DNA from: a virus | Lineage: Duplodnaviria > Caudoviricetes | Direction: 5' to 3' (one strand) | DNA: 64,000 nucleotides | IMG/VR virus record: IMGVR_UViG_3300043812_000016 | Location: 79,483 to 143,482 of that record | Part shown: positions 1 through 64,000 of the stretch, in pieces | Layout of the letters: every line of letters begins with the position of its first letter | How positions within the stretch are numbered: position 1 is the first letter of the stretch | The notes under the pieces: model-generated | What the model saw: only the letters and a program-made list of their open reading frames with translations | What the model was told of the DNA's origin: nothing | Database searches by the model: none | Program-made: the position numbers and the translations under genes

Positions 1-1
1 G

Positions 2-517
2 GCTAATGGTCATCCAGCTCAAGGTCTTTTACAATACGTCCCTTCAACTTTTGAACATTATGCAGTTAAGGGTCATACAAATATTAAATCTGGTTATGAT
101 CAATTACTTGCTCTATTTAATGACTCTAACTGGGCTAGAGATATTCATTATGGTGGTGGATGGGGTCCTACTGGTAACCCTATTAAGACTAATGCTACTG
201 GCGGTATTCGTTATCACGCTACAGGTAACACATATAGTACACGGGTAGCTCAGACTCCTACTAATCAATTCAATATGAATTTACAGCATCCATTAGAATT
301 GCAAACACTTTTTAAGCAGAATATTAGGAAGTCTCAAAACTATATTAAAGTTCAGAGAAATCGTGGAAAAGTTAATGTTAATGTAAACGTTAATCGGAGT
401 AATATTCTTAAGGTTCAGCAGGTTGTAGACCAAACAATTAATGAGGAATTTAACTTTTGGTTGCAGTCTAAGAAGGCTGAACAGTATGCAAGCTTTTATA
501 GTAATGAAGTTGGGTAG
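2..517 (+). CDS. 3' end of a tape-measure-like protein with a lytic transglycosylase (SLT-like) domain; partial at window edge
   Basis: Frame 2 is open from base 2 to the stop at 517: ANGHPAQGLLQYVPSTFEHYAVKGHTNIKSGYDQLLALFND...GWGPTG, a typical SLT motif of phage TMPs. The 275..517 ORF is its tail. Confidence 0.75.
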   Translation, partial: ANGHPAQGLLQYVPSTFEHYAVKGHTNIKSGYDQLLALFNDSNWARDIHYGGGWGPTGNPIKTNATGGIRYHATGNTYSTRVAQTPTNQFNMNLQHPLELQTLFKQNIRKSQNYIKVQRNRGKVNVNVNVNRSNILKVQQVVDQTINEEFNFWLQSKKAEQYASFYSNEVG

Positions 518-525
518 GTGATTGA

Positions 526-3500
526 GTGAGCAAGCAAGAAGATACAAATATTAAGGTTACGGCTGATGTTGACCCCGCCAAAGCGAGTCTTCGAGAAATT
601 GAGGATCTAGTTAGTTCTACCCAACAGAAGATTAATCGGGTATTTAGTACTGTACAAGATAATAACGGTCAGATTAGTAATAAGCAGTTAGCTGGGGTTC
701 AAAATGGCTTTGGTCGTTTAGACGAAGTTAAATCCGCTTTAGATAATGCTCTTAACCAAGCTAAGGCAACTCAAAATGGTTCTAAGCTAGAAGAAAGCAT
801 TAATACTTTAGCTCCTAAGTTAGATCTAGTTGTTAGTAGTTTAAGAGAGTTAAGATCTGGTAATAATAGTACTAAGCTTGATTCTATCTTTAATGCTCGT
901 ACAACTACTTCTCGTGCTTTTAGAGATGATAGTGCTACTATTCGTGGTGAACAGGGAGACTTTAGTCAACAAAATTTACATTATGAGAGTTTAGCTAGAG
1001 AAAGCCGATCTGATATTCATAATTTAGCTAGTTCGCTTAAACGTGAAATGGGTAACTTAGACGTTGGTAGGAAGTCTGGTTATATTTCATATAATCGTTA
1101 TCACCAGTACAAAGCCTCGTCTCAGTCTATTCAAAGCCGTTTGCAAGAACAACGAGATCGGTTTAATTCTCCTACTGGTGATATTGCTCGTTTTGCTAGT
1201 TATTATCAAAATTTACAAACTCAAGGCAAAAGAAGCTAATAATGTTGCTTCTGCACCGGGTGCAACTACTGAGCAGGTTCGTTATGCTAGAGCTTTAGAC
1301 GAACAAGTTAAGCACCTAGAAAAGGTTAATGAGCGATTTAAGAAGCAGGAAGAAGAATTACGAACTGCCGAAAAGAATTCAGAGTCGTTTAATGATCGCC
1401 TTAATGATACTCAAGGGAGTAACTATTGGCGATGATCCTAATTCTTTTATGGGTCAGCTTAATAAGCGTAAATATACTATTTTACGTGGTGCTATCTGCC
1501 TCGGAGGCGCTTCTATTGCTAGTGCTTATGCTCAAGGAAATAGTTTAAGACTTTCTAGTTTTGACGATATTAAGTCTACTGCATATGCTAATGGCGGTAG
1601 AGATGGTGAAGTTCTTAATACCTTAGGCGACTATGGTTATAAATATGGTTATAATGGCGCAGAAATGGGTCAGTTTGCCAATGCTTATACTTCTACTACT
1701 GGTAATGTGGGGAGTACTAGAGATGTTGCTGGTGTTGCTCAGACGTGGGCTAGACAATCTCGTATCACAGGAGCTAATGCACAGAGTACTTTAGGGCTAG
1801 AACAGACTGTCGGTAATAGTGCTAATTTAAATTCTAGTCAGATGAGTAGTGTTGGTAATGCAATTACTAATTCTATTATTAATTCTGGTATGAGTGCTAA
1901 GGCAACTGAACAGCAACAAGGATTATCTATGTTAATCCAGAATGCAAGTAATCAGGGTCTTACTGCTCGTGATGAAAAGAACTTAGCGGGCTTCCAAGGT
2001 GCGATTGCTAGTGGCGGGGCACAATTCCAAGGTACACAAGGCGCTCAAAATACTATGCAGTTAGCTCAAGGATTAGGTAATGTTAATAACCCAATGATGA
2101 GACAGCTTTTTGCTCAGTCTAATCCTAGTCGCTATACAGGGGTAGAGGGTTCTGCTAATATGGTTTTTGATATGCAAGAGTTCCAGAAGAAACCATGGAA
2201 GATGAAAGGAATTCTCCAAAATGCTGAAAAAGATTTTGGTAGTCGCAAGGTTGCTTCCGCTAATCTATATCAGGCGACTGGTGTTCCGGCAGAGACTATT
2301 GAAAAGTGGATTCAATTAGCAGATTCTGGTAAGTTAGACAAGAAGCATATAGATAAGCTAGAAAAATCATCTAGTGCAAGTAAAGAAGGCGGGAAAGCAG
2401 ATCAGGATTATGATAAGACGGGAGCTTCACAACTTCAAAAGTATAATTCTGCATTAGCTGATTCTGCTATGAAAGCTAGTCAAGCTTTAGACGGTTTACG
2501 TGGTATTATTGCTAAGGCTTATAAGGCTGGTGGTGGGTTATCTCCATTTGTTTCTGGTGTCGCTAGTGCATTTGGTGCTGGTGCTGGAAATCTTATGAGT
2601 ATCTATGCTCTTGATAGGCTAAGAGGTAAAGGTGGTTCTGGAGGTGCTGGAGGGTCTGGTATCTTAGGGCGTATCTTTAAAGGTGGTAAATCACCTGTAG
2701 AAAAGGAAGCTGAAAAAGCAACTGCTAAAGCTGGAGAAGAAGCTGTTAAAATTGGTGCTAAATCAGTTTCCCGTTCTGGTATCAAAGCTACTGCTTCTGG
2801 TATTCTAAAGTCTAGTAAATTAAGAGGTTTAGTTCGTGGTGCTAAGGCTGGACTACCGGGTGTTGGTGATTTAGTCTTTGGCGGTTTAGACTTAGCCACC
2901 TCTGTTGCAACTACTAAGAAAGGTACTAAAGCTCGTAGAAAGGCTGTTGGTTCTAGCTTAGGCTCATCTGCTGGTAGTGTTGCTGGTGGGGTTGTTGGTG
3001 GACTGATAGGTTCAATTTTCCCCGGTGCTGGTACTGCGGTTGGTGCAGTTGCTGGTAGTGTAGCTGGTGGCTGGTTAGGTGATAAGTTTGGTGGTTTCCT
3101 TGGTGGTAAGATAGGTAAGTCTAAGGATAAAGCTATTAATAAAGCTAAAGGACAATCACTTAGAGACGCTCGTAAGACTGCAAGTAAGTATAATAAGTCT
3201 GGTGGCGTACTAAGAGGTATTCTAAAGAATGGTAAGCGATTCTTACCGGGGGTTGCTCTTGGTATTGCAGGCTTAGGCTTAATGGACGATTTCTTTGGAG
3301 GTAAAGCTAAAGCTTCCTCAAAGAAGGGCAGTGAGAAATCAGAAGCATGGCGTATTTTGCGTGGCTATGATAAAATGCTTGATCATGCTATGCGAGTAGT
3401 TCAATCTGCTAAGTCTATTAAGAACGGTGGAGATTCTAGTTCTAAGAGTGACGACTCAGATATATCTGGTACTTCCGGTGAGGGAGAAAAGGCTATTCGG

Positions 3501-4268
3501 AGCGTTGCAAAAGCTATTGGTAAGAAGCTTGGTGTTGATCCTAAACTAGTTTATGCACAATTGATGCACGAAACTAATGGCGGTACTCATATGGCTGGTA
3601 AAAACAACTATGGTGGTATTGTTTATGCTGGTCAGAAAGGTGCTAAAGCTGGGTCTCATCAGCCAGACGGTAGTGGTAATTATGCAGACTTTGATAGCCT
3701 AGACGACTTTGCTAATGCTTATGCTTCTACTCTTCAGAAGATGGGTATTAATAGTAGTATTAAGTCTGTTAATGACTGGGCTAATCAGCTTCATAGTAAG
3801 GGTTACTTTACTGATTCTCCTGCTAATTATGCTGGGGGAATGGAAAGATTTGCTAAGCAGTATGCTGTTGGTGGTATTCGTCAATACGCTTCTGGTAGTC
3901 CTTTAATCACAGATCATCCAACTACTAATAATGGTAGTGATGTTTATGGTGAGGCTGGGACAGAAGCTTATGTACCATTAAATGCTGGTCATTACTTTAG
4001 TGGGCTTTCTACTTTAGACGACTTAGCTGGTATCTTTGGTAAAAAGGTAGTTAATCCGGGAGTTTCTGAGTCAGGTGGAAAATCAACTACTATTAATCCA
4101 AGTTATAATATTAACCTTACGATTAATGGTGGTACTGATGATCCAGATACATTAGCCCAAACAGTGGCTAATAAAGTAAGAGAAATGCTAAGTCAATATG
4201 ATAGTCAGCAAGCAATGAGTAACCAGCAAACATTCTTTGCTAATGAAACTTCTGGACTTCTAGTCTAA
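526..4268 (+). CDS. Tape measure protein with C-terminal glucosaminidase (GH73-like) domain; split into 3 ORFs by two apparent +1 errors
   Basis: Long helical G/A/S-rich sequence. C-terminal motifs AQLMHET...NNYGGI...YADFDSLDD...GYFTDSPANY. The pieces join if one G is removed at ~1225 and at ~1415. Confidence 0.85.
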
Positions 4269-4310
4269 ATGAAGTTATAATTTAGTTGAACATTTGTTAA
4301 TACACACCCA

Positions 4311-4347
4311 AAAATCCTCTATGTTTCAGACGTACATAGGGGATTTT
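4311..4347 (+). terminator. Intrinsic terminator after the TMP
   Basis: AAAATCCTCTATGT...ACATAGGGGATTTT stem. Confidence 0.65.
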
Positions 4348-4373
4348 GATTTATATTAAAACTAAATAAAGGG

Positions 4374-7300
4374 GTGAAAATTTTGCCAAAAATAGATATT
4401 GGTGCTTATCGACAAGTAGCAAGTAAAAAGAAGAAACCTTTTCATGTAGACTCTAAGTCTGCTGGACAAGCACTAGATCATAAACAAATTAAATCACATA
4501 TAGATGTAGGTGCTTATGGTGGAGTATCAGACGCTTATAAGAATAAAGGTCATAAGTCTGGTTCTTCTAAAGGCGGGGACGATAAAGATATTTCAAAGGC
4601 TGATGAAAACTATAAACAAATAATGCAGGAGTCTTTGAATTTAAGACAAACTCCTACCCCTCGTTATCCTACTCATATAGACCATAAGCCGGGTGATATA
4701 GCTAAATATGGTTCTATTTCAACGTCTGGTTATTTACAGGTAACGGTAGCAACTATTTCGGGTACTTATCCTTTAGTCCCCCGTTCTGTGTCTCATCAAA
4801 TTCCAGATGATACACAAGATAAATTAATTGCTGATCTAATTTCAGTGCAAGTACAAAATGATATGCAAAATGATATTCCAACTTTGACTATGATTTTAGG
4901 CAATAGTCATGATTGGTCTTCCCTTTTTGCTGTTAATGATTTAATTCGGGTAGACTATATCTTACCAGACAAACAGTATCGTCAATTTGATAAGTGTATT
5001 TATACTGGTTTAGTTTCTAATTTAACTCGTAATGCTAATTACAATGGAGCGCAAGAAACTTATACGGTTGTAGGTCAAGGTATGGCTAAGATTATGAGTA
5101 ATATTCAGTTGTCTACTTTTTCTGATTTACAGTCTAACCTTAATGGTTATCAACTGCTCCCAGACGATGAAAAGACGGGGATTGGTTTTAAGCAACATAC
5201 GTCTGCTAATATTATTAAGCAGATTATTAATCGATTTGTTTTGCAAAACCAAGGTGGAGTAAATACCTATGATTACTTAAATGGTCAAGGTGGTCGAGAT
5301 ATTACTGATCGGGCTACTCCAGTTAAAGCAGGTGTAGTTAATGATTTTATGGGTCAACCAAAGAGCCAAGCTGATTATCAAGCTTATTTAGATTCTTTAC
5401 CAGATAAGAATGGTAATACCGCCGATGGTTCAGACCAGAATTCAGATACAGACCAGAATGGGAAGAATAATGATCCAGAAACTAATAATCAAGTTAGTTG
5501 GTTAAATATCCCCATGCAGGTATCGGAAAATGGAGAATTACCTATTCAGAACTTAATTGAGTTTTATATCTACGAGAATTTAGACGAGTCCTACCCAGAC
5601 GCAGGCCCAAGCAATCCATTCTTAAATTATAATGGTTCCATTCTCCAGTTTATTAAAGACGTTTCTGCTAAGCCTTTTAATGAAATGTATTGGACGCACG
5701 ATCGTGGGTTAGCTACTTTTAATTACCGCCCTACACCGTTTGATCCCGAAAATTGGATGGGCTTGCCTGTTAATGAAATTGCTCCCGGTGATATTATGAG
5801 CGTTAATATTCAAAACAATGACCAAGAGCAGGCTTCGATCTTTAAGCTTACGCCTACACAAGGTATGGGGATAGATCAGTATGACGGAGGCTTTACAGGG
5901 AATATGGCACCATTAACTAATATGGAGCTTATTCACCGTTATGGTTATAAGTTAATGAATGTACAAGTTGATTACTTTAATGGTAATAAACAAGAGGATC
6001 CACTGTCACAAGTAACAGCAGGGACGACTAATGCAGACAGTGAAGCTATGAAAGGGTGGACTCAAGAAGAAGCTATGCTTCATGCTCCTTATTACACATC
6101 TGTAGTTGATGCTTTTTATTATACTAGTGGACGTAAGGCTAACGGAGAAGATATTTCTATTCCTAAAGAAGCTGGTGGATCTGCTCAGTATAATGCTGTA
6201 AATGAAGCGATTAAAGCTTCTGGTAATGCTTATGATTTTGCTCGTTCGGTTGCTGGGTTAGGAATTAGTCAAGAAGACGCTAATACACTATGGACAATGC
6301 GTAATCACTTTAATCGCACTAGCTACCTTAGTGTGATGATGCCTAATTACACTCCTACTAATACAGCTATTTCTAAGAATTCTAAGTATTTAAAGAGTTA
6401 TGATCGGATGGCTAAAAACCCTGAAAAAGCGGCTGGTGAGTTGATTGACGAAATGGGTTATACAATTGGACCAGAACAGGCTTGGGAAATTGTACAGTCT
6501 GCTTTAGCTAATGGGGGTAAGCCTAGTGAGGCTGATTATGACCGGATTATGAATTCAGTTCCTTTTGACCAAGGACATGATGGTATTAATGGATCACCAG
6601 ATAGTGGTCAGCAATCTGTACCTTTCTTATTCCTTAGATATACCCAGAAATTATTTGATTGGTACGCAGATAATGCTAAGTTCTATTCTGGCACGATTAC
6701 TTTAGGATCGCTTTCTACACCAATGGTAGATTGGATTGGTGAGCGGGTAATGTTTTATGATGACCCTTCTGGTGTCTGGTGGGAATTTTATTGTGAAGGT
6801 GTGACTACTAGTTGGAGTTATGCTAATGGACTACAAGTTACATTGAATGTTACTCGTGGTGTTCCTTTAAGATCTGAAACAGATGACTTTTATCGTAGAT
6901 TTACTGAACCATGGAGTTTTAAGGGTAAGTTTACTCGTTTCCTTGGTGGCTACTTTGGTGAGCAAAATCTTGCTACTGCTATTTCCAATGCAAGTAAAGA
7001 TAGTGGAGGAGATAGTGGAGGAAAAGGTTCGGGAGACCTCATAGAAAAAGCTAAGGATATTATGAATAATGAAAACTGGAGCTATTCACAACCTATGCGT
7101 ACAGATTTTCGCAAGAATGGTCATGCAGATTGTTCAAGCTTTGTTTGGTATGTATGTAATGCTTGTGGGTATGATGTAGGTTCATCTGCCTTTACAACTT
7201 ATACAGAACCTAGTATTTTAGATGAAATTAGTGCTGATGATACTGGTTCAGGGTCTATTGTTGTTAATGATAATGGTGGTAATTCACACACTGCTTTTCT

Positions 7301-7454
7301 TGAAGAGAAGTGGAAGGGTGATGATACAGCAATTATTAATATGGGTGGTCGAGACAATCACGGTGGACCTAGTGGAGATGTTAATGAAGATACCTATGGA
7401 ATGGCTTTTGCTAAAGGTGGGTCAATAAAATTTTATAAGCCAAAAAAGAAGTAA
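4374..7454 (+). CDS. Baseplate hub / tail-associated lysin with C-terminal NlpC/P60 peptidase
   Basis: Follows the TMP as in Twort-like phages. KPFNEMYW and YRPTPFD hub motifs; C-terminal YSQ..R...DCSSFV...HT. Confidence 0.85.
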   Translation: MKILPKIDIGAYRQVASKKKKPFHVDSKSAGQALDHKQIKSHIDVGAYGGVSDAYKNKGHKSGSSKGGDDKDISKADENYKQIMQESLNLRQTPTPRYPTHIDHKPGDIAKYGSISTSGYLQVTVATISGTYPLVPRSVSHQIPDDTQDKLIADLISVQVQNDMQNDIPTLTMILGNSHDWSSLFAVNDLIRVDYILPDKQYRQFDKCIYTGLVSNLTRNANYNGAQETYTVVGQGMAKIMSNIQLSTFSDLQSNLNGYQLLPDDEKTGIGFKQHTSANIIKQIINRFVLQNQGGVNTYDYLNGQGGRDITDRATPVKAGVVNDFMGQPKSQADYQAYLDSLPDKNGNTADGSDQNSDTDQNGKNNDPETNNQVSWLNIPMQVSENGELPIQNLIEFYIYENLDESYPDAGPSNPFLNYNGSILQFIKDVSAKPFNEMYWTHDRGLATFNYRPTPFDPENWMGLPVNEIAPGDIMSVNIQNNDQEQASIFKLTPTQGMGIDQYDGGFTGNMAPLTNMELIHRYGYKLMNVQVDYFNGNKQEDPLSQVTAGTTNADSEAMKGWTQEEAMLHAPYYTSVVDAFYYTSGRKANGEDISIPKEAGGSAQYNAVNEAIKASGNAYDFARSVAGLGISQEDANTLWTMRNHFNRTSYLSVMMPNYTPTNTAISKNSKYLKSYDRMAKNPEKAAGELIDEMGYTIGPEQAWEIVQSALANGGKPSEADYDRIMNSVPFDQGHDGINGSPDSGQQSVPFLFLRYTQKLFDWYADNAKFYSGTITLGSLSTPMVDWIGERVMFYDDPSGVWWEFYCEGVTTSWSYANGLQVTLNVTRGVPLRSETDDFYRRFTEPWSFKGKFTRFLGGYFGEQNLATAISNASKDSGGDSGGKGSGDLIEKAKDIMNNENWSYSQPMRTDFRKNGHADCSSFVWYVCNACGYDVGSSAFTTYTEPSILDEISADDTGSGSIVVNDNGGNSHTAFLEEKWKGDDTAIINMGGRDNHGGPSGDVNEDTYGMAFAKGGSIKFYKPKKK

Positions 7455-7473
7455 AGTTGGATTGATTTTTACT

Positions 7474-7509
7474 AAGAAATAGAGGAATTAGATTCTCTAT
7501 TTCTTTTTT
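7474..7509 (+). terminator. Intrinsic terminator
   Basis: AAGAAATAGAG...CTCTATTTCTT followed by a T-run. Confidence 0.75.
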
Positions 7510-7522
7510 ATTTTTGTATTTT

Positions 7523-7570
7523 TTGTACAAAAGTAGTTGAAAATTCAACTAAAAGTGTTATACTTAAAAC
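7523..7570 (+). promoter_or_regulatory. Conserved sigmaA-type early promoter with palindrome, copy 1
   Basis: TTGAAA-16-TATACT with TG extension; palindrome TAGTTGAA-AA-TTCAACTA; near-identical copies at ~37366 and ~56510. Confidence 0.8.
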
Positions 7571-7596
7571 ATGAATTAGGGAAAGGAAGCATAACA

Positions 7597-8109
7597 ATGA
7601 AGAAAGGTAGTACATCTGATTTAGTAGAAGATATTAATAAGAAATATGATCCAGAAACGATTAAGAAAACGTTGATTAAGTTTCAGCAATTGCAAGAATT
7701 GGGTTGGGAGATTATCATTGATCCTGTAGAGAATGAGGCTTATAGTATTAAATCTGATGATGAAACAAAAATTGTTTATCGTCCTTATGTATATGCGCCT
7801 GATCGACATGGTGAAGATTATATCTTGAACTTAGATACTTCTTTTGACTCATATTATAGTTATTTACAATGTTTAGTTGATACTGTTAAGGCTGTTTCTA
7901 AGTTAGATAATCATTATAATTGTCCTTATTGCTCTATGATTAATGGAGAAGGTAAAAAGATAGAAATTGATAAAGATTCTTATATGAGATATAAGACTGA
8001 TGGTGATATTATAAGGTTGATCGTTTATCGGAGTGATACTATTGAACCCGAAGAGGTACAGGATATTGACTCTAGTTATTGTATGATTTGTGGGAGGAAA
8101 TTATCATGA
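7597..8109 (+). CDS. Hypothetical protein with CPYC...CMICG zinc ribbon
   Basis: SD GAAAGGA precedes ATG 7597; two CxxC pairs. Confidence 0.7.
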   Translation: MKKGSTSDLVEDINKKYDPETIKKTLIKFQQLQELGWEIIIDPVENEAYSIKSDDETKIVYRPYVYAPDRHGEDYILNLDTSFDSYYSYLQCLVDTVKAVSKLDNHYNCPYCSMINGEGKKIEIDKDSYMRYKTDGDIIRLIVYRSDTIEPEEVQDIDSSYCMICGRKLS

Positions 8110-8438
8110 GTAATCAAAAACCAAAAGGTGTTGGGGACGTAAAGATTACCCAAAAAGACGTAGATAATTTTTTCAATTCTATCCACACGGACGCTTTAGT
8201 AGACAGTATTAAGATGTCTTATAAACCAACTTTTAAAGTTAAAATTATAGAAGAAGTTCCTAATTATGCTCCTACTTGGGAAGATATAGAAAAGGATAAT
8301 ATTACTCATCATTATACCTTAGAGGAAGAGGTTAATGAATTTATTAGGGATAAAGAGGTAATTAGTATCCAGTATTATTCTTATCCAAAGAAGAGTGTTT
8401 TGATTACTTATAAGGAGTATGATAATGAAAAAGCATGA
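8106..8438 (+). CDS. Hypothetical protein
   Basis: GGAGG SD; ATGA overlap with previous gene. Confidence 0.7.
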   Translation: MSNQKPKGVGDVKITQKDVDNFFNSIHTDALVDSIKMSYKPTFKVKIIEEVPNYAPTWEDIEKDNITHHYTLEEEVNEFIRDKEVISIQYYSYPKKSVLITYKEYDNEKA

Positions 8439-8586
8439 TCTTTATATGAAAATTGTATTTACTTTAATGGTTATATGTATTTTCGTTGGGTTTAGTATTA
8501 TGCTCTTTTTTAAGAGTTTTGTAGGTATTTTTATTGAATTTTTAGCATTAGTTGTATTATGGATTGCAGTAATATGGGATTCTTAG
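8425..8586 (+). CDS. Small 53-aa two-TM membrane protein (not in ORF track)
   Basis: AAGGAG SD; MKKHDLYMKIVFTLMVICIFVGFSIMLFFKSFVGIFIEFLALVVLWIAVIWDS; fills the gap in the operon. Confidence 0.65.
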   Translation: MKKHDLYMKIVFTLMVICIFVGFSIMLFFKSFVGIFIEFLALVVLWIAVIWDS

Positions 8587-8598
8587 GAGGGGCTATTA

Positions 8599-8811
8599 AT
8601 GAAGAAGTTAACTAAATTACAACAGATTTGTCCTTATTGTCATTCATATGCAGAAGAGGAAAAATTAGATGTAAGCCCCAGTGGTGATTGCTGGTTAAGT
8701 ATGTCTATGTGTGGGATGGTTGAGTATCATCTAAATGATATTACGATAGGAGCAAGTGAAAAATTTGGATTTTGTCCTATGTGTGGAAGGAGTTTGTCCG
8801 ATGTTGAATAA
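8599..8811 (+). CDS. Small zinc-ribbon protein
   Basis: CPYC...FCPMCGRSL; AGGAGG SD. Confidence 0.7.
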   Translation: MKKLTKLQQICPYCHSYAEEEKLDVSPSGDCWLSMSMCGMVEYHLNDITIGASEKFGFCPMCGRSLSDVE

Positions 8812-9097
8812 ATTAGAAAAAAAGTTAAAACAATTAGATCAACACTTGAGTTGTAAAGTTGTTACTAAAGATGAAGGTAAGTCTAAGTTAGTTGGTAATA
8901 CTTTAATTATGTCTCAGCATAGTGCTGGTGACGTTTTAATTAAATACGATAGTAACGTGATTCTAAAGCTAACAGATGTTAATGAAACCCCCGCTATAAG
9001 GATTATGCTTGACTATGTTGATAAGGATAACGCAGAATTACTTTCAACATTAATTAAGTTGTGTAGTATTTATTTACCAGATAGTGAGGAGGATTAA
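8801..9097 (+). CDS. Hypothetical protein
   Basis: AAGGAG SD before ATG 8801. Confidence 0.6.
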   Translation: MLNKLEKKLKQLDQHLSCKVVTKDEGKSKLVGNTLIMSQHSAGDVLIKYDSNVILKLTDVNETPAIRIMLDYVDKDNAELLSTLIKLCSIYLPDSEED

Positions 9098-9351
9098 TGA
9101 TACACAAGTACAGAAAGATAGTTCCAATTAAAGCTGAGCAATTTAAAGCTACTAATAAACAGATAAGTGATTATCATATTGGCTTAGAGCGAAGCCGGGG
9201 TCATCATCACCAAGTTAAGTCCTATTATTTACCTACTAAAGAGGGGGAAATGTTATTGCATATTGGTGATTATATTGCTACCGGTGTTGAGGATGAGCAT
9301 TGGGCTGTTGCTAAAGATATATTTGAGAAAACATATGAAAGGGTGGAATAA
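9097..9351 (+). CDS. Conserved small phage protein (T.EG.M...GDYI..G..E.W.V..DIF.KTY family)
   Basis: Recognisable motif; translationally coupled. Confidence 0.7.
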   Translation: MIHKYRKIVPIKAEQFKATNKQISDYHIGLERSRGHHHQVKSYYLPTKEGEMLLHIGDYIATGVEDEHWAVAKDIFEKTYERVE

Positions 9352-9545
9352 TGAAGTTTTTAGAGGGTTTAAGCTTTGGCTGGTGGTCCAGTGGGTTATT
9401 ATTTTGGGTACTAGTCCTTATGATTGATTCACCGATTAGCTGTAGTTATAAAACTTTAGCAATTATACTTTTAACTCTTGAGGCTATAATCTTTTTTGTT
9501 GGTCTTGGAGTTTGGGTTTATCTTATGTGGAGGTCTAAGAAATGA
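9351..9545 (+). CDS. Small membrane protein
   Basis: Two hydrophobic segments; coupled. Confidence 0.6.
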   Translation: MKFLEGLSFGWWSSGLLFWVLVLMIDSPISCSYKTLAIILLTLEAIIFFVGLGVWVYLMWRSKK

Positions 9546-9808
9546 CTAAAGTTAAAGTAAAGAAAACACGCAAGTTTCATTCAGCAGAGGCTTGGATTGT
9601 AAAAGATTGTCAAGGCAATTATGTAACGTCTGTAGAGTTCTTATGAGATACGCCTAAGAATGTTAAGACTGCTTATTATAATAAGCCTGCGTTTGATATT
9701 CTTAAATTCGGACAAATTTGTGTGTTTAATAATTATTTAGAAGCTTGTGCAGTTGCTAATGAATGCGGTGGTAAGGTCTATGAATTAGGATTAATTAAAG
9801 TGAGGTAG
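9542..9808 (+). pseudogene. 88-codon ORF interrupted by a single in-frame TGA at 9644
   Basis: GGAGG SD and ATG at 9542; frame continues after the TGA to TAG 9806-9808, just before the next gene. Confidence 0.5.
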
Positions 9809-9814
9809 GCTAAA

Positions 9815-10279
9815 ATGGGTATAGAAGATTTTATTAATCATTTAAGAAGACTTGAAATAAGTGTATGTAGGTTAGATGGTACTCGCTATATTTTACATAC
9901 TAAGTACACTAAAAGTGCTTTTTTAGTTATTAATTTAGATTCAGAAGAGCTTGTAGAAAGCTGTCATTGGAATAATTTAAGTCATATAGACTATGGATGC
10001 TTATTGTTAGTGATGAATGAGATAGAAGACTTTAGAAAGACACCTATTAATTTGCGTTCAAAATTAAAAGAGTATACTATCCAAGTATTAATTGGTAATT
10101 CTCAAGGTTATCTTAAATATTATTTACCAGATAGAGAATTTTCTATTGGTAGCAGTATTAAGTCAGACAATTATCAAATTGCTTTTACTAAAGATGAAAT
10201 CGAAGGATTTAAAAAACGTAATGATATTGCTGTTGATTGGAATAAAGCAATAATTAAGGAGGTAGACGAAGATGATTAA
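9815..10279 (+). CDS. Hypothetical protein (Lactobacillus prophage-like C-terminus)
   Basis: C-terminal FTKDEIE.FKKR.DIAVDWNKA. Confidence 0.65.
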   Translation: MGIEDFINHLRRLEISVCRLDGTRYILHTKYTKSAFLVINLDSEELVESCHWNNLSHIDYGCLLLVMNEIEDFRKTPINLRSKLKEYTIQVLIGNSQGYLKYYLPDREFSIGSSIKSDNYQIAFTKDEIEGFKKRNDIAVDWNKAIIKEVDEDD

Positions 10280-10763
10280 ATATAACAGGAAAGATCATAT
10301 CTTAGAAGTTGATACTCCTACTAATAAGTTTGAATTAGATCAAGCCGATTTATCTTCTTTACGACAAGCTTTATCTGATTTACCTGCTCATAATTCAAGT
10401 GAATTAATTAATTTAAATTATTTGAAAGACTTATACAGTAATCATCAAAAGTATCTTACTTATTTAGCTTATAATATGGTCTATAATTTAATCTTAAAAT
10501 ACATCTATGAGGATTTTAATATATCTAAATGGTACATTCCCTATGATTACGAGGGTGTGGCATCTTTTTCAGGTAGTGAATTGATTCCCGGATATAAAGA
10601 TACCATTTTATGGGGAGGTATTCCTGATAAGCTTATTTTGGAACAAGCTGAATTAGTTTTAAAAGACTTAGAATCTCATGGAATTAAGATTAAAAACTCT
10701 TATACCGAAGATGGTGAATTGATAGTATATGTAGACGAAAGTATTTTTAAGGATGGTAAATAA
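10272..10763 (+). CDS. Hypothetical protein
   Basis: AGGAGGT SD; operon context. Confidence 0.65.
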   Translation: MIKYNRKDHILEVDTPTNKFELDQADLSSLRQALSDLPAHNSSELINLNYLKDLYSNHQKYLTYLAYNMVYNLILKYIYEDFNISKWYIPYDYEGVASFSGSELIPGYKDTILWGGIPDKLILEQAELVLKDLESHGIKIKNSYTEDGELIVYVDESIFKDGK

Positions 10764-10765
10764 TT

Positions 10766-11299
10766 ATGTATGCACTTTATAATACAAAGACTGGTAATTA
10801 TGTAAAATCAATTGGTACTTCTGCTTTTGATAATGCGAAGATTTATTCTGAAACGGCTATGCTGGCTGAAGTTCCTTTTCTTAGTAAAGATCTTTATACA
10901 GCAGACCAGTTAAAGAATTTTAACACCCTAGCTAATATGGCTGATAACACTTTAGGTAATAAGGCTGTATCAATTGAAGATTCACTTAATTGGGGGTTAA
11001 ATAAGGTAAGTTCTCTGCTTTATTCTACTACCCGTGATATTTATAATAAGGATCTTATTAAAGGTGAAGATTTGGGGTCATTAACAGACACTTTTATTTC
11101 AATGATGTCTAGCTATCTTGATTTTGACGTTAATGCTTATCTAAAGGATAAAGCTACTTATTTAGCTACTTTTAATGGACCAATTAATGATGAATTGGCT
11201 AAGAAAGCACAAGAAGCTCAGAATGCTAAGAAACAAGCACAGGCTGAGAATGATCAGAAGCAAGCTGAGATTGACGCAAAGAATAAAGTAAAGGATTAA
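10766..11299 (+). CDS. Hypothetical protein, paralog of 11316
   Basis: N-terminal YALYN.K...VK shared with next gene. Confidence 0.65.
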   Translation: MYALYNTKTGNYVKSIGTSAFDNAKIYSETAMLAEVPFLSKDLYTADQLKNFNTLANMADNTLGNKAVSIEDSLNWGLNKVSSLLYSTTRDIYNKDLIKGEDLGSLTDTFISMMSSYLDFDVNAYLKDKATYLATFNGPINDELAKKAQEAQNAKKQAQAENDQKQAEIDAKNKVKD

Positions 11300-11315
11300 G
11301 GTAGGGTGTTAAACT

Positions 11316-11765
11316 ATGAAATATGCTCTTTATAACAATAAGGAAAATAAGTTTGTTAAGCTTTTAGCTACTCGAATGCTAAGTCATGAAACTATTTATG
11401 AATTAACATCTGATGTGGAAGAAGTTAAAGAATTGACTGATAAGCCATATACAGAAGCAGAACTACATCATTTTGAAGAAGTAGCTGGAGTAGAAAAAGG
11501 GTCTTTTGAAAATTACAAATTAAGTATGCAAGATGAGGAGGCTTATACGGTATATAATGCAGGAGACAAAGCTTTGCAATCTATCCATGATTATTTGTGT
11601 ATGTTAGATCCTCGTAATGTAGATGGTATTGCCGATTTTGTAGATCGGATTCAGTTGGCTATTTATAATGTGACTGACTTTGATATGGAAGAATATTTTG
11701 AAGATAAAGATTATTATTTAGATGATTTAAGAGGGGAGAATGACTGGGACAATGAAGATGATTAG
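11316..11765 (+). CDS. Hypothetical acidic protein, paralog of 10766
   Basis: Shared N-terminal motif and DFD...Y..DK..YL motif. Confidence 0.65.
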   Translation: MKYALYNNKENKFVKLLATRMLSHETIYELTSDVEEVKELTDKPYTEAELHHFEEVAGVEKGSFENYKLSMQDEEAYTVYNAGDKALQSIHDYLCMLDPRNVDGIADFVDRIQLAIYNVTDFDMEEYFEDKDYYLDDLRGENDWDNEDD

Positions 11766-12099
11766 CCTAGTAGTTGGGTTATTATGTATTATTCTTATCC
11801 TATCTGTTGCTTATCTTATTAAGAGAGTAAATAAGCTAATTGACTATGTTTTAGGTAAAGATGATTCACTTATCAATCTTAGTGTTCCTGATACGTCATA
11901 TATTGAATTACCAGACTATCTTTTCGTGCTATCAGTTTTTAGTAAACCTATTAATGACCGTATAATTATTGGGGTCTATAGCAGTAGTGATAAGGCAAAA
12001 GAACGACTTAACTATTATAAAAAGTCATTTAGACATCCTGAAAATTATACAGATTATCGAATTGACCCTATTCCTAATAATTTAGAGGAGGATAAGTAG
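11740..12099 (+). CDS. Membrane-anchored hypothetical protein
   Basis: N-terminal TM; C-terminal IIGVYSS.DKA motif. Confidence 0.6.
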   Translation: MTGTMKMISLVVGLLCIILILSVAYLIKRVNKLIDYVLGKDDSLINLSVPDTSYIELPDYLFVLSVFSKPINDRIIIGVYSSSDKAKERLNYYKKSFRHPENYTDYRIDPIPNNLEEDK

Positions 12100-12620
12100 T
12101 GGAATATTTATTTGCTATCTTTTTGGGTGGGGTAATGTTTGGTGTAGGCTTATCTGGACTAGTTAAGTTTATTTTAGTTATATTTAATAATAAGAAAGGA
12201 AACTCTAAACCTAAGTCTGTTACTTATGATGATAAAACTCTTATTAAGAAGTCATATCCTCTTGTTAGTACTCATTATACCGCACAGGAGATCAAGGATA
12301 GAGTTCATGACAATCGAGATCAGCATAGACAAGACGTTGTGGACGTTTTCTTTAGTCAATTAAACTTTGCAATTAGTCATGACTATTTAGGATCATCTTA
12401 TGTAATAAATGTTGACTTATACGAGAGAGCCAGTCTTCCTGATGTTTTCATTTCTTCTAAGGACTTAGAATTTTTGAGATTATATTTATCTATTTATTAT
12501 GGATTTGATACAAAGATCGAAAAACAAAGTGGCTATCACGATGTTGATTATTTATTTTTAATAGTATCTTGGGAAGATCCTAAAGTACCCTTGATTGTTT
12601 TTAATAAAGGAGAAGATTAA
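12099..12620 (+). CDS. Membrane-anchored hypothetical protein
   Basis: N-terminal TM. Confidence 0.6.
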   Translation: MEYLFAIFLGGVMFGVGLSGLVKFILVIFNNKKGNSKPKSVTYDDKTLIKKSYPLVSTHYTAQEIKDRVHDNRDQHRQDVVDVFFSQLNFAISHDYLGSSYVINVDLYERASLPDVFISSKDLEFLRLYLSIYYGFDTKIEKQSGYHDVDYLFLIVSWEDPKVPLIVFNKGED

Positions 12621-13147
12621 TGGTTATTAATGACTACAGTTTGATTATTGGTATCATTATTGGTATTTCTATTACTGTTATTATAGGCTTGATTGCTATA
12701 AATCGAGAACCTAAGGTTGAGTTGGAACCTCAAAAGGTTAAATTACCTGAGAAACAATCTTCTGATGATATAGCTTCAATAAAAAATGAGATAAGTAAGC
12801 TGTGGAACGCTCTTTCAGATATTGGTCAAAAAAGCGAAAAGTTCTTTGATAGCTATAGTGATAGATTAGTAAGTGTTGAACAGCATATAGGTACTGATTT
12901 AAAGAACGATGATCCTCGTAGACATCTGCGTGTTAATGGGTTTAATCGTCCAGTTGTTTTTGTTGTTAATTATACATATAATGACGGATATGGCCCTTTT
13001 AATTGTTCTGATGCTTTTGCTTATAAAGAAGACGCTTATGCTTTTGTTAGAAAGTTAAAAGAATCCTTAGGTAGTGTAAAAGATATATCAATTAGTCCTA
13101 TGATTGTTTATCTTGATAAGGATAAAACACTAGATAATGTGGATTAA
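12620..13147 (+). CDS. Membrane-anchored hypothetical protein
   Basis: N-terminal TM and coiled coil. Confidence 0.6.
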   Translation: MVINDYSLIIGIIIGISITVIIGLIAINREPKVELEPQKVKLPEKQSSDDIASIKNEISKLWNALSDIGQKSEKFFDSYSDRLVSVEQHIGTDLKNDDPRRHLRVNGFNRPVVFVVNYTYNDGYGPFNCSDAFAYKEDAYAFVRKLKESLGSVKDISISPMIVYLDKDKTLDNVD

Positions 13148-13160
13148 TCTTTAGCAAAGG

Positions 13161-13189
13161 TTGACAACCATGGGTGTATGCTTTATACT
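13161..13189 (+). promoter_or_regulatory. Consensus sigmaA promoter for sRNA1
   Basis: TTGACA-17-TATACT. Confidence 0.85.
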
Positions 13190-13194
13190 AATAA

Positions 13195-13285
13195 TGTTCC
13201 TTAATTCAGTAAGGAAATTGTTTCAAACTTTTATCTGAATTCTTTGTTTGTTTTTCTTTGGCAGGGTTTGTCCCTGTTTTTTTTT
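13195..13285 (+). ncRNA. Candidate ~90-nt sRNA1
   Basis: Lies between a consensus promoter and terminator GGCAGGG-TTTGT-CCCTGTT + T-run. 5' hairpin TTCCTTA/TAAGGAA; no SD-led ORF. Confidence 0.65.
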
Positions 13286-13329
13286 ATCTTAGCTATTGTA
13301 TTTTAATTAAAGTGTGATATACTATAATC

Positions 13330-13452
13330 ATGGTTATGTTAATGAATTATTTAGTTTGACTGGCAGAGACTCGATAATTGTTATACATTACCTTCTTTAT
13401 TAAGATTAGTCGATTAAAAGAGTGCTTATCCTGTTGGGTAGGCGCTCTTTTT
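13330..13452 (+). ncRNA. Candidate ~120-nt sRNA2
   Basis: Promoter TTGTAT-16-TGnTATACT (13296-13323); terminator AAAAGAGTGCTTATCC/GGGTAGGCGCTCTTTT; anti-SD tract CCTTCTTT. Confidence 0.6.
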
Positions 13453-13514
13453 ATTTTGTATATTGTAGATCATACCTGATGAAGTTATAATTAACTTGTA
13501 TAGGAGGTTTTAAA

Positions 13515-14681
13515 ATGAGTAGAAGAAAAACAATAGAAGAATTTAAGCAGGAAGTTTACAATTTAGTAGGTAACGAGTATACAGTAAAGTCTAATACATA
13601 CGTTAATGCTCATACTAAGTTGTTGATAATACATAATAAGTGTGGCTATGGGTGGAAGGTTACACCTCTTAGATTTAATCGTGGACAACGTTGTCCCATC
13701 TGCTCTAAAAAGCCTAAGGATAGTGCTGAGAGGTTAGCCTATGAGGTTTTAATAGATACAAATAATAATTGGTATTTAGATTATAATACTAAATCTGATA
13801 TTTTTCTTACTAGTAGGGTTAATCTTATTAATTGGAAGACAGGAGAATCAGTGAATTTAACTTGGAACAAATTTAGGGTAGGAGGCATTAATGACTCATC
13901 TTTTAAATATTTAGTTAGTAGTATTAAGAATAATTCAGTAAAGAAACGAGTTCAGTTAACTAAATTAGCTATTAGTAAAATTACTCCACCCTTAGTATTT
14001 AAACATCATTTTGACTCGATTGTTAATGGTAATTATATGTTACTTAGTCCTTATCAAGGTTCAAATAAAAAGATTAAAGTGAAACATCTTGTCTGTGGAA
14101 ATACTTATTGGGTAAGGCAGGATAAGTTTATTAATGAGGGCCAAAGATGTGCTTGGTGTGCTTCGCATCACAGCATTCAATCCTATAGTAAGAGACTTAG
14201 TGATGTTAGTAAGTCTCGATATATACTTATAAATAATAATGAGTTTAAGAATAGCAAGTCTTATGCTACTTATTTGTGTACTCGTTGTGGACGTAGGTTT
14301 AAGCAACGTGCTGATTTAATGTTGCAGGGGTATGGTTGCCCTTATTGTAATCAGTCTACTGGGGAGAGATTAGTTGATAGGGTCCTTTCACAGGTCTACC
14401 AATTAGAGGAGTCTCAAGATTTTTACTATGGTTATGTATTGCCTAATAAATTACATTTAGACTTCTATTTACCTTCATCTAACTTAGCTATTGAATATGA
14501 TGGTAAACAACATTATGTACCTGTAGACTATTTTGGTGGAGAAGAAGGATTTAAAAAGATTCAAGATAGGGATAGAAAAAAAGATAAGTATTGTAAGGAG
14601 TGTGGTATCAAGCTAATTAGGATTCCCTATACTATTAATACCTATAGAGGGATAAAAGAGCTACTAGCCTCTTACCTGTGA
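13515..14681 (+). CDS. Free-standing homing-endonuclease-like protein: H..CG/CPxC zinc-ribbon repeats + Vsr/DUF559-like PD-(D/E)XK nuclease
   Basis: C-terminal HLDFYLP...AIEYDGKQH...RDRKKDKYC...IKLIRIPY; own promoter TTGTAG-17-TATAAT at 13463-13491. Confidence 0.8.
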   Translation: MSRRKTIEEFKQEVYNLVGNEYTVKSNTYVNAHTKLLIIHNKCGYGWKVTPLRFNRGQRCPICSKKPKDSAERLAYEVLIDTNNNWYLDYNTKSDIFLTSRVNLINWKTGESVNLTWNKFRVGGINDSSFKYLVSSIKNNSVKKRVQLTKLAISKITPPLVFKHHFDSIVNGNYMLLSPYQGSNKKIKVKHLVCGNTYWVRQDKFINEGQRCAWCASHHSIQSYSKRLSDVSKSRYILINNNEFKNSKSYATYLCTRCGRRFKQRADLMLQGYGCPYCNQSTGERLVDRVLSQVYQLEESQDFYYGYVLPNKLHLDFYLPSSNLAIEYDGKQHYVPVDYFGGEEGFKKIQDRDRKKDKYCKECGIKLIRIPYTINTYRGIKELLASYL

Positions 14682-14682
14682 T

Positions 14683-14711
14683 GGGGTGTCTATTAAATTA
14701 GACACCTTTTT
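14683..14711 (+). terminator. Intrinsic terminator
   Basis: GGTGTCTA...TAGACACC followed by a T-run. Confidence 0.7.
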
Positions 14712-14791
14712 GTTTTGTTCTATATTAATTATTGACCACTAAGATATATCTTAAAATTTTACTTTTCTAATTAGAAAGGAGTTGTCGATAA

Positions 14792-15473
14792 TTGGCAACT
14801 GTAGCAGGACAAACGGTAAACACGGGTAACCGAATTTATATTATGTGTAAGAACCATTTAATTGCACGTGCTCAAAGTTTGACAGCTAATAGAAGTTACG
14901 GTACCGAAGGGGTATACGAAATCGGATCCATTAACTAGCATAGTGGTGGTTAACAGTAATGTTAATTGAAAAATTCTACTAAACGGGTAAAGCTGAATAA
15001 CTGAATTGAATAGGCTAGTAAGAAAGGCTACGTCCAGAGGTGGATAGAGCTAACCAACCGTTCTAAAACAAAAGACTAACGATTAAGTCCTTATTAGATT
15101 AAGATAAGGTAATGTAGAACCTCTTATAGAGAGGAAGATATAATCTAATCTTTTTAGAAATAAGTAGTTAATATAATGTATGCCAAGGGAACACGTATAC
15201 CTCAAATATACGGGTTCTCTTACACTAGAAAGATTTCGTATGGTACGAGATAACCTTGCATCTAAACAAATGGATATAGCCCATCTGGGAGAAGACATCT
15301 TGCAAGCTGACGTTTTAACCATTTCTGTAATGGATAGCGTTACTAAAATGGTAGTCGAAGCGTTTTACGGATGCAGTGCTTCCACCTACAACACCAGTTA
15401 TAGAGCCAATCAAATCGTATCTGAATCTATTGAGTTTCTTTACCTCAGCTCTTCGACTGGCTCACAGTCATAA
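14792..15473 (+). CDS. Tail tube protein, spliced: join(14792..14931,15179..15473), 144 aa
   Basis: SD AGAAAGGAG, TTG start. Spliced product MATVAGQTVNTGNRIY...RAQS...YGTEGVYEIGSI|MPREHVYLKYTG...EFLYL matches the Twort/K-type tail tube signature. Confidence 0.9.
14932..15178 (+). mobile_element. Group I intron, 247 nt, no ORF
   Basis: Exon ends in U, intron ends in G. P1 CCAU|UA:UAGUGG with U.G; P10 GCAUA:UAUGC; P3 UUCUAC:GUAGAA; P4 AACGG:CCGUU; P7 AGAUUA:UAAUCU; P8 CCUCU:AGAGG; S-like AAGAUAUAAUCU. Confidence 0.9.
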
Positions 15474-15511
15474 TTATTATATGGTGTATTGATAACTAAA
15501 TAAATTAATTT

Positions 15512-15560
15512 AATAGCGTATATCATAATCTAATATCTAGGTAACGATATACGCTATTTT
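15512..15560. terminator. Inverted repeat / terminator after the tail tube gene
   Basis: ATAGCGTATATC...GATATACGCTAT followed by TTT. Confidence 0.6.
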
Positions 15561-15643
15561 ATATGCTTTATTTCTTTTGATAAAATATACTCTTGAATGA
15601 TAAATTAATTGGGGTATAATTATATAAGAAAGAAGGAATAGTA

Positions 15644-17491
15644 TTGAAAAAATTAACTTTTGAAGAATTTAATTATAGGGCACAGCGTATGCTAGGATCT
15701 AGTTATGTTTTTTACCCTCCATATAAGGATATGAAAACGCCTATTAAATATAAGCATTTAGTGTGTGGGACTACTGGAACTTTAATTCCTGATAATATTT
15801 TTAGAGGTAAAGCTAAATGTAAGTATTGTAGTATGAGGAGGAGATCTGGTAGACGTATGATAACAGACGATGAGTTTAGGAAGAGGCTACATAAAGTTCG
15901 CCCTAGCGATGATATTATTTTACTTGAGCCTATACATGGTATTTTTAAGAAAACCAAGGCAAAATGTCTCGTGTGTGGGTATGGTTCAAAAGGTGAATGG
16001 ACTCCTCTTCCAGTTAACTTATTAAAGGGTAAAGGGTGTCCTAATTGTGCAGGTAATGCTCCTAAAACACCAGATAGTGTAATTAAAGAAGTTAGAGATT
16101 TAGGGAATGGTGAGTATGAATTATTAGGAACTAAGAGAACTAAAAAAGATGGTTTATGGTTACATTTACTCCATAAAGAGTGCGAAAATGATTATTGGGT
16201 TCGTGACTATAGTTTCATACATGGTTATCGTTGTAAATTTTGTGCTAACAAAGCAACAGGCGACAGATGTAGGCTATCCTTAGACGAAGTTAAGCAACGA
16301 ATTACAAGGGTTGCTGATGGTCGTTATACATATGTAAGTGGTAATTATAAGAACAACCAAAGCCCTATCTATGTAAGGCACAACGTATGTGGTACTGTGT
16401 TTAAAACCACATGGGGGCAACTTAGTGCTAATAAGGGCTTGTGTCCTAATTGTGGGTCTTCTAATGGTGAACAGGCGATTATGAACTATTTAGTATCACA
16501 CAGGGTTAGTTACTCTTATGGCTACTTAATTCCAGACTTAATAGATAAGAAAAATCTTCACTTTGACTTCTGGTTGCCTCAAGTCAATACTGCTATAGAA
16601 TATGATGGTCAACAGCATTTTAAGCCTGTCGATTTGTTTGGAGGTAAAGAGCGCTATGAATTACAGAAGAAACACGATAGGATGAAAGATGATTACTGTA
16701 AGAAAAAAGGTATTAATTTAATTAGGATTAAGTATAATGAAAATATTAAAGATACTTTAAATTGTTATCTTTTACCTCTAGTAGATAAGCTTAGTGATGT
16801 TGATTTTAGAAAGGTAGAAAGTACAGAGCTTAATGAGTTAATGATTAAGTATCATTATTTACACCGTAAAGTGACTACTTCTTATTGTTATGGTTTATAT
16901 TATCGAGGAAGTCTGGCAGGAATGGTAACATATACGAGACCTAGAATTAGCCTTGCTCAGTCAATCTCGCCTTTAGCTAATAAAGATAACACCCTAGAAT
17001 TATCCCGATTATACATAAAAGACGAAGTAAGCCAAAACTTAAAGAATATTACTTCTAAGTTTGTCTCATGGACTTTAAGACAATTAAAGCAAGAGCAAGA
17101 TGGCAACTGGTTTATTATCTCTTTTGCCGATCAAGGTATGCACCATACGGGAGCAATCTATCAAGCTACTAATTTCTTATACTGTGGGACTACTAAACAT
17201 CGTGAATACTCTTGGAATGGATATGGTAAGCATGGCGGTGTATGGGAAAAAGGTCATTACTATAGGTATATGATAATTAGTCCTATCAAATATCGTTACA
17301 TTATGTTCTTAGGATCAAAGACTTTTAAGAAACAAGCCCGTAAGACCCTTAAATTTGATATTGAACCTTATCCTAAACAAGATAGCGTTCACTATTCTGT
17401 AGGTGATACAGAGGAAAGACTAATTCGAGACCGAGAAACTGGTAAGATTTGGAAAGAGTCTGAGTTAGTTAAACATCTAAAGAAAGATTAA
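15644..17491 (+). CDS. Zinc-ribbon-repeat Vsr/DUF559-like endonuclease fused to a Mom-family (GNAT) DNA-modification domain
   Basis: Four H..C/CxxC repeats; HFDFWLP..AIEYDGQQH; then HYLHR...LELSRL...SFAD..H.G.IYQATNF.Y.G typical of Mom-like proteins; promoter TTGAAT-16-TATAAT at 15593-15620. Confidence 0.8.
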   Translation: MKKLTFEEFNYRAQRMLGSSYVFYPPYKDMKTPIKYKHLVCGTTGTLIPDNIFRGKAKCKYCSMRRRSGRRMITDDEFRKRLHKVRPSDDIILLEPIHGIFKKTKAKCLVCGYGSKGEWTPLPVNLLKGKGCPNCAGNAPKTPDSVIKEVRDLGNGEYELLGTKRTKKDGLWLHLLHKECENDYWVRDYSFIHGYRCKFCANKATGDRCRLSLDEVKQRITRVADGRYTYVSGNYKNNQSPIYVRHNVCGTVFKTTWGQLSANKGLCPNCGSSNGEQAIMNYLVSHRVSYSYGYLIPDLIDKKNLHFDFWLPQVNTAIEYDGQQHFKPVDLFGGKERYELQKKHDRMKDDYCKKKGINLIRIKYNENIKDTLNCYLLPLVDKLSDVDFRKVESTELNELMIKYHYLHRKVTTSYCYGLYYRGSLAGMVTYTRPRISLAQSISPLANKDNTLELSRLYIKDEVSQNLKNITSKFVSWTLRQLKQEQDGNWFIISFADQGMHHTGAIYQATNFLYCGTTKHREYSWNGYGKHGGVWEKGHYYRYMIISPIKYRYIMFLGSKTFKKQARKTLKFDIEPYPKQDSVHYSVGDTEERLIRDRETGKIWKESELVKHLKKD

Positions 17492-17612
17492 GGGGAATTA
17501 AGAAAGAGGTATAACAACGAAACTGTTGGAGAATATTCTTTCTTTTTATAATTAAGTATTGACAACCTGTCTATTCTATTGTATTATAATAGCTGTAAAG
17601 GAGTTGTTAAGT

Positions 17613-18227
17613 ATGCGAAGAAAAACTGATAAAGAATTTAAACAAGAATTGCATGATTTAGTAGGTGATGAATATACAGCTTTAGATCATTATGAGAAAG
17701 GAACAATTAAGATTCATATTAAGCATAATAAATGTGGTCATGTGCTATATGTTTATCCTTTGGCTTTTTTACAGAGACCTCACTGCCCTTATTGTAGTGG
17801 TCGCCCACGTTACACCCCAGCAGAGTATAGGGAGTATGTAAAAGAAATGACTAATGACGAATACGAGGTTTTAGATGATTTTGTAAATAATAGGACACCA
17901 ATTCGTTATAAGCATAAGAAATGTGGTACTGTATTTAAGACTCTTCCTAATACCTTTAGTGTTGGGTCTGCTCGCTGTCCTGTATGTGCTAATAAGATTC
18001 GTTCTAAGAAGCAATCCTTAACTACTGAGGAATTTAAGGAGCGAGTTCGTAACTTACCACATGGAGACGAATTCGAAGTTCTATCTGAATATAAAGGCTA
18101 CCACCAACGTGTTACCTTTAAGCATAAGAAGTGTGATACTGTATGGATGACTACCCCAGCCAGTTTCTTTCTTAGTAAACATAAGTGTCCGGTATGTGCA
18201 ATTAATTCAACTAGAAAGGTTAAGTAA
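17613..18227 (+). CDS. Zinc-ribbon-repeat protein without a nuclease domain
   Basis: Three KH.KC..CP.C repeats only; AAGGAG SD; TTGACA promoter at 17559. Confidence 0.75.
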   Translation: MRRKTDKEFKQELHDLVGDEYTALDHYEKGTIKIHIKHNKCGHVLYVYPLAFLQRPHCPYCSGRPRYTPAEYREYVKEMTNDEYEVLDDFVNNRTPIRYKHKKCGTVFKTLPNTFSVGSARCPVCANKIRSKKQSLTTEEFKERVRNLPHGDEFEVLSEYKGYHQRVTFKHKKCDTVWMTTPASFFLSKHKCPVCAINSTRKVK

Positions 18228-18229
18228 TC

Positions 18230-19222
18230 ATGGAAGAAGTAATTAAAAACTATTTAGATAATGTAGATAAAGTAGAAGAAGGATTATCCCGAAAGAAGAA
18301 GCTGTTAAATAAGTTTGACAATATTTCAGATCTATTTAATTTCTTATATGTAGGTAATCTTACTAAGGACTTATCCTTCTATGATCCTAGCCATGACTCC
18401 TTAGTTTTAGACGATGGTTTGTTTAATGGTAATGAAAAGGCAATGAGAGAGGCTTTGGGGGCTGAATTTAAGAAAAGGTTAGAAAGTATCGGAATTAAGA
18501 ATGTGGGGGTAGACACGGATGGCTGGAGATTAGGATTTAATATTCCGTCTCCTTACTCTAATGATATTGTAATTGAGTCTTTAATCCCCAACCATAATGT
18601 TAAGTTAAATTATTATGCAGACGTTAACTCTTTAAACCAGTTATCCAGAGTAGACGAAATTAATATTGACTTAGTTCTAAAGTACTTTAATCCAATGGCT
18701 AACTATGGACGTTTTAAATGGGATCTAAAAGGTATCATTGCTCAATCAGCGAATGGGCATGATAATGAGTTTTGGTATGATGATTTATTAACTGCTTTAT
18801 CGACAGATCGTGACTATTTAATTCAATGCTTGACCTTATTTAGGGGTATGCAATATGATGATGACTCTATAGAATATCCTAATTACTTGTCTGAACGGTT
18901 AAAGAGTACTGTTGAAAGATTAGAGTCTATCCATGCTTATACCCAAAAGGGTTTAGCTAAAAAGATTAAAAAGGAACTTAAAAAGTCATACTTAGAACAT
19001 CAAATTGATATTATGATTAAGCCTAAGTATTTCTACTACAATCGGAAATTTAACCAGTTTAAGCAAGATATTGACCACGCAGAAATATGGAGTAACACTA
19101 TTGAACTTCGTAAGTCTACAGAAGATTATTACCGTGGTATCTTTACTGGGCTATTTAATAAGAAAGTTAATATTAACTGGTTTGTTAAAAATTATAATGA
19201 CGATTATGTAAAATTTAAATAA
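18230..19222 (+). CDS. Hypothetical protein
   Basis: 330-aa ORF coupled to upstream gene. Confidence 0.7.
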   Translation: MEEVIKNYLDNVDKVEEGLSRKKKLLNKFDNISDLFNFLYVGNLTKDLSFYDPSHDSLVLDDGLFNGNEKAMREALGAEFKKRLESIGIKNVGVDTDGWRLGFNIPSPYSNDIVIESLIPNHNVKLNYYADVNSLNQLSRVDEINIDLVLKYFNPMANYGRFKWDLKGIIAQSANGHDNEFWYDDLLTALSTDRDYLIQCLTLFRGMQYDDDSIEYPNYLSERLKSTVERLESIHAYTQKGLAKKIKKELKKSYLEHQIDIMIKPKYFYYNRKFNQFKQDIDHAEIWSNTIELRKSTEDYYRGIFTGLFNKKVNINWFVKNYNDDYVKFK

Positions 19223-19290
19223 TATAATTCCCTCTTTCAGAACTACATTAAGAGTAGAATAAAAGCAATTCTGTTATACAATGTAGAATA

Positions 19291-22200
19291 ATGAAAGGGG
19301 GATTTTTTGTGGGTCAAAAGATCAATATACCCTCACAAAATCAACCGTTTAGAAAGCAATCTTCTCTAGGTGGAGATGTTAGCTTTCGGAATTTAAACGG
19401 AACAAATGATAATTCATTTATTACTTTAGCTAAGGTAACAAAAGTTTATTATAAACAAGGTAAATTAGATTTTAAATTAACTAATACTGTTTCTATTGTA
19501 CAAGAGCAGGGTGGAGACGGTTCTGGGTCTGCTCCAATTCCTGTTGACTTCTTTGGGCGTAAACCAGACGGTCAAGTTTTTGGTCATTACCGTCCAGTTA
19601 AAGTTGGAGACTTAATTGCAATCGCTTATATCAATGGTCACCGTTCTAACCCAATTGTAATTGGTGTTTATCCCGATTCTGCACCAGATTATGAATTGAT
19701 TTCACCATCAATGTTTGAAACTGGTGATGATAATGACTCTGGGATTGCTGAGACTGGTTTAGCTGAACAAAAGGTTTATCCGTCTATGCAGACTAGTTAT
19801 CGTTCTGGTTCGGGAACAATTGCAGAAGCTTTAAATGGTCATTCTTTCTTAATCTTAGATGATGAAACAGCTAATCAATATGACCAGCTTTGGACTGATT
19901 ATGAGTCTGTTGGTTTCTTTAACCATAATGGAGAAACAACTAACCCATTAAAAGAAGAAGCTGGTAGCTGGTTATTAGTTCACGAGGATAATCCAGACGG
20001 TGATGGTGATGGTCACCGTACTCGTTTCTATGTTAATCCTAAAGGTGAAATTCAAATTGTCCTTATGGGTTCTGACTCAGAGGGTGATGTTTCTGTATTA
20101 GAAGGTTCTCGTAAAGACGGGTTTACTCTTAAGCATTATAACGATCTTTCATCAATTAAAGCTGGTGATAAGGGGCAAGATGTTTATAATCCAGACTTTG
20201 ACGTTGCTAAGAAATACGTAGAGCTTAATATTGGTAAAGATCAGTCTATTCTTATGCAAGCTGTAGACCAAGGCTTTTCTGGTGGTAATACTAGTCTTAC
20301 AGTTAAGCCAGATGGTGTTTACTTAAACGATAAGCCTTTAAATGCAAGCATTACAGACTCGGTAAGAGAACATAGTAAAGAAGTAGCAGACGCTATTTCT
20401 AAAGATTTAACCTCTACTAAAGAGTGGGAGGACTTTGATAAGCGGGTTACTCAAGCTGGTAAGGACGCTAAAGACGCTGGTGATAAAGCTAAGCAAGCTG
20501 GTGAAGATGCTAAGCAAGCTGGTATCAGCGCAGAAAAAGCAGGAGAAGACGCTAAGAAAACTGGTGAGGATATTAAGCGTCACGTTATTTACTATGCTTC
20601 TGCTTTCCCTCAAGGAGATCATTACATTCCGGGTAAGTATTTAGCAATTAATACTGAAACTTATATTGCTAATGGTATTATTAAGTCTGCGATGATTGAA
20701 GATGGGGCTATTGATAATGCTAAGATTGCTTATGAAGCTGTTGGTAGTTCACAGATTGAAGACTTGGCTGTTACTCGTGGTAAATTAGCATACATGGCTG
20801 TTGGAACTGCTCAAATTGAAGATCTTGCTGTATCTGATGAAAAAGTAGACCACCTTTCCTTTAATCATATGGAGGGGGAATTATTAGATGCCCATAAGAT
20901 TAGAGTTCGTAATCTTTCGGGTGATAGTATTTCTGCTAAAACTCTTACTGCTGATAAATTAATTATTGGTGAATTAGGGGATATTACAGATAAGTTAGGA
21001 ACCATTGCTGATGGTAAGATTATTGTTAAAGGTAATGGCAAAAATTCAGGGGTTTCATTAGAGGGACTAGACGCAGATAACCCCGATGTTTATACTCCAA
21101 GTAAGAAAGCTATTTTAGCTAATATTGTCAAGGCTATTAGGTCTAGTGCTTTGGCTAGTTTAGACTACGCTAAGCAAGTAGGTTTAAGTAATGATCCCGT
21201 AGCAATAGATTTACAGAATAAATATAACGCAATGGTTGACGGTTTAGCTCCTATCTTTAATGATATGACTGCTACTACTAACTTTGACCATAATACAGTT
21301 GAGAAATTAACATCTGATTGTAATAATGCAATTGATAAATTCCAAAACCTTGCCAATAGTCAATTAAATCGTAAGATTGGGCAAACCGCTGATAATAAGA
21401 ATTCTGTTTATCAAGGCTATGAACAGCCTGCTAATCCACACATTAATGATATATGGTTCCAAGAGAATTCAGACGGAACTTATCAGATTAGAGTTTACGA
21501 TGGCGGATCTTGGATTAGTCCCGGTATGCAGGATATTAAAGAAGTACAAGAGTCACTACAAAACCTACCCCGTTCTTATTATCAAGCTTCTGCACCTACT
21601 GGTAATATTTCAGCCGGCAGTACATGGTATAAGCTAGAAAGAGGATCAGATGGTAATTACACCTATACTCCTTATAAGTGGGAGAATAAGCAATGGGTTA
21701 AGATGCTATCTAGTGATCAAGTAGTAGCTTCTCGTGATATTCGAAGTTTGCAGGATGACTTAAAAGACGTTAATGGTAATCTTACTAAGTTAAATAATCA
21801 GGTAATATATGATAAAACAAATATTCAAGCAGACTATAATGGTAAAATAGAAGCTGTTAACAATGTTGTTAATAGTAATAAAGCAACTACTGATAAGGCA
21901 TTAAGTGATAACCTTAGTACTGCTAAAGGATATGCAGATGATAGGGCTAATGGGGCTTTAGCTAGTGCTACTAAATATGTAGATACACAGCTTAAAATTA
22001 GTAAGGAAGGACTAGAGTCACAGATTTTAGGTACTGGTGGGGGAGTAAACCTTGCTCTAGCATCTGATAGTGATTGGTCTGTTCCAGCTTCTGGTGCTTA
22101 TATTGGTGATTCTAATAAATGTATAGAGCTTTCTCGTTATGTATTGGATGGGGATAACTTTAGTAAAGGTGATACTATTACTTATTCAGTTCATCTAAGT

Positions 22201-24771
22201 TTTAGCGGTATTAAAGGTAATAACCCGACAATGACACTACAGTCTGTTCTTTCTAACAATGACTGGAGCCATGCTATTTATCCTAATTGTAATATTAATG
22301 CAATTACCCAAAACAGTAATTATGAAGTTACTCTTAAAGGAACAGCTACTCTAGATCCATTCCCTACAGCACTGGGTACTTATATCTTACAAATTAGATT
22401 TGACCATATTACTGCTGGTACAGTTAAATATTGTAAGGTTAAGATTGAAAAGGGTAGTGTTGCTACCCCTTATGTTGCTAGTGATACCAGCTATCGTTCT
22501 TTGATTAAAGCTACAGACAGTAAAATTGAAGGTGCTGTAATGAAAGGCACTGACTATGCGGGTATGGTCATTACTCCAGAACACGGTTTTACTGCTGTTG
22601 CTAATAACATGAACTTTACTCTTAATAAGACTGCTGGTTTTGTTATTAACAATAAGAGCGACAATATATTTAAGGTTGATCCTAGTGGTAACTTAACCAT
22701 GAAAGGAAATCTTGTTGCTGGTAACATTTCGGGGGTAAACTTTACTGGACAAAGCCTTAACCTAGCTGGTTCATTGAACGTATCTGGATCTATTTTATCT
22801 AGTAGTGGTAATGTAGCTATTAGCTCTAATGGTATTACCATTAAAGATGGTGGATTAAAAATTGTTAATGATCAAGGTGAAACTACTACCATGATTAAAG
22901 ACAATGGTACCTTTGTTACTAATAAAGGTTTCTTTAGTGGTTCTATTACTGGTAGTAATATTGTTCTAAATGGTAATGATGGTTCTAAAATCTCTGCTAG
23001 TGGTGGTGCTTTTAGTGTAGACGGTTTTGGTAATGTTACTGCAAACTCAATTAAAATTACTGGTAACCGTAAGGATGACGTATCTAATCAAGCTCTGATA
23101 AAGGGGGCTAGTATTACAGACGGTAATATTATTAAAGGTAATTTAATCGAGGGTAATAATATTATTGGTAACCGGATTCAATCATCTGAATTTATGACTT
23201 CTACTCGTGAGTACTCTAATGGATCCTACTATCCAATTTCTGGGTCTATCTATACGCCATCATTTCTTATTGAAGATTCTGGTAATATTAGTGTACATAC
23301 TGTCTTTCCTCAAGCCTTTTCTACCATTGCTCGAATTGGATCTAATAAAGGGGTTGACGGTCCCTATGTAAACATTACCCATGAAGCATTTGACCGTAGT
23401 ACTTTGTCTGGATCTTTCGGGTATGGTAAAGGCTATGAATATCCAGTTCCATATTTATATGGTCATCAAGGGGGAATGGTAGAGTATCCTGTTAATTCTA
23501 ATGAATTAAGTATTGTTTATATGAATGATATTAGTAGGTCTGAATATAATGGTTATGGATTATATGATGGCTATAAATATACTGAGATAGCAACAATTAA
23601 TGATATTGTACAAAAGTATAAGTCTAAGATAGGGCGAATCAAGTTTAACTTTGGTATTGTTTGTACTTATGGTAGCTATGATACTTCAGGGGGTACTACA
23701 GTGGCTGGAGGATACCATGATTTGTATGTTGTATTAACTACTGGAAGGATTAATGAAAATGATACTTATCATGTAGACTTTGATGGAAAAACTTTTAATA
23801 ATGTAAAAAATAATATTAAGATTAAAATGACATCTAAGAAGGTTTTAACTGGTGTCGGGGGATTGTCTTATTATAATTTGTATGCTGAACTATCGACTAA
23901 GGATTTAGATTTAGCTAATACCTATTATTTAGGAGTATTGCAAAAAGGATTTATAAAAGACTCCAGAGAGTCCCTTGCTAACCATACATGGAAGATTCAA
24001 ATTGATGAGATGGCAATAATTCCAGAGGGCGATATTCTTGATGATCAAGGTTATTATGTTCCTACTGCGGGTGGGAGTTATCGAGATCTTACAATATCGG
24101 CTAACGGATCAATTATTACCCATGAAGACGATATTGGAGTACAAACTACTTCTGAATATAATAGTAGGTACCTTTCTTTTGCAGTAAGTACTGATGGGCA
24201 GAGTCCAATGCCTTATTGGACGACTATAAATGCAGATGGTATTGGGTTCTCTATTGGTAATAATAATAGCTCTACCGATGGTAATGGTAACCCTAATGGC
24301 TTAGCTACCCGACAGTGTATTTATTTCTCTGGAGACTCTAACCAAAATGGGATGTCAATGGATAACTATGGTAATGTTCACGGACAGGTATGGTCTGGAG
24401 CTTGGAAAGTTTACAATAATCAGGGTGACGAGGTATTTAATGTGCCATTTGATCCTAATGGTGTGTTTAATTTTTATGTACCTAGAGTAAATAAAAATCA
24501 AGATCCGGGTCATAAATGGGGAGGTCTAAAGATTGGTTGGGTTTACTTTGACCAACCACAATATAGATGGGCTGAAACGGTTCCTGCTATTTATAATACC
24601 GGAGGGAGAGTTAAGGGTTTTGCCATGTTTGACCAGTATCTTATTTCTTTTGTGGATGGTTGGTGTTACCAATTATCATCTTGGTGGAATCATGGTGTCC
24701 CTAATGGCGTTGATAGTTCAAAAGGTGAGGCAGAAGGAACAAATACAGACGCTGGTCATAGAGGTGTCTAA
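19291..24771 (+). CDS. Central tail spike / fibre protein
   Basis: N-terminal OB-like LAKVTKVYY...GDLIAIAY...PIVIGVYP; heptad and I..xA(I/V) repeats; CBM-like segment; Gly/Ser-rich beta region. True start may be GTG 19309. Confidence 0.8.
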   Translation: MKGGFFVGQKINIPSQNQPFRKQSSLGGDVSFRNLNGTNDNSFITLAKVTKVYYKQGKLDFKLTNTVSIVQEQGGDGSGSAPIPVDFFGRKPDGQVFGHYRPVKVGDLIAIAYINGHRSNPIVIGVYPDSAPDYELISPSMFETGDDNDSGIAETGLAEQKVYPSMQTSYRSGSGTIAEALNGHSFLILDDETANQYDQLWTDYESVGFFNHNGETTNPLKEEAGSWLLVHEDNPDGDGDGHRTRFYVNPKGEIQIVLMGSDSEGDVSVLEGSRKDGFTLKHYNDLSSIKAGDKGQDVYNPDFDVAKKYVELNIGKDQSILMQAVDQGFSGGNTSLTVKPDGVYLNDKPLNASITDSVREHSKEVADAISKDLTSTKEWEDFDKRVTQAGKDAKDAGDKAKQAGEDAKQAGISAEKAGEDAKKTGEDIKRHVIYYASAFPQGDHYIPGKYLAINTETYIANGIIKSAMIEDGAIDNAKIAYEAVGSSQIEDLAVTRGKLAYMAVGTAQIEDLAVSDEKVDHLSFNHMEGELLDAHKIRVRNLSGDSISAKTLTADKLIIGELGDITDKLGTIADGKIIVKGNGKNSGVSLEGLDADNPDVYTPSKKAILANIVKAIRSSALASLDYAKQVGLSNDPVAIDLQNKYNAMVDGLAPIFNDMTATTNFDHNTVEKLTSDCNNAIDKFQNLANSQLNRKIGQTADNKNSVYQGYEQPANPHINDIWFQENSDGTYQIRVYDGGSWISPGMQDIKEVQESLQNLPRSYYQASAPTGNISAGSTWYKLERGSDGNYTYTPYKWENKQWVKMLSSDQVVASRDIRSLQDDLKDVNGNLTKLNNQVIYDKTNIQADYNGKIEAVNNVVNSNKATTDKALSDNLSTAKGYADDRANGALASATKYVDTQLKISKEGLESQILGTGGGVNLALASDSDWSVPASGAYIGDSNKCIELSRYVLDGDNFSKGDTITYSVHLSFSGIKGNNPTMTLQSVLSNNDWSHAIYPNCNINAITQNSNYEVTLKGTATLDPFPTALGTYILQIRFDHITAGTVKYCKVKIEKGSVATPYVASDTSYRSLIKATDSKIEGAVMKGTDYAGMVITPEHGFTAVANNMNFTLNKTAGFVINNKSDNIFKVDPSGNLTMKGNLVAGNISGVNFTGQSLNLAGSLNVSGSILSSSGNVAISSNGITIKDGGLKIVNDQGETTTMIKDNGTFVTNKGFFSGSITGSNIVLNGNDGSKISASGGAFSVDGFGNVTANSIKITGNRKDDVSNQALIKGASITDGNIIKGNLIEGNNIIGNRIQSSEFMTSTREYSNGSYYPISGSIYTPSFLIEDSGNISVHTVFPQAFSTIARIGSNKGVDGPYVNITHEAFDRSTLSGSFGYGKGYEYPVPYLYGHQGGMVEYPVNSNELSIVYMNDISRSEYNGYGLYDGYKYTEIATINDIVQKYKSKIGRIKFNFGIVCTYGSYDTSGGTTVAGGYHDLYVVLTTGRINENDTYHVDFDGKTFNNVKNNIKIKMTSKKVLTGVGGLSYYNLYAELSTKDLDLANTYYLGVLQKGFIKDSRESLANHTWKIQIDEMAIIPEGDILDDQGYYVPTAGGSYRDLTISANGSIITHEDDIGVQTTSEYNSRYLSFAVSTDGQSPMPYWTTINADGIGFSIGNNNSSTDGNGNPNGLATRQCIYFSGDSNQNGMSMDNYGNVHGQVWSGAWKVYNNQGDEVFNVPFDPNGVFNFYVPRVNKNQDPGHKWGGLKIGWVYFDQPQYRWAETVPAIYNTGGRVKGFAMFDQYLISFVDGWCYQLSSWWNHGVPNGVDSSKGEAEGTNTDAGHRGV

Positions 24772-24826
24772 ATCTGACTAAATTTGTGTTATAATAGGGA
24801 TAGCCTATAAATGGAGGAAGATATAA

Positions 24827-25201
24827 GTGTCTAAACTGCTAATTAATAAGAGTGTAGAAGAACACCAAGAATTAGATAGTAATAACCAAGTAACCATTAA
24901 AAAGAGCGTTACTTTAGACGGAACAGTTATTGACGAACAAACAGGTAATACTTTAATGAATATGCGTACTACCCTATTGGGAGATGGTGCAACACCTCAA
25001 ACCCTTGTATATGGTGGGGAAGATAGTATTGTCGGATTTAATGATGATGGTACTGTTCGTATAGCTTCTGCTACAAAAGAAGAGCGTGATAAAAATCTAG
25101 TAAAGTTTCGTGCTAGGGCTATTAAGGAACAAAAAGAATTATCTAAAGAAAATGGAATTGATCCTAGTGTTGTTAATAACTATGGAGACGAACTTAAGTA
25201 A
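24827..25201 (+). CDS. Hypothetical protein (possible fibre chaperone)
   Basis: GGAGG SD; directly downstream of the fibre gene. Confidence 0.6.
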   Translation: MSKLLINKSVEEHQELDSNNQVTIKKSVTLDGTVIDEQTGNTLMNMRTTLLGDGATPQTLVYGGEDSIVGFNDDGTVRIASATKEERDKNLVKFRARAIKEQKELSKENGIDPSVVNNYGDELK

Positions 25202-25219
25202 GAATAGGAGAGATATAAT

Positions 25220-25456
25220 ATGAATAATAATCAAGCAGGACAACAAAACAACCCTATGAATGTAGATGCTAATGCACTTTTAGACGATTATAAGAAACAA
25301 GTGGGAGATCTTGATTTAAACGTTAAGATTAAAGATATTCAAATTAAAAACTACCAAAAAGAAAATCAACGTTTGCGGGAACAGGCTAAGTCTTTACAAG
25401 AGCAAATTAATACTTTATCTGGAAAAGATGAAAAGTCTAGTAAGGATAAAAAATAA
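25220..25456 (+). CDS. Small coiled-coil protein
   Basis: AGGAG SD; heptad pattern. Confidence 0.6.
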   Translation: MNNNQAGQQNNPMNVDANALLDDYKKQVGDLDLNVKIKDIQIKNYQKENQRLREQAKSLQEQINTLSGKDEKSSKDKK

Positions 25457-25644
25457 TGTTAAAAGATAAATTAGAAGCTGAACAAGAACAATTAGACGCT
25501 AAGGTTAAGAAACTTGAAGCATTCTTAACTGATAAAGAAAAATTAAAAGATCTTAAGTTCAAACAAATTCAGTTATTGCATAAGCAACTTTCGGGAATGA
25601 AAACTTACTTAGAAGCCTTAATGGAACGAATTAAGAACTTATGA
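25456..25644 (+). CDS. Small helical phage protein (L..E..QL..K..KL..F...Q..LL..QL..M..Y...L..RI family)
   Basis: Recognisable motif; coupled. Confidence 0.65.
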   Translation: MLKDKLEAEQEQLDAKVKKLEAFLTDKEKLKDLKFKQIQLLHKQLSGMKTYLEALMERIKNL

Positions 25645-25711
25645 TATTAAGGGCAGGTTAATTACCTGTCCTTTTTATATTAAAAGCAGTAAATACTAAG
25701 TAGGTGATATA

Positions 25712-26296
25712 ATGGCAATGGCTGATGGTCGTTATTACCTAGATCGGTGTGCTTTTAGAATACTAAATAGTGATGGTTCACAACGAAATCGCTTTGACTT
25801 TTCAATTAACCCACAATCAATCCAAGAGCAAACACAAGCCCGTACAGCTTATATGAATACTAAGGATTGGGGAACTGTTCAGAACTTTGGTATGGGTCAA
25901 AAGTCAATTACTATTTCTGGTACAACTGGTTGGCAACATGGTTTAGGTATAGATCAAGCATGGCAATTAAAATCTTTTTTAGACACATATTTAAATAATT
26001 ATCCGACTGGAACCGAGGATAACCACCCTGTTCTAGTCTTTGATAACTATACTGATAACTACTCTTATAAGGTTGCTATTTCACCATCTGGCTATCAATT
26101 TAGTCAAGACGTATCGCAAGCAATCCTTATTAAGTACACAATTAATATGATTGTAGTTGGTAACACAGACCAAGCGTCTGCTAGTGATCGTACTAATACA
26201 TTAATAGGTAGACCCGGTGAGGGTGGGATGACAGATGGTAATATGAGTAATGCTACTAGCTCTGTGATTGCTAGTTTAAGGAGGGATATAAGATAG
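25712..26296 (+). CDS. Baseplate / tube-initiator structural protein
   Basis: F.INPQ...R....T....VQ.FG....ITISGTTG motif; position. Confidence 0.7.
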   Translation: MAMADGRYYLDRCAFRILNSDGSQRNRFDFSINPQSIQEQTQARTAYMNTKDWGTVQNFGMGQKSITISGTTGWQHGLGIDQAWQLKSFLDTYLNNYPTGTEDNHPVLVFDNYTDNYSYKVAISPSGYQFSQDVSQAILIKYTINMIVVGNTDQASASDRTNTLIGRPGEGGMTDGNMSNATSSVIASLRRDIR

Positions 26297-26838
26297 TGAC
26301 AGGTAAGAATAATTATTTTGACCCAATTACACTAGACGAATACTTTTTATATTCCTTACCAGATATTACGTCTGATAATCGTTTAATTATTCCCGAATTG
26401 CAACTAAAAACATTTAATGGACTAGCTAATCAACCACAACTACAGGTGTCTGAATTAACTAAGATGTTTCAGTATTATACCTTATCTTATTTACCAATCT
26501 TCTTTGGTAAGACACCAGCAGACAGATCTTTTACTAATAAGTTAGCTCATACTAAGATGTTTTCTTATAAACCGGGAGCCTATAAGTTATTAAATGCAGT
26601 TTATCTTGAAATTAGATCATTAACTTGGCACTTAGATAATGCACCAGATTTAATTCAGTACATCAGTAAAAAGGATATTGTTCGTATTCGTTATAATTTA
26701 AGAGTAATGGCTGACTGGTGTGGAGACTATACAGAGTATGTAGATTTTATTCCAAAGCTAAGACAGTTAGAAGTTGACCTAGGTTTTATTGAGAATAAGC
26801 TTAATTATATTGTTAACCATTATGGCTATACAAAGTAA
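26296..26838 (+). CDS. Virion structural protein (baseplate module)
   Basis: Synteny with Twort-like baseplate operon. Confidence 0.55.
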   Translation: MTGKNNYFDPITLDEYFLYSLPDITSDNRLIIPELQLKTFNGLANQPQLQVSELTKMFQYYTLSYLPIFFGKTPADRSFTNKLAHTKMFSYKPGAYKLLNAVYLEIRSLTWHLDNAPDLIQYISKKDIVRIRYNLRVMADWCGDYTEYVDFIPKLRQLEVDLGFIENKLNYIVNHYGYTK

Positions 26839-26850
26839 GGTGGTGAGATT

Positions 26851-27558
26851 TTGAGTGCTTATAAACATTACGTAATTCAAGAGGGAGATACAATCCAGAC
26901 AATTGCCTTTAAGCTTTATCAAGATATGGAGCAATGGCATACGCTAGTTAATCTTAATCATTTAGAATACCCCTACATTGTTGACACTCCACAAGAAAAG
27001 ATGGGAAATCCAGAACATCTTTTAACTCGTGGAGATCGAATGCTATTACCTAATGACCAAGATACTTGGCAAAGAGCAAGCGAAAATAAGATTATTGAGT
27101 CTAATACCGCTCACTATCAGCCAGCCTATTATGATACTGTTTTAGGTATGGACCTTGCCTTAAATGTTAATACTGATGGTCATATGGACGAGGCTTTTGG
27201 GATTTTAGACTCAGACGGACACCAACCTAATACTGTGGTAGGAATACAAAACTTAAAGCAGAGTTTAATCTTACGAATTTTAACACGTAAGGGTACACTT
27301 TTATTTCACCCCGAATATGGCTCTCTATTGCCCGATATGCTCGGTAAGCAGATGAATAGGCAATTGCTCATGGATGCTAAAAATGAGCTTAGACGCACGC
27401 TCACGTCCGATCCACGAGTAAAGAATGCAACAGTAACGTCTGCTAAGATGTCATATACCTCGATGTTCTTAACGGCAGATATTACACCAATTGGCTCAGA
27501 CAGGACTTTTAATCTTTACCTTTACCAATCAGAAAACGGAGAAATTTCAATTAGATAG
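26851..27558 (+). CDS. Baseplate wedge protein, LysM + gp25-like
   Basis: YVIQEGDTIQTIA (LysM); G..NLKQ....R..T..G....HPEYGS...DPRV (gp25). Confidence 0.85.
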   Translation: MSAYKHYVIQEGDTIQTIAFKLYQDMEQWHTLVNLNHLEYPYIVDTPQEKMGNPEHLLTRGDRMLLPNDQDTWQRASENKIIESNTAHYQPAYYDTVLGMDLALNVNTDGHMDEAFGILDSDGHQPNTVVGIQNLKQSLILRILTRKGTLLFHPEYGSLLPDMLGKQMNRQLLMDAKNELRRTLTSDPRVKNATVTSAKMSYTSMFLTADITPIGSDRTFNLYLYQSENGEISIR

Positions 27559-27571
27559 GGAGTGACGAAGG

Positions 27572-29005
27572 TTGGCAATTGATACATCAGCAGATACTAC
27601 ACAAATAGATAAAAATGGTTTTGCTTTTCGGAAAGCTAGTCAAATTATTCAATCAGAAATTGATCAAGTTAGAACTCATACTGATTTGATTAATGACTTT
27701 AGCACTGGTTCGATTACTCGTACTTTAATCGAAGCCGAAGCAATTGAAATTGAAAAACTTTATTATTACACATTAGAAAACCTACAGAAGTCGATTGATG
27801 ACGCAGTAACTTCGGCTTTCGGCTTTACACATAAGAGTGCAACTTATGCTTTTGGTGACGTTTTTGTTCGACTTAACGGGACTTTACAGCAGGATTTAGT
27901 AGTAGATCGTGGTACTCGTTTTTATTCCACTAACCCTAATTATGAACAAGTATATAGGACAATGGTTCCTTATCGTGTTCCTAAAGGAGCTAAGTCATTT
28001 ACTATTCCAGTTTATTGTACTGTAATTGGTTCTTATGGTAACATTCCAGATCGGGTAATTGATCGTACAACTGATATTGGTGGAATTGCAGAAGTCTATA
28101 ATCCTGAGGCTTTTAATACAGGTGAAGACGAGGAGAATCCACAACAGGCTAAAGTTCGATTTAGACAGATGATCCAGTCTCTAGCTCGTGGTACTAATCA
28201 GTCCTTAAAATATATTGCAGAAAGCGTTCCGGGGGTTGCTGGTGCTAATGTCTATGAATCTACCTACGGAGCGGTAGTTGTTTATGCACATGACGCTAAT
28301 GGAAACTTGAGTGATGATCTTAAACAGCAGATTGCTGATCGGTTAGTTAATTATAAACCAGCAGGAATTAAAGTCATGGTTTATCCAACCCATAAATCTG
28401 TAGTTGCTCTTGACGTTACTGTTAGAGTAGATAATTCAGACTTATTAACTAATGACTTTCTGGCTTTAATTAAACAAAATCTCGCTAATTACATTAACTC
28501 GCTTACTGTAGGTGAGCCTCTATATAAGGCAAACATTATTCAAAAAGTAATGGATACTGACGATTTAGGTTTACTTGATACGACAGTGGACGTTAAAGTC
28601 TATCCAGATAGAAAGATGTTAAATAACCCCGGAATTAGTGATGATACAATTATTAATATCAAGGGTGCAGAAGTAAAACAACCTTACCTTAGACCTACTG
28701 ATATTACCCAAGATGGGACTTATGGTATTTTAGGTCGTAAGTCTAATAAGCTTACTGAACAAGACGGGGTGAGCTGGAAAGATTCTATTGTAAAGGATAA
28801 ACAACCAGAGCAAGATGAGATTACAGAGGGTTTAGATATAGATGATGTATACCGAACTAATTCAAATGAAATCTTACGTCTGGCTATCTGTAATATTAAG
28901 TTCAAACAAGAAGCTAATGAAGCAGACCCAACAGTTTTAATCAATGACAAAGCACCACAAGATGATTCCTTGCCTAGTGTACTAGCTAATGGAATTGGTA
29001 AATAG
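27572..29005 (+). CDS. Baseplate J-like protein
   Basis: NDFSTGSITRTL, G..GN, TGEDEE....RF, YKPAGI. Confidence 0.85.
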   Translation: MAIDTSADTTQIDKNGFAFRKASQIIQSEIDQVRTHTDLINDFSTGSITRTLIEAEAIEIEKLYYYTLENLQKSIDDAVTSAFGFTHKSATYAFGDVFVRLNGTLQQDLVVDRGTRFYSTNPNYEQVYRTMVPYRVPKGAKSFTIPVYCTVIGSYGNIPDRVIDRTTDIGGIAEVYNPEAFNTGEDEENPQQAKVRFRQMIQSLARGTNQSLKYIAESVPGVAGANVYESTYGAVVVYAHDANGNLSDDLKQQIADRLVNYKPAGIKVMVYPTHKSVVALDVTVRVDNSDLLTNDFLALIKQNLANYINSLTVGEPLYKANIIQKVMDTDDLGLLDTTVDVKVYPDRKMLNNPGISDDTIINIKGAEVKQPYLRPTDITQDGTYGILGRKSNKLTEQDGVSWKDSIVKDKQPEQDEITEGLDIDDVYRTNSNEILRLAICNIKFKQEANEADPTVLINDKAPQDDSLPSVLANGIGK

Positions 29006-29017
29006 GAGGTGTAGGTT

Positions 29018-30372
29018 ATGAGTATTGCTAATAACTTACATCCATTATGGAAAGGTGCACTAAGAGGTTATAATAAACCTACAGGGGAAGTTAATGATGC
29101 TCTGATTAATGCACTCCAGTATGAAGGTAGATCGGGCAGAAGCTAGTATGTATTCGACTAAGATTGATTCTTATTTAGATACTGCTAGGGGTGTTTGGCT
29201 TGATTACTGGGGTAGCTGGTTAGGGTTACAGCGTTTAAGCGGTGAGAATGATTATACTTACCGTGAAAAGTTAAAACACCATGTTTTGCATAGTCGAAGT
29301 ACTAATAATAGTATTAGAGAGGCTCTTGCTAATTATTTACATACTAATGTAGGTAATATCTATATCTATGAGCCTTATCGTGATATGTTTATCTGGAATT
29401 CCAGCAAGTGGAATACTTACAAATTTTATCCTTCTACTTATTACCGCTATGCAGTAATTGACGTTCAGATTGATTCTCCGATTAATACAATTGCTGGTGA
29501 GATTATTAACCTGTTTAGACCTGCTGGGAGTTATCTGGGTTATTACCTCCTTAGTTAATGTATTAAATACTAAAGCGCCAATTATTGACTTTACTGCTTA
29601 TGATAAATACAACTTTGTAACCGAAGATGTTGATTATATTGGGTTTACTGAAAGAGACGCTAATTATATTCTCCCTAATTTTGATCGAACTATCCATGTA
29701 ACTGATCCATTTATTTATAACGATAGCTTGTTAAACGGAGGAAAGAAATATTATACTCCCGGTGGTTTTCATAATATGATTTGGCTTGGTAAGGTTTTAA
29801 AGGATTACCAACCAACTCAAACCTTAGATACAGGACAATCAAAATCATTTGTAGAAATGCTACCATTACAAGATTATAATGCAATGTCAAGAATTGATAG
29901 CTTATCTAAGGACTTTGAATATAATTCCCTAGGTATTGGTGGAGGAATTGATTTCTATACTTTCTTAGGGGGTAATTTAACTGGTAATACTCCTAAGCAA
30001 GCAGTACTTAATAAATTAGATAAATTCCCAATCAAGACTCTTGCTACCTATATGAAAGTTAATGGTATAGGCAGTAAACAAACAATTCACCCCTATGTAT
30101 ATGACTTTATTAATAATATGTGGGTAAAGTTTTCTGACTATGAATTAAGTTCAAAATATAAGCTATACCGAATTAGCTTTAATACATTGAAACCTTACCT
30201 TAATAATAATGGAATTATGTATGTTAAGTTTATGTTCGATACTCAGTCTTCCATTTCTGTAGATTACTTTGGTTTTGATTATGAAGACGACAGTGTTGGA
30301 GTAATGAGAATGGGATCGATTGATGGTCAATTTAAGATGGGTGCATATACACAAGATCGATATAATGATTAA
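29018..30372 (+). CDS. Baseplate wedge (gpI-like) protein; two apparent +1 errors
   Basis: YLDTA.G.WLDYWG...G..R..E.D..YR; RPAGV; joins by removing one G at ~29125 and one at ~29527. Confidence 0.75.
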
Positions 30373-30474
30373 GAGACAGGTTAACCCCTGTCTTTTTAGA
30401 TTCAACTATATTAAAGCAAGACAAAAGAGACTTTCTAGTATACTAAGAAAGAATAAATTAAAGGAGTAATTAAA

Positions 30475-30993
30475 ATGGTTGTTAAGTTTACGCAAGCATA
30501 TATGACAACAGATTATCCAGATGAAAATGGTAACTACTACTATCCTGTATTTGTACCAGAAAATGCTCATGTACAGTTACCAATCGTTACTTCGATGCCA
30601 GATGCTAGTTTAGGAAATCGTGGTATTCGTTATGATTGGAATACTAATAGCTGGACTGTATCAAGTGATGACCCACTAATTAAAAAGATTAATACTCTTG
30701 AAGCACAATTGAATGGTTTAGTTTCAGCTTCTAAAGGTGATAACAGCACCTCAGGAAATCCTAGTTCAACTCAACCAACTACCCCTGCTAGTTCTGCTGA
30801 TAGCTCGTCTACTGCACCTGCAAGTCCTAATGGTAGTACATTATCTAATATGATGAATATGTTTAATGGAATGAACCCGAGTCCAGCTAACGCAACTAGT
30901 CAAGCTCAACCAGCTAGTTCTGACTCTAGCTCAGCAGACGTTAATTCAGTAAACCCAGACACTCCAGACCCAACAAAGGACAGTGATAAGTAA
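30475..30993 (+). CDS. Hypothetical protein with S/T/P-rich tail
   Basis: AAGGAG SD; upstream TATATTA. Confidence 0.65.
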   Translation: MVVKFTQAYMTTDYPDENGNYYYPVFVPENAHVQLPIVTSMPDASLGNRGIRYDWNTNSWTVSSDDPLIKKINTLEAQLNGLVSASKGDNSTSGNPSSTQPTTPASSADSSSTAPASPNGSTLSNMMNMFNGMNPSPANATSQAQPASSDSSSADVNSVNPDTPDPTKDSDK

Positions 30994-31235
30994 TGAGAGC
31001 TGAATTTTACGACAATTATTGGTATAACCAGATGTGTGCGGGTTATGAAAAAGGAGTATTTAAAGAAGAATGGTACATCGATAAGGCTGTAGATTTTGGC
31101 TGGATTGATGAAAAAGAGGCACAAGTCTTACATAAGAAATATTTTACAAAACCAGACGATATTATCATTCCTAATCCTCCTGCTTCTATTCAACTCTACG
31201 TATCTACTACGAGTGTAGAAGTAAGGGGTGAATAG
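30993..31235 (+). CDS. XkdX-like small protein with C-terminal FN3 A/B-strand-like tag
   Basis: AV..GWI...EA motif; C-terminal PNPPASIQLYVSTTSVEVRGE. Confidence 0.55.
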   Translation: MRAEFYDNYWYNQMCAGYEKGVFKEEWYIDKAVDFGWIDEKEAQVLHKKYFTKPDDIIIPNPPASIQLYVSTTSVEVRGE

Positions 31236-31237
31236 AA

Positions 31238-31786
31238 TTGGCAATTGAAACTAACATGGGACACGTTCTCCAAGCTATTGATTTTAGCCAAAAACGTGAT
31301 CTTTATTTTGTATTAGGTCGGGATAAAGACTGGCCGGATCCTTCTAGTCCTAGCCCTGAGAGTGTAACTACTACTATGATTGAGAATCCATTAGCCGTAG
31401 TTAAGGTTGATCGGTTAGTCTTATGCTATAAAACAGACGAACACGTTCCAGATAGTGCTTCGGATGGTGACGATTTTGTTATCTATAAGGGTAGCAAGTG
31501 GAAGACTATTAGATCAGACCAAGTATTAAGTAATAACCAATTACTCCAACCTGCTAACTATGTTTGTTTAATTGGTACTTTAGACGTAGCTAAGTTACCA
31601 ATGTTTAGCTTTACTCAAATCGGTGTAACAGAAGATGTAGCAATTGCAGATAATGCCCCGTCAAAACATGAAGCACAAAAGCAAAATGTTACTAATTGGG
31701 GTAATATGTATTTCTATGAAAATAGACCAATGGAAACATATGGTAATACACAACGTAAGATTATGAAGTACATGATTCAGTTTTAG
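31238..31786 (+). CDS. Baseplate protein (T4 gp8-like)
   Basis: YF.LGR..DW.D...P.P...; ENRP. Confidence 0.7.
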   Translation: MAIETNMGHVLQAIDFSQKRDLYFVLGRDKDWPDPSSPSPESVTTTMIENPLAVVKVDRLVLCYKTDEHVPDSASDGDDFVIYKGSKWKTIRSDQVLSNNQLLQPANYVCLIGTLDVAKLPMFSFTQIGVTEDVAIADNAPSKHEAQKQNVTNWGNMYFYENRPMETYGNTQRKIMKYMIQF

Positions 31787-31821
31787 ATTAAAACTTAAGT
31801 AGAAAGGAATGATAAAAGTAT

Positions 31822-34800
31822 ATGGCAGGAACAATTGATGATAGCCAACAACCTTATGGAAACCACTTTAACCTCTCTAAGAGATTTTCTAAGGTTTTAT
31901 TCCGCCCCGGAAGACCCGCACTGAGTTCAGAGTTGCTTGAATTGCAAAGTATTCAAAACAATCAACTAGAAATGCTAGGCGATTCTCTTTTCAAGAAGGG
32001 GCTATTATTTCTGGTATGGAAATTATTCCAAAACCAGACCGAACAACAGCAGATACTAAGATGCCAAACTCATTCTCAGTAGCTAGTTTGTTTGCTAATA
32101 ATTCTAAATATTCAACAGGTGGCTATGTTCGAGATGGTAGAATTACGGTAACAACGGAGGGTAACTTACCTACTGATGTTCCGTCTATTGACTTTACTGG
32201 TAATGTTACTCAGGGGTTAGGTGTAGTAGTAAGTTTTACTATTAGTAAGAACTCTGGTAATTTAAATAAGATTAATTTAGTGGGTGACGACAGTAAGTTA
32301 GAATTAATTAGTTGGACGGTAGATGGGAATACTATTAGTTCTGATATTAATGATTTAGCTAATGCTTCTGCTTTAGTTTTGACTAATGGAAACCAAGTTA
32401 ACCTTAATGATGGCTCACATAAGTTTGTTGTTAAGTACCGTACAAAAGCCTCTGGTTCTGTTAGCTTTAAACTTGCAATTAATGCTGGTTACGATCCAAC
32501 TTCTAATACTGCTGAAGTTAATATTGATAAGCTTTATATTGAAGACGGTAATGAAGCTACCGATTGGAAGATTAACTCTAAAGACTCTGGTACTGCTTCT
32601 GATACTGAACGAATTAAAGATTATACTGTAAGGTCTGGTCGGGTTTACCTAAATGGTGCTGTTCGAGAATTTGACCAACAAGACTTTTCTATTAAGGGAA
32701 CAGGTCGAGAAGAAATTGGTTTAAGACTCGATGAAAATATTGTTACAGCTAGTGATGACCCCTCCCTTACTTGATGATACTCCCGGTGCAGTAACTAAGG
32801 GTGAGGCTGGAGCAGATCGACTTCATTATAATGTTGCTCTTACCTATCAAGATGCCAGTGCTACACCTTTTGTAGTATTCCAAGATAACGTTCTTAATCA
32901 AAGAGCAATTAAACCAGATTACTCTAACCTAGAACCAATTTTAGCTAAACGTACCTATGACCAATCTGGTTCTTTCCGTTCTTATGGTTTTGAAGCTCAC
33001 TTGAGAAAGAATCCAGATCCGTCTAAAGGGCGCACAAGATCCGACAGACGCAAACAAGATTTTGCTCGATATTGATGCCGGACAAGCTTATGTACAAGGT
33101 TATAGTATCTCTACTTCTGAACCTACTACAATTAAGCTGGACGTTGCTAATCAATTAGGTACTGCAACTAACGAAGGTTTCTACTATCGTGGCGATGGCT
33201 CAAATTACCAATTAATTAACCAACCGGTTAGAAAGGTTGCTGGGGTTACTTATACGTCACGTGAAACCATTAATCATGCACGTGGTGCGGGTAGTGACGT
33301 TAAGGATAACTTTACTAGCAAGAATGTTACTTATATCCGTAAAGTTTGGGATAATGCCCATGAATATGAGGAGGGAAAGCATTTCACCTATGTAGGGAAT
33401 ACTATTTACTGGGGTGTTGATCTTAAGGGTATTCCTCTTCCAAATGCTAATGACCTACCTACCCCCGGTCAAGGATATAACATTACTTATGACTATGCTA
33501 CTAATGCTAAAGAAGGTACCGATTACCGAGTAGTTGTACAAGATGGTGTTACTTCTATTGATATTGATAGTATGAAAGGTGCTAAGCCAGTTGCCAGTTC
33601 AACAATTAATGTTACTTATAGCTACTTTACGGCTCGGATTGATATGATTAGAATTACAATGGATCAAGCAAATCCGTTTAAGGTTATTCCGGGACAAGCG
33701 GGACCTCTTAATTCTATTACTCCTCCAGTAGTAAATGACCCATTAACGCTTGAACTTGGTTATGTATATATTGAGCCTAATTCACATAATGCTGTCTTTA
33801 CTATGCAGACAATTACTCGTATTACTTTTGAGTCATTGCAACAATGGGGACACCGCTTAGATAATGCTGAGTACAACATGGCTCTTAATTATATGCAATC
33901 TGATGTCAAGCGTTCAGAAGACCCTGTAGTTCTAAAAGACGCTTTTGCTGATAGTTTCGCTACAATTGCTAACCGTGACGACAGTAATAGTAATGTTGCA
34001 TATGACTTTGAAAATGGTGAAATTTCCATTCCAGCACAAGCTAAGGCAGACTTATCGCCTAACATGAACAAGGCTCTTTCTAATATTTCATTACATGGTA
34101 AGTTAGTTCGTCCACCTTATCATGAAGTTGAGGCACTTAGTCAATCTATTGCCACTGGTGCTATTAATATTAATGAGTTTAATATTTTTTCTGCTAATGG
34201 TAATTTAACTATTGATCCTGCTGTTGATAATTGGATTGATAGTAAGACCACTACTGACTTTAAGCGTGTTGATAAGGGTACGATTAACATGGATAAGTGG
34301 TGGAGACACATGAGTGATACTAGCAGGGGCTGGTATAATGATGGTCGTACTGCACAGGAACACGCCATTGACCAAGCGGGTCAAGAGTTAATGCGTTATG
34401 GTGGGCTTAATGGAGTTGTGGATACTGGTGCTGGTAATACTTTAGGTCAAACTGGTTGGATGATTGGTGATGGTGGTACTTCTACTACGGACTCATTAGT
34501 CGAATACATGAGATCTAAGAAGATTACTTTTAAGGCTACTAACTTTAGACCTATAACTGATGGTTACACAATTACGATTGATGGTACTCCAGTTCAAGAA
34601 CCTACCCCCGAAAACGACAACTATAAAGGAGCTAAGGCTAATACCTTCAAGACTGATTCTAAAGGTGAAATTCATGGTACCTTTGTAATTCCGGGTGGAT
34701 CTATTCGTTGTGGTACTCGTGTAGTTAAGATTGTTAATAATAGTGGTGATGTAGCCTCTACAAACTACACTGCTAATGGTACACTTAGAACAACTACTAA

Positions 34801-36334
34801 CGTTATTGAAAAACAAACTTATACTGTTAACCTTTGGGATCCGCTGGCTCAATCATTCTACCTACAAGAAACTAGACAGTTATCATCTATTGACCTGTAC
34901 TTTATGACTAAGCCTGCTAGTGCTAATAGTAATGAAACTCATAGACCACAATTAATTGTTCAAATTCGGGAATTAGGAGATACTCAATACCCTAACCGGG
35001 TAGTTAGAGCAGAACAATACCTAGATCCAGAAGAAATTCATATTAGTAATGACGGTAGTGTTGCAACTCGAATTACTTTTGATGATCCAGTTACTCTTAA
35101 AGCTAACGAAGGTTATGCTGTTGTTCTTATTTCGGATAGTAATGAATATACTGTCTTTAAGGCTACTAAGGGTGAAACTGTTATGAGCGCTGGTAAGTCT
35201 GAAACTGGTTACAACACTAACTATCAAGCTATCTATAACGATGATCCACAAGCAACGGGTCAAAACTTCACTATTACATCTACTGTGTCTGCTAACGTGG
35301 GTGATGTTTTAGGTAAAGCGCCTAACTCAAATGGTGACCTATTCATTTCTAACAATGGTATGACTTGGACTGCTGATGGTGCTTCTAGTTTGAAGTTCCG
35401 GGTTAATGTAGCTGAATTCTTAGATAATGGTCAAGTTGTTTTTGACCCAATTATTATGTCTGACTTTAACCAATCTGCTAATACAGTTTGGGATAAAGAA
35501 ACTGATATGGGGCCTAATATGGACTACAAGGAAACAACCCCTAACACCTATCTTTCATATATTGACCGTTTAGCTACTTTGACTAACTTCTTAACTTATC
35601 AAAACACTGCTATGCACTGGTATATGAAGCTAGTTCAGCAATCAGATGTTAATACCGAAGGTAGCAATAATTTAACTACTATATTGGATAATGCACAATG
35701 GAAACCATTAGTGGTTAATAATAACAATAAAGTGGTATCTGTTCCGGGAACTACTACTACGTCCGTACCTAAGATTACAACAAGTAATAATCCACAACAA
35801 CTTGACGGTGAACTTGCCCTATTCCAAAATACTTATGCTATTCAGTTAATGGCTGAGTTTACTACTGATAGATACATTGCTCCTATCTTAACTACTGAGT
35901 CGTTAAGTTTAGCTTCTATCCTTACAGGTACTAAAGCTCATTATGAATCTATTAACTTAGATGAGTCTGGTGATGCCGCCTTTAACAAGGTTAAGATTCA
36001 ATATGATGCCTACATTCCTAATCCGGGGACAGAGGAGTCTTATGTATTACCTATGTATTCGGTAGATGGTGGTAATACTTGGTATAATTTCCCAGAGGAC
36101 GGTGGAAAGAGTACAACTCTAAATAAGGACGCTTCTAGTGGTTCTAAACCAACCTCAACTAAGCAAGTTAGTCCTTACTTTACTCGTTATATCTTCCAAG
36201 CAACTGTTCCTAATGCAACGGATCAACATCATTTAGCTACTCAGTTTAAGGTTCGTCTTAACCTTCATGCTTCTAGCAACTTCAGAAGTCCGAAAGTAAG
36301 AAAGCTCAGTGGTGTATTTAAGTACGATGTATAG
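31822..36334 (+). CDS. Large adsorption-associated baseplate protein (DUF4815-like); three apparent indel errors
   Basis: PY...F......VLFRPGR.....EL.ELQS, GADRL, LAKRTYDQSGSF, DPLAQSF. Confidence 0.8.
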
Positions 36335-36376
36335 CCTTTCTTTGGATAACGTTACACGTAATTAAATAATAAATTA

Positions 36377-36409
36377 GAAAGTACTTAGTTTAATTACTAG
36401 GTACTTTTT
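36377..36409 (+). terminator. Intrinsic terminator
   Basis: GAAAGTACTTAG...CTAGGTACTTTT. Confidence 0.7.
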
Positions 36410-36490
36410 CTTTACCTTAAATATCCTATATTAGAACTAGCACAGATTAGATTTACCTGACTTGACTGATAATCAGAGAGGAAGAATAGA

Positions 36491-36970
36491 ATGCACGATT
36501 TACTGATGGCAATTGCGATTGCATTAATTCCAGTTGTAATGGGCTGGATTGGTCAACAACTGATTAATAATCATAAGCTAGGGGAACAAGCATATAAGAT
36601 TGAGAACCTAGTTAGCATGGCAGTGGTAGAAGCTGAAAAGCTTGGCTTAACAAAACAACTTACTGGTAATGAGCAATTCCAATATGCTTTTAACTTTGTC
36701 AATAGCCAGCTTAAAGCTTTAGGTATTACAGACGTTGATGAAAGCTTAATTAAAGCACAAATTGAACGGTCTTGGTTTACCCAAAAAGATCGTTTAGAAC
36801 AGGTTTATGGAAGTGTGAGCCAACCTACTACATCTACTGATCCTCGACAACTAAAAAGTGCTAACACTATGGTGGAAAAGCCAGCTCCAGCAGTACCAGA
36901 ACAAGGAAAAGATAATATCCAAGCAAGTCAACCAGCTACTAACCAAGTATCTGAAAATGGCGGAAAGTAG
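36491..36970 (+). CDS. Holin (LL-H family-like)
   Basis: N-terminal TM, then AV..AEK.G....TG.E.F..A...V...L...GI......I...IE. Confidence 0.7.
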   Translation: MHDLLMAIAIALIPVVMGWIGQQLINNHKLGEQAYKIENLVSMAVVEAEKLGLTKQLTGNEQFQYAFNFVNSQLKALGITDVDESLIKAQIERSWFTQKDRLEQVYGSVSQPTTSTDPRQLKSANTMVEKPAPAVPEQGKDNIQASQPATNQVSENGGK

Positions 36971-37322
36971 AGACAATAATCAGGGTAAATCTACTATGCA
37001 GGTAGATAACGATACAATCTTTAACTTGTTAATGGAACTGAAATCCTCTAATGCGTCTATTCAAACTGAAATTAACTCATTAAATGAGAAGATAGATCAA
37101 TCTAATCGTAAGTTTGATGAGTTAAAGCAAGATTTTAATACTCGTATTGATAATGTGGAAGAGGATTCCACTAAAGCACGGGATAAGGCACAAGAAGCCC
37201 TAGAGAAGAGTAAACAGCTAGAAAAGGATAATCAGCAGAAGAACAATACATGGACTTTGATCTGGTTACCCATTTTGATTGCCTTTATTCCAACTATCTT
37301 AGGGCACATCCACTTACAATAA
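36957..37322 (+). CDS. Coiled-coil protein with C-terminal TM (XhlA-like lysis accessory)
   Basis: Coiled coil + TWTLIWLPILIAFIPTIL; next to the holin. Confidence 0.55.
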   Translation: MAESRDNNQGKSTMQVDNDTIFNLLMELKSSNASIQTEINSLNEKIDQSNRKFDELKQDFNTRIDNVEEDSTKARDKAQEALEKSKQLEKDNQQKNNTWTLIWLPILIAFIPTILGHIHLQ

Positions 37323-37365
37323 AGGAGAGGTAAAATTATTGCCTCTCTTTTTATTTTTATCTTTT

Positions 37366-37410
37366 TATACAAAAACAGTTGAATATTTAACTAAAAGTGT
37401 TATAGTAGAA
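37366..37410 (+). promoter_or_regulatory. Conserved early promoter, copy 2
   Basis: TACAAAAACAGTTGAATATTTAACTAAAAGTGTTATAGT, after terminator 37321-37352. Confidence 0.8.
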
Positions 37411-37437
37411 TTATCAATAAAACGGGTTGGTGATGTA

Positions 37438-38182
37438 ATGTGTAATTATTTAAAAGAAGACTATGTATACTTGCTAGGACAAGCCTATGATTGTTTTAAC
37501 TACACCTTAGCAGAAGATAAGACAGCTATAGTAAATTATTTTGTTAAGTCTAATGAGTTAGATCAGCAGATTATGAATGATTTTTATGATTTAAGCTTAA
37601 AATTGCAAGAAAATCCCGTCTGGTTAATGTCTAGCGTTTTTGATTACTATTTATACCTTAATCGAAAACGTAAAACTATCCCGTTCATGCCTTTGGGTAA
37701 CTTTAATCAAGAAATGATTCTAAAGGCTTATGACGGAAAAGATAAATACCGAAAACTAACTAATAAAAACCTATATGTTACCTTAGACAACCTTTACTTA
37801 AAGGCTCTTAATATGCTATTTAAAATTCCAATTAAGGAATTATATAGTGAAGAAAAGACTTATCTTAAAGAAAGAGTTTTTGACTATCGTAACACTTCTT
37901 ATATTAGTGTTTCAATGGAAAAAGGTTAGAAGATTACTTCTAAAACGCTCTAATAAAACGTGGGATAATATGTTATTATTAGATGGTGTGGAGTATTTTG
38001 AACCAGTAATATTTTTGATTTGTAAGGAGCCACATGAAGCCCTAAGTCATCATTTAGGAGTAACGGAATACAGCTATTACTATTATGGAATTAATAATGA
38101 AATAGAGCTTCGAGACCCAGATGAATTAAAGTATCTATTCAATGCTTACCATTATCTTAATCAGAGAGGATTAATAATTTAA
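37438..38182 (+). CDS. Hypothetical replication-module protein; one apparent +1 error near 37922
   Basis: The two ORFs join by removing one base in GAAAAAGGTT. Confidence 0.5.
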
Positions 38183-39647
38183 TGGAATTAGATAGCCGTC
38201 AAAAAGAAGAGCAATTATTAATAAGATCAATCCATAGTGCTCATACTGCTAAGAATGTATTGTCACGTAATGTGGGAGTGCTAATTAAAGATCCTACTTA
38301 TAAACTAATTGCTGAAACTGTAGTCCAATACTATGCAACTACAGACGAACCCTTAAGCCTAAATGCTCTTAACTTAAAAGTTGAAGAACGTCTAAAGAGA
38401 CAAGCAGAAAGAAGTAACACTACTGTTCCAGACAATGTATTAAATGGTTTGTTTCAAACTACCTCTAATCTTATTAATGCAAAAGAGGATAATAATACAG
38501 TTGTTCTTACTGAGCTGGAAAATTATGTACATACTCAATTAGGTAATCAAGGCCATTATTGAAGAAGCTACTAAAGGATCCGATCATATTTCGGAGCGGG
38601 TAGAAAAGCGAATGGCTAAAATTAATGAAATTAAGCTTACTGGAACAGATTACGAAGTTATCGATATTTTTAAAGACCTAGCCCGTAAGGAAGCTATCTA
38701 TGATGAGTTTGGTAATCGTAAGCTGTATTCTGGTCTAAAACCATTAGATGTTGTTACTGGTGGGGGATTAGAAACAGGACAAATCGCAGTTATTAATGCT
38801 CCTTCTGGACGGGGTAAAAGTAGTTTCTTATCCAATCTTACTTATTACTATTCAATGGTTGCTCACCATAATGTTTTACATATTACACTAGAAGAATTAA
38901 ATACCGATCAGATTTTACGTTTTGACCGGATTATTACTAATTCTGATATACATGATGTATTTACTCCCTGATGGTGGAATCAGAGAAGACTATAAGGAAC
39001 GAGTTCATAACTACTACAGTAAAGTAAATGAAAATCAGATGGTAGGGAATGTTTATTATGCAAAGTCTACCCCATTAACATGGACAGTAGATGACGTGAG
39101 ACAGGTAATTAATAAGGTAGAGCGGGAAAAACAAACTAAGATTGAGGTAGTTATCCTTGACTATGCTGATTTGCTTATTAAGAAACAATATTCTGACAAT
39201 GAAGCACAAGCGGGAGAATTGCTTTACCAAGATTTAGTTCGCCTAGCTCAAGAAACAGATACTCTAATCTTTACTGCTTCTCAGCTTAATCGTGGTTCGG
39301 GGATTGCTGAAATTAAGACCATGGAAAATGTGGAAGGTTCATATCGTAAGAAGAACACAATTGCCTTCGGTGCTACTTTGAACTCAACACCAGAGGAATA
39401 TAAGAAAGGTTACATTAGACTTTATTTAGATAAGGTTCGTAATAACTTTGGTTTTGATGATAACTTTATGTACTTACATTATGACTTAAAGTCTATGCGT
39501 CTGCACCCCGAGTCAAAAGATGAACAAGCAGATCACTTAGCTACTTTAGATGAATCAAATACAACCCATTCACGTCCTAGTAATAAAATAGATAAAAACG
39601 CAGAATTAATTCAAACGATTAATGATGCTATTAGCCCTAATAAATAA
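38182..39647 (+). CDS. DnaB-like replicative helicase; two apparent +1 errors
   Basis: Walker A APSGRGKS, ITLEE, VILDYADL, TASQLNR, DKVRN. Confidence 0.9.
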
Positions 39648-39665
39648 ATAAAAGGAAGTATAATA

Positions 39666-41559
39666 ATGAGGATAAAAACAATTGAAGCTCAAAATTTTCG
39701 TAGTTTTAGCCACTTTAAGCTCGAACTAAATGATCTAGGATTAACTCTGCTTAATGGTCAAAACACTGGTATTGATAGTGAGAGGACAAATGGATCTGGA
39801 AAAAGTTCGATTATCTATGCGATGATTTATGCTCTTTATGGTGAAACTCCAGACGGTGCTAAAAGTGATGAAGTGATTAAGAATGACGTAGGTAAGAATT
39901 GTTTTGCTAAAGTAGTATTTACCCATTTTGGTCATGAATATGAGATTACTCGTTACCGTAAGGATAAAGAATTTAAGAATAAGGTAATCATGTATCGAGA
40001 CGGTAAAGACGTTACTCTATCGACTAATAAGGAAACGGATAAGGAGATTGTAGCTACTTTAGGTTTTGGCTTTGATACTTTACTTAACTCTGTTATTTTT
40101 AGTCCTGAAAAGCTTAATACATTCATTAGTGCTACAGATAAGCACCGTAAGGAGATTTTAGAAGAACTTACTAATACTAATATTTATAAGCAAGCGTTAC
40201 AGTTGGTTAAAGAAGATAGCAAAGAATCTTCTAGCAAGCTCGTAGAGGACAAAAAAGAACTAGAACGACTAGATACATTAATGGATAGCCAAACAGCCTT
40301 ACAACGTCAGTATGAGCAATCTGTGGCTATGCAAAAGCAACAGGCTGATAATCTTGAAAATCAAATTAGTTTAAGAAAAGCTAAGCTAGATTCGCTTAAC
40401 TACAATCCAACAATTCATGAGTCTGTTAAAACAGAATATAACACTTATCAACAACAGGTATCAGCTTTTAACTTTACACATAGTAATGAATATGCTAATA
40501 AGCTCCAAACTGCACAGGCTCAACAAAAGAATATTGAATTACAGCAGGAAAATATTAAGAAACAGCTTACTGACTTATCTGCTCAATATAAGCAATTGCA
40601 AAACTCAGAGAATGCAGTATGTAATTGGTGTGGAAATGTATTAGATGCAGAACATAAGCAATTAGAGCTAAACAATATGAATAAGAAAGCTAATGAGCTT
40701 ATGACCTCGTATAAGGCTCTCTCACCTCGTCTAAGCGCTCTTAGCCAAGACGTGGATAATTATGCTAAACTCGCTAAAGAAGAGCAGGAACAGGCTTCTA
40801 AGCAACAGGAACAGTACCGTAAGCTAACCAATGCTCTTAATGTGGCTCAACAAAAGCTCAATGAGCAAGAAAATCTAGTAACTGAAATTAATCGTCTTAA
40901 TAATGACATCAACCAGTTAAAGACTGAACTAGAGCAAGCACAGACACCAATTGAAAAGCCAAAGCAATTAGATACTGCTGGAATTGAAAAACAGATTAAG
41001 GAAACAGAAGTAGACCTATACAAGCAACAATCAGCCCAAGAGGATTTTGAAAAGCTTACTAAGGTTTATTCAGATCGAGGTGTTAAAGCTCAAGCCTTAT
41101 CTTTAGTTATTCCTTATCTTAACGATCAATTAGAAAAGATCTTAAAAGTATTGACTAATAATACAATGACCTGTAGCTCTTAATAATAAGACTACTACTA
41201 AGTCTGGTAAGGTTAATGAACAAATTAGCCTAGACGTTGACTCTAGTGTTTCTGGTAGTAATTATCAAGATTTATCTTCTGGTGAAAAGCGCCGAATTGG
41301 GATCGCTCTTAACCTTGCTTTTATGAACTATCTTAAATCACAAATTGGTGGACTTAATTTAGTGGTATTTGATGAGGTGTTTGATTCATTAGATAAGGCG
41401 GGGATTGATAGCGTTATTAATGTATTAAGTGACTTAAAGCAAAGCGTAGGTAATATTATTATTGTTTCTCATAATGATGATATGAAGTTTAATGATAATA
41501 TTGATAATCAATTATTAGTTAAAAAGGTTGACAACACTTCGAAACTAGTTAATAATTAA
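39666..41559 (+). CDS. SbcC/Rad50 (gp46-like) recombination ATPase; one apparent +1 error near 41171
   Basis: NGSGKSS, coiled coil with CNWCG zinc hook, LSSGEKRR, FDEVFD, VSH. Confidence 0.9.
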
Positions 41560-41642
41560 TCTTTTAAAGGTTACTTGACCTCTTGTATCGAATGGGTTTA
41601 AAATAGACCTATACTTTGATATAAGGGGTTTTTAGTTTATTA

Positions 41643-42267
41643 ATGCTCGATTTAGTAAATACTAACGGTCTTAAAATTAAGGCTACTAAAAAAGACGGAC
41701 GGATTTATATTGTTGCAAAGTGCCAATCAAGCCAAGGCAATCTTGAGGTTGCCTATATTCCTGCTGAATATGGTATGTATTGGTATCCGTTGTCTTTTTA
41801 TTTTGATTATTATTATGTATCGATGTTCCATAATATTATGTTAAAGGTTGATCCAATTGCACCTAAGGATATTCAAGAGCGGTTTAAGGATAATCACCAT
41901 TTCTTACATAATTATTATGAATATAAAAAAGACGAACTCGGTACAGATAAATCTATGTATATGTTTAACCTAGGAATTACTACTAAGTTAAAGTCAATAG
42001 GTCTAAAGACTTGGGATGGTTTCTATACTTTACAAGATGTACAAAGAAACTACTTACTATTAAGCCAAACTTTAGACTGATATTGAACAAAAGATTATTA
42101 AACGAGAACATGAAGAGGGAGTTAACCCAAACGCCCTTGAGTCCAACCCAACAAAGTTTGCAACCAAAGAAGAAATGACAATGTTAAGTGATCTTGGAAT
42201 GGGATTTAGAATGAACCAATATCAAAGAAAGGTAGCTAAGATCATGTATGAAGATAACGTAAGATAG
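41643..42267 (+). CDS. Hypothetical protein at the position of the Twort-like anti-sigma gene; apparent frameshift near 42078
   Basis: Synteny between SbcC and primase; the +1 frame stays open to 42267. Confidence 0.45.
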
Positions 42268-42275
42268 GTGAAATT

Positions 42276-43319
42276 ATGACTCGGGAACAACAAATTATTG
42301 TTAACTGTGTTAATGAAGATTACCAAGAAACTGCAACGAGTGAAGTTCATTTAGATTGTCCTTTTTGTGGAGAGCATGATAAAAAGCTCTATATCTCTCC
42401 TAAAGGTCAATTTATCTGTTTTAAGTGTGAGTCTCGTGGTAACAGCCCAATCAGCTTTTTTATGCAATATTATGATGTTTCCTATAAAGAAGCTAGTGAT
42501 ATGTTAAAAGATGAAGACTTTGCTATTCCTAAAGTAGAGCCGGTTGATAACGAAACACTTTTAAGTCGCTTAGTTGCTCTTAACACTAAAGTAGAAAAGC
42601 AAAAACAAGCAGGAAAAAAGTGTCCTGCTTTTCCTACTAATACTAAGCTATTAAGAGATAATCTTAATAATCCCGAGTCTTATCCCTATTTATGGTATCT
42701 TAAAAATCGTGGAATTACATTACAACAAATATATAAATATAATCTAGGGTATCTTACCTCCGGTACTATCAAAACCCAAGATAAGGATATGACTATTAGT
42801 AATAGTATTATCTTCCCAACTTATGGTCTTAATAATGATGTTATTTATTGGAGTACTAGAAGTATTGAACCTAATCCATTTATCAAGTCTTTTAATGCAC
42901 TGGCTAAGGACAATGAATATTCTAGGAAAGATGTTGTTTTTAATCTTAATCATGTAAAAGACAAAATGGTTATCTGCGAAGGTATTTTTAATGCAATTAG
43001 TTCGACTGTAGCTGATTATGTAGGAGTTGCTACTTTAGGTAAGGCAATTACAGATGACCAGATTAATCTCATGCTTAAAGCTAACCCTAAGTACTTTTAT
43101 GTATTTTTAGATAATGATGCTATGAAAGAAGAAATTAAGTTAATAGATCGACTAAAGCAAAGAATTAGCCTAGACCGGATATATTTAGTTGTAAATCCCT
43201 ATAAAGATAAAGATGCTAATGATTTAGGTAGTACAATAGTTAAAGAATTGTTAGACAAGGCTCAACCTGTTAATCTACAATCATTACTGTATCTAGTAAG
43301 AGGTGAGAAAAGAAAATGA
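42276..43319 (+). CDS. DNA primase
   Basis: CPFC...CFKC zinc finger; TOPRIM ICEG..., LDND, KDAND. Confidence 0.9.
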   Translation: MTREQQIIVNCVNEDYQETATSEVHLDCPFCGEHDKKLYISPKGQFICFKCESRGNSPISFFMQYYDVSYKEASDMLKDEDFAIPKVEPVDNETLLSRLVALNTKVEKQKQAGKKCPAFPTNTKLLRDNLNNPESYPYLWYLKNRGITLQQIYKYNLGYLTSGTIKTQDKDMTISNSIIFPTYGLNNDVIYWSTRSIEPNPFIKSFNALAKDNEYSRKDVVFNLNHVKDKMVICEGIFNAISSTVADYVGVATLGKAITDDQINLMLKANPKYFYVFLDNDAMKEEIKLIDRLKQRISLDRIYLVVNPYKDKDANDLGSTIVKELLDKAQPVNLQSLLYLVRGEKRK

Positions 43320-43666
43320 AAAGAGACTTACCGGACGTAAGAAATTTAAGCACTTTAAGCTTTCAAGATTATATCCGGTTAATGGAATTAGTTAAGCATG
43401 ATGGTAAGCTACCAACAGAAACAGTTACTCAGCATAATAATGACCCTGTTTCCTATAAGGAAGCCTATGAAGCATTAAAAGATTTAGCTAATAAAGTAAC
43501 GGGTGAGGCCCAGCAAGCTAATAACTATACTGCGGACTTGTTTTCTAGTCTAGCTACCTTATTAGTTAAAAAACATATTATTAGTGAAAAAGAATTAAAT
43601 GAAGTAAGCAGAATTGCTCAACAAATTTGGGAGGAAGAAAATAATGGTAAAATCAGCTCTAAGTAA
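43316..43666 (+). CDS. Hypothetical protein
   Basis: GAGGTG SD; coupled. Confidence 0.65.
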   Translation: MKRDLPDVRNLSTLSFQDYIRLMELVKHDGKLPTETVTQHNNDPVSYKEAYEALKDLANKVTGEAQQANNYTADLFSSLATLLVKKHIISEKELNEVSRIAQQIWEEENNGKISSK

Positions 43667-44024
43667 AGTACAAATTCTAAATGCAATTAAGGTTCATAAA
43701 CAACTACCAATGCCAATGACTAAGTTAGAACAGACTAGTGCTGAAACCTTGCTCAAGAAGCGTTTAACAATGGAAGAAGTATTAGATGTAATCGATCTTG
43801 TTAATTCACCACTTAGTCAACAATTATCTGCAATTAATCAACGGGCTAGTTTAACTGCAATTGCGTTAGATAAGTCAATGCAAAAGAATGGCTTAGATGA
43901 AAAGACAATTGATAAGATCTGGGCGGATGCTCATAAGGAATTGGATAAGGCTAACCGTAAAGCTAGTGAAAAGATGCAGGAATCATTCAAGCAACAAGTA
44001 GCAGACTTAAAGGAAGGTAAGTAA
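43644..44024 (+). CDS. Hypothetical protein
   Basis: GGAGG SD before ATG 43644. Confidence 0.65.
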   Translation: MVKSALSKVQILNAIKVHKQLPMPMTKLEQTSAETLLKKRLTMEEVLDVIDLVNSPLSQQLSAINQRASLTAIALDKSMQKNGLDEKTIDKIWADAHKELDKANRKASEKMQESFKQQVADLKEGK

Positions 44025-44713
44025 TGAGTGTAGCAGACCTTAAAAAGGCTTTAGGTGAAGTTGGCTTTACTCAATTAAAGAAAGCTGTTAATACTGGGAA
44101 CGTAACTGTATATACGGTAAAGACTTTAAATAAAGAGTTTGGCTTAGCTCCTTTAGCTGGAATTTCAGAGAGTGACGTAGCAGATAATCAAGCTGAATTA
44201 GTTAACGTTTTTGAAGAATCTTTTGTTAATATTCAAGATCAGAAGATTAGTGTTGTTATGTATGATAAGGAATTAAACCCAGCCCTATTTAAGAGTGTAG
44301 TTCGTTCTTATGTACTAAGTCTTGAGGGACTAGAAAGTGTAAGCAATAACTTAAAAGATGAAATTGATTATGACTCTTACATGGCTAAATTAGTAAAAGA
44401 GGACAAATTAGGTATTTTAGTTGTTAAAGACGAAGACGAGGATCATCTTTATATGTTTAAGAAAGAACCAGCTTTAATTAAATTAAAGGTTATTAAGCAA
44501 TTAAGAGACTTAGCAGAGTCCGAAGATATTGATACTAATAAGGATAAGCAAGACCAATTTATGAAGTTAAATAAACTAGCTAAAAAGTCCTATAAGGAAA
44601 ACAAGACTTACATTAGTCATCTTGACCCACTTATTACTCAACGGGCAATCTATGATCCAGACGTAAGAGAAAAAGTCAAGCTATTTAATAACTTAAAAAT
44701 GATGTATGATTAA
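44024..44713 (+). CDS. Hypothetical protein
   Basis: Coupled 229-aa ORF. Confidence 0.65.
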   Translation: MSVADLKKALGEVGFTQLKKAVNTGNVTVYTVKTLNKEFGLAPLAGISESDVADNQAELVNVFEESFVNIQDQKISVVMYDKELNPALFKSVVRSYVLSLEGLESVSNNLKDEIDYDSYMAKLVKEDKLGILVVKDEDEDHLYMFKKEPALIKLKVIKQLRDLAESEDIDTNKDKQDQFMKLNKLAKKSYKENKTYISHLDPLITQRAIYDPDVREKVKLFNNLKMMYD

Positions 44714-44790
44714 TATGATTAGGCTAACAATTATGTTAGTCTTTTTTATTAATAAACAAAACTATATTATAATAAACAAGGTGATAATAA

Positions 44791-45435
44791 ATGGACGGGT
44801 CGGGAAGGCAATCTAAAGGCAAGAATTTTGAAAGAAAGATAGCCAAGGAGTTTTCATTACACTATAAGACTAATGTAAGCCGTACTGCTTATTCTGGGGC
44901 AACAAGAGGAATTGAAACCCAGTACAACCATTCTGATCAAACAGGGAATATGGGTTTTGTTGGTGACTTATTCTTCCCGGCAGATCATCCAATGAGTATC
45001 TTTAATTATGAACTAAAGAATCATGACTCAGTTAAGTTTACTCAATTCTTTAATTCTAATGGTGAAATTCCTAGTTTTATGGAACAAGTAACCACAGATT
45101 CTAGCAGACTAGGTGGAGTTGGTCATACAGTACCATGTTTAATTATTCATATTAAGCGAGAAAATGACTATGCTCTATTTCCTTTCAAAGCAAGCGTATA
45201 TCAAGTTTTAGCTAAAGAACATGACAATGTATTGGCTACAATGATTAGCTATACACAAGAGCGTACAGAGACCATTAATCGGTATAATATGATTGTTACC
45301 ACTTTAGATAACTTTATGAGCCTAGACCCAGATTTTATGTATCAGCAGTATAAGAATTTTAACTGGGACAGCCTAAATACTCATGAGATAGAGCATAAAG
45401 AAGTGGACTTAAATAAATTAATTGACGAGGTTTAA
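44791..45435 (+). CDS. Holliday junction resolvase (Hjc-like PD-(D/E)XK)
   Basis: SKGKNFERKIAK...R...SGA...GDL...ELK. Confidence 0.85.
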   Translation: MDGSGRQSKGKNFERKIAKEFSLHYKTNVSRTAYSGATRGIETQYNHSDQTGNMGFVGDLFFPADHPMSIFNYELKNHDSVKFTQFFNSNGEIPSFMEQVTTDSSRLGGVGHTVPCLIIHIKRENDYALFPFKASVYQVLAKEHDNVLATMISYTQERTETINRYNMIVTTLDNFMSLDPDFMYQQYKNFNWDSLNTHEIEHKEVDLNKLIDEV

Positions 45436-45440
45436 TTAAA

Positions 45441-46052
45441 TTGCGTTTACAAAAACAATTAAATATTGATAATACTTTTCGGGTATTAAACCTAAACTTT
45501 TATGATAAGAAACGTGATTATGTAAAAGTTAATGCTAAAAACAAGGAGAAAGTCTTAGCTTGTCTAAATGACGATCAAGAACACTATTACGTAATTGATG
45601 GTACAAGTGATGACTTATTACTTAACCATAAAGTATATAAGAGTCAAGATCATATCATTTATATTACTAATGATTTAATTCCAATGAGCGTCTTTTTAGC
45701 TATTGGGTCTAATCGAAAAGTTATTTATATGTATCGACTTCACAACTTTAATCAAGCAGAATTAGATAATATGAACACTGCTTCTGAGGTTGGGACTACC
45801 GCTATTTATGTACCAAACATTACAGAAGATACAAGGATTACTCCTTTGCTGTTTGATATAGAAGATGCTAGATTCATTGCAGATCGGGTTTATCTTGAAT
45901 TTAACGATGACGCTACCCAAGACTTCAAAGAGGCTTATTTTGACACCCTGCATGAAATCTTAGCCCGCTGGACGATCCAGCTTTATCTTAGCTACTCTAG
46001 TGAATTAGAACACCAAAAACTAAGTAAGTATTTAATTAAGAAATATAAATAG
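45441..46052 (+). CDS. Conserved hypothetical protein
   Basis: Synteny, upstream of HU. Confidence 0.6.
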   Translation: MRLQKQLNIDNTFRVLNLNFYDKKRDYVKVNAKNKEKVLACLNDDQEHYYVIDGTSDDLLLNHKVYKSQDHIIYITNDLIPMSVFLAIGSNRKVIYMYRLHNFNQAELDNMNTASEVGTTAIYVPNITEDTRITPLLFDIEDARFIADRVYLEFNDDATQDFKEAYFDTLHEILARWTIQLYLSYSSELEHQKLSKYLIKKYK

Positions 46053-46097
46053 ACCTTATATCATTCGTTGTCTAATATGTTATAAGGACGAACTAAA

Positions 46098-46412
46098 ATG
46101 AAAAAAGACGTGGAAACACTTAATACAACAGATTTAGCTAGACTGATTAAATTTAGGGATCCTAGCTTAAAATTAAAAGATATACAAAAGGTACTAAATC
46201 TTCAATCAGAAGTAATTGCCTATGGTTTAGACACAGAACAACGAATTAAAATTGGTAAGTTGTTTATTATTGAACCTACTATTCGCCCTAGTCACAAACA
46301 CTACCGAGGAATGGGTAAGGGTTCAAAATATGTAACAGTACCAAAAAGACTTCGGTTTAAGTTTAAAGCCCTTAAGCAATTAAAAGAAATAGAAGATAGC
46401 CACCAATACTAG
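46098..46412 (+). CDS. HU/IHF-like DNA-binding protein
   Basis: HU fold pattern with arm ...VTVPKRLRFKFKA. Confidence 0.75.
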   Translation: MKKDVETLNTTDLARLIKFRDPSLKLKDIQKVLNLQSEVIAYGLDTEQRIKIGKLFIIEPTIRPSHKHYRGMGKGSKYVTVPKRLRFKFKALKQLKEIEDSHQY

Positions 46413-46544
46413 ACGGGTTAATTTAGCCTGTCTTTTTTTTATTTTTTCTATTGCAATCCTTACACTTTTAGTTCATAATAAGAGGTGCGCAAGATTAGAT
46501 ACGCAGAAATGCGTAAACCCTTGAGCAGAAAGGAAGACAGACAC

Positions 46545-46835
46545 ATGAATGAGTGCGCAGTAATGCAAGAATTCAAGGTTGCTCAATCTAAATTAGATAA
46601 AGTAATGGAATGGGTTAAAGCACAAACTGCCCCTATTCCATATGGTGAAAAGAACAACCCTAAGAAAGTTAAGGTAACGTTTCAAGGACAAGACTTCTAT
46701 TATCCTAGTATTCGAGAAACTGCTCGTTATATTAACGTTCCAGAATCTAGCATTCGTTATGCTTTAAGTAAACAGAATACTTATTATCGTAATGGTTGCT
46801 TAATTAGCTATGCGGATGAAGGAGAGGAAGTGTAA
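46545..46835 (+). CDS. Small NUMOD1-like HTH protein
   Basis: YPSIRETARYINVPESSIRYAL; promoter TTGCAA-17-CATAAT at 46451-46479. Confidence 0.6.
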   Translation: MNECAVMQEFKVAQSKLDKVMEWVKAQTAPIPYGEKNNPKKVKVTFQGQDFYYPSIRETARYINVPESSIRYALSKQNTYYRNGCLISYADEGEEV

Positions 46836-46837
46836 AT

Positions 46838-47329
46838 ATGACAGCGGATATTATCAAGGATGCCCTGCGTCCTCTACAATATGTAGACATGAATGGGGAA
46901 CTTAAAACTTTAGTACCAGAACAGATTCTTAATTTTGATACTAATAAATTAGTTGAAGAAATGCAAAACAACCCCAATATCTATTACTTAGTGGCTAGAC
47001 TTGCAGAGCGTAAACGATTAGAGGCTAAAGACTTAGATACACAATTAGATGCTCTAAAGGGAACTCTATATATCCAATACGTGCAAGACGAAAACTTAAA
47101 AAAGTTTAATGGTGGACGTAAACCACCCGAGTCTATGCTTGCTACGGCAATTCAATCTGATCCTAAATATGTTGAATTGAGTAAGCAACGAAATCTAGCT
47201 GATTATCAATTTAGATGTCTTAACTGGTTAACCAAGGCAATTGAAAATAAAGCTGATATGATGCAAAGCATTAGCGCTAACCAACGACAACAGCAAAAAA
47301 TGATCCCACAAGGAGGATTTAATGGCTAA
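46838..47329 (+). CDS. UvsY-like recombination mediator
   Basis: Helical protein with I.SDP.Y and KAIENKADM.QS; lies upstream of SSB/RecA. Confidence 0.55.
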   Translation: MTADIIKDALRPLQYVDMNGELKTLVPEQILNFDTNKLVEEMQNNPNIYYLVARLAERKRLEAKDLDTQLDALKGTLYIQYVQDENLKKFNGGRKPPESMLATAIQSDPKYVELSKQRNLADYQFRCLNWLTKAIENKADMMQSISANQRQQQKMIPQGGFNG

Positions 47330-47879
47330 TAATTTTGAAACTAAAGTAAAAGATATTTGTAATAATATTTATAGCTTAACCCTAGATTTAAAAGACTCTG
47401 AACAGTTAGTGCTTAATCGTCATGTAGGAAATGTTGATAATCTAGTTGCTAAGTTAATAAGTGAAGAAGGTAAAACCCTAGTGCGAGATCTTCAACAAGA
47501 TACTTTTAAAGAATATCAACAGGTTGAAATGATTAAAGATTATTGTTCCCGAGGCTTTATTTATGCCCTAGCTTACAAAGGAATTTTACCAGACAGAGAT
47601 AATTCCACTTTCGTAAATGCTTTAAGTGCTATTACTACTGCTACTAAAAAGTTGCTAATTAAGAAAAACCATGATTATGGTTCTAGCTATCAAAAGGTAG
47701 CAGATATTCTAGGTGCTATTCCAGCGTTTTCAGTGCGAATTTTAGACAAGTGTAATCGACTAGATAATCTAATTAATAGTAACAAAACAGTCAAAGTAAA
47801 AGATGAATCCCTCGCAGATACTATACAAGACTTGTTAGGCTACTATGTATTGTTTATAATTAGTCTTGAAAATAAATAA
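47322..47879 (+). CDS. DUF1599 / nucleotide-modification-associated domain protein
   Basis: KKNHDYGSSY...VRI.DK..RL...DES..DT..DL.GY. Confidence 0.75.
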   Translation: MANNFETKVKDICNNIYSLTLDLKDSEQLVLNRHVGNVDNLVAKLISEEGKTLVRDLQQDTFKEYQQVEMIKDYCSRGFIYALAYKGILPDRDNSTFVNALSAITTATKKLLIKKNHDYGSSYQKVADILGAIPAFSVRILDKCNRLDNLINSNKTVKVKDESLADTIQDLLGYYVLFIISLENK

Positions 47880-47918
47880 CAGGTAATATCTTGTATTAGA
47901 AACAGGGAGTGGATTTTA

Positions 47919-48629
47919 ATTATTTATATTAACGCACCGATCGGTATCGGTAAGACAAGTTTAGCTAAGATTTTATCTAAGGATTTAGGTACACCTGCAT
48001 TTTTAGAAGAACCAGAAAAGATTCCATTATTAAATAGTTTTTATGAAGACGGTAAGATTTCACGAGAGCTTAAATCATTCGTAGTTCAGATTGAATTTCT
48101 GGATTACCGATATGAGCAACTTATGGAAGGTGTTCATTTAGGGCTAGAAGGTATTACAAATACTGTCTATGACTCCTCACTTATTAGTGACGGGATTATG
48201 AGTCATAATCTTTATAATCGTGGTGAATTTCCAGAGATTCTTTATAAGGATTACTTACGCCTTAATAACATTATGCAACGTAACGTAGCTGGTCATCCTT
48301 TCATGGGTCCCGATTTAATTATTTATCTCGAAGCACCATTTGAACAAATGCTGAGTAATATTGCTAAACGTGGGCGGGAAATGGAAACTACAGACCCTAA
48401 GCTAACAGAGTATTATAAGTCTGTATGGAACATCTACCGAGACTGGTATAATTCTTATGGTAATACCCCAGTTCTTAAATTAGATTTAGATAATGTGGAT
48501 TTTGTTAATAATGTAGATGATAAAAATATGATCTTAGATAAGATTGAAAATGAGCTTGTTAACCTAGGGAAATTAAGTCTTAATGAGTTTAACCGACTGC
48601 ATGATAAACGAGTGAAAGGGGTAGCTTAA
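47919..48629 (+). CDS. Deoxynucleoside kinase with probable ATT start
   Basis: P-loop APIGIGKTS in frame upstream of 48123; EEP, Q..FL..R, PDLIIYL, I.KRGR.ME. Confidence 0.85.
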   Translation: MIYINAPIGIGKTSLAKILSKDLGTPAFLEEPEKIPLLNSFYEDGKISRELKSFVVQIEFLDYRYEQLMEGVHLGLEGITNTVYDSSLISDGIMSHNLYNRGEFPEILYKDYLRLNNIMQRNVAGHPFMGPDLIIYLEAPFEQMLSNIAKRGREMETTDPKLTEYYKSVWNIYRDWYNSYGNTPVLKLDLDNVDFVNNVDDKNMILDKIENELVNLGKLSLNEFNRLHDKRVKGVA

Positions 48630-48886
48630 TGGAAAAAGAACGCAGAATTGTCGTTGTTAGTAAAGACGACAATAAGGGCAATCTTTTAACTAATGTTTTG
48701 TTTGAAGATTATCCTAAACAGGGTAAAAATGCTAGTGATATGCTAAGTGACTTTACAGTAGGCTTTGTAAACACTATGCAACGTTATGGTCTTTCTAAAA
48801 AAGGACTACTAGAAACTATTGGTGCTATGTATGACACCTTAAATGAAGATGATACAGAAGAAAAGAACAACGGAGGAAACAACTAA
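48629..48886 (+). CDS. Hypothetical protein
   Basis: Coupled ORF. Confidence 0.6.
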   Translation: MEKERRIVVVSKDDNKGNLLTNVLFEDYPKQGKNASDMLSDFTVGFVNTMQRYGLSKKGLLETIGAMYDTLNEDDTEEKNNGGNN

Positions 48887-50235
48887 TGGCAATGAATTTC
48901 GCAGACGCAATTAATCAACTTAACTCAAACAGCAACGAAAACAACTTTCGTCCTACTACCCTTGGCAAAAAGCAAGCATTTTTTGGTCGTATCTTACCAT
49001 TAGAAAATGGAGGATTTCCTTTTGTTCAATTCCGTGAAGCATGGGTTAGTTTTACTAAGAAAGATGGCAGTGTTACAGCATTACCAGTTATTGTTGATCC
49101 TAACAACCCAAACGATCAATTAGCTAAGCTCCTTAATACGGTTATTCAATTTAATAAAGACAAGGGTGCTAAAGATGAAAAAGGTTATGCAGTAGATACT
49201 ATTAAATTAGCTTCTGGACGTTTCCCACTATCTATTCGTACTCGTACTTACTTCCTTGGTGTTCCTGTTACTAATCAAAACGGTACTTATGCTCAAGCAG
49301 TAGATAATCAAGGTCGTCCTGCTGTAGAAGCTTATCAAATTAGCTACTCTGGTATGTATGCTATTTCCTCATTACTTACTCCAGAAATGCCTTACATGAA
49401 TGCACGAACTGGTCAACCAATGTTTACTGATCAAGCACAATTCATGACTGCTAAAGAAACAATGCCTGTTAGCGCTAAGTTTGTTGACGCTCCTAATGGT
49501 GGTGTAGGTAGTTGGAATGCTAGTGTTAACCAAGCTATGATCTTACCTGCTATGAACTTTAACTACTTAGAACGTGATGCTCAAGGTAATATGAAGTATG
49601 TAGATGATATTGAAAAGGAAGCTAAGCCTTTAATCGAGTCTGATCCTAACTTCTACCAAATCGTCCTTAAGCAACTTACCCAATCCTACAACACACAAAT
49701 GGCTCAAGTAAGTTCTAACCCATATGCTACAGGTGCTAACTTTAACCCAACCCCACAAGTAGGTGCAAACGATTTACCATTCCCTAGTCAAAGTCAAACC
49801 TCTTCTGCTCCTACTAATAACCAAGCCCCTACGACTGGTCAACCAGCTCCACAAGCACCTATGAATAATCAACCCCAACCACAAAAAGTAGATGTTGTTG
49901 CTAACATGACTGGTCAACCTGCTTCTAACTTTACTCAACCTACAGCCCCAGCGCAACCAGCACCACAATCAACACAAGCTCCTGTAAGCTCTTCTACACC
50001 AGAACAAGGGGATTTCACTAATCCGTTCTCACAACCTACTACAGACACCTCAGAAGGCGATTTGAGTATGCCTTTCCCTAGCCCTGCTGATATGCAAGAA
50101 CCCGCACCAGCTAGTCAAGCTCCAGTACAACCAACTACCCCTGCTCAACAACCTCAAACTAATACAACACCAGATCCTTTAGCTAACTTAAATGCTAGTT
50201 CTGATGTTGACTCATTCTTAGCTAACTTAAAGTAA
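48886..50235 (+). CDS. Single-stranded DNA-binding protein with long P/Q/T linker and acidic tail
   Basis: RILP motif; C-terminal SDVDSFLANLK; precedes RecA. Confidence 0.7.
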   Translation: MAMNFADAINQLNSNSNENNFRPTTLGKKQAFFGRILPLENGGFPFVQFREAWVSFTKKDGSVTALPVIVDPNNPNDQLAKLLNTVIQFNKDKGAKDEKGYAVDTIKLASGRFPLSIRTRTYFLGVPVTNQNGTYAQAVDNQGRPAVEAYQISYSGMYAISSLLTPEMPYMNARTGQPMFTDQAQFMTAKETMPVSAKFVDAPNGGVGSWNASVNQAMILPAMNFNYLERDAQGNMKYVDDIEKEAKPLIESDPNFYQIVLKQLTQSYNTQMAQVSSNPYATGANFNPTPQVGANDLPFPSQSQTSSAPTNNQAPTTGQPAPQAPMNNQPQPQKVDVVANMTGQPASNFTQPTAPAQPAPQSTQAPVSSSTPEQGDFTNPFSQPTTDTSEGDLSMPFPSPADMQEPAPASQAPVQPTTPAQQPQTNTTPDPLANLNASSDVDSFLANLK

Positions 50236-50250
50236 TAAGGAGAGATTGCC

Positions 50251-51501
50251 TTGTCTAAAATTAATGATATTATTGGAGAACTTAATAAAGATCCTAAGCT
50301 CACTACCTTTAATCAAACAGACAGTGGTGAAATTATGGACTGGTACCCAACTTTAATCCCTGTCTTTGATTATAATATGGTAGGTGGTGTTCCGGCTTCC
50401 GGTAGAGTTTCTCAAGCTTTCGGGAAACCCTCGTCTGGTAAAAGTACCTTCTCTGGCAATGTTATGAAAAACGCAATTAAGATGGGAGCCATTGTAGTTT
50501 ACTTTGACTTAGAAGGTACACAAAATAATTCTCGTCTTGAAGCTCTTGGTGTCGATACTTCTAAAGTTCTTACATATACCACTACCCGTAAAAAAGATGG
50601 GACCATGCAAGAATTATCTATTGAAGAGATTGGTAAAACTATTATTGATACACTAGCAAAAGTTTATGAAGCTGACCCTAATCAACAAGTATTATTTATC
50701 TGGGATAGTGTGGCTATCTCTGATTCTGAAATGCAAACTAATACGGAATTAGGTAATCAAGTTGTAGGTCAACAAGCTAAGGCTCTTGCGACTGTAGGAC
50801 GTAAGCTACAGGTTAACCTTATTCATAACAATGGTACTTTACTGGCGATTAATCAAGCCCGTGATGATTTTAATGCTATGAATCCCCGTTATGCGTCTGT
50901 TAAAACTGTAGGAGGTAAAGGCTGGGAACACCTTTTATCTACTAATATTAGCCTTGCCCAATCTGGTAAGCTTAAAGCTAAATCTACAGATACAGAGCCA
51001 ATTGGTACTACTACTAGAGTTAAGGTTGTTAAGTCCAAAGTTGGTGATAACTGGGGTTCTGACTTTACCATGTGTATTATTGGTGAATCTGGTTATGACT
51101 TTGAATATAACTTAGTAAACTCTGCCCAAGAAAATGGCCTTATTACTACGGGACGTTCTCCTAAGTATGTTAACGATAATGGGGACGAAATTAAGGGTAG
51201 TAATGTATATAACTTAGTACAAAAGTTAAAGAAACCAGAAAATCAAGCCATTAGAGATGAAATCTGGCAACGTTTATTACTAATGTATTTCCCTAAGTGC
51301 TACCCACCTTTATTTAACACAAGCCTATTCATGCACGAACAAGACTTCCCAATGATTAAAGGTTTGCGTGCTTATTATGCGCAACAACAAGAAAGTCTAC
51401 CAGAGGAAAAGCAACACTATAACTACAAGCACTTTAAAGAAGAACTACAAGCAGGTAATATTCCAGATGATATTGCTAATGAAGTTAAGGACTTAATTTA
51501 A
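50251..51501 (+). CDS. recA: RecA/UvsX-like recombinase
   Basis: GKPSSGKST, DLEG, IWDSV, INQAR, GGKG, KSKV. Confidence 0.9.
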   Translation: MSKINDIIGELNKDPKLTTFNQTDSGEIMDWYPTLIPVFDYNMVGGVPASGRVSQAFGKPSSGKSTFSGNVMKNAIKMGAIVVYFDLEGTQNNSRLEALGVDTSKVLTYTTTRKKDGTMQELSIEEIGKTIIDTLAKVYEADPNQQVLFIWDSVAISDSEMQTNTELGNQVVGQQAKALATVGRKLQVNLIHNNGTLLAINQARDDFNAMNPRYASVKTVGGKGWEHLLSTNISLAQSGKLKAKSTDTEPIGTTTRVKVVKSKVGDNWGSDFTMCIIGESGYDFEYNLVNSAQENGLITTGRSPKYVNDNGDEIKGSNVYNLVQKLKKPENQAIRDEIWQRLLLMYFPKCYPPLFNTSLFMHEQDFPMIKGLRAYYAQQQESLPEEKQHYNYKHFKEELQAGNIPDDIANEVKDLI

Positions 51502-51550
51502 TAGAAAGGAAATAGTCACACTAAGCTGTGGCTATATTTGTATTAACACC

Positions 51551-52708
51551 ATGAGTAAAAGGCTAACTACGGCAGAATTTAAACAAAAAATATATAATTT
51601 AGTAGGTAACGATTATAGTCTTATTGGTGAATATATTAATCGAACTACTAAAGTGACATTAAAGCACAATAAGTGTGGATACGTATATCAAGTACTCCCG
51701 TCTAATTTTTATAATGGTACTCGTTGCCCAAAGTGTGCGCCAAAAAGGATTTCAAAGACTAAAACAAAAAGTGCTGACGAATATGCTAAAGAATTCTACC
51801 AAGAAGTAGGCAATGAGTATACCATTATTACTCCTTATAAAAATGCTCGCACTAAAATTAAGATTAAACATAATAAATGTGGATATGTATATTGGGTTAA
51901 TCCTCAATCATTCTTAGCGGGTAGTAGATGTTCAAAGTGTGCAAGAGCTGATAGAACCCATACAACCACTTGGTTTAAGGAAAAAGTAAAGGATCTTACT
52001 GGGGACGAATATAGTGTATTAGGAATCTATGTAAATTCTGGTACAAAAATTAAGATTAAACATAATAAATGTGGATATGTATATTGGGTGCGCCCTAGGG
52101 ACTTTATTAGAGGTAATAGATGTCCTATACAACATAAAGCATATAAAAAAACTACAGCAGACTTTCAAAAAGATTTAGACTTAAAATATGGGTCCGGGAT
52201 ATATCTAGTATTAGGGACTTATATTAATAGATTTACTAAGTTAGAAATTAAGCACTTAAAATGTGGTCATATATGGGAAACAACTCCTAATAATCTATTA
52301 AGTGGTTATGGATGTGATAGATGTGGAACGGCTAGTCGTACTAATTCAGAACCTATTGTAAGACACTTGTTGGATCAATTAAAGGTTAATTATAAATACC
52401 ATCAACATTTTTGGTGGCTTCGATATAAAGGCCCCCAACATTTAGACTTCTATTTCCCAGACAAAAAAATTGCCATAGAGATAGACGGTTTACAACACTC
52501 TAAAAACATCAACTATTTTAATAATAACCTTATAAAAAATAAATTAAGAGATAAAAATAAAGATATTCTTTGTAAGAAACATGGTGTACAATTAATACGT
52601 ATACCATATAAGGGAAGCCACTACACTGAAGATCTAAAGAGAGAAGTACTTAAGGTACTGAAACAATATAATTTGCTAAAGGACGGTGCTAATGACAAAT
52701 TTAAGTAA
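51551..52708 (+). CDS. Free-standing zinc-ribbon-repeat Vsr/DUF559-like endonuclease
   Basis: Four KHNKCG..RC repeats; HLDFYFP..IAIEIDGLQH...LIRIPY. Confidence 0.8.
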   Translation: MSKRLTTAEFKQKIYNLVGNDYSLIGEYINRTTKVTLKHNKCGYVYQVLPSNFYNGTRCPKCAPKRISKTKTKSADEYAKEFYQEVGNEYTIITPYKNARTKIKIKHNKCGYVYWVNPQSFLAGSRCSKCARADRTHTTTWFKEKVKDLTGDEYSVLGIYVNSGTKIKIKHNKCGYVYWVRPRDFIRGNRCPIQHKAYKKTTADFQKDLDLKYGSGIYLVLGTYINRFTKLEIKHLKCGHIWETTPNNLLSGYGCDRCGTASRTNSEPIVRHLLDQLKVNYKYHQHFWWLRYKGPQHLDFYFPDKKIAIEIDGLQHSKNINYFNNNLIKNKLRDKNKDILCKKHGVQLIRIPYKGSHYTEDLKREVLKVLKQYNLLKDGANDKFK

Positions 52709-52982
52709 TGGCTTGATTGATCAAGTTAGTGTTATTAAAGAAAAGTTACGTAAGCATATTGAAAACGGTGAACAAGCTTTGATTGTTGAACATAATATCT
52801 ATGTTCCAGACTCTGCAACTAAAGTTACCTTTACTAAACTTTATCCTCACTTTGTTTATGGTTATGTATTAAACAAAGCAACAGGTGAAAAAATGCCTTA
52901 TACAATTACTTACAATTCTTTAATTTGTCATGACTTTGATGATAGGTCTTGTTGGGAAGACGGATCATCATTATATGATTAA
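52692..52982 (+). CDS. Conserved hypothetical protein between recA and sigma
   Basis: LYPHFVYG motif; synteny. Confidence 0.6.
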   Translation: MTNLSNGLIDQVSVIKEKLRKHIENGEQALIVEHNIYVPDSATKVTFTKLYPHFVYGYVLNKATGEKMPYTITYNSLICHDFDDRSCWEDGSSLYD

Positions 52983-53086
52983 GCAAGAGGACAGTTACAA
53001 TTGTAGCTGTCTTTTTACTATACATAAATTTATTTATTCTTCCTTTACTTTAAAATAATTAGTAGAGAGGAGAATTTTTACGTTTA

Positions 53087-53845
53087 ATGGCAAGAAAAAA
53101 GATTAATAAAAAAGATCGGATTACTGGATATAATACTGATAACAAAAATGTATTTAATAGCTTAAACGGTGTTTATATTGGTAACAGCAACCATAACATT
53201 ACTTTTGTAAGGGACTACGAACAATTAATTAAACAATATTCTAACTTAATTCATAACATGGGACGTAGGTTCGGTAACATTAATATGACCTATGCAGAAA
53301 GACAAGATTTATATGCTTACATTACTGAGGTATTTATTGACCTTGTAAGAGAATTTGATATGAGCAACGGAATGGACTTTCCGGGCTATATAGCTAAAAT
53401 GCTTCCTACAAGAATTAGAGGAAGCTACTTAGATTCTATTCAAGACTATAAGTCCCATATTACGCCTCTAAAAGATGGTAATAAGAGTGTCGAAGAGATA
53501 GCAGATTTGCAATATGGAAAAGCCCCTGTTACCTTTAGTTATTCACGTAAGAGTAAGTACAATCGAGTTCAGCGTAAGGATGGTAAAGTACGAGGAATTG
53601 TTTCAGAGGCTATTGATACACCTAATACCAATGAAATGGATAACAGCTTAGCTGAAATTCATTCTGCTTTTAAACTCCAAGGATATAATGACCCTGAATT
53701 ACATTCATTAGTAGATTATATCGCTAAAGACGGATTAACTGCTAAAGAAGCTAAGGACAGAGTGAAAGAACAATACCACTTAAATAAGAGTGAATTAGAA
53801 AAAGAATATGGTACTTTAGTTAAATTAATGAAAGCTTATCTTTAA
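53087..53845 (+). CDS. Phage RNA polymerase sigma factor
   Basis: Region-2-like ERQDL..YI.E.F..LV.EFD...DFPGYI; synteny. Confidence 0.75.
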   Translation: MARKKINKKDRITGYNTDNKNVFNSLNGVYIGNSNHNITFVRDYEQLIKQYSNLIHNMGRRFGNINMTYAERQDLYAYITEVFIDLVREFDMSNGMDFPGYIAKMLPTRIRGSYLDSIQDYKSHITPLKDGNKSVEEIADLQYGKAPVTFSYSRKSKYNRVQRKDGKVRGIVSEAIDTPNTNEMDNSLAEIHSAFKLQGYNDPELHSLVDYIAKDGLTAKEAKDRVKEQYHLNKSELEKEYGTLVKLMKAYL

Positions 53846-53914
53846 TCAAATTCTAATAATACAAGCTAAAGTAACTATATTAGAAAAAGATAACAAAAGA
53901 GAGGATGAAATAAC

Positions 53915-54494
53915 ATGGAATTACATTCCGCAGAAAAAGCAGAAAAGGCTCGTAATGACGCTTTAAGAGATTTAATTGTAAAGGCAAGTAAGGTAAAGGT
54001 CAGTGACTTAAATAAGAAGTTTATCGTTATTAAAGATGTTACTGACTTTGGGAACTTATTTGACCTACGTGGTGCAGATGTATTAATCTTTGGAATTGTT
54101 GGTACAGACATCTACCGTCTCAAAAAGCTAGAACAAGCTAGTGACCCAACTAAGGGTGAATTAGTTGTTACAACTGATGCAGATAAGAAAGAAATTATCT
54201 GGAAACAAGATCATAAAGAACAACAACCATTTGAGGCTTACCACGTATTACGCAAATCTAAGTACTATGGTACAGACGCTGGTCAACCTATGTTAGAAGC
54301 CTTTACAAGCTCATATTCATGGTACTTACAATATTGCTGGCTATGACTCACGCTTAGTAACCTTTGCTGAATTAGTAGCTGACTTAAAAGAAAATGGCGA
54401 ATCTGCCCCAGTCCAACCAGCTAAACTATCAGCCCCACAAAGCCCAACCGTAGATCCAAAGGCTAAATCAGTAACAGTAAGTACAGATAAATAA
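53915..54494 (+). CDS. Virion-associated protein with C-terminal FN3 A/B-strand-like tag; apparent +1 error near 54300
   Basis: Removing one C gives a continuation ending LSAPQSPTVDPKAKSVTVSTDK. Confidence 0.6.
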
Positions 54495-54520
54495 AAGTAA
54501 TAAAATGAAAGGAAAATTCG

Positions 54521-55114
54521 ATGCTACCTTTTCAGTATGAACCAAAATTTATCATGTCTGGGGATCGAACCAAACAGCGTATGGTCGCTTTTAAGGGCTT
54601 AGAGTCTCCTGACAAAATTGGTATTGGTAAAGCTGGTGAAAACAAAGTTGTAATCACTGGTCTTCAGCCTGACACGTTTTATCCAGCAGGATCTTATAGT
54701 GTTGCTTACTACAGTGAACAAGGTAATGGTAGCGGGCGGATGCAACTACCAGCTTTTAGAACTAAACCCGTCATTATGGAAAGTTTTGATATTGACGTAG
54801 GTAAAGAGATTAGTGGTGTAGAAGGCGAAGTTAAGTCTGTTCTTCCGGGTAACTACAAGCCAACTAATACTTCTAATGTTAATGTTAAAGCAGAAAGTAA
54901 AGACGAAGATATTGCCCTCGCTAAGTATAATAGTCAACGGGGTACTTATGATATTAACTTTGTAAAAGAAGGAGAAACAGATATTGTATTTACTGCTTTA
55001 GACGGTGGCGGAGCTACTTTTGACCTATCTGTAGAAGTAAGACCTAAACCAGAAGCCCCAGAAGAAGTAACTGTAGTTAGCAAGAATAATTCAGCTACAA
55101 TTAAAGTAAATTAG
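54521..55114 (+). CDS. Ig-like decoration protein: headless FN3 + Big_2 + tag
   Basis: ITGLQPDT.YPAG.Y.VA; P.N.SN..V...S.DE.IA..G.T.I...A.DG. Confidence 0.8.
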   Translation: MLPFQYEPKFIMSGDRTKQRMVAFKGLESPDKIGIGKAGENKVVITGLQPDTFYPAGSYSVAYYSEQGNGSGRMQLPAFRTKPVIMESFDIDVGKEISGVEGEVKSVLPGNYKPTNTSNVNVKAESKDEDIALAKYNSQRGTYDINFVKEGETDIVFTALDGGGATFDLSVEVRPKPEAPEEVTVVSKNNSATIKVN

Positions 55115-55128
55115 GAGGGTACGAGTAA

Positions 55129-55737
55129 ATGGAAGATAGAACAAACGAACACTTAGTAATTTATGACAAAGATAATAGAGTAATTGCTACTGGAGAAAAG
55201 GGAGCTAAACAGGTAGAGATTACTGATTTAATTCCTAATACTGATTATCCAGACGGTTCATACACAGTAGCTTGGGTTAAGGAAAATGGGGATACTAGTG
55301 ATAAAATTAATGTCCCAGACTTTAATACTTTAGCTATTCTAATGGAAAGTTTCACCTTAGCCCCAGATACTATTACAGGTACCGAAGGTGACGACTTAAA
55401 TGTTACAGTTACTAGCATTAATCCAAGTGATGTTACTAATAATACTGTTAGTGCTGTTAGTGCAGATGAAAGTATTGCTACTATTAAGTGGGATGACGCT
55501 AAGCACGCATTTTCTGCTCATCTAGTTAAAGCGGGTAGAACTACCTTTAATTGGACATCAGCAGACGGTGGGGCTAAGTTAACCCAAAATGTAGAAGTTA
55601 CAGCTAAACCCGCCCCTGCTCCAGAACCAGCCTCTAGTCAACCAGCAGAAAGTAATGAGCCTACATCAGCTACTCCAGCAAGCCCAGCTTCTAGCCCTGC
55701 CAGTTCAGCTACTCCAGCAAGCCCAGCTTCAGTATAA
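55129..55737 (+). CDS. Ig-like decoration protein: headless FN3 + Big_2 + PAS-rich tail
   Basis: ITDL.PNT.YP.G.Y.VAW; Big_2 pattern; repeated TCAGCTACTCCAGCAAGCCCAGCTTC. Confidence 0.8.
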   Translation: MEDRTNEHLVIYDKDNRVIATGEKGAKQVEITDLIPNTDYPDGSYTVAWVKENGDTSDKINVPDFNTLAILMESFTLAPDTITGTEGDDLNVTVTSINPSDVTNNTVSAVSADESIATIKWDDAKHAFSAHLVKAGRTTFNWTSADGGAKLTQNVEVTAKPAPAPEPASSQPAESNEPTSATPASPASSPASSATPASPASV

Positions 55738-55769
55738 GGTTAAAGAGTGAGGTAACTGTTAATAAAAAT

Positions 55770-56172
55770 GCAGAACTATATAGAATGATATAGAAACATA
55801 TGCTATATTTAAATCGTAGAAAGAATAAATGTAGGCGATTTATTAGGGCAATGTTAAAACCAAAAGGAATGACTAAAAGATTAGGTATTACAGTTAGAAT
55901 CTGCAAATTTCACCTTGACTTCTAAAAACATTAAAGTTAAACTTCGCTTGTAGAAGAAAAGAGGTGAAAATAATGATCCGAGTTCAAAAGGTAAGGCTTT
56001 ACCCAAATCAAACCATGAAAAAGGTTCTTGATGATCTATGTGATTATCGTAGGTATTGTTGGAATCAAGGCTTAGCTTTATGGAATGACATGTATGACAG
56101 TTCATTGGTTTTAGATGATAAAAAGTTAAGACCTAGCGAACGTAAGGTTCGTAATGAGTTAGTAGCTAATAA
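55770..56172 (+). mobile_element. IS607-family remnant: tnpA stub + 5' part of tnpB
   Basis: 55851..55925 MLKPKGMTKRLGITVR resembles the IS607 TnpA N-terminal HTH; 55973 onward MIRVQKVRLYPN...RRYCWNQGLALWNDMY is a TnpB N-terminus. Boundaries approximate. Confidence 0.75.
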
Positions 56173-56239
56173 AATTGAAAAACCAACAAATATTAAAGTA
56201 GTTGCAAGTAGTAAGAGAACAACAATTAGCGCAGAATAG
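55973..56239 (+). CDS. Chimeric 88-aa ORF: TnpB N-terminus + FN3 tag
   Basis: Promoter TTGACT-17-TAAACT (55915-55943); SD GAGGTG; ends KPTNIKVVASSKRTTISAE. Confidence 0.6.
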   Translation: MIRVQKVRLYPNQTMKKVLDDLCDYRRYCWNQGLALWNDMYDSSLVLDDKKLRPSERKVRNELVANKIEKPTNIKVVASSKRTTISAE

Positions 56240-56252
56240 AGGGATTTAAAAC

Positions 56253-56465
56253 ATGGATAACGGACAAGGATTAATCTTAGAAGTGTTTAACCAAGCCGGT
56301 AGCTTAGTAGCTCAAGGTGATATTGGTAAGAACACTGTAAATATTAAAGGCTTAAAAGCTGGTCAAGCAGTTAAAGAAGGAGAATATACAGTAGCTTATA
56401 CTGATGGTAAAGTTATTGGTGATACTGCTAAAGTTCCTGCTTTCAACGTTCAAGCAAGTAAATAA
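56253..56465 (+). CDS. Stand-alone headless FN3 protein
   Basis: IKGLKAG....GEYTVAY...KVPAF. Confidence 0.75.
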   Translation: MDNGQGLILEVFNQAGSLVAQGDIGKNTVNIKGLKAGQAVKEGEYTVAYTDGKVIGDTAKVPAFNVQASK

Positions 56466-56509
56466 TCAATAAAAGGGGTTATTAATTTAACCTCTTTTAT
56501 TTTTGCCCT

Positions 56510-56556
56510 TTGTACAAAAACGGTTGAATATTTAACTAAAAGTGTTATACTTAAAA
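56510..56556 (+). promoter_or_regulatory. Conserved early promoter, copy 3
   Basis: TGTACAAAAACGGTTGAATATTTAACTAAAAGTGTTATACTTAAAA, after terminator 56468-56504. Confidence 0.8.
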
Positions 56557-56581
56557 TATAAAAAAGAAAGGATGTGTAATA

Positions 56582-57484
56582 ATGGCTACTAAAAAACCTG
56601 TTATTATCTATCACCACACAGACAGAATAAGCTATTTAGCTGGATTACTAGCTAAAGCCTATTACCTTAATAAGGGATATAAGGTTGATATGTATTCTAT
56701 TAGTTATCTAAGTCAATTAGAGGGTATTACTTCCCAACAGCCCGTTAAAATCATTTTGATTGGAATTGCTTTATTGCCACAAACTAACCTATCTAGTTTA
56801 GCAGGTCAAGAGTTTATTTCTTTTAATCCTTATTGGACAAATTATGAAAAAACTGTTAAAAATATCTCAAATTGTAGTATAATATGTGAAGGGTATGGTT
56901 TTAGTTATTACTCTGATGATATGAGACCTAATGTTCTAGCAATGATTTCTTACTTTACAGGAATTCAACCAATCTTATATGATCAAGAACACGATAAATC
57001 ATATAACTTGATTGAAGAACTGGATAAGTTAGAGTACGGATTAAAGATCCCCGATTTAGATACTAAAGATGTTTATAATTTTATTAACACTAAGGTTGTA
57101 GTTAATACTCATTTTTACTTACAATCTAACAAACTTTATTACTATATGCCTAAAGTGATTAATATGTATACTAAACCAGATAGTACAATGATTAAGTATT
57201 ATGACACTTATATTGTTATTGCTAGAGAAGAAGGAGACTATCGTAAGTCTCGCTTCGTATTAGGTCAATACCAGCAAGCTGATGTGTTAGTTACGTTTGA
57301 TATTAAAGCTTCGAAGAATTCAGTCGCTAAGTACCTAGTGTTACATCCTAGTGCTTACAATAATGAAAAACTCAAGGAATTCTTGACAAATAATACTTTT
57401 ATACCTAAACAGCCAATTAGCAAAGTCGGCTATGCTGTATCAGAGATTAACTTAAAAAACCTATTACTTAATTCGTTAGAGTAA
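56582..57484 (+). CDS. Hypothetical protein (possibly degenerate DHH-like fold)
   Basis: N-terminal IIYHH.D; weak. Confidence 0.55.
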   Translation: MATKKPVIIYHHTDRISYLAGLLAKAYYLNKGYKVDMYSISYLSQLEGITSQQPVKIILIGIALLPQTNLSSLAGQEFISFNPYWTNYEKTVKNISNCSIICEGYGFSYYSDDMRPNVLAMISYFTGIQPILYDQEHDKSYNLIEELDKLEYGLKIPDLDTKDVYNFINTKVVVNTHFYLQSNKLYYYMPKVINMYTKPDSTMIKYYDTYIVIAREEGDYRKSRFVLGQYQQADVLVTFDIKASKNSVAKYLVLHPSAYNNEKLKEFLTNNTFIPKQPISKVGYAVSEINLKNLLLNSLE

Positions 57485-57492
57485 GGGAAGGT

Positions 57493-58983
57493 TTGCTAAT
57501 CAATACAAAGCTTGTATATGCAATTTTAGGTGATATTGCTCGTAAATTTAATAACCAAGTTTCTCTTGGTATCATTAACTCTTATTTAAGAGACTATAGT
57601 CAAAAAACAATCAACTCTAAAGACCTAGATCAATTCATTAGTAACCTATCTGATAAAGATAGTAGCGCTCATAAAGTATATATGAGTGTTAAAGAGGGTA
57701 GTGAAACTATTGAATCTGTTCTGGGTTTAACTTCTTCTCCAGTTAAAGTTCATTATGTTAATACTAGAGATGAAGTTTTGTCTATCCCTACAACGGAATT
57801 GGATAAGGTTGTTATGATTGTTCGAGAATTAGAAAACGCTAGTCCTAGTAAGTCTGTCTCATGGCGTAAGGTTAGAGCTAAAGCTAAAGAATTAGACTTA
57901 GTATTCTCGCCAAGTAAAGACTTTAAAGAATTAGTCATGAGACGTAAGGACGAATTAGAGCAATCGCCTAGACAAGAGCTTTCAGCAACAGAACAACAAT
58001 TTGTTAATAAAGCTTTTGGTAGTGAATTAGGCGAATACCAGATTAAGAAACGGGAATTACAAAATAAAAATCGTGAGCTTAATAAATTACAACGTAAATT
58101 AACAGATCAAACAATCTTTAGCCAAGAATTAATTAAGAGTATTAGTAAGCCCCGAGTTATTCGTACTAATAGATATGTAAAAAATAATCTTGGTGTTAAT
58201 AATAATGACACTTTAATTGTTATTACATCTGACTGGCACGTTGGGGCTAAAGTAGAACTTAAGAATAATGAATACAGCTATGCAATTGCTCAACAGCGTT
58301 TAGATAAATACATTCAAGCTATTTGTCGGGCTGTTCAATTATACAAGCCAAGTAATATTAAGATTATTAACCTAGGCGACTTAATTGAAAATTCCCAGAT
58401 GAGACAAAACCAAGGTTACTACACTGAATTTGAATTGTCTAATCAGATTGTTAAAGCTACCGAATTACAAGATAGTTTTTTATCCAGCTTAGCAATTAGT
58501 TTTCCTAATATCCAATTTGAATTTACTGAATTGGCAGGTAATCATGATCGCTTTGCTCCTAATAAAAAAGATCAACTTTATGGTGATAGTGTTGCTGTAG
58601 TAGCACGAGAATTAACTAAGAGCTTTAAAAATACTAATAAAGCAATGACTAATTTTAAAGTCATTAATCCAAATACAGAATACCGTCATATTGTTAATGT
58701 GCAAGGTCATAATTTAGCTTTTGTTCATGGAGATTTAGATAAGGTTAATGATAACAACTGTCTTGCTAAGGTTGGAGCATTTGAACATACTACTTTAGAC
58801 GCATTGGTAGGGGGTCATTTACATTCATTAATGATTAAAGAAAATAATGGGCTAGTAGTTCAGTCAGGGTCGCTGATTGGCCCTACAGAATACAGCGATC
58901 GACTAGGGTGCTATGCTTCTGCTAGTCAAGTAATGTTAAATGTTACTCCAGAAACAATTACACCATTGGTAGTAAACCTATAA
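57493..58983 (+). CDS. Calcineurin-like metallophosphoesterase / exonuclease
   Basis: SDWHVG, LGDLIE, GNHDR, HGD, GHLH. Confidence 0.85.
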   Translation: MLINTKLVYAILGDIARKFNNQVSLGIINSYLRDYSQKTINSKDLDQFISNLSDKDSSAHKVYMSVKEGSETIESVLGLTSSPVKVHYVNTRDEVLSIPTTELDKVVMIVRELENASPSKSVSWRKVRAKAKELDLVFSPSKDFKELVMRRKDELEQSPRQELSATEQQFVNKAFGSELGEYQIKKRELQNKNRELNKLQRKLTDQTIFSQELIKSISKPRVIRTNRYVKNNLGVNNNDTLIVITSDWHVGAKVELKNNEYSYAIAQQRLDKYIQAICRAVQLYKPSNIKIINLGDLIENSQMRQNQGYYTEFELSNQIVKATELQDSFLSSLAISFPNIQFEFTELAGNHDRFAPNKKDQLYGDSVAVVARELTKSFKNTNKAMTNFKVINPNTEYRHIVNVQGHNLAFVHGDLDKVNDNNCLAKVGAFEHTTLDALVGGHLHSLMIKENNGLVVQSGSLIGPTEYSDRLGCYASASQVMLNVTPETITPLVVNL

Positions 58984-59049
58984 AATAAGTAAACCTCACT
59001 ATTTATTAGCTATAATTAAGTTAATAAATTTAGTGAGGTTTTTAATTTA

Positions 59050-59682
59050 ATGAAAGATAATAAAATTATGAATATTCCATATGATAAATTAATTAACAGA
59101 TTTCATTGGTCTTTTGGTCTATTAATTGCATTATTTACACTACTAATTATTGCCATTGTTACTGGGTATACTATACCTGTGTGGGGTGTTTGGGCTTGGC
59201 TAGTTCTCTTAGTTATTGGTATAGTTGTGCTAGGTGAAACAATGTATAACTTAGGGCAACAGGAACTATTTTATAACTATGACGAACTAGTAGTAAGTCG
59301 TCTAAACGAAAAAGGTGAAAAGGAAGTTATGTTCTTGTCTAATACTGAGAACTTAGCAGACCTATACGAAGAATTCGGCAATAATAAAAAATCAAATGAA
59401 TTACAAAAGTTAGAAGCACAGCATTTAATTGATAGTAAGATTATTCAAGGGTTCCAACGGGAAAATAATTGTATTAGTGGTGCTTACTACTTATTAACTA
59501 ATGACAACCAACTATTCTGGTCTGATGATCTTAATGCTGTTCTTACTTTTTCTAGTAAAGACTCTGCTCAAGCTTATGTTAATGAACACATTAAAGACTT
59601 TGATGGTAAAATTATGAATTTACCTATTGCCTTAGACGGTGAAGTAAAAACAGAGGACAATAAAGAGGTGATAACAGACTAA
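59050..59682 (+). CDS. Membrane protein
   Basis: Two N-terminal TMs. Confidence 0.65.
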   Translation: MKDNKIMNIPYDKLINRFHWSFGLLIALFTLLIIAIVTGYTIPVWGVWAWLVLLVIGIVVLGETMYNLGQQELFYNYDELVVSRLNEKGEKEVMFLSNTENLADLYEEFGNNKKSNELQKLEAQHLIDSKIIQGFQRENNCISGAYYLLTNDNQLFWSDDLNAVLTFSSKDSAQAYVNEHIKDFDGKIMNLPIALDGEVKTEDNKEVITD

Positions 59683-60053
59683 TGATACAATATTGTATAA
59701 TTACTTATATTATAGTTGAAATCTTTGAAGGTATCTCTGCTTATACTAATATTAGACAAGATAAGCAAAACATAACCAGATTCCAAAGAAACGTTTACAG
59801 TGTTAGTATCTTAATCTCTTATACCTTAACCATTCTATTAGGAATACTTGGTATATACGGTGTATACACGTACTTGGGATTAGAAAATGAAGTTGCTTTT
59901 ATTATTGGCTTAATTTTAGCTTTCTGGATAAGAGATATTATTGACTCTGTAATCGTTCGTAAGTTTATCGCTTATCAGTATAAAGCTAGACTTAAATATT
60001 ATGAACATAAAGTAATGGGTGATAAGAATGAACGAACTGGAAAAGATGCTTGA
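59682..60053 (+). CDS. Membrane protein
   Basis: Three hydrophobic segments. Confidence 0.65.
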   Translation: MIQYCIITYIIVEIFEGISAYTNIRQDKQNITRFQRNVYSVSILISYTLTILLGILGIYGVYTYLGLENEVAFIIGLILAFWIRDIIDSVIVRKFIAYQYKARLKYYEHKVMGDKNERTGKDA

Positions 60054-60588
60054 TGTACAATCAGGCGTTGTTATTGTTGATAATGAGCCTTATTACTATA
60101 TAGACTTAATCCAAGGTGACGATGGTAAATTAGTAGTTGCCTATGAACTAGGTACTAAAGGAATTGAACTTTATAAGCAAACTAAGGATCCAAACGTATT
60201 GTTTAAAAAGCGAATGCTAGTAGAAACTAAGGAAAAGCCTTATGAGGGAACAAGCTTAGCTCAACATCTCAATAACAAGCGTAAGTTAAAAGTTAAACGT
60301 AAATTCAACTACCTGCCAGCTATTTTTACTACTCCAGTCATTAGAGGTACTGATACAGTTACTGGCAATTGGGGCTTAGGTTTCCCCGAAATGCACAAAA
60401 AAGTGTTAGTAGGACCAAAGACAGGTAAATACGAAAAAATGGAAAAGACTGGTATATTCATCGGTCTTAATAATGTTAAATGGTTAAAAGACACCTACCA
60501 ATTTGATCGCTGGAAAGGATATATTGGACCTTTATACAGTACTTATATGCCTTACTTTAATGTATTAACTTCTTCGGGGGCAATGTGA
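60028..60588 (+). CDS. Conserved hypothetical protein
   Basis: PVIRGTDTVTG..G.GF...GIFIGL..VKW. Confidence 0.65.
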   Translation: MNELEKMLDVQSGVVIVDNEPYYYIDLIQGDDGKLVVAYELGTKGIELYKQTKDPNVLFKKRMLVETKEKPYEGTSLAQHLNNKRKLKVKRKFNYLPAIFTTPVIRGTDTVTGNWGLGFPEMHKKVLVGPKTGKYEKMEKTGIFIGLNNVKWLKDTYQFDRWKGYIGPLYSTYMPYFNVLTSSGAM

Positions 60589-61310
60589 TGAAACGATTAA
60601 TGGAAGATGAGATTAAAAACAGTATCTTACATAATAAAAACCTATTTGATCGTTACGGCCCAATCGGTAACAGCTTAATTATCTATGAAAAGACAATTAA
60701 CTGGAAAACAATTGCTGATTGCCTACTGTTTAGTAGTAATAAGGGTATCATTGGAATTGAAATTAAAACTGAATATGATACTCTCAGAAGACTTCCTCAT
60801 CAGTTAGCAGATTATATAAGAGTTTGTAAATATACTTATGTTTATTGCCACGACTCCCATGTTAAAAAAGTAAAAGAGCTGATTGAAAGTAATCCAGAAT
60901 TAAGTTGTGTAGGTATTATTAGTTATGAGCAATTTGAAGACCAAGCAATTACAGGAATGATTAAAAAGGCTGAACCTTCGCCTAAAGTAACTTTAAGAGG
61001 AACTACTTCCATTTTATGGTCTAGCGAACTTAATGCTATCCTTAATGCTAAAACTCATACCCGAGAAAAGCGTAGACGGGTTGAGGCAGAAAATCTATTT
61101 GGTGAAATGTTTAATAAAGATAATCAACAAAAAGTAATTGCCAGTCTTTATATCAAGGGTATGCTAGATTCTAAAAAATCTTTACAACGTTACCATTTTG
61201 GTAATATCTATACACACGATACTACAACAGGTGGTGAGTTTCATAGCAAAGCAGAAAAACGAAAGTGGCATCAAAGGTCTGTCGCTAACCGGCGCAGGGT
61301 TTTTAAATAG
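60585..61310 (+). CDS. PD-(D/E)XK nuclease-like protein (sce7726 family)
   Basis: IADC...IGIEIKTEYDTLRRLPHQL..Y. Confidence 0.75.
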   Translation: MMKRLMEDEIKNSILHNKNLFDRYGPIGNSLIIYEKTINWKTIADCLLFSSNKGIIGIEIKTEYDTLRRLPHQLADYIRVCKYTYVYCHDSHVKKVKELIESNPELSCVGIISYEQFEDQAITGMIKKAEPSPKVTLRGTTSILWSSELNAILNAKTHTREKRRRVEAENLFGEMFNKDNQQKVIASLYIKGMLDSKKSLQRYHFGNIYTHDTTTGGEFHSKAEKRKWHQRSVANRRRVFK

Positions 61311-61707
61311 TAAAAGAGGATATTACTTAGAGGGTTTCTTTACTAAGATTAATAAAGCCAGTAAAAAGGACCTATACAACGCAGAAAAGTATGGTCTGGA
61401 ATTGGTCTCTAGGTATGAAAAGATTGACTTAAAACTACTACAGCTAAAAAAGATAGATCAGAAAGGTACTATCTCAACCACTACTGAAATATACCAAGTA
61501 AGGACTGGGGCAATGATTAATGGTAAACTTTACATTACTGCACAGGTCTTATCTGAAAACTATATTACAATTATGTATAATTATCGCTATCGTACCACTT
61601 CACGTGACTTTTTTAATATTCATGACTCTCTGGATAGCAGAGTTACTCATAAAAACCCCGGTTACGGTAAAGGACGCAAAATAGGTAAGAAAAAGGGTGT
61701 CCCGTAA
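61234..61707 (+). CDS. Hypothetical basic protein (start uncertain)
   Basis: Open frame; K/R-rich C-terminus. Confidence 0.55.
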   Translation: MSFIAKQKNESGIKGLSLTGAGFLNSKRGYYLEGFFTKINKASKKDLYNAEKYGLELVSRYEKIDLKLLQLKKIDQKGTISTTTEIYQVRTGAMINGKLYITAQVLSENYITIMYNYRYRTTSRDFFNIHDSLDSRVTHKNPGYGKGRKIGKKKGVP

Positions 61708-61768
61708 GGTACAATTACATGAGAATAAGCAAGAAAATATTAGACGTAAATACAAGGAGAGATAAAAA

Positions 61769-62104
61769 ATGATTAATAAACGGATTGTTGAAAAGAAAAC
61801 ATATGAATTGATTGATAGCTTGGCTTTTAAGCAATATGAAGTTAGAGCTAAGGACCAAGAATACAATCGCCTTAATGGTTTGCCTACTTTCAGAGTTAAA
61901 GAACCTAATACTGGCGTTATCAAGTCCTATACTGTACAATTAACAGCAGATTTTAAGAATGTTAAAGTCGTAGAACATGGGATTTATGATACTGAGTGGG
62001 GATTCTTGCCATTAAAGAAAGAGGAACCTAAGCCTAAGAAGACAGCAACTAAGAAAGCTACTAGAACATCAGCTAAAAAGACAACTACTACAGCTAAGAA
62101 ATAA
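61769..62104 (+). CDS. Hypothetical protein with histone-like KKTA tail
   Basis: AAGGAG SD. Confidence 0.65.
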   Translation: MINKRIVEKKTYELIDSLAFKQYEVRAKDQEYNRLNGLPTFRVKEPNTGVIKSYTVQLTADFKNVKVVEHGIYDTEWGFLPLKKEEPKPKKTATKKATRTSAKKTTTTAKK

Positions 62105-62115
62105 GGTAATTGCTG

Positions 62116-62322
62116 ATGAAAAAGCTAATTAATAATTGGTTGTTAATGACCATTATAATGACAGTTGTTTATAGCTTTTTATGGCAAGGTATTGTATTTG
62201 TTGGCTATTTGATTGGCTATGTATTAGGTTTACCTCATGTACAAATGTTAGAGTTAACTACTGCGCTAGGGTTTGTAACTGGTGCTTCTTTACCAATCTT
62301 AATTAATTATCATAGACGCTAA
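62116..62322 (+). CDS. Small membrane protein
   Basis: Two TMs. Confidence 0.55.
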   Translation: MKKLINNWLLMTIIMTVVYSFLWQGIVFVGYLIGYVLGLPHVQMLELTTALGFVTGASLPILINYHRR

Positions 62323-62327
62323 ACATA

Positions 62328-62368
62328 GGGATTTTGAGTGGTTTTAAGGCTATTCAAAGTCCCTTTTT
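62328..62368 (+). terminator. Intrinsic terminator
   Basis: GGGATTTTGAGTGG...CTATTCAAAGTCCC followed by a T-run. Confidence 0.7.
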
Positions 62369-62765
62369 GTCTACAGTTTTGTATGTAGAATTATATTAAT
62401 TTTTGAGTACCAGAAAAAGTATTCACATTTTCATTAATTTTTGTTCACTATATTAATTTTTGAAAACCAAGAATAACACACAATTTAGTGTACTTATTTT
62501 AAGCGGGTTAAAATCGGCTAAAACTCCCTAAAATGACTATAATTCAGCATATATCTAAATTTATTGAGTTAAACTATAAACAGAACCTAGTTAGGGCTAC
62601 GATTAGAAGATACTTACAGACAGTAAGCAAGAACCGATTTTTAAAACATTCCTATCTAGGCTAAAACTCAATTTATATATGCTCAAATTAGGCTATAAGA
62701 GCCTGTTTTAGCGATTTTAATTTGTTCATGATAAATTATACTAAAATCAATTAGGAGGGCTTAGA

Positions 62766-63479
62766 GTGGCTACAGACTTAAAATCACTAAGCTTAAAAGA
62801 GCTTTATAACAATAAGGCTATTTTTAGTAAGGTTATTGGACTAATGGAACAACAAATGAGCTATGATTATATCATTCGCTATTTAAATTCCAAAGGCTAT
62901 AAAATGGCTAAGGGAAACCTTACTAAACTCAAGAAACGAATTAAAGAATCACAAGAACAAAATATTCCATTAGAACAGTTAATGGATAAGCGAGAAAAGA
63001 ATTCTATTGATGATGTAGACAGTAATAAGATTGTTGGCTTTACTGGTAAAACTAATGAACTTAAAAGTCAAAGTCAACAACCAGTAGTAAGCAACTCTGC
63101 AACTGGTCCAGTAAGAAAGTTATATTCTGAGGATCAAGCCTTGGAAATGATTATTGACAAGGGTATAAAAACTATTGAGGAGTCTGAATTTATTGACCCT
63201 AAAACATTAATGAGTGCCCTAAGTCTTCATGCTAAATACTTCGGTAGCAGAACAAGAGGTTTGACTGCGGAAGCTCTTATGCAGTACCAATTAATTAAAG
63301 AGTCTGAAATGACTGCACTAAAGGAAATTTTTGTTCGATACATTCCTAAAGATAAACAAGAAGAAGCCTTAAATGAAATTGATAAGCGAGTAAACCAGAT
63401 TGTTAATCAGATTGGTGCAACTAAAGATGGTAAAGAATTAATTAGACAATTAAACAATGCTGGGTTAAGCTTAAACTAA
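62766..63479 (+). CDS. Conserved hypothetical helical protein
   Basis: AGGAGG SD; GTG start. Confidence 0.65.
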   Translation: MATDLKSLSLKELYNNKAIFSKVIGLMEQQMSYDYIIRYLNSKGYKMAKGNLTKLKKRIKESQEQNIPLEQLMDKREKNSIDDVDSNKIVGFTGKTNELKSQSQQPVVSNSATGPVRKLYSEDQALEMIIDKGIKTIEESEFIDPKTLMSALSLHAKYFGSRTRGLTAEALMQYQLIKESEMTALKEIFVRYIPKDKQEEALNEIDKRVNQIVNQIGATKDGKELIRQLNNAGLSLN

Positions 63480-63493
63480 AGGGGAGATTAATA

Positions 63494-63814
63494 ATGAAAT
63501 TTAATGCAATGAGACATAACACTAGCTACTATATGACTAGTATGGGTGATGTTACCGTACAAATTGTTCCAATTGAAAACTTTAGTGTAATTAAAGTGGA
63601 TAAAGATACTTACTTTATTCCATTCGGACTTGAAAATTATAAAGCACTAAGAAAGATGGGTAGTACTCAACTACATGAAACGTTAGAGAAGACGATTGCT
63701 GGTGCAGGTGTTTCTAAATATGGATATGATCGGGACTTACTAATCAGTAAGATTGAAGAGGTGGATGTAGAAGACTCTACGCTTAATGTGATCTTAGGGG
63801 TCCTTAGAAAATGA
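63494..63814 (+). CDS. Hypothetical protein
   Basis: GGGGAG SD. Confidence 0.6.
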   Translation: MKFNAMRHNTSYYMTSMGDVTVQIVPIENFSVIKVDKDTYFIPFGLENYKALRKMGSTQLHETLEKTIAGAGVSKYGYDRDLLISKIEEVDVEDSTLNVILGVLRK

Positions 63815-64000
63815 ATTGAAATCAATCTCAGATCATGTTTTAACCAAGAAACATTTAGTACAGTTAATCGACTTTATTTTTAATGCTGGGGATTTAACAC
63901 CAGACCAACATATTATTAATTACATCCTTGATTTAACACCGAAAGTAGTTAATAATAACATTAAAGCATATGCCATTCCTGCTCTATTGGACTTAATGAA
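63811..64000 (+). other. Probable start of a further gene, truncated by the window edge
   Basis: Coding-like frame (NQETFSTVNRLYF...) runs to the end; start not resolved. Confidence 0.3.

Follow-up and report, generated by a model that had tools for sequence, protein, structure and literature searches.

The question raised by positions 13161-13285 of the window, the stretch of 64,000 nucleotides analysed here, is whether a promoter and a terminator enclosing about 90 nt without an SD-led open reading frame delimit a small RNA (sRNA1) and, if so, whether this RNA is directed against a family of endonuclease genes of the same phage. The phage genome measures 143,482 bp, with 34% G+C, and the window covers its final 64 kb; the long ORFs of the window are all on the plus strand, no tRNA was found in it, it gave no Rfam match at gathering score, and its proteins share only 33-39% identity with those of Lactobacillus myophages of the Herelleviridae type. 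A search of the annotated phage collection returned no close relative of this phage, and the sole DNA match among annotated phages was to the first 68 nt of a nuclease gene in Staphylococcus phage VL10, whose genome has no antisense copy of the motif described below above control level. Relatives were found as IMG/VR contigs (G001-G004) and as metagenome contigs (L049, L065, L070 and L073; L066 is the record of G003).

The scans retrieved both the promoter and the terminator that the sequence-only reading had placed around the SD-less stretch. The sigma-A-type promoter of sRNA1 (TTGACA-17-TATACT, 13161-13189, plus strand) matches 11 of the 12 consensus bases and is among only four exact TTGACA...TAYANT sites of the 143-kb genome. 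Transcription is predicted to start at about position 13196 and to give a product of about 90 nt (13196-13285). The predicted fold of the 90-nt RNA (z -2.7) is made of a 5' hairpin of 7-8 bp at the predicted 5' end (13196-13216), present in the MFE structure of every homologue, an open U-rich antisense tract of about 43 nt (13217-13259), largely unpaired in both the MFE and the centroid structures and forming the candidate seed, and an intrinsic terminator found by terminator scan (13260-13287; a 7-bp G+C stem at 13260-13278, a loop and T9). sRNA1 overlaps no gene and lies on the same strand as all of the genes. A coding role was rejected: the sole ATG-led frame, of 14 codons from position 13194, has no SD and is not conserved, with non-synonymous substitutions in the relatives and truncation by an insertion in one of them. 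Comparison of positions 13100-13520 with Rfam, at E values of up to 10, returned only noise (E > 1) for sRNA1. sRNA1 is very probably a functional non-coding unit.

The sRNA1 unit was kept in nine related phage sequences, and variation was counted over seven aligned homologues. The -35 hexamer showed no variable column out of 6 and the -10 hexamer 0-1 out of 6, as compared with 9-10 of 17 for the promoter spacer. The 5' hairpin varied at 3-4 of 21 columns, the changes falling in the loop or giving a U.G pair, and the terminator loop at 4 of 5 columns while its stem was kept. The tract varied at only 2-4 of 43 columns. It was significantly less variable (4/43) than the promoter spacer (10/17, 59%; p 1.5e-4) and than the third codon positions of the upstream gene (83/175, 47%; p 1.5e-6). 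The depth of these tests is limited by the related genomes, which are mosaic and close (about 85-95% identity), and the whole spacer region from sRNA1 to sRNA2, the unit that follows, is itself fairly conserved (18-22% variable columns). The three-part fold was the same in every complete homologue. Two homologues carry insertions, one of 87 nt between the hairpin and the tract (G003) and one of 135 nt between the -10 hexamer and the hairpin (G004); in both, the tract and the terminator are intact. This pattern of variation is that expected of a working promoter and a sequence-constrained RNA, and it argues against an inert relic.

The insertions have features of their own. The 87-nt insertion (L003:6521-6607) contains a promoter-like site, TTGGTG-18-TATAAT, that could give a shorter 5' end to the module made of the tract and the terminator. 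The 135-nt insertion (L005:8418-8552) corresponds to an element of about 100 nt that is repeated: two copies of about 90% identity lie outside the window, at genome positions 52652-52747 (plus strand) and 21528-21629 (minus strand); the copy at 21.6 kb lies directly behind another consensus TTGACA-17-TATACT promoter. From its placement, the repeated element looks like a further family of promoter-driven small RNAs, able to recombine at the shared -10 box.

The candidate targets belong to a nuclease family of nine members in the genome. Three of them, all on the plus strand, lie close to sRNA1: a free-standing nuclease gene of 388 aa (13515-14681), a gene of 615 aa fused to a Mom-like domain (15644-17491), and a gene of 204 aa that lacks the nuclease part and is made of Zn-ribbon repeats only (17613-18227). 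The three genes match PHROG 559/9084 (homing or HNH endonuclease) with E values of 7e-72, 4e-81 and 6e-43, and all contain treble-clef Zn-ribbon repeats. A DUF2726-like C-terminal domain, with a Pfam score below the cut-off, is present in the 13515 and 15644 genes and absent from the 17613 gene; when the C-terminal domain of the nuclease was compared by sequence with the PDB, nothing meaningful matched. Four of the nine members begin with the codons AGA AGA AAA ACN ... GAA TTT (RRKT..EF). By profile match and by their mobile, patchy distribution the targets are members of a homing endonuclease family, with putative catalytic activity.

The 13515 gene is part of a mobile cassette (13457-14705, plus strand) that consists of a promoter, the nuclease gene and a terminator and is inserted after the terminator of sRNA2. 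This cassette is present only in the window and in G003, two of six related genomes. It is absent from L001, L002, L005 and L073, in which the sRNA2 terminator abuts the homologue of position 14706 onward. Since these four cassette-free relatives keep sRNA1, sRNA1 lies outside the cassette. The borders of the cassette fall in terminator T-tails (13451-13460 and 14700-14710) that share a microhomology of about 10 nt. Another difference between the genomes lies in the region of the tail-tube gene, where L001 (6936-7205), L002, L005, L003 and L073 carry an extra 260-370 nt that the window (14817-14827) does not have; this extra stretch is about 70% similar to positions 14966-15086 of the window, part of a putative small intron, which suggests variable intron content.

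Hand alignment had paired the sRNA1 tract with the starts of two of the family genes, and RNAduplex reproduced both pairings. The first candidate target is formed by codons 2-16 of the 13515 gene (13519-13562), with which positions 13217-13262 of sRNA1 form 38 predicted pairs (32 Watson-Crick and 6 G.U) in four helices (-32.3 kcal/mol). The second is formed by codons 1-10 of the 17613 gene (17614-17640), with which positions 13236-13263 form 26 predicted pairs (22 Watson-Crick and 4 G.U; -25.9 kcal/mol), exactly as aligned by hand. The paired sites correspond to about +5 to +48 of the 13515 mRNA and about +2 to +28 of the 17613 mRNA. The duplexes are rich in A-U and G.U pairs, the terminator stem is a competitor for their final 3-4 pairs, and the targets are located from 250 nt to tens of kb away from sRNA1. 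The weaker pairing noted for the starts of the 15644 and 51551 genes proved to be at background level (ranks 143 and 149 of 193).

We then compared these pairings with those available elsewhere in the genome. The results of a sliding RNAduplex search of the whole genome, on both strands, showed that the 13515 start was the top trans hit, by a modest margin (-32.5 vs -29.9). In a set of 193 start regions, for which genes were called crudely and the nine family starts were placed manually, family starts ranked 1, 3, 5 and 10 by duplex energy, the 13515 start being first and the 17613 start third; the other five of the nine members were not good partners in this ranking. Among 90 dinucleotide shuffles of the tract, 13 matched the real best energy on some start region (mean best energy -28.7); on family starts, no shuffle came up to the real value, and in none did four family starts enter the top 10. 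Raw energy therefore means little in this A-rich genome, since shuffled tracts often equal the real best energy. Cofolding of the full-length sRNA1 with the 193 start regions, which charges the opening of both RNAs, placed the 13515 start first, the 17613 start second and that of a paralogue at genome position 65386 fifth by ddG; the values of the first, second and third family starts were reached by only 1, 1 and 2 of 200 shuffles, respectively.

The first two ranks agree with the expectation of the sequence-only reading that these two starts would lead the list. Its comparison with shuffled U-rich controls gave a divided answer: raw energies were no better than those of the controls, whereas the specificity for the family was (1/200 by cofold). 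A motif search in five related genomes pointed in the same direction, AGAAAAAC-N5-AAGAATT occurring in sense orientation only at family starts and in antisense orientation only once, in sRNA1, with no occurrence of the reversed control. Plain DNA identity (blastn-short) did not single out the match of sRNA1 to the family starts, and the candidate further antisense fragments of family 5' ends that it gave in the genome were rejected as chance-level 12-18-mers. The ranks of the paralogues depend on one another through the shared motif, and the pattern itself was a post hoc observation; with this in view we estimate the effective significance of the family specificity at about 0.005-0.02. The complementarity thus exceeds chance for nuclease-family specificity, not for raw energy.

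The reading that we prefer, with a probability of roughly 45%, is that sRNA1 is a trans-acting antisense RNA, probably derived from an inverted 5' fragment of a nuclease gene, that blocks the initiation of translation of the family. From the observed anatomy, conservation and family-specific complementarity we infer transcription, pairing in vivo and repression. sRNA1 would be resident in this clade of phages and transcribed early as an RNA of about 90 nt, and its open tract would pair with positions of about +2 to +49 of the mRNAs of the Zn-ribbon-repeat nuclease family. Its best predicted partners would be the genes at 13515 and 17613 and, after them, two paralogues at genome positions 65386 and 54429, with AGA AGA AAA ACN ... 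GAA TTT as the paired codons in common. Pairing inside the region occupied by the 30S subunit would block initiation and keep the proteins of the family low. The earlier proposal of a family-blocking RNA is supported in part: it has the first two cofold ranks in its favour, and has against it the raw energies, the lack of covariation and an exact 16-nt target outside the family.

The tract would most likely have arisen from an inverted copy, of about 46 nt, of the 5' coding end of a nuclease gene. Its reverse complement resembles three family 5' ends over 21-46 nt by local alignment, and its minus strand reads in frame as QRKTNKEFR-stop, the family-like N-terminus that had been noticed in the sequence. 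The origin from an inverted gene fragment proposed there is made plausible by this in-frame minus strand, by the similarity to the 5' ends and by the antisense motif. The limits of the fragment coincide with those of the open region between the two hairpins, as would be expected if a fragment of about 46 nt had been captured to serve as the guide.

A first alternative, unlikely in our view, is that sRNA1 is regulatory and its selected target differs, the 5' leader of a LysM/Apf-like gene being the leading candidate and host mRNAs a further possibility; the match to the nuclease starts would then be a leftover of the origin of the tract or a low-complexity resemblance. The leader in question contains AACAAACAAAGAATTC (genome positions 37713-37728, outside the window), an exact 16-nt complement of sRNA1, where an exact complement of at least 16 nt has a P value of 0.012 (1000 shuffles). 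The site, of 18 pairs with two G.U, is located about 28 nt upstream of the start and adjoins the SD, has sharp edges without flanking similarity, is present in all three complete genomes, and has a ddG (-17.9) that places it among the best few start regions; the relatives that keep sRNA1 in spite of having no nuclease cassette beside it also fit a target of this kind. However, the family starts give stronger predicted hybrids together with a family-wide enrichment, the 16-mer was absent from all of the host-like LysM loci fetched, and the whole LysM leader is about 97% conserved, so that the conservation of the site is uninformative. The two sets of targets, LysM and nuclease, can also coexist. 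The LysM protein has its best match, at 48% identity, in Weissella minor. No ATG, GTG or TTG codon was found upstream of the signal peptide of this secreted protein (genome position 37756; L040:1544), whose frame opens with ATT about 10 nt after GAAAGGA, and the gene may use a non-canonical start.

Also to be weighed, and improbable to our mind, is that the tract is the inert relic of an inverted 5' fragment of a nuclease gene or a chance U-rich stretch, with no role or even untranscribed. The resemblance of the minus strand to a family N-terminus followed by a stop is what such a relic would show; the duplex energies do not stand out for a U-rich tract in a genome this rich in A, and the relatives are close, so that their conservation may partly reflect a short divergence time. 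No covariation was found between seed and target, because the seed core is invariant in nine sequences and the target core in six. The changes that do occur are uncompensated: a U to C change in the seed of L002, and substitutions in G003 by which the two distal helices formed with the 13515 mRNA become weaker. Against an inert tract, on the other hand, stand its far lower variability than that of the promoter spacer 30 nt away and of nearby synonymous sites, the match between the fragment limits and the open region between the hairpins, the drift of spacer and loop beside promoter hexamers and terminator stems that are retained, and the two independent insertions that spared the tract.

The 17613 gene offers a comparison from the side of the target. 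Its homologue accompanies sRNA1 in every relative with enough sequence, and the 21-nt core of the target is invariant in six homologues. In its first ten codons, none of the 10 third positions varied, as compared with 85 of 194 in the rest of the gene (p 0.006). Synonymous change at gene starts is often suppressed for other reasons, and this constraint is thus supportive of targeting but non-specific. In G001 (G001:C1:10541-11124; L009, L010) the 17613 homologue is a pseudogene with several stop codons, and despite this its promoter, its start region and the sRNA1 unit are intact; the retention of sRNA1 there counts against the preferred reading.

Least probable of all, and very much so, is an action in cis, in which transcripts that start at the sRNA1 promoter or in upstream genes and read through both terminators would be kept untranslated by folding of the tract onto the first codons of the 13515 gene, transcripts from the gene's own promoter being translated: although the MFE and centroid structures of positions 13196-13600 hold a helix between 13217-13259 and 13518-13564 (z -4.4, 0 of 100 shuffles) and T4 I-TevI and segB offer a precedent (PMC2988022), two strong terminators lie in between, such a fold is inapplicable where the target lies 4 kb off, as with the 17613 gene, or tens of kb off, as with paralogues, and the four relatives without the 13515 cassette conserve sRNA1, beside which, already in place, the cassette was inserted later.

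In T4, the translation of the homing endonucleases I-TevI, I-TevII, I-TevIII, segB and mobE is repressed by cis hairpins (PMC2988022). An antisense sRNA1 acting in trans would resemble these hairpins in that RNA pairing at the initiation region limits the translation of the nucleases, and a comparable cis fold is predicted here. The inhibitory strand of T4 is in the same mRNA and covers the SD, whereas sRNA1 would cover the first codons and would do so as a transcript of its own, with its own terminator. Large phages are rich in homing endonuclease genes, the expression of which must stay low; to our knowledge, little has been learned of its control outside T4 and its cis hairpins. If our reading is correct, a single RNA acting in trans on a conserved 5' coding motif, shared within a nuclease family of nine members, would add a new layer to this control.

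The nearest published case that was found is CfrI of cyanophage S-PM2, a cis-antisense transcript opposite the endonuclease/psbA region (Millard et al. 2010, as reported in PMC12197685). sRNA1 resembles CfrI, as described in that report, in that a non-coding RNA of a phage is associated with a homing endonuclease gene; unlike CfrI as it is described there, sRNA1 has no overlap with a nuclease gene, and its action would be in trans, upon several paralogues. The classification of sRNA1 as a cis-antisense RNA of the CfrI type was rejected, given that it is on the same strand as the genes and that its targets are distant. A search of the literature for a trans-acting phage sRNA directed against nuclease gene starts found none.

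Trans-encoded base-pairing sRNAs that block initiation through the first codons of an mRNA represent an established bacterial mechanism. sRNA1 shares with them its own promoter, an intrinsic terminator, the lack of an ORF, an open seed, and an imperfect complementarity to several mRNAs within the window occupied by the ribosome. By its sequence it is an independent transcription unit, and its predicted accessible seed has a complementarity to target initiation regions beyond chance. It differs from them in coming from a virulent-type phage and in being apparently aimed at a multi-copy nuclease family of that same phage, and its predicted duplexes are long (26-38 pairs) and rich in A-U and G.U instead of relying upon a short G+C seed; it also has no known chaperone. 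Little is known of the small RNAs of virulent Gram-positive-type phages, and such an action, if confirmed, would give one of them a defined function.

The likeness to a type I antitoxin suggested by the sequence-only reading did not extend to membership of that class. In type I toxin-antitoxin systems such as tisB/istR-1 and hok/sok, the toxin is usually a peptide of less than 60 aa, mostly hydrophobic, and the antitoxin RNA is encoded opposite or adjacent to the toxin gene, with which it forms a fixed pair. As in these systems, the antisense RNA would prevent the translation of a potentially harmful protein. The candidate targets of sRNA1, unlike small membrane peptides, are DNA-binding or nuclease proteins of 204-615 aa, and there is no overlapping or divergent gene pair, a single RNA having many dispersed targets instead; with neither a small toxic peptide nor a fixed antisense pair, the likeness is one of action at most.

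Antisense regulators born from inverted duplications are known among plant miRNA genes and in piRNA clusters that capture transposon fragments. The sRNA1 guide similarly resembles an inverted fragment of its target gene family; unlike those systems, it would act with no such protein machinery, by plain RNA-RNA occlusion in a bacterial cell. It is conceivable, if distinctly doubtful, that a captured inverted guide silences all members of the mobile nuclease family in trans, those brought in by co-infecting phages among them. Silencing of the whole family would, if true, amount to a genome defence against selfish nucleases, comparable to a piRNA cluster but working through simple antisense occlusion. 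The preferred reading, an RNA aimed in trans at the family, would in itself clearly exemplify how a piece of a target gene can become its regulator, and would offer a testable instance of a phage genome in conflict with selfish genes of its own.

Two further loci are, or may be, small RNA units. The sRNA2 unit (about 13290-13460), conserved in all of the relatives, has a TGnTATACT extended -10 promoter and a terminator with a 16-bp stem and is followed by the promoter of the 13515 gene; its Rfam match to Atu_C9 was sub-threshold (26.6 bits vs a gathering score of 40). The earlier suggestion that sRNA2 targets the 15644 gene found no support in the rankings (98 of 193 by cofold, 31 by duplex), and a role as an anti-nuclease RNA was not supported for sRNA2, which shows no specificity for the family. 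One of the four exact consensus promoters, at genome position 38414 outside the window, located 10 nt past the stop codon of the LysM gene and followed by a stretch without an ORF, may mark another small RNA unit.

Follow-up and report, generated by a model that had tools for sequence, protein, structure and literature searches.

A small ORF-less group I intron, very probably functional, in the only tail-tube gene of a Lactobacillus-type phage

Background

Among the closest described systems is the tail-tube gene orf142 of Staphylococcus phage Twort, which is interrupted by three self-splicing group I introns of subgroup IA2, designated I1-I3 (Landthaler & Shub 1999, as cited in PMC10136302 and PMC11878797). 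The gene is also reported to show exon skipping (PMC11878797, PMC10136302), and its intron I2 is the crystallised Twort ribozyme (PMC3984707). The Twort tube gene is located after the tail sheath gene, and its product shares 54.7% protein identity with the tube protein studied here over residues 1-117; the gene is uninterrupted to approximately residue 117, and the three introns, all of them positive with the group I covariance model RF00028, lie beyond this point. A different line of work described collaborative (trans) homing, in which ORF-less group I introns are combined with free-standing endonucleases, as in the psbA gene of cyanophages (Zeng, Bonocora & Shub 2009, as reviewed in PMC3984707).

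In this work, a split tail-tube gene was analysed in a 64,000-nt stretch of DNA from an uncultured phage (the window), which corresponds to bases 79483-143482 of a 143,482-bp IMG/VR virus record rated complete by CheckV. We conclude that the phage's only tail-tube gene is interrupted at 14932-15178 by what is, with high probability, a functional group I intron lacking an ORF.

Results

The split tail-tube gene and its spliced product

The tube gene is part of a tail module that also encodes a tape-measure-like protein, a tail lysin, a tail fibre and baseplate proteins, with endonuclease-like genes interspersed. At this locus the closest relative in culture is Lactobacillus phage LfeInf. The coordinates of all features are collected in Table 1. 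Exon 1 matches positions 1-46 (of 141) of phrog_985, the Herelleviridae tail-tube protein family (E 1.6e-18), and exon 2 (T at 15179 followed by 15180-15470) matches positions 48-138 (E 2.1e-34). Position 47 corresponds to the split codon ATT (Ile), with the intron between its second and third bases. Exon 2 was also aligned to residues 48-138 of the structure 8q01_A in PDB, 'Tail tube protein' (E 4.9e-26), exon 1 has 76% identity to the tube genes of LfeInf and Bacchae in tblastn, and numerous tblastn matches are labelled 'tail tube protein'. By comparison with both phrog_985 and chain A of 8q01, the spliced product is a Herelleviridae tail-tube protein.

Together, the protein alignment and the alleles that lack the intron determine where the exons join. 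In LfeInf the two exon matches are exactly one codon apart, i.e. the gene is uninterrupted, and the tube alleles of the relatives L017-L021 are also uninterrupted at codon 47. The motif of the spliced product, YEIGSIMPREHVYL, is continuous in LfeInf and Twort, and YEIGSIMPQEHVYLKY is unbroken in the Twort tube gene. A one-nucleotide ambiguity at the junction, where a T stands on either side, is resolved by the requirement for a 3'-terminal G in the intron. The original prediction, made from the sequence of this locus, had claimed that removal of 14932-15178 restores a conserved motif in frame; this claim holds, and the phrog_985 matches, LfeInf and Twort show the exon coordinates to be exact.

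Among the relatives the exons have 96-100% amino-acid identity, a clear sign of purifying selection. The CheckV-complete 143-kb genome contains a single phrog_985 locus, and a second, uninterrupted tube gene, which would make the split copy dispensable, was not found in it. In terms of open reading frames, the gene appears as a 48-aa ORF (14792-14938) and a 97-aa ORF (15180-15473). The exon-2-only products of 97 aa, all starting with MPREH, form a 73-member protein cluster, and the 48-aa exon-1 ORF is not in the protein collection, just as expected from the earlier claim that gene callers miss exon 1. From this recurrence it follows that the split allele is common and maintained, and it is routinely mis-annotated.

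The gene order in the region (window 1329-15473) is unusual for a Herelleviridae-type phage. The tube gene is located about 7 kb downstream of the tape-measure-like and tail lysin genes, the interval is occupied by small ORFs, and there is no sheath gene directly upstream of the tube gene. The upstream endonuclease gene is separated from the tube gene by a terminator-like hairpin (14683-14708; 10 pairs, then a run of T). A late promoter of its own for the tube gene may thus be present in 14709-14790.

Table 1. Features of the split tail-tube gene, its intron and the adjoining endonuclease-like genes (window coordinates)
Feature	Coordinates	Strand	Details
Free-standing homing-endonuclease-like gene (phrog_559)	13515..14681	+	E 7e-72; directly upstream of tube gene; presence varies among relatives
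Shine-Dalgarno-like AAAGGAG	14775..14781	+	10 nt 5' of the TTG start of the tube gene; same layout in relative L015
Tail-tube exon 1	14792..14931	+	TTG start, 46 codons and AT of codon 47
P1 hairpin	14928..14946	+	CCAU-UA (14928-14933; hyphen, splice site) with UAGUGG (14941-14946); invariant in four orthologs
ORF-less group I intron, 247 nt	14932..15178	+	R1 model, covariation, RF00028 16.7 bits
P2 hairpin GUUAAC/GUUAAU, conserved AGUAAU loop	14949..14966	+	6/6 pairs covary in family; same loop in Twort introns
P3 5' strand UUCUAC	14974..14979	+	Pairs with 15114-15119 (GUAGAA); compensatory paralog variants CUGUGU/ACACAG, ACUUAC/GUAAGU
P4-P6 domain	14983..15075	+	Helices 86-98% paired across family
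P4 ACGG/CCGU	14983-14986/15058-15061	+	4 bp
P5 local hairpin	14991-14994/15013-15016	+	Forms in all family members
Extra hairpin between P5 and P4 3' strand	15032-15036/15041-15045	+	Two fully compensatory ortholog pairs
P6	15062-15064/15073-15075	+	3 bp
P7 5' strand	15079..15085	+	A15079, bulged C15080, GAUUA 15081-15085; 100% paired in family
Single P7.1-type hairpin CCUUAU/AUAAGG	15089..15109	+	21 nt; endonuclease ORF at this place in three terminase paralogs
P3 3' strand GUAGAA (15114-15119) and P8 CCUCUU/GAGAGG (15120-15125/15129-15134)	15114..15134	+	P8: 100% paired, 5/6 pairs covary
J8/7 AAGAUA, then P7 3' strand UAAUC(U)	15135..15146	+	Conserved in all family members
P9 hairpin with GAAA tetraloop (15150-15156/15161-15167), 3' tail, terminal G 15178	15150..15178	+	7/7 pairs covary
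Tail-tube exon 2	15179..15473	+	T finishing codon 47, 97 codons, TAA stop; first five bases UAUGC form P10
Free-standing endonuclease-like protein fused to Mom-family domain	15644..17491	+	PF25680, 107 bits; 615 aa; directly downstream of tube gene

Splice sites and fold of the intron

The 5' splice site follows U14931, which forms a U.G wobble with G14943 in P1, and the guide also pairs with the 3' exon: P10 is formed by the exon-2 bases UAUGC (15179-15183) and GCAUA (14938-14942), located immediately 5' of the P1 guide. Together, P1 and P10 make a continuous 9-bp guide across the ligated junction; both are invariant among the orthologs, and a junction-spanning guide of 9 bp is found by chance at approximately 1.4-1.5% of shuffled or random sites. 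The intron ends with a terminal G (omega G) at 15178. An in-frame stop codon, TAG at 14936-14938, lies in the P1 loop, five bases into the intron. No ORF of at least 30 aa was found on the + strand inside 14932-15178, i.e. the intron lacks the homing endonuclease gene of its own that mobile introns of that kind carry.

The occupied and empty sites differ in the exon bases that pair in P1 and P10 (14926-14931 and 15179). The intron-bearing alleles read GGATCCAT before the junction and TATGCC after it, and the intron-less alleles read either GGTTCCAT followed by CATGCC or GGTTCAAT followed by TATGCC (L017-L021 and Twort compared).

The elements named in the original prediction, namely the U.G splice-site pair, P10, P3, P4, P7, P8 and the terminal G, are all present on direct reading of the sequence. 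P7 contains a G-C pair beside the bulge, G15081-C15145, which by analogy with the general group I architecture is the presumed G-binding pair, and it is accompanied by a conserved J8/7. The J8/7-P7 segment reads GAAGAUAUAAUCUAAUC versus gAAGAUAUAGUCuaauc in the RF00028 consensus, and the segment agrees with the consensus GAAGAUAUAGUCUAAUC. Several features count against a functional group I intron: P6 and P4 are just 3 and 4 bp long, and the extra hairpin in the P4-P6 domain is unusual. The P9 helix of the studied copy has a U.U mismatch that is absent from the relatives L014 and L015. A long-range alternative for P5 (AGCU 14991-14994 with AGCU 15048-15051) was rejected, being impossible in two ORF-less paralogs from the terminase gene (terL) of the same genome, T1 and T2.

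With regard to subgroup IA2, which is marked by P7.1 together with P7.2 between the 5' strand of P7 and the 3' strand of P3 and by relatedness to the introns of T4, SPO1 and Twort, the studied intron has one hairpin at this place (15089-15109) and T1 and T2 have none, while the covariance model R1 described below detects homology to the IA2 introns of Twort. The intron is related to the Twort orf142 introns and probably belongs to a phage IA2-like lineage, the IA2 assignment itself being a loose one.

Covariation

Across the four orthologs (89-99.6% identical), 98.3% of the pair cells are standard, with two compensatory pairs and nine one-sided changes that preserve pairing. In 16 family sequences, 94.7% of the pair cells are standard and 46 of the 58 pairs change on both sides, a result reached by none of 500 shuffles and compared with 35-44% in slid controls; the 16-sequence alignment was fitted to the model structure, which inflates pairing, and P7 is outside that model. 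P7 itself is 100% paired in the family, and its variable pair is C-G in six sequences, U-A in four and U.G in one. The description of P7 as an A-U variant is thereby supported by family covariation at the variable position. The core of the intron thus consists of the P3-P8 and P4-P6 domains with a P3/P7 pseudoknot, as is characteristic of group I introns, and its helices covary.

Covariance models and folding statistics

The score of the intron with RF00028 was 16.7 bits (E 0.046 in a 301-nt search), below the gathering score of 50. At the gathering threshold no RF00028 match was found in the whole window, and a permissive RF00028 scan of the 10-kb terminase region gave nothing at E <= 1; sub-threshold matches of this model are visible only in short stretches. 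In such stretches, the terminase paralogs T1 and T2 scored 32 and 39.5 bits (E 3e-6 and 1e-8). As a positive control, RF00028 was applied to the three introns of Twort orf142; it gave them 64-101 bits, and given these high scores the weak score here reflects a real shortfall of the generic model for the studied lineage. RF00028 thus misses this lineage, since all three members scored in short stretches are below its gathering score. The minimum-free-energy fold was no better than those of shuffles (z -1.26) and did not recover the pseudoknotted core.

The covariance model R1 was built from four sequences, the studied intron and three orthologs, with P7 deliberately left out. R1 gave 328 bits for the studied intron, one of its own building sequences, 48-125 bits for the terL paralogs of the same genome, 97-112 bits for a second tube-gene intron in L013-L015, and 66 and 51 bits for the terL introns of phages Goe17 and BE05, respectively. 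Two of the three Twort orf142 introns were also matched, I2 with 42 bits (E 4e-12) and I1 with 33.5 bits (E 3e-9). A further R1 match at window 28475-28669 (13.2 bits, E 0.02) lies inside an intact 477-aa baseplate-wedge ORF and was discarded as noise. A search with group I models had been proposed as a check: RF00028 stayed below its gathering score, and R1 found both the terL paralogs and two Twort introns.

Related introns in the terminase and tube genes

The same intron was found at the same site in four IMG/VR contigs (L013-L016; 89-99.6% identity). In addition, the terL gene of the studied phage (53.5-58.2 kb of the genome, outside the window) contains at least five related introns, which share segments of 76-95% identity with the tube intron; three of them carry an endonuclease ORF of phrog_559 right after the P7 5' strand. 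The tube intron shares 93% identity with one terL intron in its P3-P7 core and 95% with another at its 3' end, and on the basis of these identities it looks like a mosaic of two endonuclease-carrying terL introns. Among cultured phages, the similarity extends over approximately 100 nt and involves the terL introns of BE05 (Staphylococcus), Goe17 and SBSphiJ (both Bacillus), with ~72% identity for Goe17 and BE05, and blastn of the region against isolate phages did not find a full-length relative of the intron.

The terL gene (53500-58200 of the genome) is divided into at least six exons, including a micro-exon of about 60 nt, by its at least five introns of the same family. In one terL intron the endonuclease ORF continues through P3' and P8 into J8/7. 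Furthermore, the tube genes of L013-L016 have a second group I intron at codon 9/10 (about 2386-2643 in L015), which the studied phage does not have. Around codon 9/10 the studied phage shows clustered synonymous differences, GTA AAC ACG GGT versus GTT AAT ACT GGT.

The occupancy of codon 47 was surveyed with a 53-aa probe spanning this codon, which was covered to at least 80% in one place in 757 of 760 isolate genomes, their codon 47 being uninterrupted. Every match listed was a single piece, and the one listed with low coverage comes from a distant Thermus phage. Several kayvirus-type phages gave truncated exon matches near residues 113-127.

Endonuclease-like genes flanking the tube gene

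The product of the gene upstream of the tube gene (13515-14681) has a treble-clef zinc-finger and a DUF2726-like Pfam match, both below the Pfam cut-offs. The gene downstream (15644-17491) is present with 92-96% identity in all four relatives with the tube intron, an association that covers five closely related genomes and, these being close kin, carries little weight. The 615-aa Mom-fused protein, in which the other part is a zinc-finger endonuclease-like region, is followed by a 222-aa endonuclease-like fragment (17559-18227).

The phrog_559 endonucleases, labelled 'HNH', have no HNH domain in Pfam; the 13515-14681 product and that of a gene in the terL region (4417-5382 of locus L012, whose bases 3500-8200 cover the split terL gene) instead give treble-clef zinc-finger (DUF4379) matches. 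In both free-standing proteins beside the tube gene, a DUF2726-like match near the C-terminus surrounds an ...IEYDGxQH motif. The majority of the DUF4379 and DUF2726-like matches are below the Pfam cut-offs; they suggest that the phrog_559 endonucleases are of the PD-(D/E)xK type rather than HNH.

Discussion

The assignment of 14932-15178 as a group I intron is based on the directly observed exon structure, the fold and its covariation, the homology to introns described in the literature as self-splicing, and the lack of a second tube gene. From these observations we infer that the intron is catalytic and efficiently spliced in vivo, and also how it moves. A contractile tail cannot do without the tube protein; with a single tube gene, the intron would have to be removed efficiently. 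In the late pre-mRNA, the guide GCAUA-GUGG (14938-14946) would pair with the end of exon 1 to form P1, in which the U14931.G14943 wobble would mark the 5' splice site. After U14931 the chain would be attacked by a free guanosine bound at the P7 pair G15081-C15145, the terminal G15178 would then take over the same pocket while P10 holds exon 2 (UAUGC), and the 3'-OH of exon 1 would attack after G15178, giving the ligated ...GGAUCCAU-UAUGCC... and a 144-aa tube protein. On unspliced RNA, the in-frame UAG five bases into the intron would stop the ribosomes. The proposed steps are those of the standard group I pathway.

Three other readings of the locus were weighed. One dispenses with RNA splicing: the 48-aa and 97-aa polypeptides would assemble with each other, or ribosomes would bypass the gap as in T4 gene 60. 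It takes some encouragement from the ATG with which exon 2 happens to begin at 15180 and from the 97-aa product that gene callers predict. The break, however, falls inside a codon of the most conserved motif, no ribosome-binding site precedes 15180, the gap, at 247 nt, has about five times the length of the known bypass, and neither of these mechanisms explains a covarying group I fold, so that this reading has next to no probability. It is also very improbable that the element is a decayed, non-splicing remnant, and the gene a pseudogene or part of a defective-phage assembly. The weak RF00028 score, the P9 U.U mismatch and the short P4 and P6 speak for decay, but the genome is complete according to CheckV and has no second tube gene, four other contigs retain the intron with substitutions that preserve pairing, the exons at 96-100% amino-acid identity are under purifying selection, and the split allele recurs across the 73-member cluster.

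The third reading, suggested in the original prediction, accepts splicing and makes it a regulatory gate, where conditional splicing, dependent on the GTP level, the translation state or a phage factor, would time or throttle the synthesis of the tube protein. Because the sole tube gene holds the intron, tube output cannot exceed the splicing yield; an in-frame stop is located just inside the intron, and 'molecular switch' ideas for Herelleviridae introns have been discussed (PMC11878797). On the other hand, in close relatives such as LfeInf and L017-L021 the same protein is made from an intron-less gene, and other relatives have an extra intron in theirs, the element being thus dispensable and variable, as a selfish insert would be; moreover, no sensing element was found beyond the ribozyme core. 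We therefore consider a regulatory role unlikely. The intron is most simply explained as a selfish element, whose family has no fewer than six members in this genome.

The presence of the intron in some relatives and its absence from others indicate spread by recombination or homing, possibly aided in trans by the flanking endonucleases. A more specific scenario would have the tube intron and the second intron of the sister phages mobilised in trans by the flanking zinc-finger endonucleases, the phage protecting itself through the intron-disrupted target and through Mom-type modification of its own DNA; we regard it as speculative and rather doubtful. What the relationships do show is that introns of a single family have become established in the terminase gene as well as in the tube gene of a Lactobacillus-type phage, and that the copies bear signs of having recombined with one another. 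For annotation, gene callers give this clade just the truncated 97-aa product, so that many phage genomes from metagenomes have the essential tail-tube protein wrongly annotated; the exact junction described here corrects this.

Comparison with known systems

By sequence, the nearest relatives of the tube intron are the Herelleviridae terL introns (those in the phage's own terL and in vB_BsuM-Goe17, SBSphiJ and vB_SepM_BE05), which have the same core helices. They differ in their host gene, terL instead of the tube gene; furthermore, three of the own paralogs and the Goe17 intron have a phrog_559 ORF after the P7 5' strand, whereas the tube intron has only a 21-nt hairpin there.

The likeness to collaborative homing consists in a conserved gene that contains an intron without an ORF and is directly adjoined by free-standing phrog_559 endonuclease-like genes (13515-14681 and 15644-17491). 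Both flanking genes have homologues in the endonuclease ORFs that the terL paralogs of the intron carry. The downstream protein differs from the described case in its fusion to a Mom-family domain, and the likeness is one of adjacency and homology. An ORF-less intron flanked by free-standing endonucleases nevertheless offers a compact natural system for tests of trans-homing.

With Twort orf142, the studied locus has in common the host gene family and small, ORF-less group I introns, and the introns share a P2 with the AGUAAU loop, a GAAAAA J2/3, an xGAUAUAGUCU J8/7-P7 segment and a GAAA-capped P9. The differences concern both the site and the structure. The insertion is at codon 47 here and after approximately residue 117 in Twort, with one intron here versus three in Twort. 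The P4-P6 domain here has an extra hairpin before the P4 3' strand, and there is one P7.1-type hairpin only; one pair of P7 is A-U where Twort has G-C; and RF00028 gives 16.7 bits here versus 64-101 bits for the Twort introns. The view that an intron in a gene for a high-copy structural protein is without precedent has to be abandoned, since the tail-tube gene of Twort already has three. A tail-tube group I intron has thus been known in kind since 1999, and it is the codon-47 site that is new. With this site and the codon 9/10 site of the sister phages, a structural gene family already known to attract introns gains a second and a third insertion site.

Follow-up and report, generated by a model that had tools for sequence, protein, structure and literature searches.

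Homing endonucleases are usually viewed as pure parasites which decay once they have become fixed. The joining of a PD-(D/E)XK nuclease and a DNA-modifying domain in one chain, as found in the protein described here, is known from the single-chain restriction-modification (R-M) enzymes of Type IIG/IIL, for example MmeI; these are cellular defence genes, and one target-recognition domain serves both the methyltransferase and the nuclease. Compared with these general features of the MmeI type, the modifier of the present protein is predicted to be a tRNA-dependent GNAT enzyme, and its nuclease also occurs without a modifier. For phages, an R-M-like role was proposed by Iyer et al. 2021 (Viruses 13:63, section 3.4.7; PMC7824862) for the REase-Mom fusions of jumbo phages, and the R-M-like idea for nuclease-Mom fusions is therefore already published and not new here. 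As far as can be compared by their published description, those fusions likewise hold a restriction-endonuclease-fold nuclease and Mom in one polypeptide, but they are carried by jumbo phages and not by a 143-kb Herelleviridae-like phage; the nuclease described here is, again by description, set apart by its homing-endonuclease family, its repeat DNA-binding array, an optional Mom and an apparently swappable nuclease.

Mom transfers glycine from Gly-tRNAGly to adenine N6 (PMC13219725), a tRNA-dependent chemistry that was solved only in 2026 and which updates what the initial annotation had given as established, namely that Mom is a GNAT-fold enzyme which modifies adenine and protects Mu DNA from restriction. 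Mu Mom (PDB 8BV8) is a regulated stand-alone gene, whereas the present Mom is fused behind a nuclease and its modification of DNA is predicted. For the nuclease, the closest described relatives are the EDxHD/Vsr-like homing endonucleases (I-Bth0305I and phage Hef; PMC3239194), which share with it a Vsr-like catalytic fold, an N-terminal DNA-binding part and a C-terminal nuclease, carriage by phages, and linkage to group I introns and conserved genes, and whose catalytic E/D/H/D residues may correspond to four conserved ones here. However, I-Bth0305I binds DNA via NUMOD helix-turn-helix motifs (NUMOD2), whereas the present protein would do so via four zinc-ribbon repeats, and these relatives are intron-encoded whereas the present gene is free-standing and has an extra C-terminal Mom enzyme domain. 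There is precedent for free-standing homing genes beside conserved genes, and for collaborative homing with an ORF-less intron (PMC6083498). In that case, F-CphI and the psbA intron of cyanophage S-PM2, a free-standing homing nuclease adjoins a conserved gene split by an ORF-less group I intron, as at the present locus (where the intron is a candidate), but F-CphI has an Endo VII fold and no cargo domain, whereas the nuclease here is Vsr-like with Mom as cargo.

The window analysed is a stretch of 64,000 nucleotides, positions 79,483 to 143,482 of the IMG/VR virus record IMGVR_UViG_3300043812_000016. The record has 143,482 bases, is rated complete and is Herelleviridae-like; it is not a jumbo phage (over 200 kb). 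Lactobacilli are the hosts of relatives. All coordinates below are those of the window and all features lie on the + strand. In the program-made ORF list of the window, 15644..17491 is a single intact ORF (gene P0001) encoding 615 aa from a TTG start. A Shine-Dalgarno sequence, GAAGGA (15632..15637), is located 6 nt ahead of the TTG, and a consensus scan found, as a pattern match only, a promoter-like site 5' of the gene (TTGAAT-16-TATAAT, 15593..15620). The encoded protein begins with four zinc-ribbon repeats (residues 1-272; 15644..16459), each of ~67 aa with the signature H/CxxC...CxxC, which presumably form a sequence-reading DNA-binding array. The Vsr-like, EDxHD-type PD-(D/E)XK nuclease domain follows (residues 273-366; 16460..16741), and is succeeded by a poorly conserved linker (residues 367-387; 16742..16804), which aligns to the stop/start overlap of a two-gene paralogue and marks the former gene boundary. 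The Mom-family GNAT domain occupies residues 388-578 (16805..17377) and contains a variable insertion (residues 512-548; 17177..17287) at the same position as the HTH-like DNA-contacting insertion of Mu Mom. PHROG matches of the fused protein are to 1384 ('Mom-like') and to 559, 681 and 9084 ('endonuclease'). Pairwise identity is highest in the Mom core (0.79) and is 0.31-0.39 in the zinc-ribbon array. The array has been called the least conserved part of the protein, the figure for the linker (0.23) being given separately.

The initial annotation had described the uninterrupted 615-aa frame correctly, and the motifs that it quoted are all present, with HFDFWLPQVNTAIEYDGQQH at residues 306-325, HYLH at 404-407, LELSRL at 451-456, SFAD at 493-496 and GAIYQATNF at 503-511. 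Its 'DNA-binding repeats' correspond to the four zinc-ribbon units, and its placing of the start of the Mom domain near nt 16790 agrees with Pfam, which places Mom from nt 16805. Its naming of a zinc-ribbon PD-(D/E)XK nuclease is upheld by the repeat signatures and the Vsr-like structural matches, as is its Mom/GNAT identification of the C-terminal domain by a match to Pfam PF25680 and by Mu Mom being the best structural match.

The presence of nuclease and Mom in one chain was found in ~35 independent protein clusters of 34-95% identity, and the same 1848-nt frame is kept intact at the same locus in four related IMG/VR contigs from two metagenomes. The ratio dN/dS was 0.03-0.14 for the zinc-ribbon, nuclease and Mom segments in the comparisons with enough substitutions, one short nuclease-segment comparison being higher, and by this measure all parts of the fused gene are under strong purifying selection. 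The fusion is therefore confirmed as genuine, far beyond chance, and the single-chain architecture claimed in the initial annotation, which suggested seeking it elsewhere, has been borne out. That a false indel, introduced by assembly or sequencing, joined two adjacent genes has practically no chance of being correct: a one-base error could mimic a fusion, given that this genome has at another locus a two-gene version in which nuclease and Mom overlap by ATGA, but an identical frame in four other contigs, a fusion shared by dozens of independent assemblies down to ~34% identity, and purifying selection which spans the junction effectively refute this explanation. A megablast search of the region against deposited phages found no near-identical DNA, and the fused clade has no member among ~50,000 deposited phage genomes, the nearest Mom in that set being 35% identical; the clade is so far known from metagenomes only. 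Two sets of database matches were considered as the same fusion and rejected; those of Bacillus phage Internexus (84% coverage) and of Campylobacter phages (annotated 'homing endonuclease') extend past the nuclease but have no Pfam Mom match.

The Mom domain matches Pfam Mom (PF25680) over profile positions 4-202 of 202 (E=1.4e-30, 106.9 bits against a cut-off of 27.1) and matches PDB 8BV8, Mu Mom, by sequence (E=7e-10). A structure model of the domain (pLDDT 81.6) has 8BV8 as its top Foldseek match (E=3.8e-11, TM 0.75 by target), other GNATs having E-values of at least 7e-6. Residues H58, Y59, R111, S124, D149 and Y159 of Mu Mom align to H404, Y405, R455, S471, D496 and Y506, and none of these six varies among 35 fused homologues, while at least 105 of 113 stand-alone relatives have them too. 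The two proteins thus share a Pfam family, the GNAT fold, six conserved residues and an insertion at the same place in the fold, but are only ~21% identical and differ in two other respects. The essential R151 of Mu aligns to G498, a position which varies (G/S/A/N/K/E) among the 168 closest family members, fused or not, and is therefore a feature of the Mu lineage rather than of the whole family; three residues on, His501 (R154 in Mu) is nearly invariant among the same 168. The insertion has 38 residues, ~12 shorter than in Mu (~50; Mu residues 175-209, HTH-like and needed for activity), and is predicted to form strands and coil rather than helices. The chemistry or substrate may therefore differ from that of Mu Mom. 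Since family, sequence and fold match Mu Mom, the six residues are invariant and no part of the protein is better conserved than the core, the domain is nevertheless probably active. The phage encodes tRNA-Met and tRNA-Arg and no tRNA-Gly, so a host tRNA would be the donor for any N6-carbamoylmethyl-adenine that the domain makes in DNA.

The insertion is uniformly 38-39 residues long in the fused clade, against a median of 49 outside it, and its sequence differs between this genome's two Mom paralogues, while the DNA flanking it is ~95% identical. The idea that a shrunken insertion reflects the handing of DNA binding to the fused modules is unsupported, as stand-alone Moms with equally short insertions exist.

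When the nuclease domain was compared with the PDB by a sequence profile search, nothing matched significantly, and the domain was identified by fold comparison only. Its model (pLDDT 87) was aligned by VIA-align to I-Bth0305I (3R3P; Z=10.2, rmsd 2.9, 95 of 98 residues), Vsr (1CW0; Z=9.8) and 3HRL (Z=9.6), with the next distinct folds at 7.8 or below, and Foldseek gave 3R3P a probability of 1.00, though with E=0.013. Residues E276, D308, H325 and D345 do not vary among 35-49 homologues. D308 and H325 are 17 residues apart, as are D196 and H213 of I-Bth0305I, and the last Asp is spaced differently, these being spacings in the sequence and not residue-by-residue structural equivalences. On the modelled fold and the order of its parts, with the four residues as putative catalytic ones, the nuclease is a member of the EDxHD/Vsr-like homing-endonuclease family, a proven homing family. 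The zinc ribbons of its paralogues match Pfam DUF4379/CapR.

The tail-tube gene, a structural gene of high conservation, lies directly upstream of the fused gene (14792..15473) in two exons, 14792-14931 and 15179-15473, and is likely to be the neighbourhood or target gene of the homing nuclease. The exons were located by tblastn with the tube protein of contig L009, which is intronless, the match splitting exactly between residues 47 and 48. The intervening 247 nt (14932..15178) are a candidate ORF-less group I intron, which matches RF00028 below the gathering threshold (16.7 bits, E=0.09); its 5' splice site follows a U, and its last nucleotide is a G. Across the whole window, nothing was obtained with Rfam at its gathering thresholds, nor with a tRNA scan. 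Relatives carry the same intron and a second one that scores higher (31.5 bits, E=4.6e-6).

Eight nuclease-bearing paralogues are present in this 143-kb genome. One of them is an optional free-standing cassette upstream of the tube gene (13457..14705; gene P0002, 13515-14681) with a terminator-like hairpin, which is missing as a clean block in three related contigs (L018, L020 and L022), while in L021 a divergent copy takes its place, showing that the paralogues are gained and lost among closely related phages. The composite gene is found at two kinds of site, after the tail-tube gene (here and in L009-L011) and after the major capsid gene (L012 and L013), and the second cassette of this genome also sits after the major capsid gene. 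An empty-site allele for the whole fused gene was not found among the four closest relatives, all of which carry it.

The Mom module is an optional and cleanly bounded in-frame addition. Two contigs, L025 and L024, have nuclease-only orthologues of 60-63% aa identity at the same site after the tube gene (these are short contigs, and Mom could be encoded elsewhere), and the difference between L009 and L025, whose flanking sequences are homologous, is a clean in-frame indel of 733 bp that comprises the Mom module. In the complete LfeInf genome a nuclease homologue (~31% identical) is present but Mom is not, and of the 196 Staphylococcus phage records that match the full-length query almost all do so via the nuclease/zinc-ribbon part, while 13 match the Mom domain. 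The Mom-NUMOD part of P0026 is 93% identical to the second Mom of this genome, but there is only 36% identity between its nuclease and that encoded upstream of the second Mom, and the zinc-ribbon numbers differ; in addition, HNH homing modules are joined to some close Mom domains, and GIY-YIG to a more distant Mom. As judged from these predicted proteins, the nuclease partner of Mom has been swapped.

The explanation considered probable, though well short of assured, is that this is a free-standing EDxHD/Vsr-like homing-endonuclease gene which absorbed an active Mom modification gene as cargo in its own frame. The initial annotation had offered two readings. The second of these, a homing nuclease hitch-hiking on an anti-restriction gene, is favoured because of the nuclease family, the mobile paralogues, the nuclease-only orthologues at the locus and the lack of Mom in LfeInf; its headline reading, an R-M-like element, is disfavoured. 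In a mixed infection the nuclease would cut the tube-gene region of related phages which do not have the element, and repair would copy the whole gene, Mom included, into the cut phage genome; such homing would be of the intronless or 'collaborative' type, and the carrier would be protected by the intron or by local sequence differences. With host Gly-tRNAGly, the Mom domain would hypermodify adenines in the phage DNA, shielding the phage from host restriction. As Mom lies in frame behind the nuclease and lacks a separate start codon, a frameshift or nonsense mutation in the nuclease would also destroy Mom; the useful passenger would thus keep the selfish driver intact, and the driver would in turn spread the passenger. 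The homing nuclease here is predicted to have retained its own activity, along with an in-frame and probably beneficial DNA-modification domain, over divergence to ~34% identity, and its passenger has been gained, lost and re-partnered as a module. This makes the locus a natural system in which to ask whether a selfish driver and useful cargo can stabilise each other, and whether Mom-type adenine hypermodification operates in phages of Gram-positive bacteria, and it would allow a direct test of the published idea that nuclease-Mom fusions are R-M-like weapons between phages.

That the protein is itself such a single-chain weapon, in which Mom would mark phage adenines and the nuclease would spare marked DNA and destroy unmarked host or superinfecting-phage DNA, is rather doubtful. 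A single-chain R-M enzyme would never keep its nuclease without the modifier, and here it is kept without it, both in the orthologues at the same locus (on short contigs) and in the complete, Mom-less LfeInf, and Mom is not seen in most of the phage records that have this nuclease family. Near-identical Moms are paired with nucleases that are 36% identical and have different zinc-ribbon numbers, and the specificities are therefore not visibly matched; in addition, a long and rare site is to be expected of a four-module array and of membership in a homing family, and this would make a poor general restriction enzyme, and the intron in the adjoining tube gene is a conventional route to self-immunity. 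These points have to be set against the sharing of one polypeptide by a nuclease and a DNA modifier, with the catalytic residues of both invariant; the recurrent, independent joining of Mom, in either orientation, to nucleases of three superfamilies, much as methyltransferases in R-M systems have partners of many nuclease folds; the two Mom copies in each of three complete genomes of the lineage, every copy in a long frame that also holds nuclease modules or adjoins them; and the same proposal having been published for jumbo-phage REase-Mom fusions (PMC7824862). It is improbable that the Mom-like domain was re-purposed, whether to help a nuclease of one active site to dimerise or to clamp DNA, or to acylate a target other than phage DNA, with no protective base modification. 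Mu Mom forms a tight dimer, and I-Bth0305I has to dimerise to make a double-strand break, which would fit such a role; the nuclease-only orthologues manage without the domain. The lack of R151 and the shortened, apparently non-helical insertion would fit such a change, but both are common to many stand-alone Mom-like proteins, and invariance of the six other catalytic-site residues in fused and stand-alone relatives, with the catalytic core best conserved, is not expected of a purely structural role.

Mom has been fused in frame, on one side or the other, to homing nucleases of three unrelated classes; this could mean that the two activities cooperate, which is an unlikely but conceivable reading. 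A zinc-ribbon-tethered Mom would mark adenine at or near the nuclease's own long target, leaving the carrier immune while unmarked co-infecting alleles are cut and converted, which would explain the repeated in-frame fusion of Mom to EDxHD, HNH and GIY-YIG homing modules. If true, the protein would be a non-methyl, 'self-marking' homing or restriction device in one polypeptide. Fusion to three nuclease classes exceeds what simple adjacency predicts and counts against a plain cargo reading; the Gly in place of R151 and the shortened insertion have also been counted against an active cargo.

Downstream of the fused gene, at 17613..18227, domain matches identify a zinc-ribbon-only paralogue with three repeats and without a nuclease domain, which is probably a decayed homing gene. 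In L022 the match to this paralogue is broken into overlapping pieces, suggesting that its frame is disrupted there.

The fused gene (15644-17491, + strand) is a single uninterrupted ORF of 615 aa with a TTG start, a ribosome-binding site (GAAGGA, by sequence match) 6 nt upstream on the same strand and a promoter-like TTGAAT-16-TATAAT pattern at 15593-15620 (+). All sequence motifs quoted in the initial annotation were found in this ORF, and the DNA-binding repeats it proposed were identified as four repeats of ~67 aa at the N-terminus (residues 1-272), each with a zinc-ribbon ligand pattern. The N-terminal 380 residues match the PHROGs 'endonuclease/homing endonuclease' families and the C-terminus 'Mom-like DNA modification protein'; the Pfam Mom domain PF25680 covers residues 388-578 (E=1.4e-30). 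The gene is carried by a phage whose IMG/VR record (143,482 bases, the window being the final 64 kb) is rated complete, and whose tail and baseplate proteins are nearest to those of Lactobacillus phage LfeInf (Herelleviridae), at ~50% identity.

An indel artefact had been raised as a possible source of the fusion, and is excluded because the architecture recurs, the frame is maintained and dN/dS is low. Among 5.8 billion proteins searched, 28 clusters had >=85% query coverage (35-95% identity), 28/28 of them with Mom and nuclease-associated Pfam signatures, and ~35 clusters altogether encode nuclease and Mom on a single chain, which answers the initial suggestion that this architecture be sought elsewhere. 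The 1848-nt frame is intact at the same locus in four related viral contigs (L018, L020, L021 and L022) from two metagenomes. In the zinc-ribbon, nuclease and Mom segments alike, pairwise dN/dS was 0.03-0.14, except in a few very close pairs, in which the short nuclease segment had too few substitutions for an estimate.

The assignment of the C-terminal domain to Mom and the GNAT fold was borne out by Pfam, by sequence match to the Mu Mom crystal structure 8BV8 (E=7e-10) and by the full-length AlphaFold model (pLDDT 81.6), in which the domain matches the fold of 8BV8 (E=3.8e-11, TM 0.75) and ordinary GNATs score far lower. Mu Mom moves glycine from Gly-tRNAGly onto adenine N6, with H58, Y59, R111, S124, D149, R151 and Y159 in its active site (2026 study, PMC13219725). 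The counterparts of six of them in the fused protein are H404, Y405, R455, S471, D496 and Y506; these positions are conserved without exception in 35 fused homologues and almost invariant in 113 stand-alone relatives. The R151 position, in contrast, is a glycine here and variable throughout the Mom subfamily, which has an invariant His three residues beyond it, and the DNA-contacting insertion of Mu Mom is kept but is ~12 residues shorter. On these grounds the domain is very probably catalytic, although its chemistry is not proven identical to that of Mu Mom. The Mom core is the best-conserved segment of the fused proteins (0.79 pairwise identity; zinc ribbons lowest, 0.31-0.39), and in the Mom-domain tree the nuclease-associated Moms form one clade nested within the stand-alone Moms.

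For the other half, the initial call of a PD-(D/E)XK nuclease held as to nuclease and could be narrowed: on its modelled structure the domain is a homing-type, Vsr-like enzyme. Residues 240-385, modelled separately (pLDDT 87), aligned best with the I-Bth0305I catalytic domain (Z=10.2), Vsr (Z=9.8) and the DUF559-like protein 3HRL (Z=9.6), and the same structures were among the top Foldseek matches, which were weak. E276, D308, H325 and D345 are invariant in homologues, with the Asp-to-His spacing of I-Bth0305I. The order of parts is also shared: in the I-Bth0305I (EDxHD) family, which includes the phage Hef enzymes, the DNA-binding region is likewise N-terminal and the nuclease C-terminal (PMC3239194).

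The 960 bp preceding the fused gene contain the only tail-tube gene detectable in the phage, a homologue of the Phi812/Twort-type tube protein (14792-15473, +), which comparison with the intronless tube protein of L009 showed to be interrupted precisely between codons 47 and 48 by an insert of 247 nt. This segment (14932-15178, +) is a candidate ORF-less group I intron, with a sub-threshold group I match and ends that obey the U/terminal-G splice-site rule. Four relatives have, besides the codon-47/48 intron, another, related intron near codon 9, which scores E=4.6e-6. Since the tube gene is split by this candidate intron, the fused gene is, as far as can be judged from sequence, a free-standing nuclease gene adjoining an intron-bearing, highly conserved gene, an arrangement called intronless or collaborative homing (PMC6083498). 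More distant relatives have the composite gene either after the tube gene, there intronless (L009-L011), or after the major capsid gene (L012, L013).

The capsid site is also occupied in this genome. Directly after the major capsid gene, outside the window (record positions 65368-67718, G000:C1; L002:437-2787), a second cassette comprises a 378-aa nuclease gene with an ATGA overlap to a 405-aa Mom-NUMOD gene. In L012 the equivalent is a single 721-aa protein, the Mom-NUMOD part of which is 93% identical to this second Mom from an internal Met, but the nuclease part only 36%. In L026 and L027 the capsid-site Mom has its opposite end fused to an HNH homing endonuclease of the I-HmuI-like kind, and further Mom proteins have N-terminal HNH or C-terminal GIY-YIG modules. 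At the after-tube site, the short contigs L024 and L025 carry nuclease-only orthologues, and what sets L009 apart from L025 is 733 bp, cleanly bounded and in frame, which correspond exactly to the Mom domain. In LfeInf, a complete genome, there is a nuclease homologue (~31% identical) and no Mom. Among deposited phage records 721 match the full-length query, mostly via the nuclease part, versus 268 matching the Mom domain; for Staphylococcus phages the figures are 196 and 13.

Both other complete genomes of the lineage searched also have two Mom copies. Gene conversion between the paralogues is suggested here, because mosaic DNA blocks ~95% identical surround a divergent 30-residue insertion and the N-terminus is also divergent; the two copies possibly differ in sequence preference.

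We consider it fairly probable that the fused gene is a selfish homing nuclease which has captured, within its own reading frame, a beneficial anti-restriction enzyme. The nuclease would provide spread and Mom would give the host phage cause to retain the gene; as Mom is located downstream and has no start codon of its own, disruptive nuclease mutations would kill Mom too. This coupling may explain a constraint that is unusually strong for a homing gene. Cleavage, homing and base modification are steps that we infer. A restriction-modification-like device, as proposed for the REase-Mom fusions of jumbo phages (Iyer et al. 2021, PMC7824862), with which the general nuclease-Mom pairing is shared, would fit the repeated in-frame fusion of Mom. 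It is nevertheless unlikely given the nuclease-only orthologues, the carriers of nuclease without Mom, the occurrence of near-identical Moms with widely differing, unmatched nucleases and a nuclease architecture of the long-site type; the candidate intron, moreover, is another possible source of self-immunity. The components and their general pairing are already known. New are the identification of the nuclease as a homing-type enzyme, the modular way in which Mom is gained, lost and given new partners, the connection with an intron-bearing tail-tube gene, and a fused clade with no cultured member among deposited phages, where the best isolate Mom is 35% identical.

Across the whole genome, eight ORFs have this nuclease domain type and one is zinc-ribbon-only. 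Just upstream of the tube gene, comparison with relatives delimits a 1.25 kb cassette (13457-14705, +) that encodes a Zn-ribbon/Vsr-like nuclease of 388 aa and includes a terminator-like hairpin of its own. The block is cleanly missing from L018, L020 and L022, and in L021 a 42%-identical gene takes its place; by this pattern it is a textbook optional homing gene. The zinc-ribbon paralogue downstream (17613-18227, +; near-consensus promoter-like pattern at 17559-17587) has three repeats and no nuclease domain; it is kept at 85-98% in relatives, with a fragmented match in L022, and could represent either a homing gene that has decayed or a regulator that binds DNA.

The tube gene (record positions 94274-94952) lies ~19 kb downstream of the sheath gene (in the interval 73442-76646). 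In L009, L024 and L025 it is near the sheath gene, or before the 204-aa and 331-aa genes that here follow the sheath; because of this difference, tube gene and flanking nucleases seem to have relocated together. In L009 an EcoRI-methylase-like gene is called between a 272-aa gene and the tube gene (6046-7026), and none is called there in the otherwise near-identical L010; going by gene calls, it would be another optional DNA-modification gene of this neighbourhood. In L026 and L027 (3868-6509 in both) Mom has a different homing nuclease on each side. The gene upstream, which overlaps it by 4 bp, encodes a 378-aa zinc-ribbon (CapR-type) protein, probably an EDxHD-type nuclease; at the Mom C-terminus is a fused NUMOD4-HNH (I-HmuI-like) module. 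Finally, in Listeria phage LP-026 (NC_024375.1) 1.8 kb without annotated genes directly downstream of a Mom-like gene (L015:3871-5699) match the zinc-ribbon/nuclease part of the query, in the opposite order to the fused gene, and may represent a homing nuclease beside Mom that has decayed or escaped annotation.

What the first reader, a model, noticed from the sequence alone, without database searches (positions are those of the whole stretch)
53915..56465. Split-FN3 'tag and catcher' decoration system
Seen: four proteins end in a ~20-aa P-x-x-(V/I/P)-x-(V/L)...S/T-x-x-(V/I) peptide: 30993 PNPPASIQLYVSTTSVEVRGE; 53915 SAPQSPTVDPKAKSVTVSTDK; 54521 PEAPEEVTVVSKNNSATIKVN; 55973 EKPTNIKVVASSKRTTISAE. 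This resembles FN3 strands A-B. Three proteins (54521, 55129, 56253) begin with an FN3 lacking those strands (I.GL.P.T.Y...Y.VA). Each catcher gene directly follows a tag gene, with gaps of 26, 14 and 13 nt, all out of frame, so simple readthrough cannot join them. 54521 has both catcher and tag and could chain or polymerise. Inference: non-covalent strand complementation that docks Ig domains onto chosen virion proteins.
Basis: partly seen in the sequence, partly recalled or inferred. Interest (0 to 1): 0.72.

Follow-up and report, generated by a model that had tools for sequence, protein, structure and literature searches.

The report
Split FN3 domain links virion proteins
In this large Lactobacillus-type phage one small fibronectin-like domain is repeatedly cut in two between neighbouring genes, so that the two-strand tail of one protein most likely completes the five-strand start of the next. 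This would clip a chain of Ig-like proteins onto the virion without any covalent link.

Summary
Three genes end in a roughly 20-residue peptide: A at 54429-54491, B at 55043-55111 and D at 56174-56236. Each is followed, 26, 14 and 13 nt later and out of frame, by a gene with its own ribosome-binding site (B, C, E). Each of these starts with the C-C'-E-F-G part of an FN3-like domain.

There are three corrections.
- Gene A carries a 1-nt insertion in this assembly. It is intact in five relatives.
- Gene D is an IS (TnpB) remnant fused to the tag of a lost 'catcher+tag' gene.
- The fourth tag (30993-31235) is not supported by a tag profile.

Unsplit homologues show tag and catcher as one continuous domain. 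AlphaFold2 and Foldseek place that domain in the FN3 fold. The cut always lies in the B-C loop.

The same tag|stop|SD|ATG-catcher layout recurs in staphylococcal Herelleviridae and in many siphophages. In the siphophages the tag is reached only by a -1 (A_AAA_TAR) or +1 (CCC_TAR) frameshift at the end of the capsid or tail-tube gene.

Published MALDI masses of purified phage K and Triavirus virions match the separate polypeptides, so a covalent fusion is excluded there. Binding itself is inferred, not shown.

This scan found the same system earlier on other DNA (e1-5323376, e1-3424203, e1-5845342).

The parts
53915..54494 (+). Gene A. It is the anchor protein (phrog_21586) and ends in the tag. 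In this assembly a 1-nt insertion near 54300 breaks the frame: frame 1 runs 53915-54346 and frame 2 runs from about 54300 to 54494.
   Evidence: Searches show both pieces hitting phrog_21586 at consecutive profile positions. Searches show intact genes in L008-L012.
54429..54491 (+). Tag of A (SAPQSPTVDPKAKSVTVSTDK). It is equivalent to FN3 strands A-B.
   Evidence: Searches show it aligning to the contiguous A-B strands of the unsplit homologue P0027. It is weak by the tag HMM (3.8 bits).
54521..55114 (+). Gene B. Its parts are a catcher (about 54554-54766), a Big_2 domain (about 54770-55054) and a tag (55043-55111).
   Evidence: phrog_341, Big_2. One search gives an AF2 model with pLDDT 88.9. 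One search gives Big_2 matches with Z up to 13.4 for residues 84-178. One search gives the tag 34.7 bits.
55129..55737 (+). Gene C. Its parts are a catcher (55129-55338), a Big_2-like domain and a Pro/Ala/Ser-rich tail. It has no tag, so it would end a chain.
   Evidence: phrog_341 at 1e-27 over residues 7-162; alignment.
55738..56173 (+). IS remnant, including a TnpB N-terminal HTH. It replaced the catcher part of an ancestral 83-aa catcher+tag gene (D').
   Evidence: PF12323, 3.3e-8; phrog_506 transposase. Searches show L008-L012 carrying D' at this position.
56174..56236 (+). Tag of D/D' (IEKPTNIKVVASSKRTTISAE). Here it is fused in frame to the TnpB remnant ORF 55964-56239.
   Evidence: 18.5 bits, E = 3e-4 among 2920 ORF ends.
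56253..56465 (+). Gene E. It is 70 aa and consists of a catcher only, so it would cap a chain.
   Evidence: Its homologue, phage K gp114, is a virion protein of 7,818 Da.
31170..31232 (+). It is not supported.
   Evidence: not among the top HMM scores; the next gene is phrog_1394, not a catcher; only near-identical relatives, so conservation cannot be judged.

Best explanation
Genes A, B, C, (D') and E encode a set of virion decoration proteins that are joined non-covalently by a split FN3-like domain.

Each joint has two halves.
- The upstream protein ends in a beta-hairpin of about 20 residues, equivalent to strands A and B.
- The downstream protein is translated from its own start codon and begins with strands C, C', E, F and G.
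- Docking of the hairpin restores the A-B-E sheet and closes the sandwich.

The proteins fall into three roles.
- A has a tag only and is the anchor. By analogy with phage K gp116 it probably sits on the capsid.
- B (catcher, Big_2, tag) and the ancestral D' (catcher, tag) are extenders.
- C and E have a catcher but no tag and are terminators.

The result would be short chains of Ig-like domains projecting from the virion.

Shown here: the split, its exact and conserved position, the existence of unsplit homologues with an FN3 fold, and conservation of the layout across phage families. For staphylococcal homologues it is also shown that the pieces are separate polypeptides in purified virions.

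Inferred: the physical tag-catcher contact, the pairing order, the virion site in this particular phage, and the function of the Ig chain (weak adhesion to surfaces or glycans, as generally proposed for phage Ig-like domains).
For: 1. Anatomy in the window.

2. Catcher profile search against 1.8 billion representative proteins.
- 216 hits.
- Of 171 domain copies, 117 start at the N-terminus and 54 are internal. The internal copies are preceded directly by tag-like A-B strands.
- P0027 is a homologue of A fused to the whole domain.

3. Structure.
- In the AF2 model of P0027 the domain has pLDDT 95-98 and the tag-equivalent residues form strands A and B.
- Foldseek places the domain among FN3 domains.

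4. Tags.
- 25 independent C-terminal tags align without gaps, and the stop codon falls at a fixed place.
- About 30 of 116 N-terminal-catcher proteins end in a tag.

5. The same layout in other phages: phiSA_BS2, EV3, phiSLT and phage K.

6. Survey of 80 IMG/VR loci.
- 63 of 85 catcher starts have a tag-scoring ORF end within 45 nt upstream.
- Only 37 of 2081 other ORF ends score as tags, and the top-scoring ones printed are the C-terminal tags of catcher+tag proteins.
- Among 38 non-redundant tags, 25 lie in the -1 frame behind A_AAA_TAR, 4 in the +1 frame (two behind CCC_TAR), 7 are in frame, and 2 end short catcher+tag ORFs with no long upstream ORF.

7. MALDI of purified virions (PMC5923470).
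- Masses for phage K gp116, gp115 and gp114 equal those I computed for the separate ORFs.
- The Triavirus Ig protein is seen at 15,871 Da as a separate species.
- An unassigned 25,208 Da peak matches my predicted +1 frameshift product of tail-tube protein plus tag, 25,204.7 Da.

8. PDB 9ROX and 9ROZ.
- They hold the phage K gp116 sequence, residues 2-175 only (tag region absent), at 5 chains per entry together with 16 capsid-protein chains.
- gp115 and gp114 are not in the PDB.

9. Solved precedent: in phage Tuc2009 the C-terminal hairpin of BppU completes a beta-sheet of BppA domain 2 (PMC4742702).
Against: - No direct binding data or complex model for any member of this family.
- In the AF2 monomer model of B its own tag forms two strands at pLDDT about 87. 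I had no coordinates, so I cannot say where the tag packs. Docking in cis or elsewhere is not excluded.
- A's tag is weak by the tag HMM.
- A (phrog_21586) has no significant similarity to phage K gp116 (phrog_1240). BLASTP gives E = 0.21 and hhalign E = 0.08. The capsid location is therefore only an analogy.
- In relatives there are four catchers and three tags, so at least one pairing is unexplained.
- In this assembly A is frameshifted and D' is destroyed. If both lesions are real, part of the system is defective in this phage.
Confidence: 0.72

Rival explanations
1. Recoding fusion. The ribosome joins tag and catcher by frameshifting, bypassing or readthrough, so the real product is one covalent chain with an intact FN3 domain.
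For: Programmed frameshifts that add whole Ig-like domains to phage structural proteins are well known. Examples are phages A2, SPP1, T3 and the Listeria phages (PMC5009743). I confirmed a whole Big_2 domain in the -1 frame after the A2 head and tail genes.
Against: - Stops lie in all three frames between tag and catcher.
- The gaps vary from 11 to 33 nt with different frame offsets and no conserved take-off/landing pair. Every junction I examined shows an SD-like motif, and every one has its own start codon (ATG, or TTG in one case).
- Intact-mass MALDI of phage K and Triavirus virions gives the separate polypeptides. These begin at their own start codon with normal Met processing and end at their own stop.
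Confidence: 0.04
2. Relic without function. An ancestral single-chain Ig fibre was broken by mutation. The tags are leftover linkers, and the catcher proteins either attach by other means or are not attached at all.
For: - Unsplit forms exist.
- Some homologues of A carry a low-complexity tail instead of a tag, for example LfeInf gp110.
- C ends without a tag.
Against: - The cut is at the same loop, and the tag ends at the same residue, in phages as far apart as Staphylococcus Kayvirus, Triavirus, Lactobacillus siphophages and this phage.
- Tags keep their beta-hairpin pattern while diverging in sequence (window versus L012).
- In most of the siphophage loci surveyed the tag needs a dedicated slippery site to be made at all (29 of 38 non-redundant tags lie in an alternative frame), which argues for selection.
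- The catcher-only protein gp114 of phage K is retained in CsCl-purified virions.
Confidence: 0.12
3. Self-closure. In proteins that carry both halves (B, D') the C-terminal tag folds back onto the protein's own catcher. These proteins would then be closed monomers, not chain links, and only the A-to-B type joints would work in trans.
For: The AF2 monomer model of B gives the tag two strands at pLDDT about 87 and a compact pTM of 0.69.
Against: - In that model the catcher's E-strand segment (residues 41-48) is not in any ladder, so the tag's B strand is not paired with it.
- In D' only about 7 residues separate strand G from the tag, which is too short to reach the far pole of its own domain (geometric inference).
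- Tag-only and catcher-only proteins exist and are virion-bound, which requires pairing in trans.
- AF2 monomer runs tend to satisfy open edges within the chain.
Confidence: 0.12

Closest known systems
Lactococcus phage Tuc2009 baseplate tripod: C-terminal beta-hairpin of BppU with BppA domain 2 (PMC4742702)
   Same: A roughly 25-residue C-terminal hairpin of one phage structural protein completes a beta-sheet of a small beta-sandwich in a second, separately encoded protein. The composite resembles a titin-type Ig/FN3 domain. The principle is the same: a non-covalent split Ig-like domain acting as a joint between proteins.
   Different: [quoted passage not shown]
- Here the incomplete domain is always N-terminal and the two genes are adjacent.
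- Here the module is portable, appearing on capsid, tail-tube and decoration proteins.
- Here it can be chained, and in siphophages the tag is dosed by frameshifting.
- Sequence relatedness to BppU/BppA was not tested.
Frameshift-appended Ig-like domains of phage structural proteins (Fraser et al. 2006, cited in PMC5009743): Lactobacillus phage A2 gp5/gp10, SPP1 gp17.1*, T3 10B, Listeria phages PSA/A118/A500
   Same: Ig-like domains (FN3, Big_2) displayed on capsids and tails. The slippery sites are of the same types, -1 on a run of A and +1 on CCC before a stop.
   Different: In those phages the whole domain is covalently appended. Here only strands A-B are attached, either in frame in this window or by frameshift in siphophage relatives. 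The rest of the domain and its cargo are a separate gene product.
Donor-strand complementation in chaperone-usher pili (established knowledge)
   Same: Incomplete Ig-like folds are completed by a strand from the neighbouring subunit. Subunits that carry both halves can form ordered chains with initiator and terminator subunits.
   Different: - In pili one G strand is missing and is donated by an N-terminal extension. A periplasmic chaperone and an usher catalyse the exchange.
- Here two strands (A-B) are missing and are donated by a C-terminal hairpin.
- There is no homology, and no chaperone is known here.
T5 pb10 and T4 Hoc: capsid decoration proteins with a capsid-binding domain plus Ig-like domain(s) (PMC5292684 for pb10; Hoc from general knowledge)
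   Same: An anchor domain on the capsid carries exposed Ig-like domains. This is the likely overall role of A plus B/C/E.
   Different: pb10 and Hoc are single polypeptides. Here the anchor and the Ig domains are separate proteins joined by a split domain.
SpyTag/SpyCatcher (engineered split CnaB2 domain; established knowledge)
   Same: A short peptide and the remainder of an Ig-like domain reconstitute the fold.
   Different: SpyTag forms a covalent isopeptide bond and is man-made. Here the homologous phage K proteins keep their individual masses in MALDI, so no covalent bond forms.

Membership tests
FN3 (fibronectin type III) domain | Sequence match to Pfam fn3 (PF00041) | tested here: not met
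   Pfam scan of A, B, C, D and E at E <= 1 lists no fn3. Only Big_2 appears, in B and C.
FN3 (fibronectin type III) domain | Seven-strand beta-sandwich with sheets A-B-E and C'-C-F-G | tested here: met
   The unsplit homologue P0027 has strands at 154-158, 161-165, 176-181, 186-189, 196-199 and 213-219 with pLDDT 95-98. The top Foldseek PDB matches are FN3 domains, probability 1.00 and TM up to 0.67. This was tested on a homologue, not on the window's own split pieces.
phrog_341 / phrog_14018 'major tail protein' (Ig-like virion proteins of Firmicutes phages) | Profile match over the N-terminal catcher, with or without the Big_2 domain | tested here: met
   C 1.1e-27, B 3.2e-16, E 8.4e-6 against phrog_341. 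The family name is an annotation habit. Phage K has a separate sheath and tube, and these proteins are not the tail tube.
Frameshift-appended Ig-like extension (A2/SPP1/PSA type) | The Ig domain is covalently joined to the structural protein by a programmed frameshift | tested here: not met
   In the window the tags are in frame with their own proteins, and the catchers have their own SD and ATG with stops in all frames between. Virion masses of the phage K homologues are those of separate chains.
Covalent tag/catcher (isopeptide, SpyCatcher-like) | A covalent bond between tag and catcher after docking | tested here: not met
   For homologues only. Intact masses of 23,069, 17,718 and 7,818 Da in phage K virions equal those of the unlinked chains. 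Not testable for the window phage itself.
Split Ig-like joint of the Tuc2009 BppU-BppA kind | The C-terminal hairpin of protein 1 physically completes the sandwich of protein 2 | not testable with these tools
Kayvirus capsid decoration protein (phage K gp116, phrog_1240; PDB 9ROX/9ROZ) | Sequence or profile similarity of the anchor domain | tested here: inconclusive
   A belongs to phrog_21586, not phrog_1240. BLASTP gives E = 0.21 and shallow hhalign E = 0.08 over a 30-residue motif. The synteny is the same, after the sigma-factor gene and before the catcher genes.

The most novel reading that the evidence does not exclude
The split FN3 module is a general, portable assembly code of Firmicutes phages.
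- Tag-only proteins start chains. These are a decoration protein, a capsid protein or a tail-tube protein, and in the last two the tag is often dosed by a shifty-stop frameshift.
- Proteins with both a catcher and a tag extend chains.
- Catcher-only proteins cap chains.
- Ordered Ig-domain fibres would thus be built on the virion by strand donation from the preceding protein, with gene order matching chain order. This would be a virus counterpart of pilus donor-strand assembly that needs no chaperone.

In Kayvirus it would explain what hangs on the unmodelled C-terminus of the capsid decoration protein.
Probability: 0.45. Interest if true: 0.85.

Novelty: new variant of a known kind. Interest (0 to 1): 0.72.

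Why it matters
- **Decoration.** It would explain how many phages of Gram-positive bacteria, including the therapeutic Kayvirus group, hang Ig-like proteins on their heads and tails. These are small proteins that are routinely mis-annotated as 'major tail protein'.
- **Unexplained data.**
  - It offers an identity for the shared but unassigned 25,208 Da peak in Triavirus virion spectra.
  - It offers a purpose for the short hidden frames behind A_AAA_TAR and CCC_TAR sites at the ends of capsid and tail genes.
  - It suggests what binds the unmodelled C-terminus of the phage K capsid decoration protein.
- **Practical use.** A natural, small, non-covalent tag/catcher pair that already works on virions could be used to load cargo onto phage particles.
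- **Concept.** It extends strand-donation assembly from bacterial pili and one lactococcal baseplate joint to a widespread viral module.

Tried and rejected
2. **Bypassing at the B-C junction.** GTAAAT occurs before the stop and again at the ATG. Landing there runs into a stop two codons later, so this is coincidence (sequence).
3. **Programmed frameshift in gene A.** Rejected. Relatives have an intact gene and the window simply has one extra C.
4. **Phage 812 neck protein.** I first guessed that phage K gp116 was the 'gp164 stopper decoration protein' of the phage 812 neck, and that the unresolved neck whiskers were the Ig chain. This was wrong. That paper's PDB codes differ, and the PDB chain identical to gp116 sits in entries with 16 capsid-protein chains.
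5. **Searches that failed or found nothing.**
   - The search for related loci with the mixed catcher alignment failed because no stretch was conserved enough.
   - Megablast of the region against the phage collection found nothing.
   - PDB sequence searches with the catcher profile, C, and phage K gp115 and gp114 found no solved catcher.
   - The ESM Atlas gave nothing for A.
   - Literature searches for a described split Ig/FN3 decoration system in phages found none. This shows absence from the held library only.
6. **MAFFT misalignment.** MAFFT misaligned the homologues of A against P0027, so they were left out of the alignment used for folding.
Full report
**What is in the window**

The window is the last 64 kb of a 143,482-bp IMG/VR virus record. 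Gene order resembles Herelleviridae: a sigma-factor gene (53087-53845, phrog_1025), then the genes discussed here, then an Mre11-like phosphoesterase. Gene A finds relatives only in Lactobacillus Herelleviridae such as LfeInf and Semele. The host is therefore probably a lactobacillus.

The genes are as follows.
- **A** runs 53915-54494.
- **B** runs 54521-55114.
- **C** runs 55129-55737.
- **D** runs 55964-56239.
- **E** runs 56253-56465.

B, C and E begin with a roughly 70-residue beta-rich module (phrog_341 / phrog_14018). This module is found only three times in the whole genome.

The gaps between the tag stop and the next ATG are 26, 14 and 13 nt. Each holds an SD-like motif. Each reading frame is closed by a stop just before the ATG, so neither readthrough nor a single ±1 shift can join the genes.

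**Corrections to the observation**

1. Under table 11 the ORF that starts at 53915 ends at 54346. The tag-bearing C-terminus lies in the +1 frame. Both pieces hit consecutive positions of phrog_21586.
   - Five close relatives carry one intact gene of 192-194 aa.
   - The DNA alignment shows a single extra C in the window near 54300.
   - Sister contigs from the same sample have scattered frameshifts in other genes. An assembly error is therefore the likeliest cause, and a programmed shift is not.
2. D is a chimera. Its first ~60 residues are a TnpB/OrfB N-terminal HTH (PF12323, 3e-8). Relatives L008-L012 have an 83-aa gene, D', at this place, made of a catcher followed directly by the tag. 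An IS insertion followed by deletion removed the catcher here and in L007.
3. C has no tag. It ends in a Pro/Ala/Ser-rich tail.
4. The fourth tag (ORF 30993-31235) does not score with a tag profile. No catcher follows it. Only near-identical relatives exist.

The ancestral set is therefore: A (tag), B (catcher, Big_2, tag), C (catcher, Big_2), D' (catcher, tag) and E (catcher).

**Tag plus catcher is one domain**

A profile of eight catchers was searched against 1.84 billion representative proteins and gave 216 hits. Among 171 domain copies, 117 begin at residue 1-15 of the protein and 54 are internal.

The internal copies are preceded, without interruption, by a P-x-x-P-x-x-V-x-V...T-A-x-(V/I) segment. 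They then run into the conserved 'DR(S/T)xxxxLxVY' start of the catcher. Examples include the following.
- P0027 is a homologue of A fused to the whole domain.
- P0077, P0114 and P0049 are further single-domain fusions.
- P0003 and P0009 are multi-repeat proteins.

AlphaFold2 on P0027 gives the C-terminal domain pLDDT 95-98. The tag-equivalent residues form strands at 154-158 and 161-165. Foldseek matches it to FN3 domains with probability 1.00 and TM up to 0.67. Pfam fn3 does not match the window proteins, so 'FN3' holds for the fold only.

In FN3 topology, strands A and B make up two thirds of sheet A-B-E. A catcher alone therefore lacks one face of the sandwich. In the AF2 model of window protein B (pLDDT 88.9) the E-strand segment is in no ladder. 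Residues 84-178 form a Big_2 domain with Z = 13.4.

Twenty-five independent C-terminal tags align without a single internal gap, and all end 0-3 residues after the B strand. The cut is therefore precise.

**The layout is conserved far beyond this phage**

The same sequence of tag, stop, SD and start codon (ATG, or TTG in one case) followed by a catcher occurs in several distant phages.
- Staphylococcus phiSA_BS2 and phage K have an anchor, then catcher-Big_2-tag, then catcher.
- In Lactobacillus siphophage EV3 the capsid protein itself ends in the tag.
- In Staphylococcus Triavirus phiSLT and 47 the tag lies in the +1 frame over the end of the tail-tube gene.

I also surveyed 80 IMG/VR loci fetched with a catcher motif.
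- 86 of 88 catchers open their ORF.
- 63 of 85 catcher starts have a tag-scoring ORF end within 45 nt upstream. Only 37 of 2081 other ORF ends score as tags. The 25 top-scoring of these, which are the ones printed, are all C-terminal tags of catcher+tag proteins.

Among the 38 non-redundant tags:
- 25 lie in the -1 frame of a long upstream capsid-like gene, which in 23 of them ends ...A AAA TAR;
- 4 lie in the +1 frame, two of them behind CCC TAR;
- 7 are in frame;
- 2 end short catcher+tag ORFs.

These are classic shifty-stop sites of the kinds already proven in Listeria phages and in phage A2. In A2 itself the frameshift adds a whole Big_2 domain.

About 30 of 116 N-terminal-catcher proteins also end in a tag. 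P0062 has two tags in tandem.

**Experimental anchors from the literature**

Štveráková et al. 2018 (PMC5923470) measured intact masses in purified staphylococcal virions.

For Kayvirus they report 23,069, 17,718 and 7,818 Da for three consecutive gene products. I recomputed these masses from phage K.
- gp116 (tag only) gives 23,068.1 Da without Met.
- gp115 (catcher, Big_2, tag) gives 17,717.2 Da without Met.
- gp114 (catcher only) gives 7,817.4 Da with Met.

The pieces are therefore abundant virion proteins and separate chains. There is no recoding fusion and no isopeptide bond.

For Triavirus the corresponding values are as follows.
- The tail-tube protein is 23,295 Da and the Ig protein 15,871 Da. 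Both match my calculation.
- The six phages share an unassigned peak at m/z 25,208.
- A +1 shift on TTA_CCC_A that appends the tag predicts 25,204.7 Da.

The PDB holds a chain identical to gp116 residues 2-175, named 'Putative Ig-like protein'. It occurs in entries 9ROX and 9ROZ at 5 chains per entry, beside 16 capsid-protein chains per entry. I read this as a capsid asymmetric unit with a decoration protein whose last 35 residues, including the tag, are not in the deposited chain. I found no paper for these entries. gp115 and gp114 are not in the PDB.

Finally, in phage Tuc2009 a 25-residue C-terminal hairpin of BppU 'completes one of the beta-sheets' of BppA domain 2. The composite resembles a titin domain (PMC4742702). 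This is a solved precedent for the mechanism.

**Mechanism and its limits**

The best reading is non-covalent strand complementation that links anchor, extenders and caps into short Ig-domain chains on the virion.

Steps that are shown:
- the split and its conservation;
- the fold of the unsplit form;
- separate translation of the pieces;
- presence of the homologous pieces in virions.

Steps that are inferred:
- the physical contact between tag and catcher;
- which tag pairs with which catcher, since relatives have four catchers but only three tags;
- the site on this phage, because A (phrog_21586) shows no significant similarity to phage K gp116;
- the biological role of the Ig chain.

In the monomer model of B, its own tag forms two strands at pLDDT about 87. 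I could not locate these without coordinates. Self-closure of the proteins that carry both halves therefore remains a minor rival.

**Novelty**

I found no published description of this split module. The absence applies to the held library only.

Two related things are known: Ig-like decoration added by frameshifting, and the single Tuc2009 joint. This scan has already reported the same system on other genomes (e1-5323376, e1-3424203, e1-5845342 and others).

This window adds several points.
- A multi-gene chain in a Herelleviridae-type phage whose tags are in frame.
- A dedicated anchor protein.
- A natural knockout of one link by an IS element.
- Links to the published Kayvirus and Triavirus mass spectra and to the 9ROX/9ROZ capsid entries.

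Noticed in passing
window 54296-54302: There is one extra C in gene A (GAAGCCTTTAC here, GAAG-CTTTAC in L012). It splits the gene into two frames. Relatives have it intact, and sister contigs show other random frameshifts (B in L007, C and D' in L011), which suggests assembly indels.
   Followed up: yes
window 55738-56239: An IS remnant (TnpB N-terminal HTH, PF12323) replaces the catcher of an ancestral catcher+tag gene. It leaves a 91-aa ORF with its own SD that fuses about 66 residues of TnpB to the tag. If made, this soluble 'free tag' could compete for catcher E.
   Followed up: partly
L093:1080-1160 (Staphylococcus phage 47) and L002 (phiSLT): The tail-tube gene ends TTA CCC AGC TAA, and the tag lies in the +1 frame. 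The predicted frameshift product without Met is 25,204.7 Da. This matches an unassigned peak at m/z 25,208 shared by six triaviruses in PMC5923470.
   Followed up: yes
L013-L092 (IMG/VR siphophage loci), just upstream of position ~1500 in each: In 23 of 25 non-redundant loci with a -1-frame tag, the capsid-like gene ends ...(TCA/GGA/GAA) AAA TAR and a 24-42-codon -1 frame encodes the tag (L067 and L070 end GAA GCC TAG instead). Two more loci end ACA CCC TAR with the tag in the +1 frame. These look like unannotated programmed shifty-stop frameshifts.
   Followed up: partly
P0062 (221 aa), P0026 (518 aa), P0007 (187 aa): Three variant architectures.
- P0062 carries two tags in tandem.
- P0026 has a catcher behind a large N-terminal region (which I read, untested, as an SGNH-type esterase domain), with no A-B strands before it. 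The old start Met is still in place.
- P0007 has a catcher, a whole domain and a tag in one chain.
   Followed up: no
L106:2601-3272 (LfeInf gp110) and L107:2577-3232 (Semele gp074-gp075): Homologues of anchor A can carry other C-termini. LfeInf ends in a long Ser/Ala/Pro/Gln-rich repeat with no tag and no catcher gene. In Semele a tag-like peptide lies in the +1 frame after the stop (AGC AAA TGA), about 40 codons before a catcher gene.
   Followed up: partly
PDB 9ROW/9ROX/9ROZ versus L096:16029-16661 (phage K gp116): The deposited chain 'Putative Ig-like protein' stops at residue 175 of 210. It is present in two of three entries that hold 16 capsid-protein chains each. This is probably a Kayvirus capsid with and without its decoration protein. 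I found no paper for these entries.
   Followed up: partly
phrog_215 (profile of 491 positions): Phage K gp116 matches profile positions 1-136, and the Big_2 parts of window B and C match positions 220-324 of the same profile. Some phages therefore probably encode anchor and Ig domains as one unsplit chain.
   Followed up: no
window 51551-52708: A 385-aa protein with four repeats of a Cys-containing 'KHNKCGYVY..P..F..G.RCP.C' unit, which look like zinc ribbons, and a C-terminal domain that I read as nuclease-like. It looks like a free-standing homing endonuclease next to the sigma-factor gene. No domain search was run on it.
   Followed up: no
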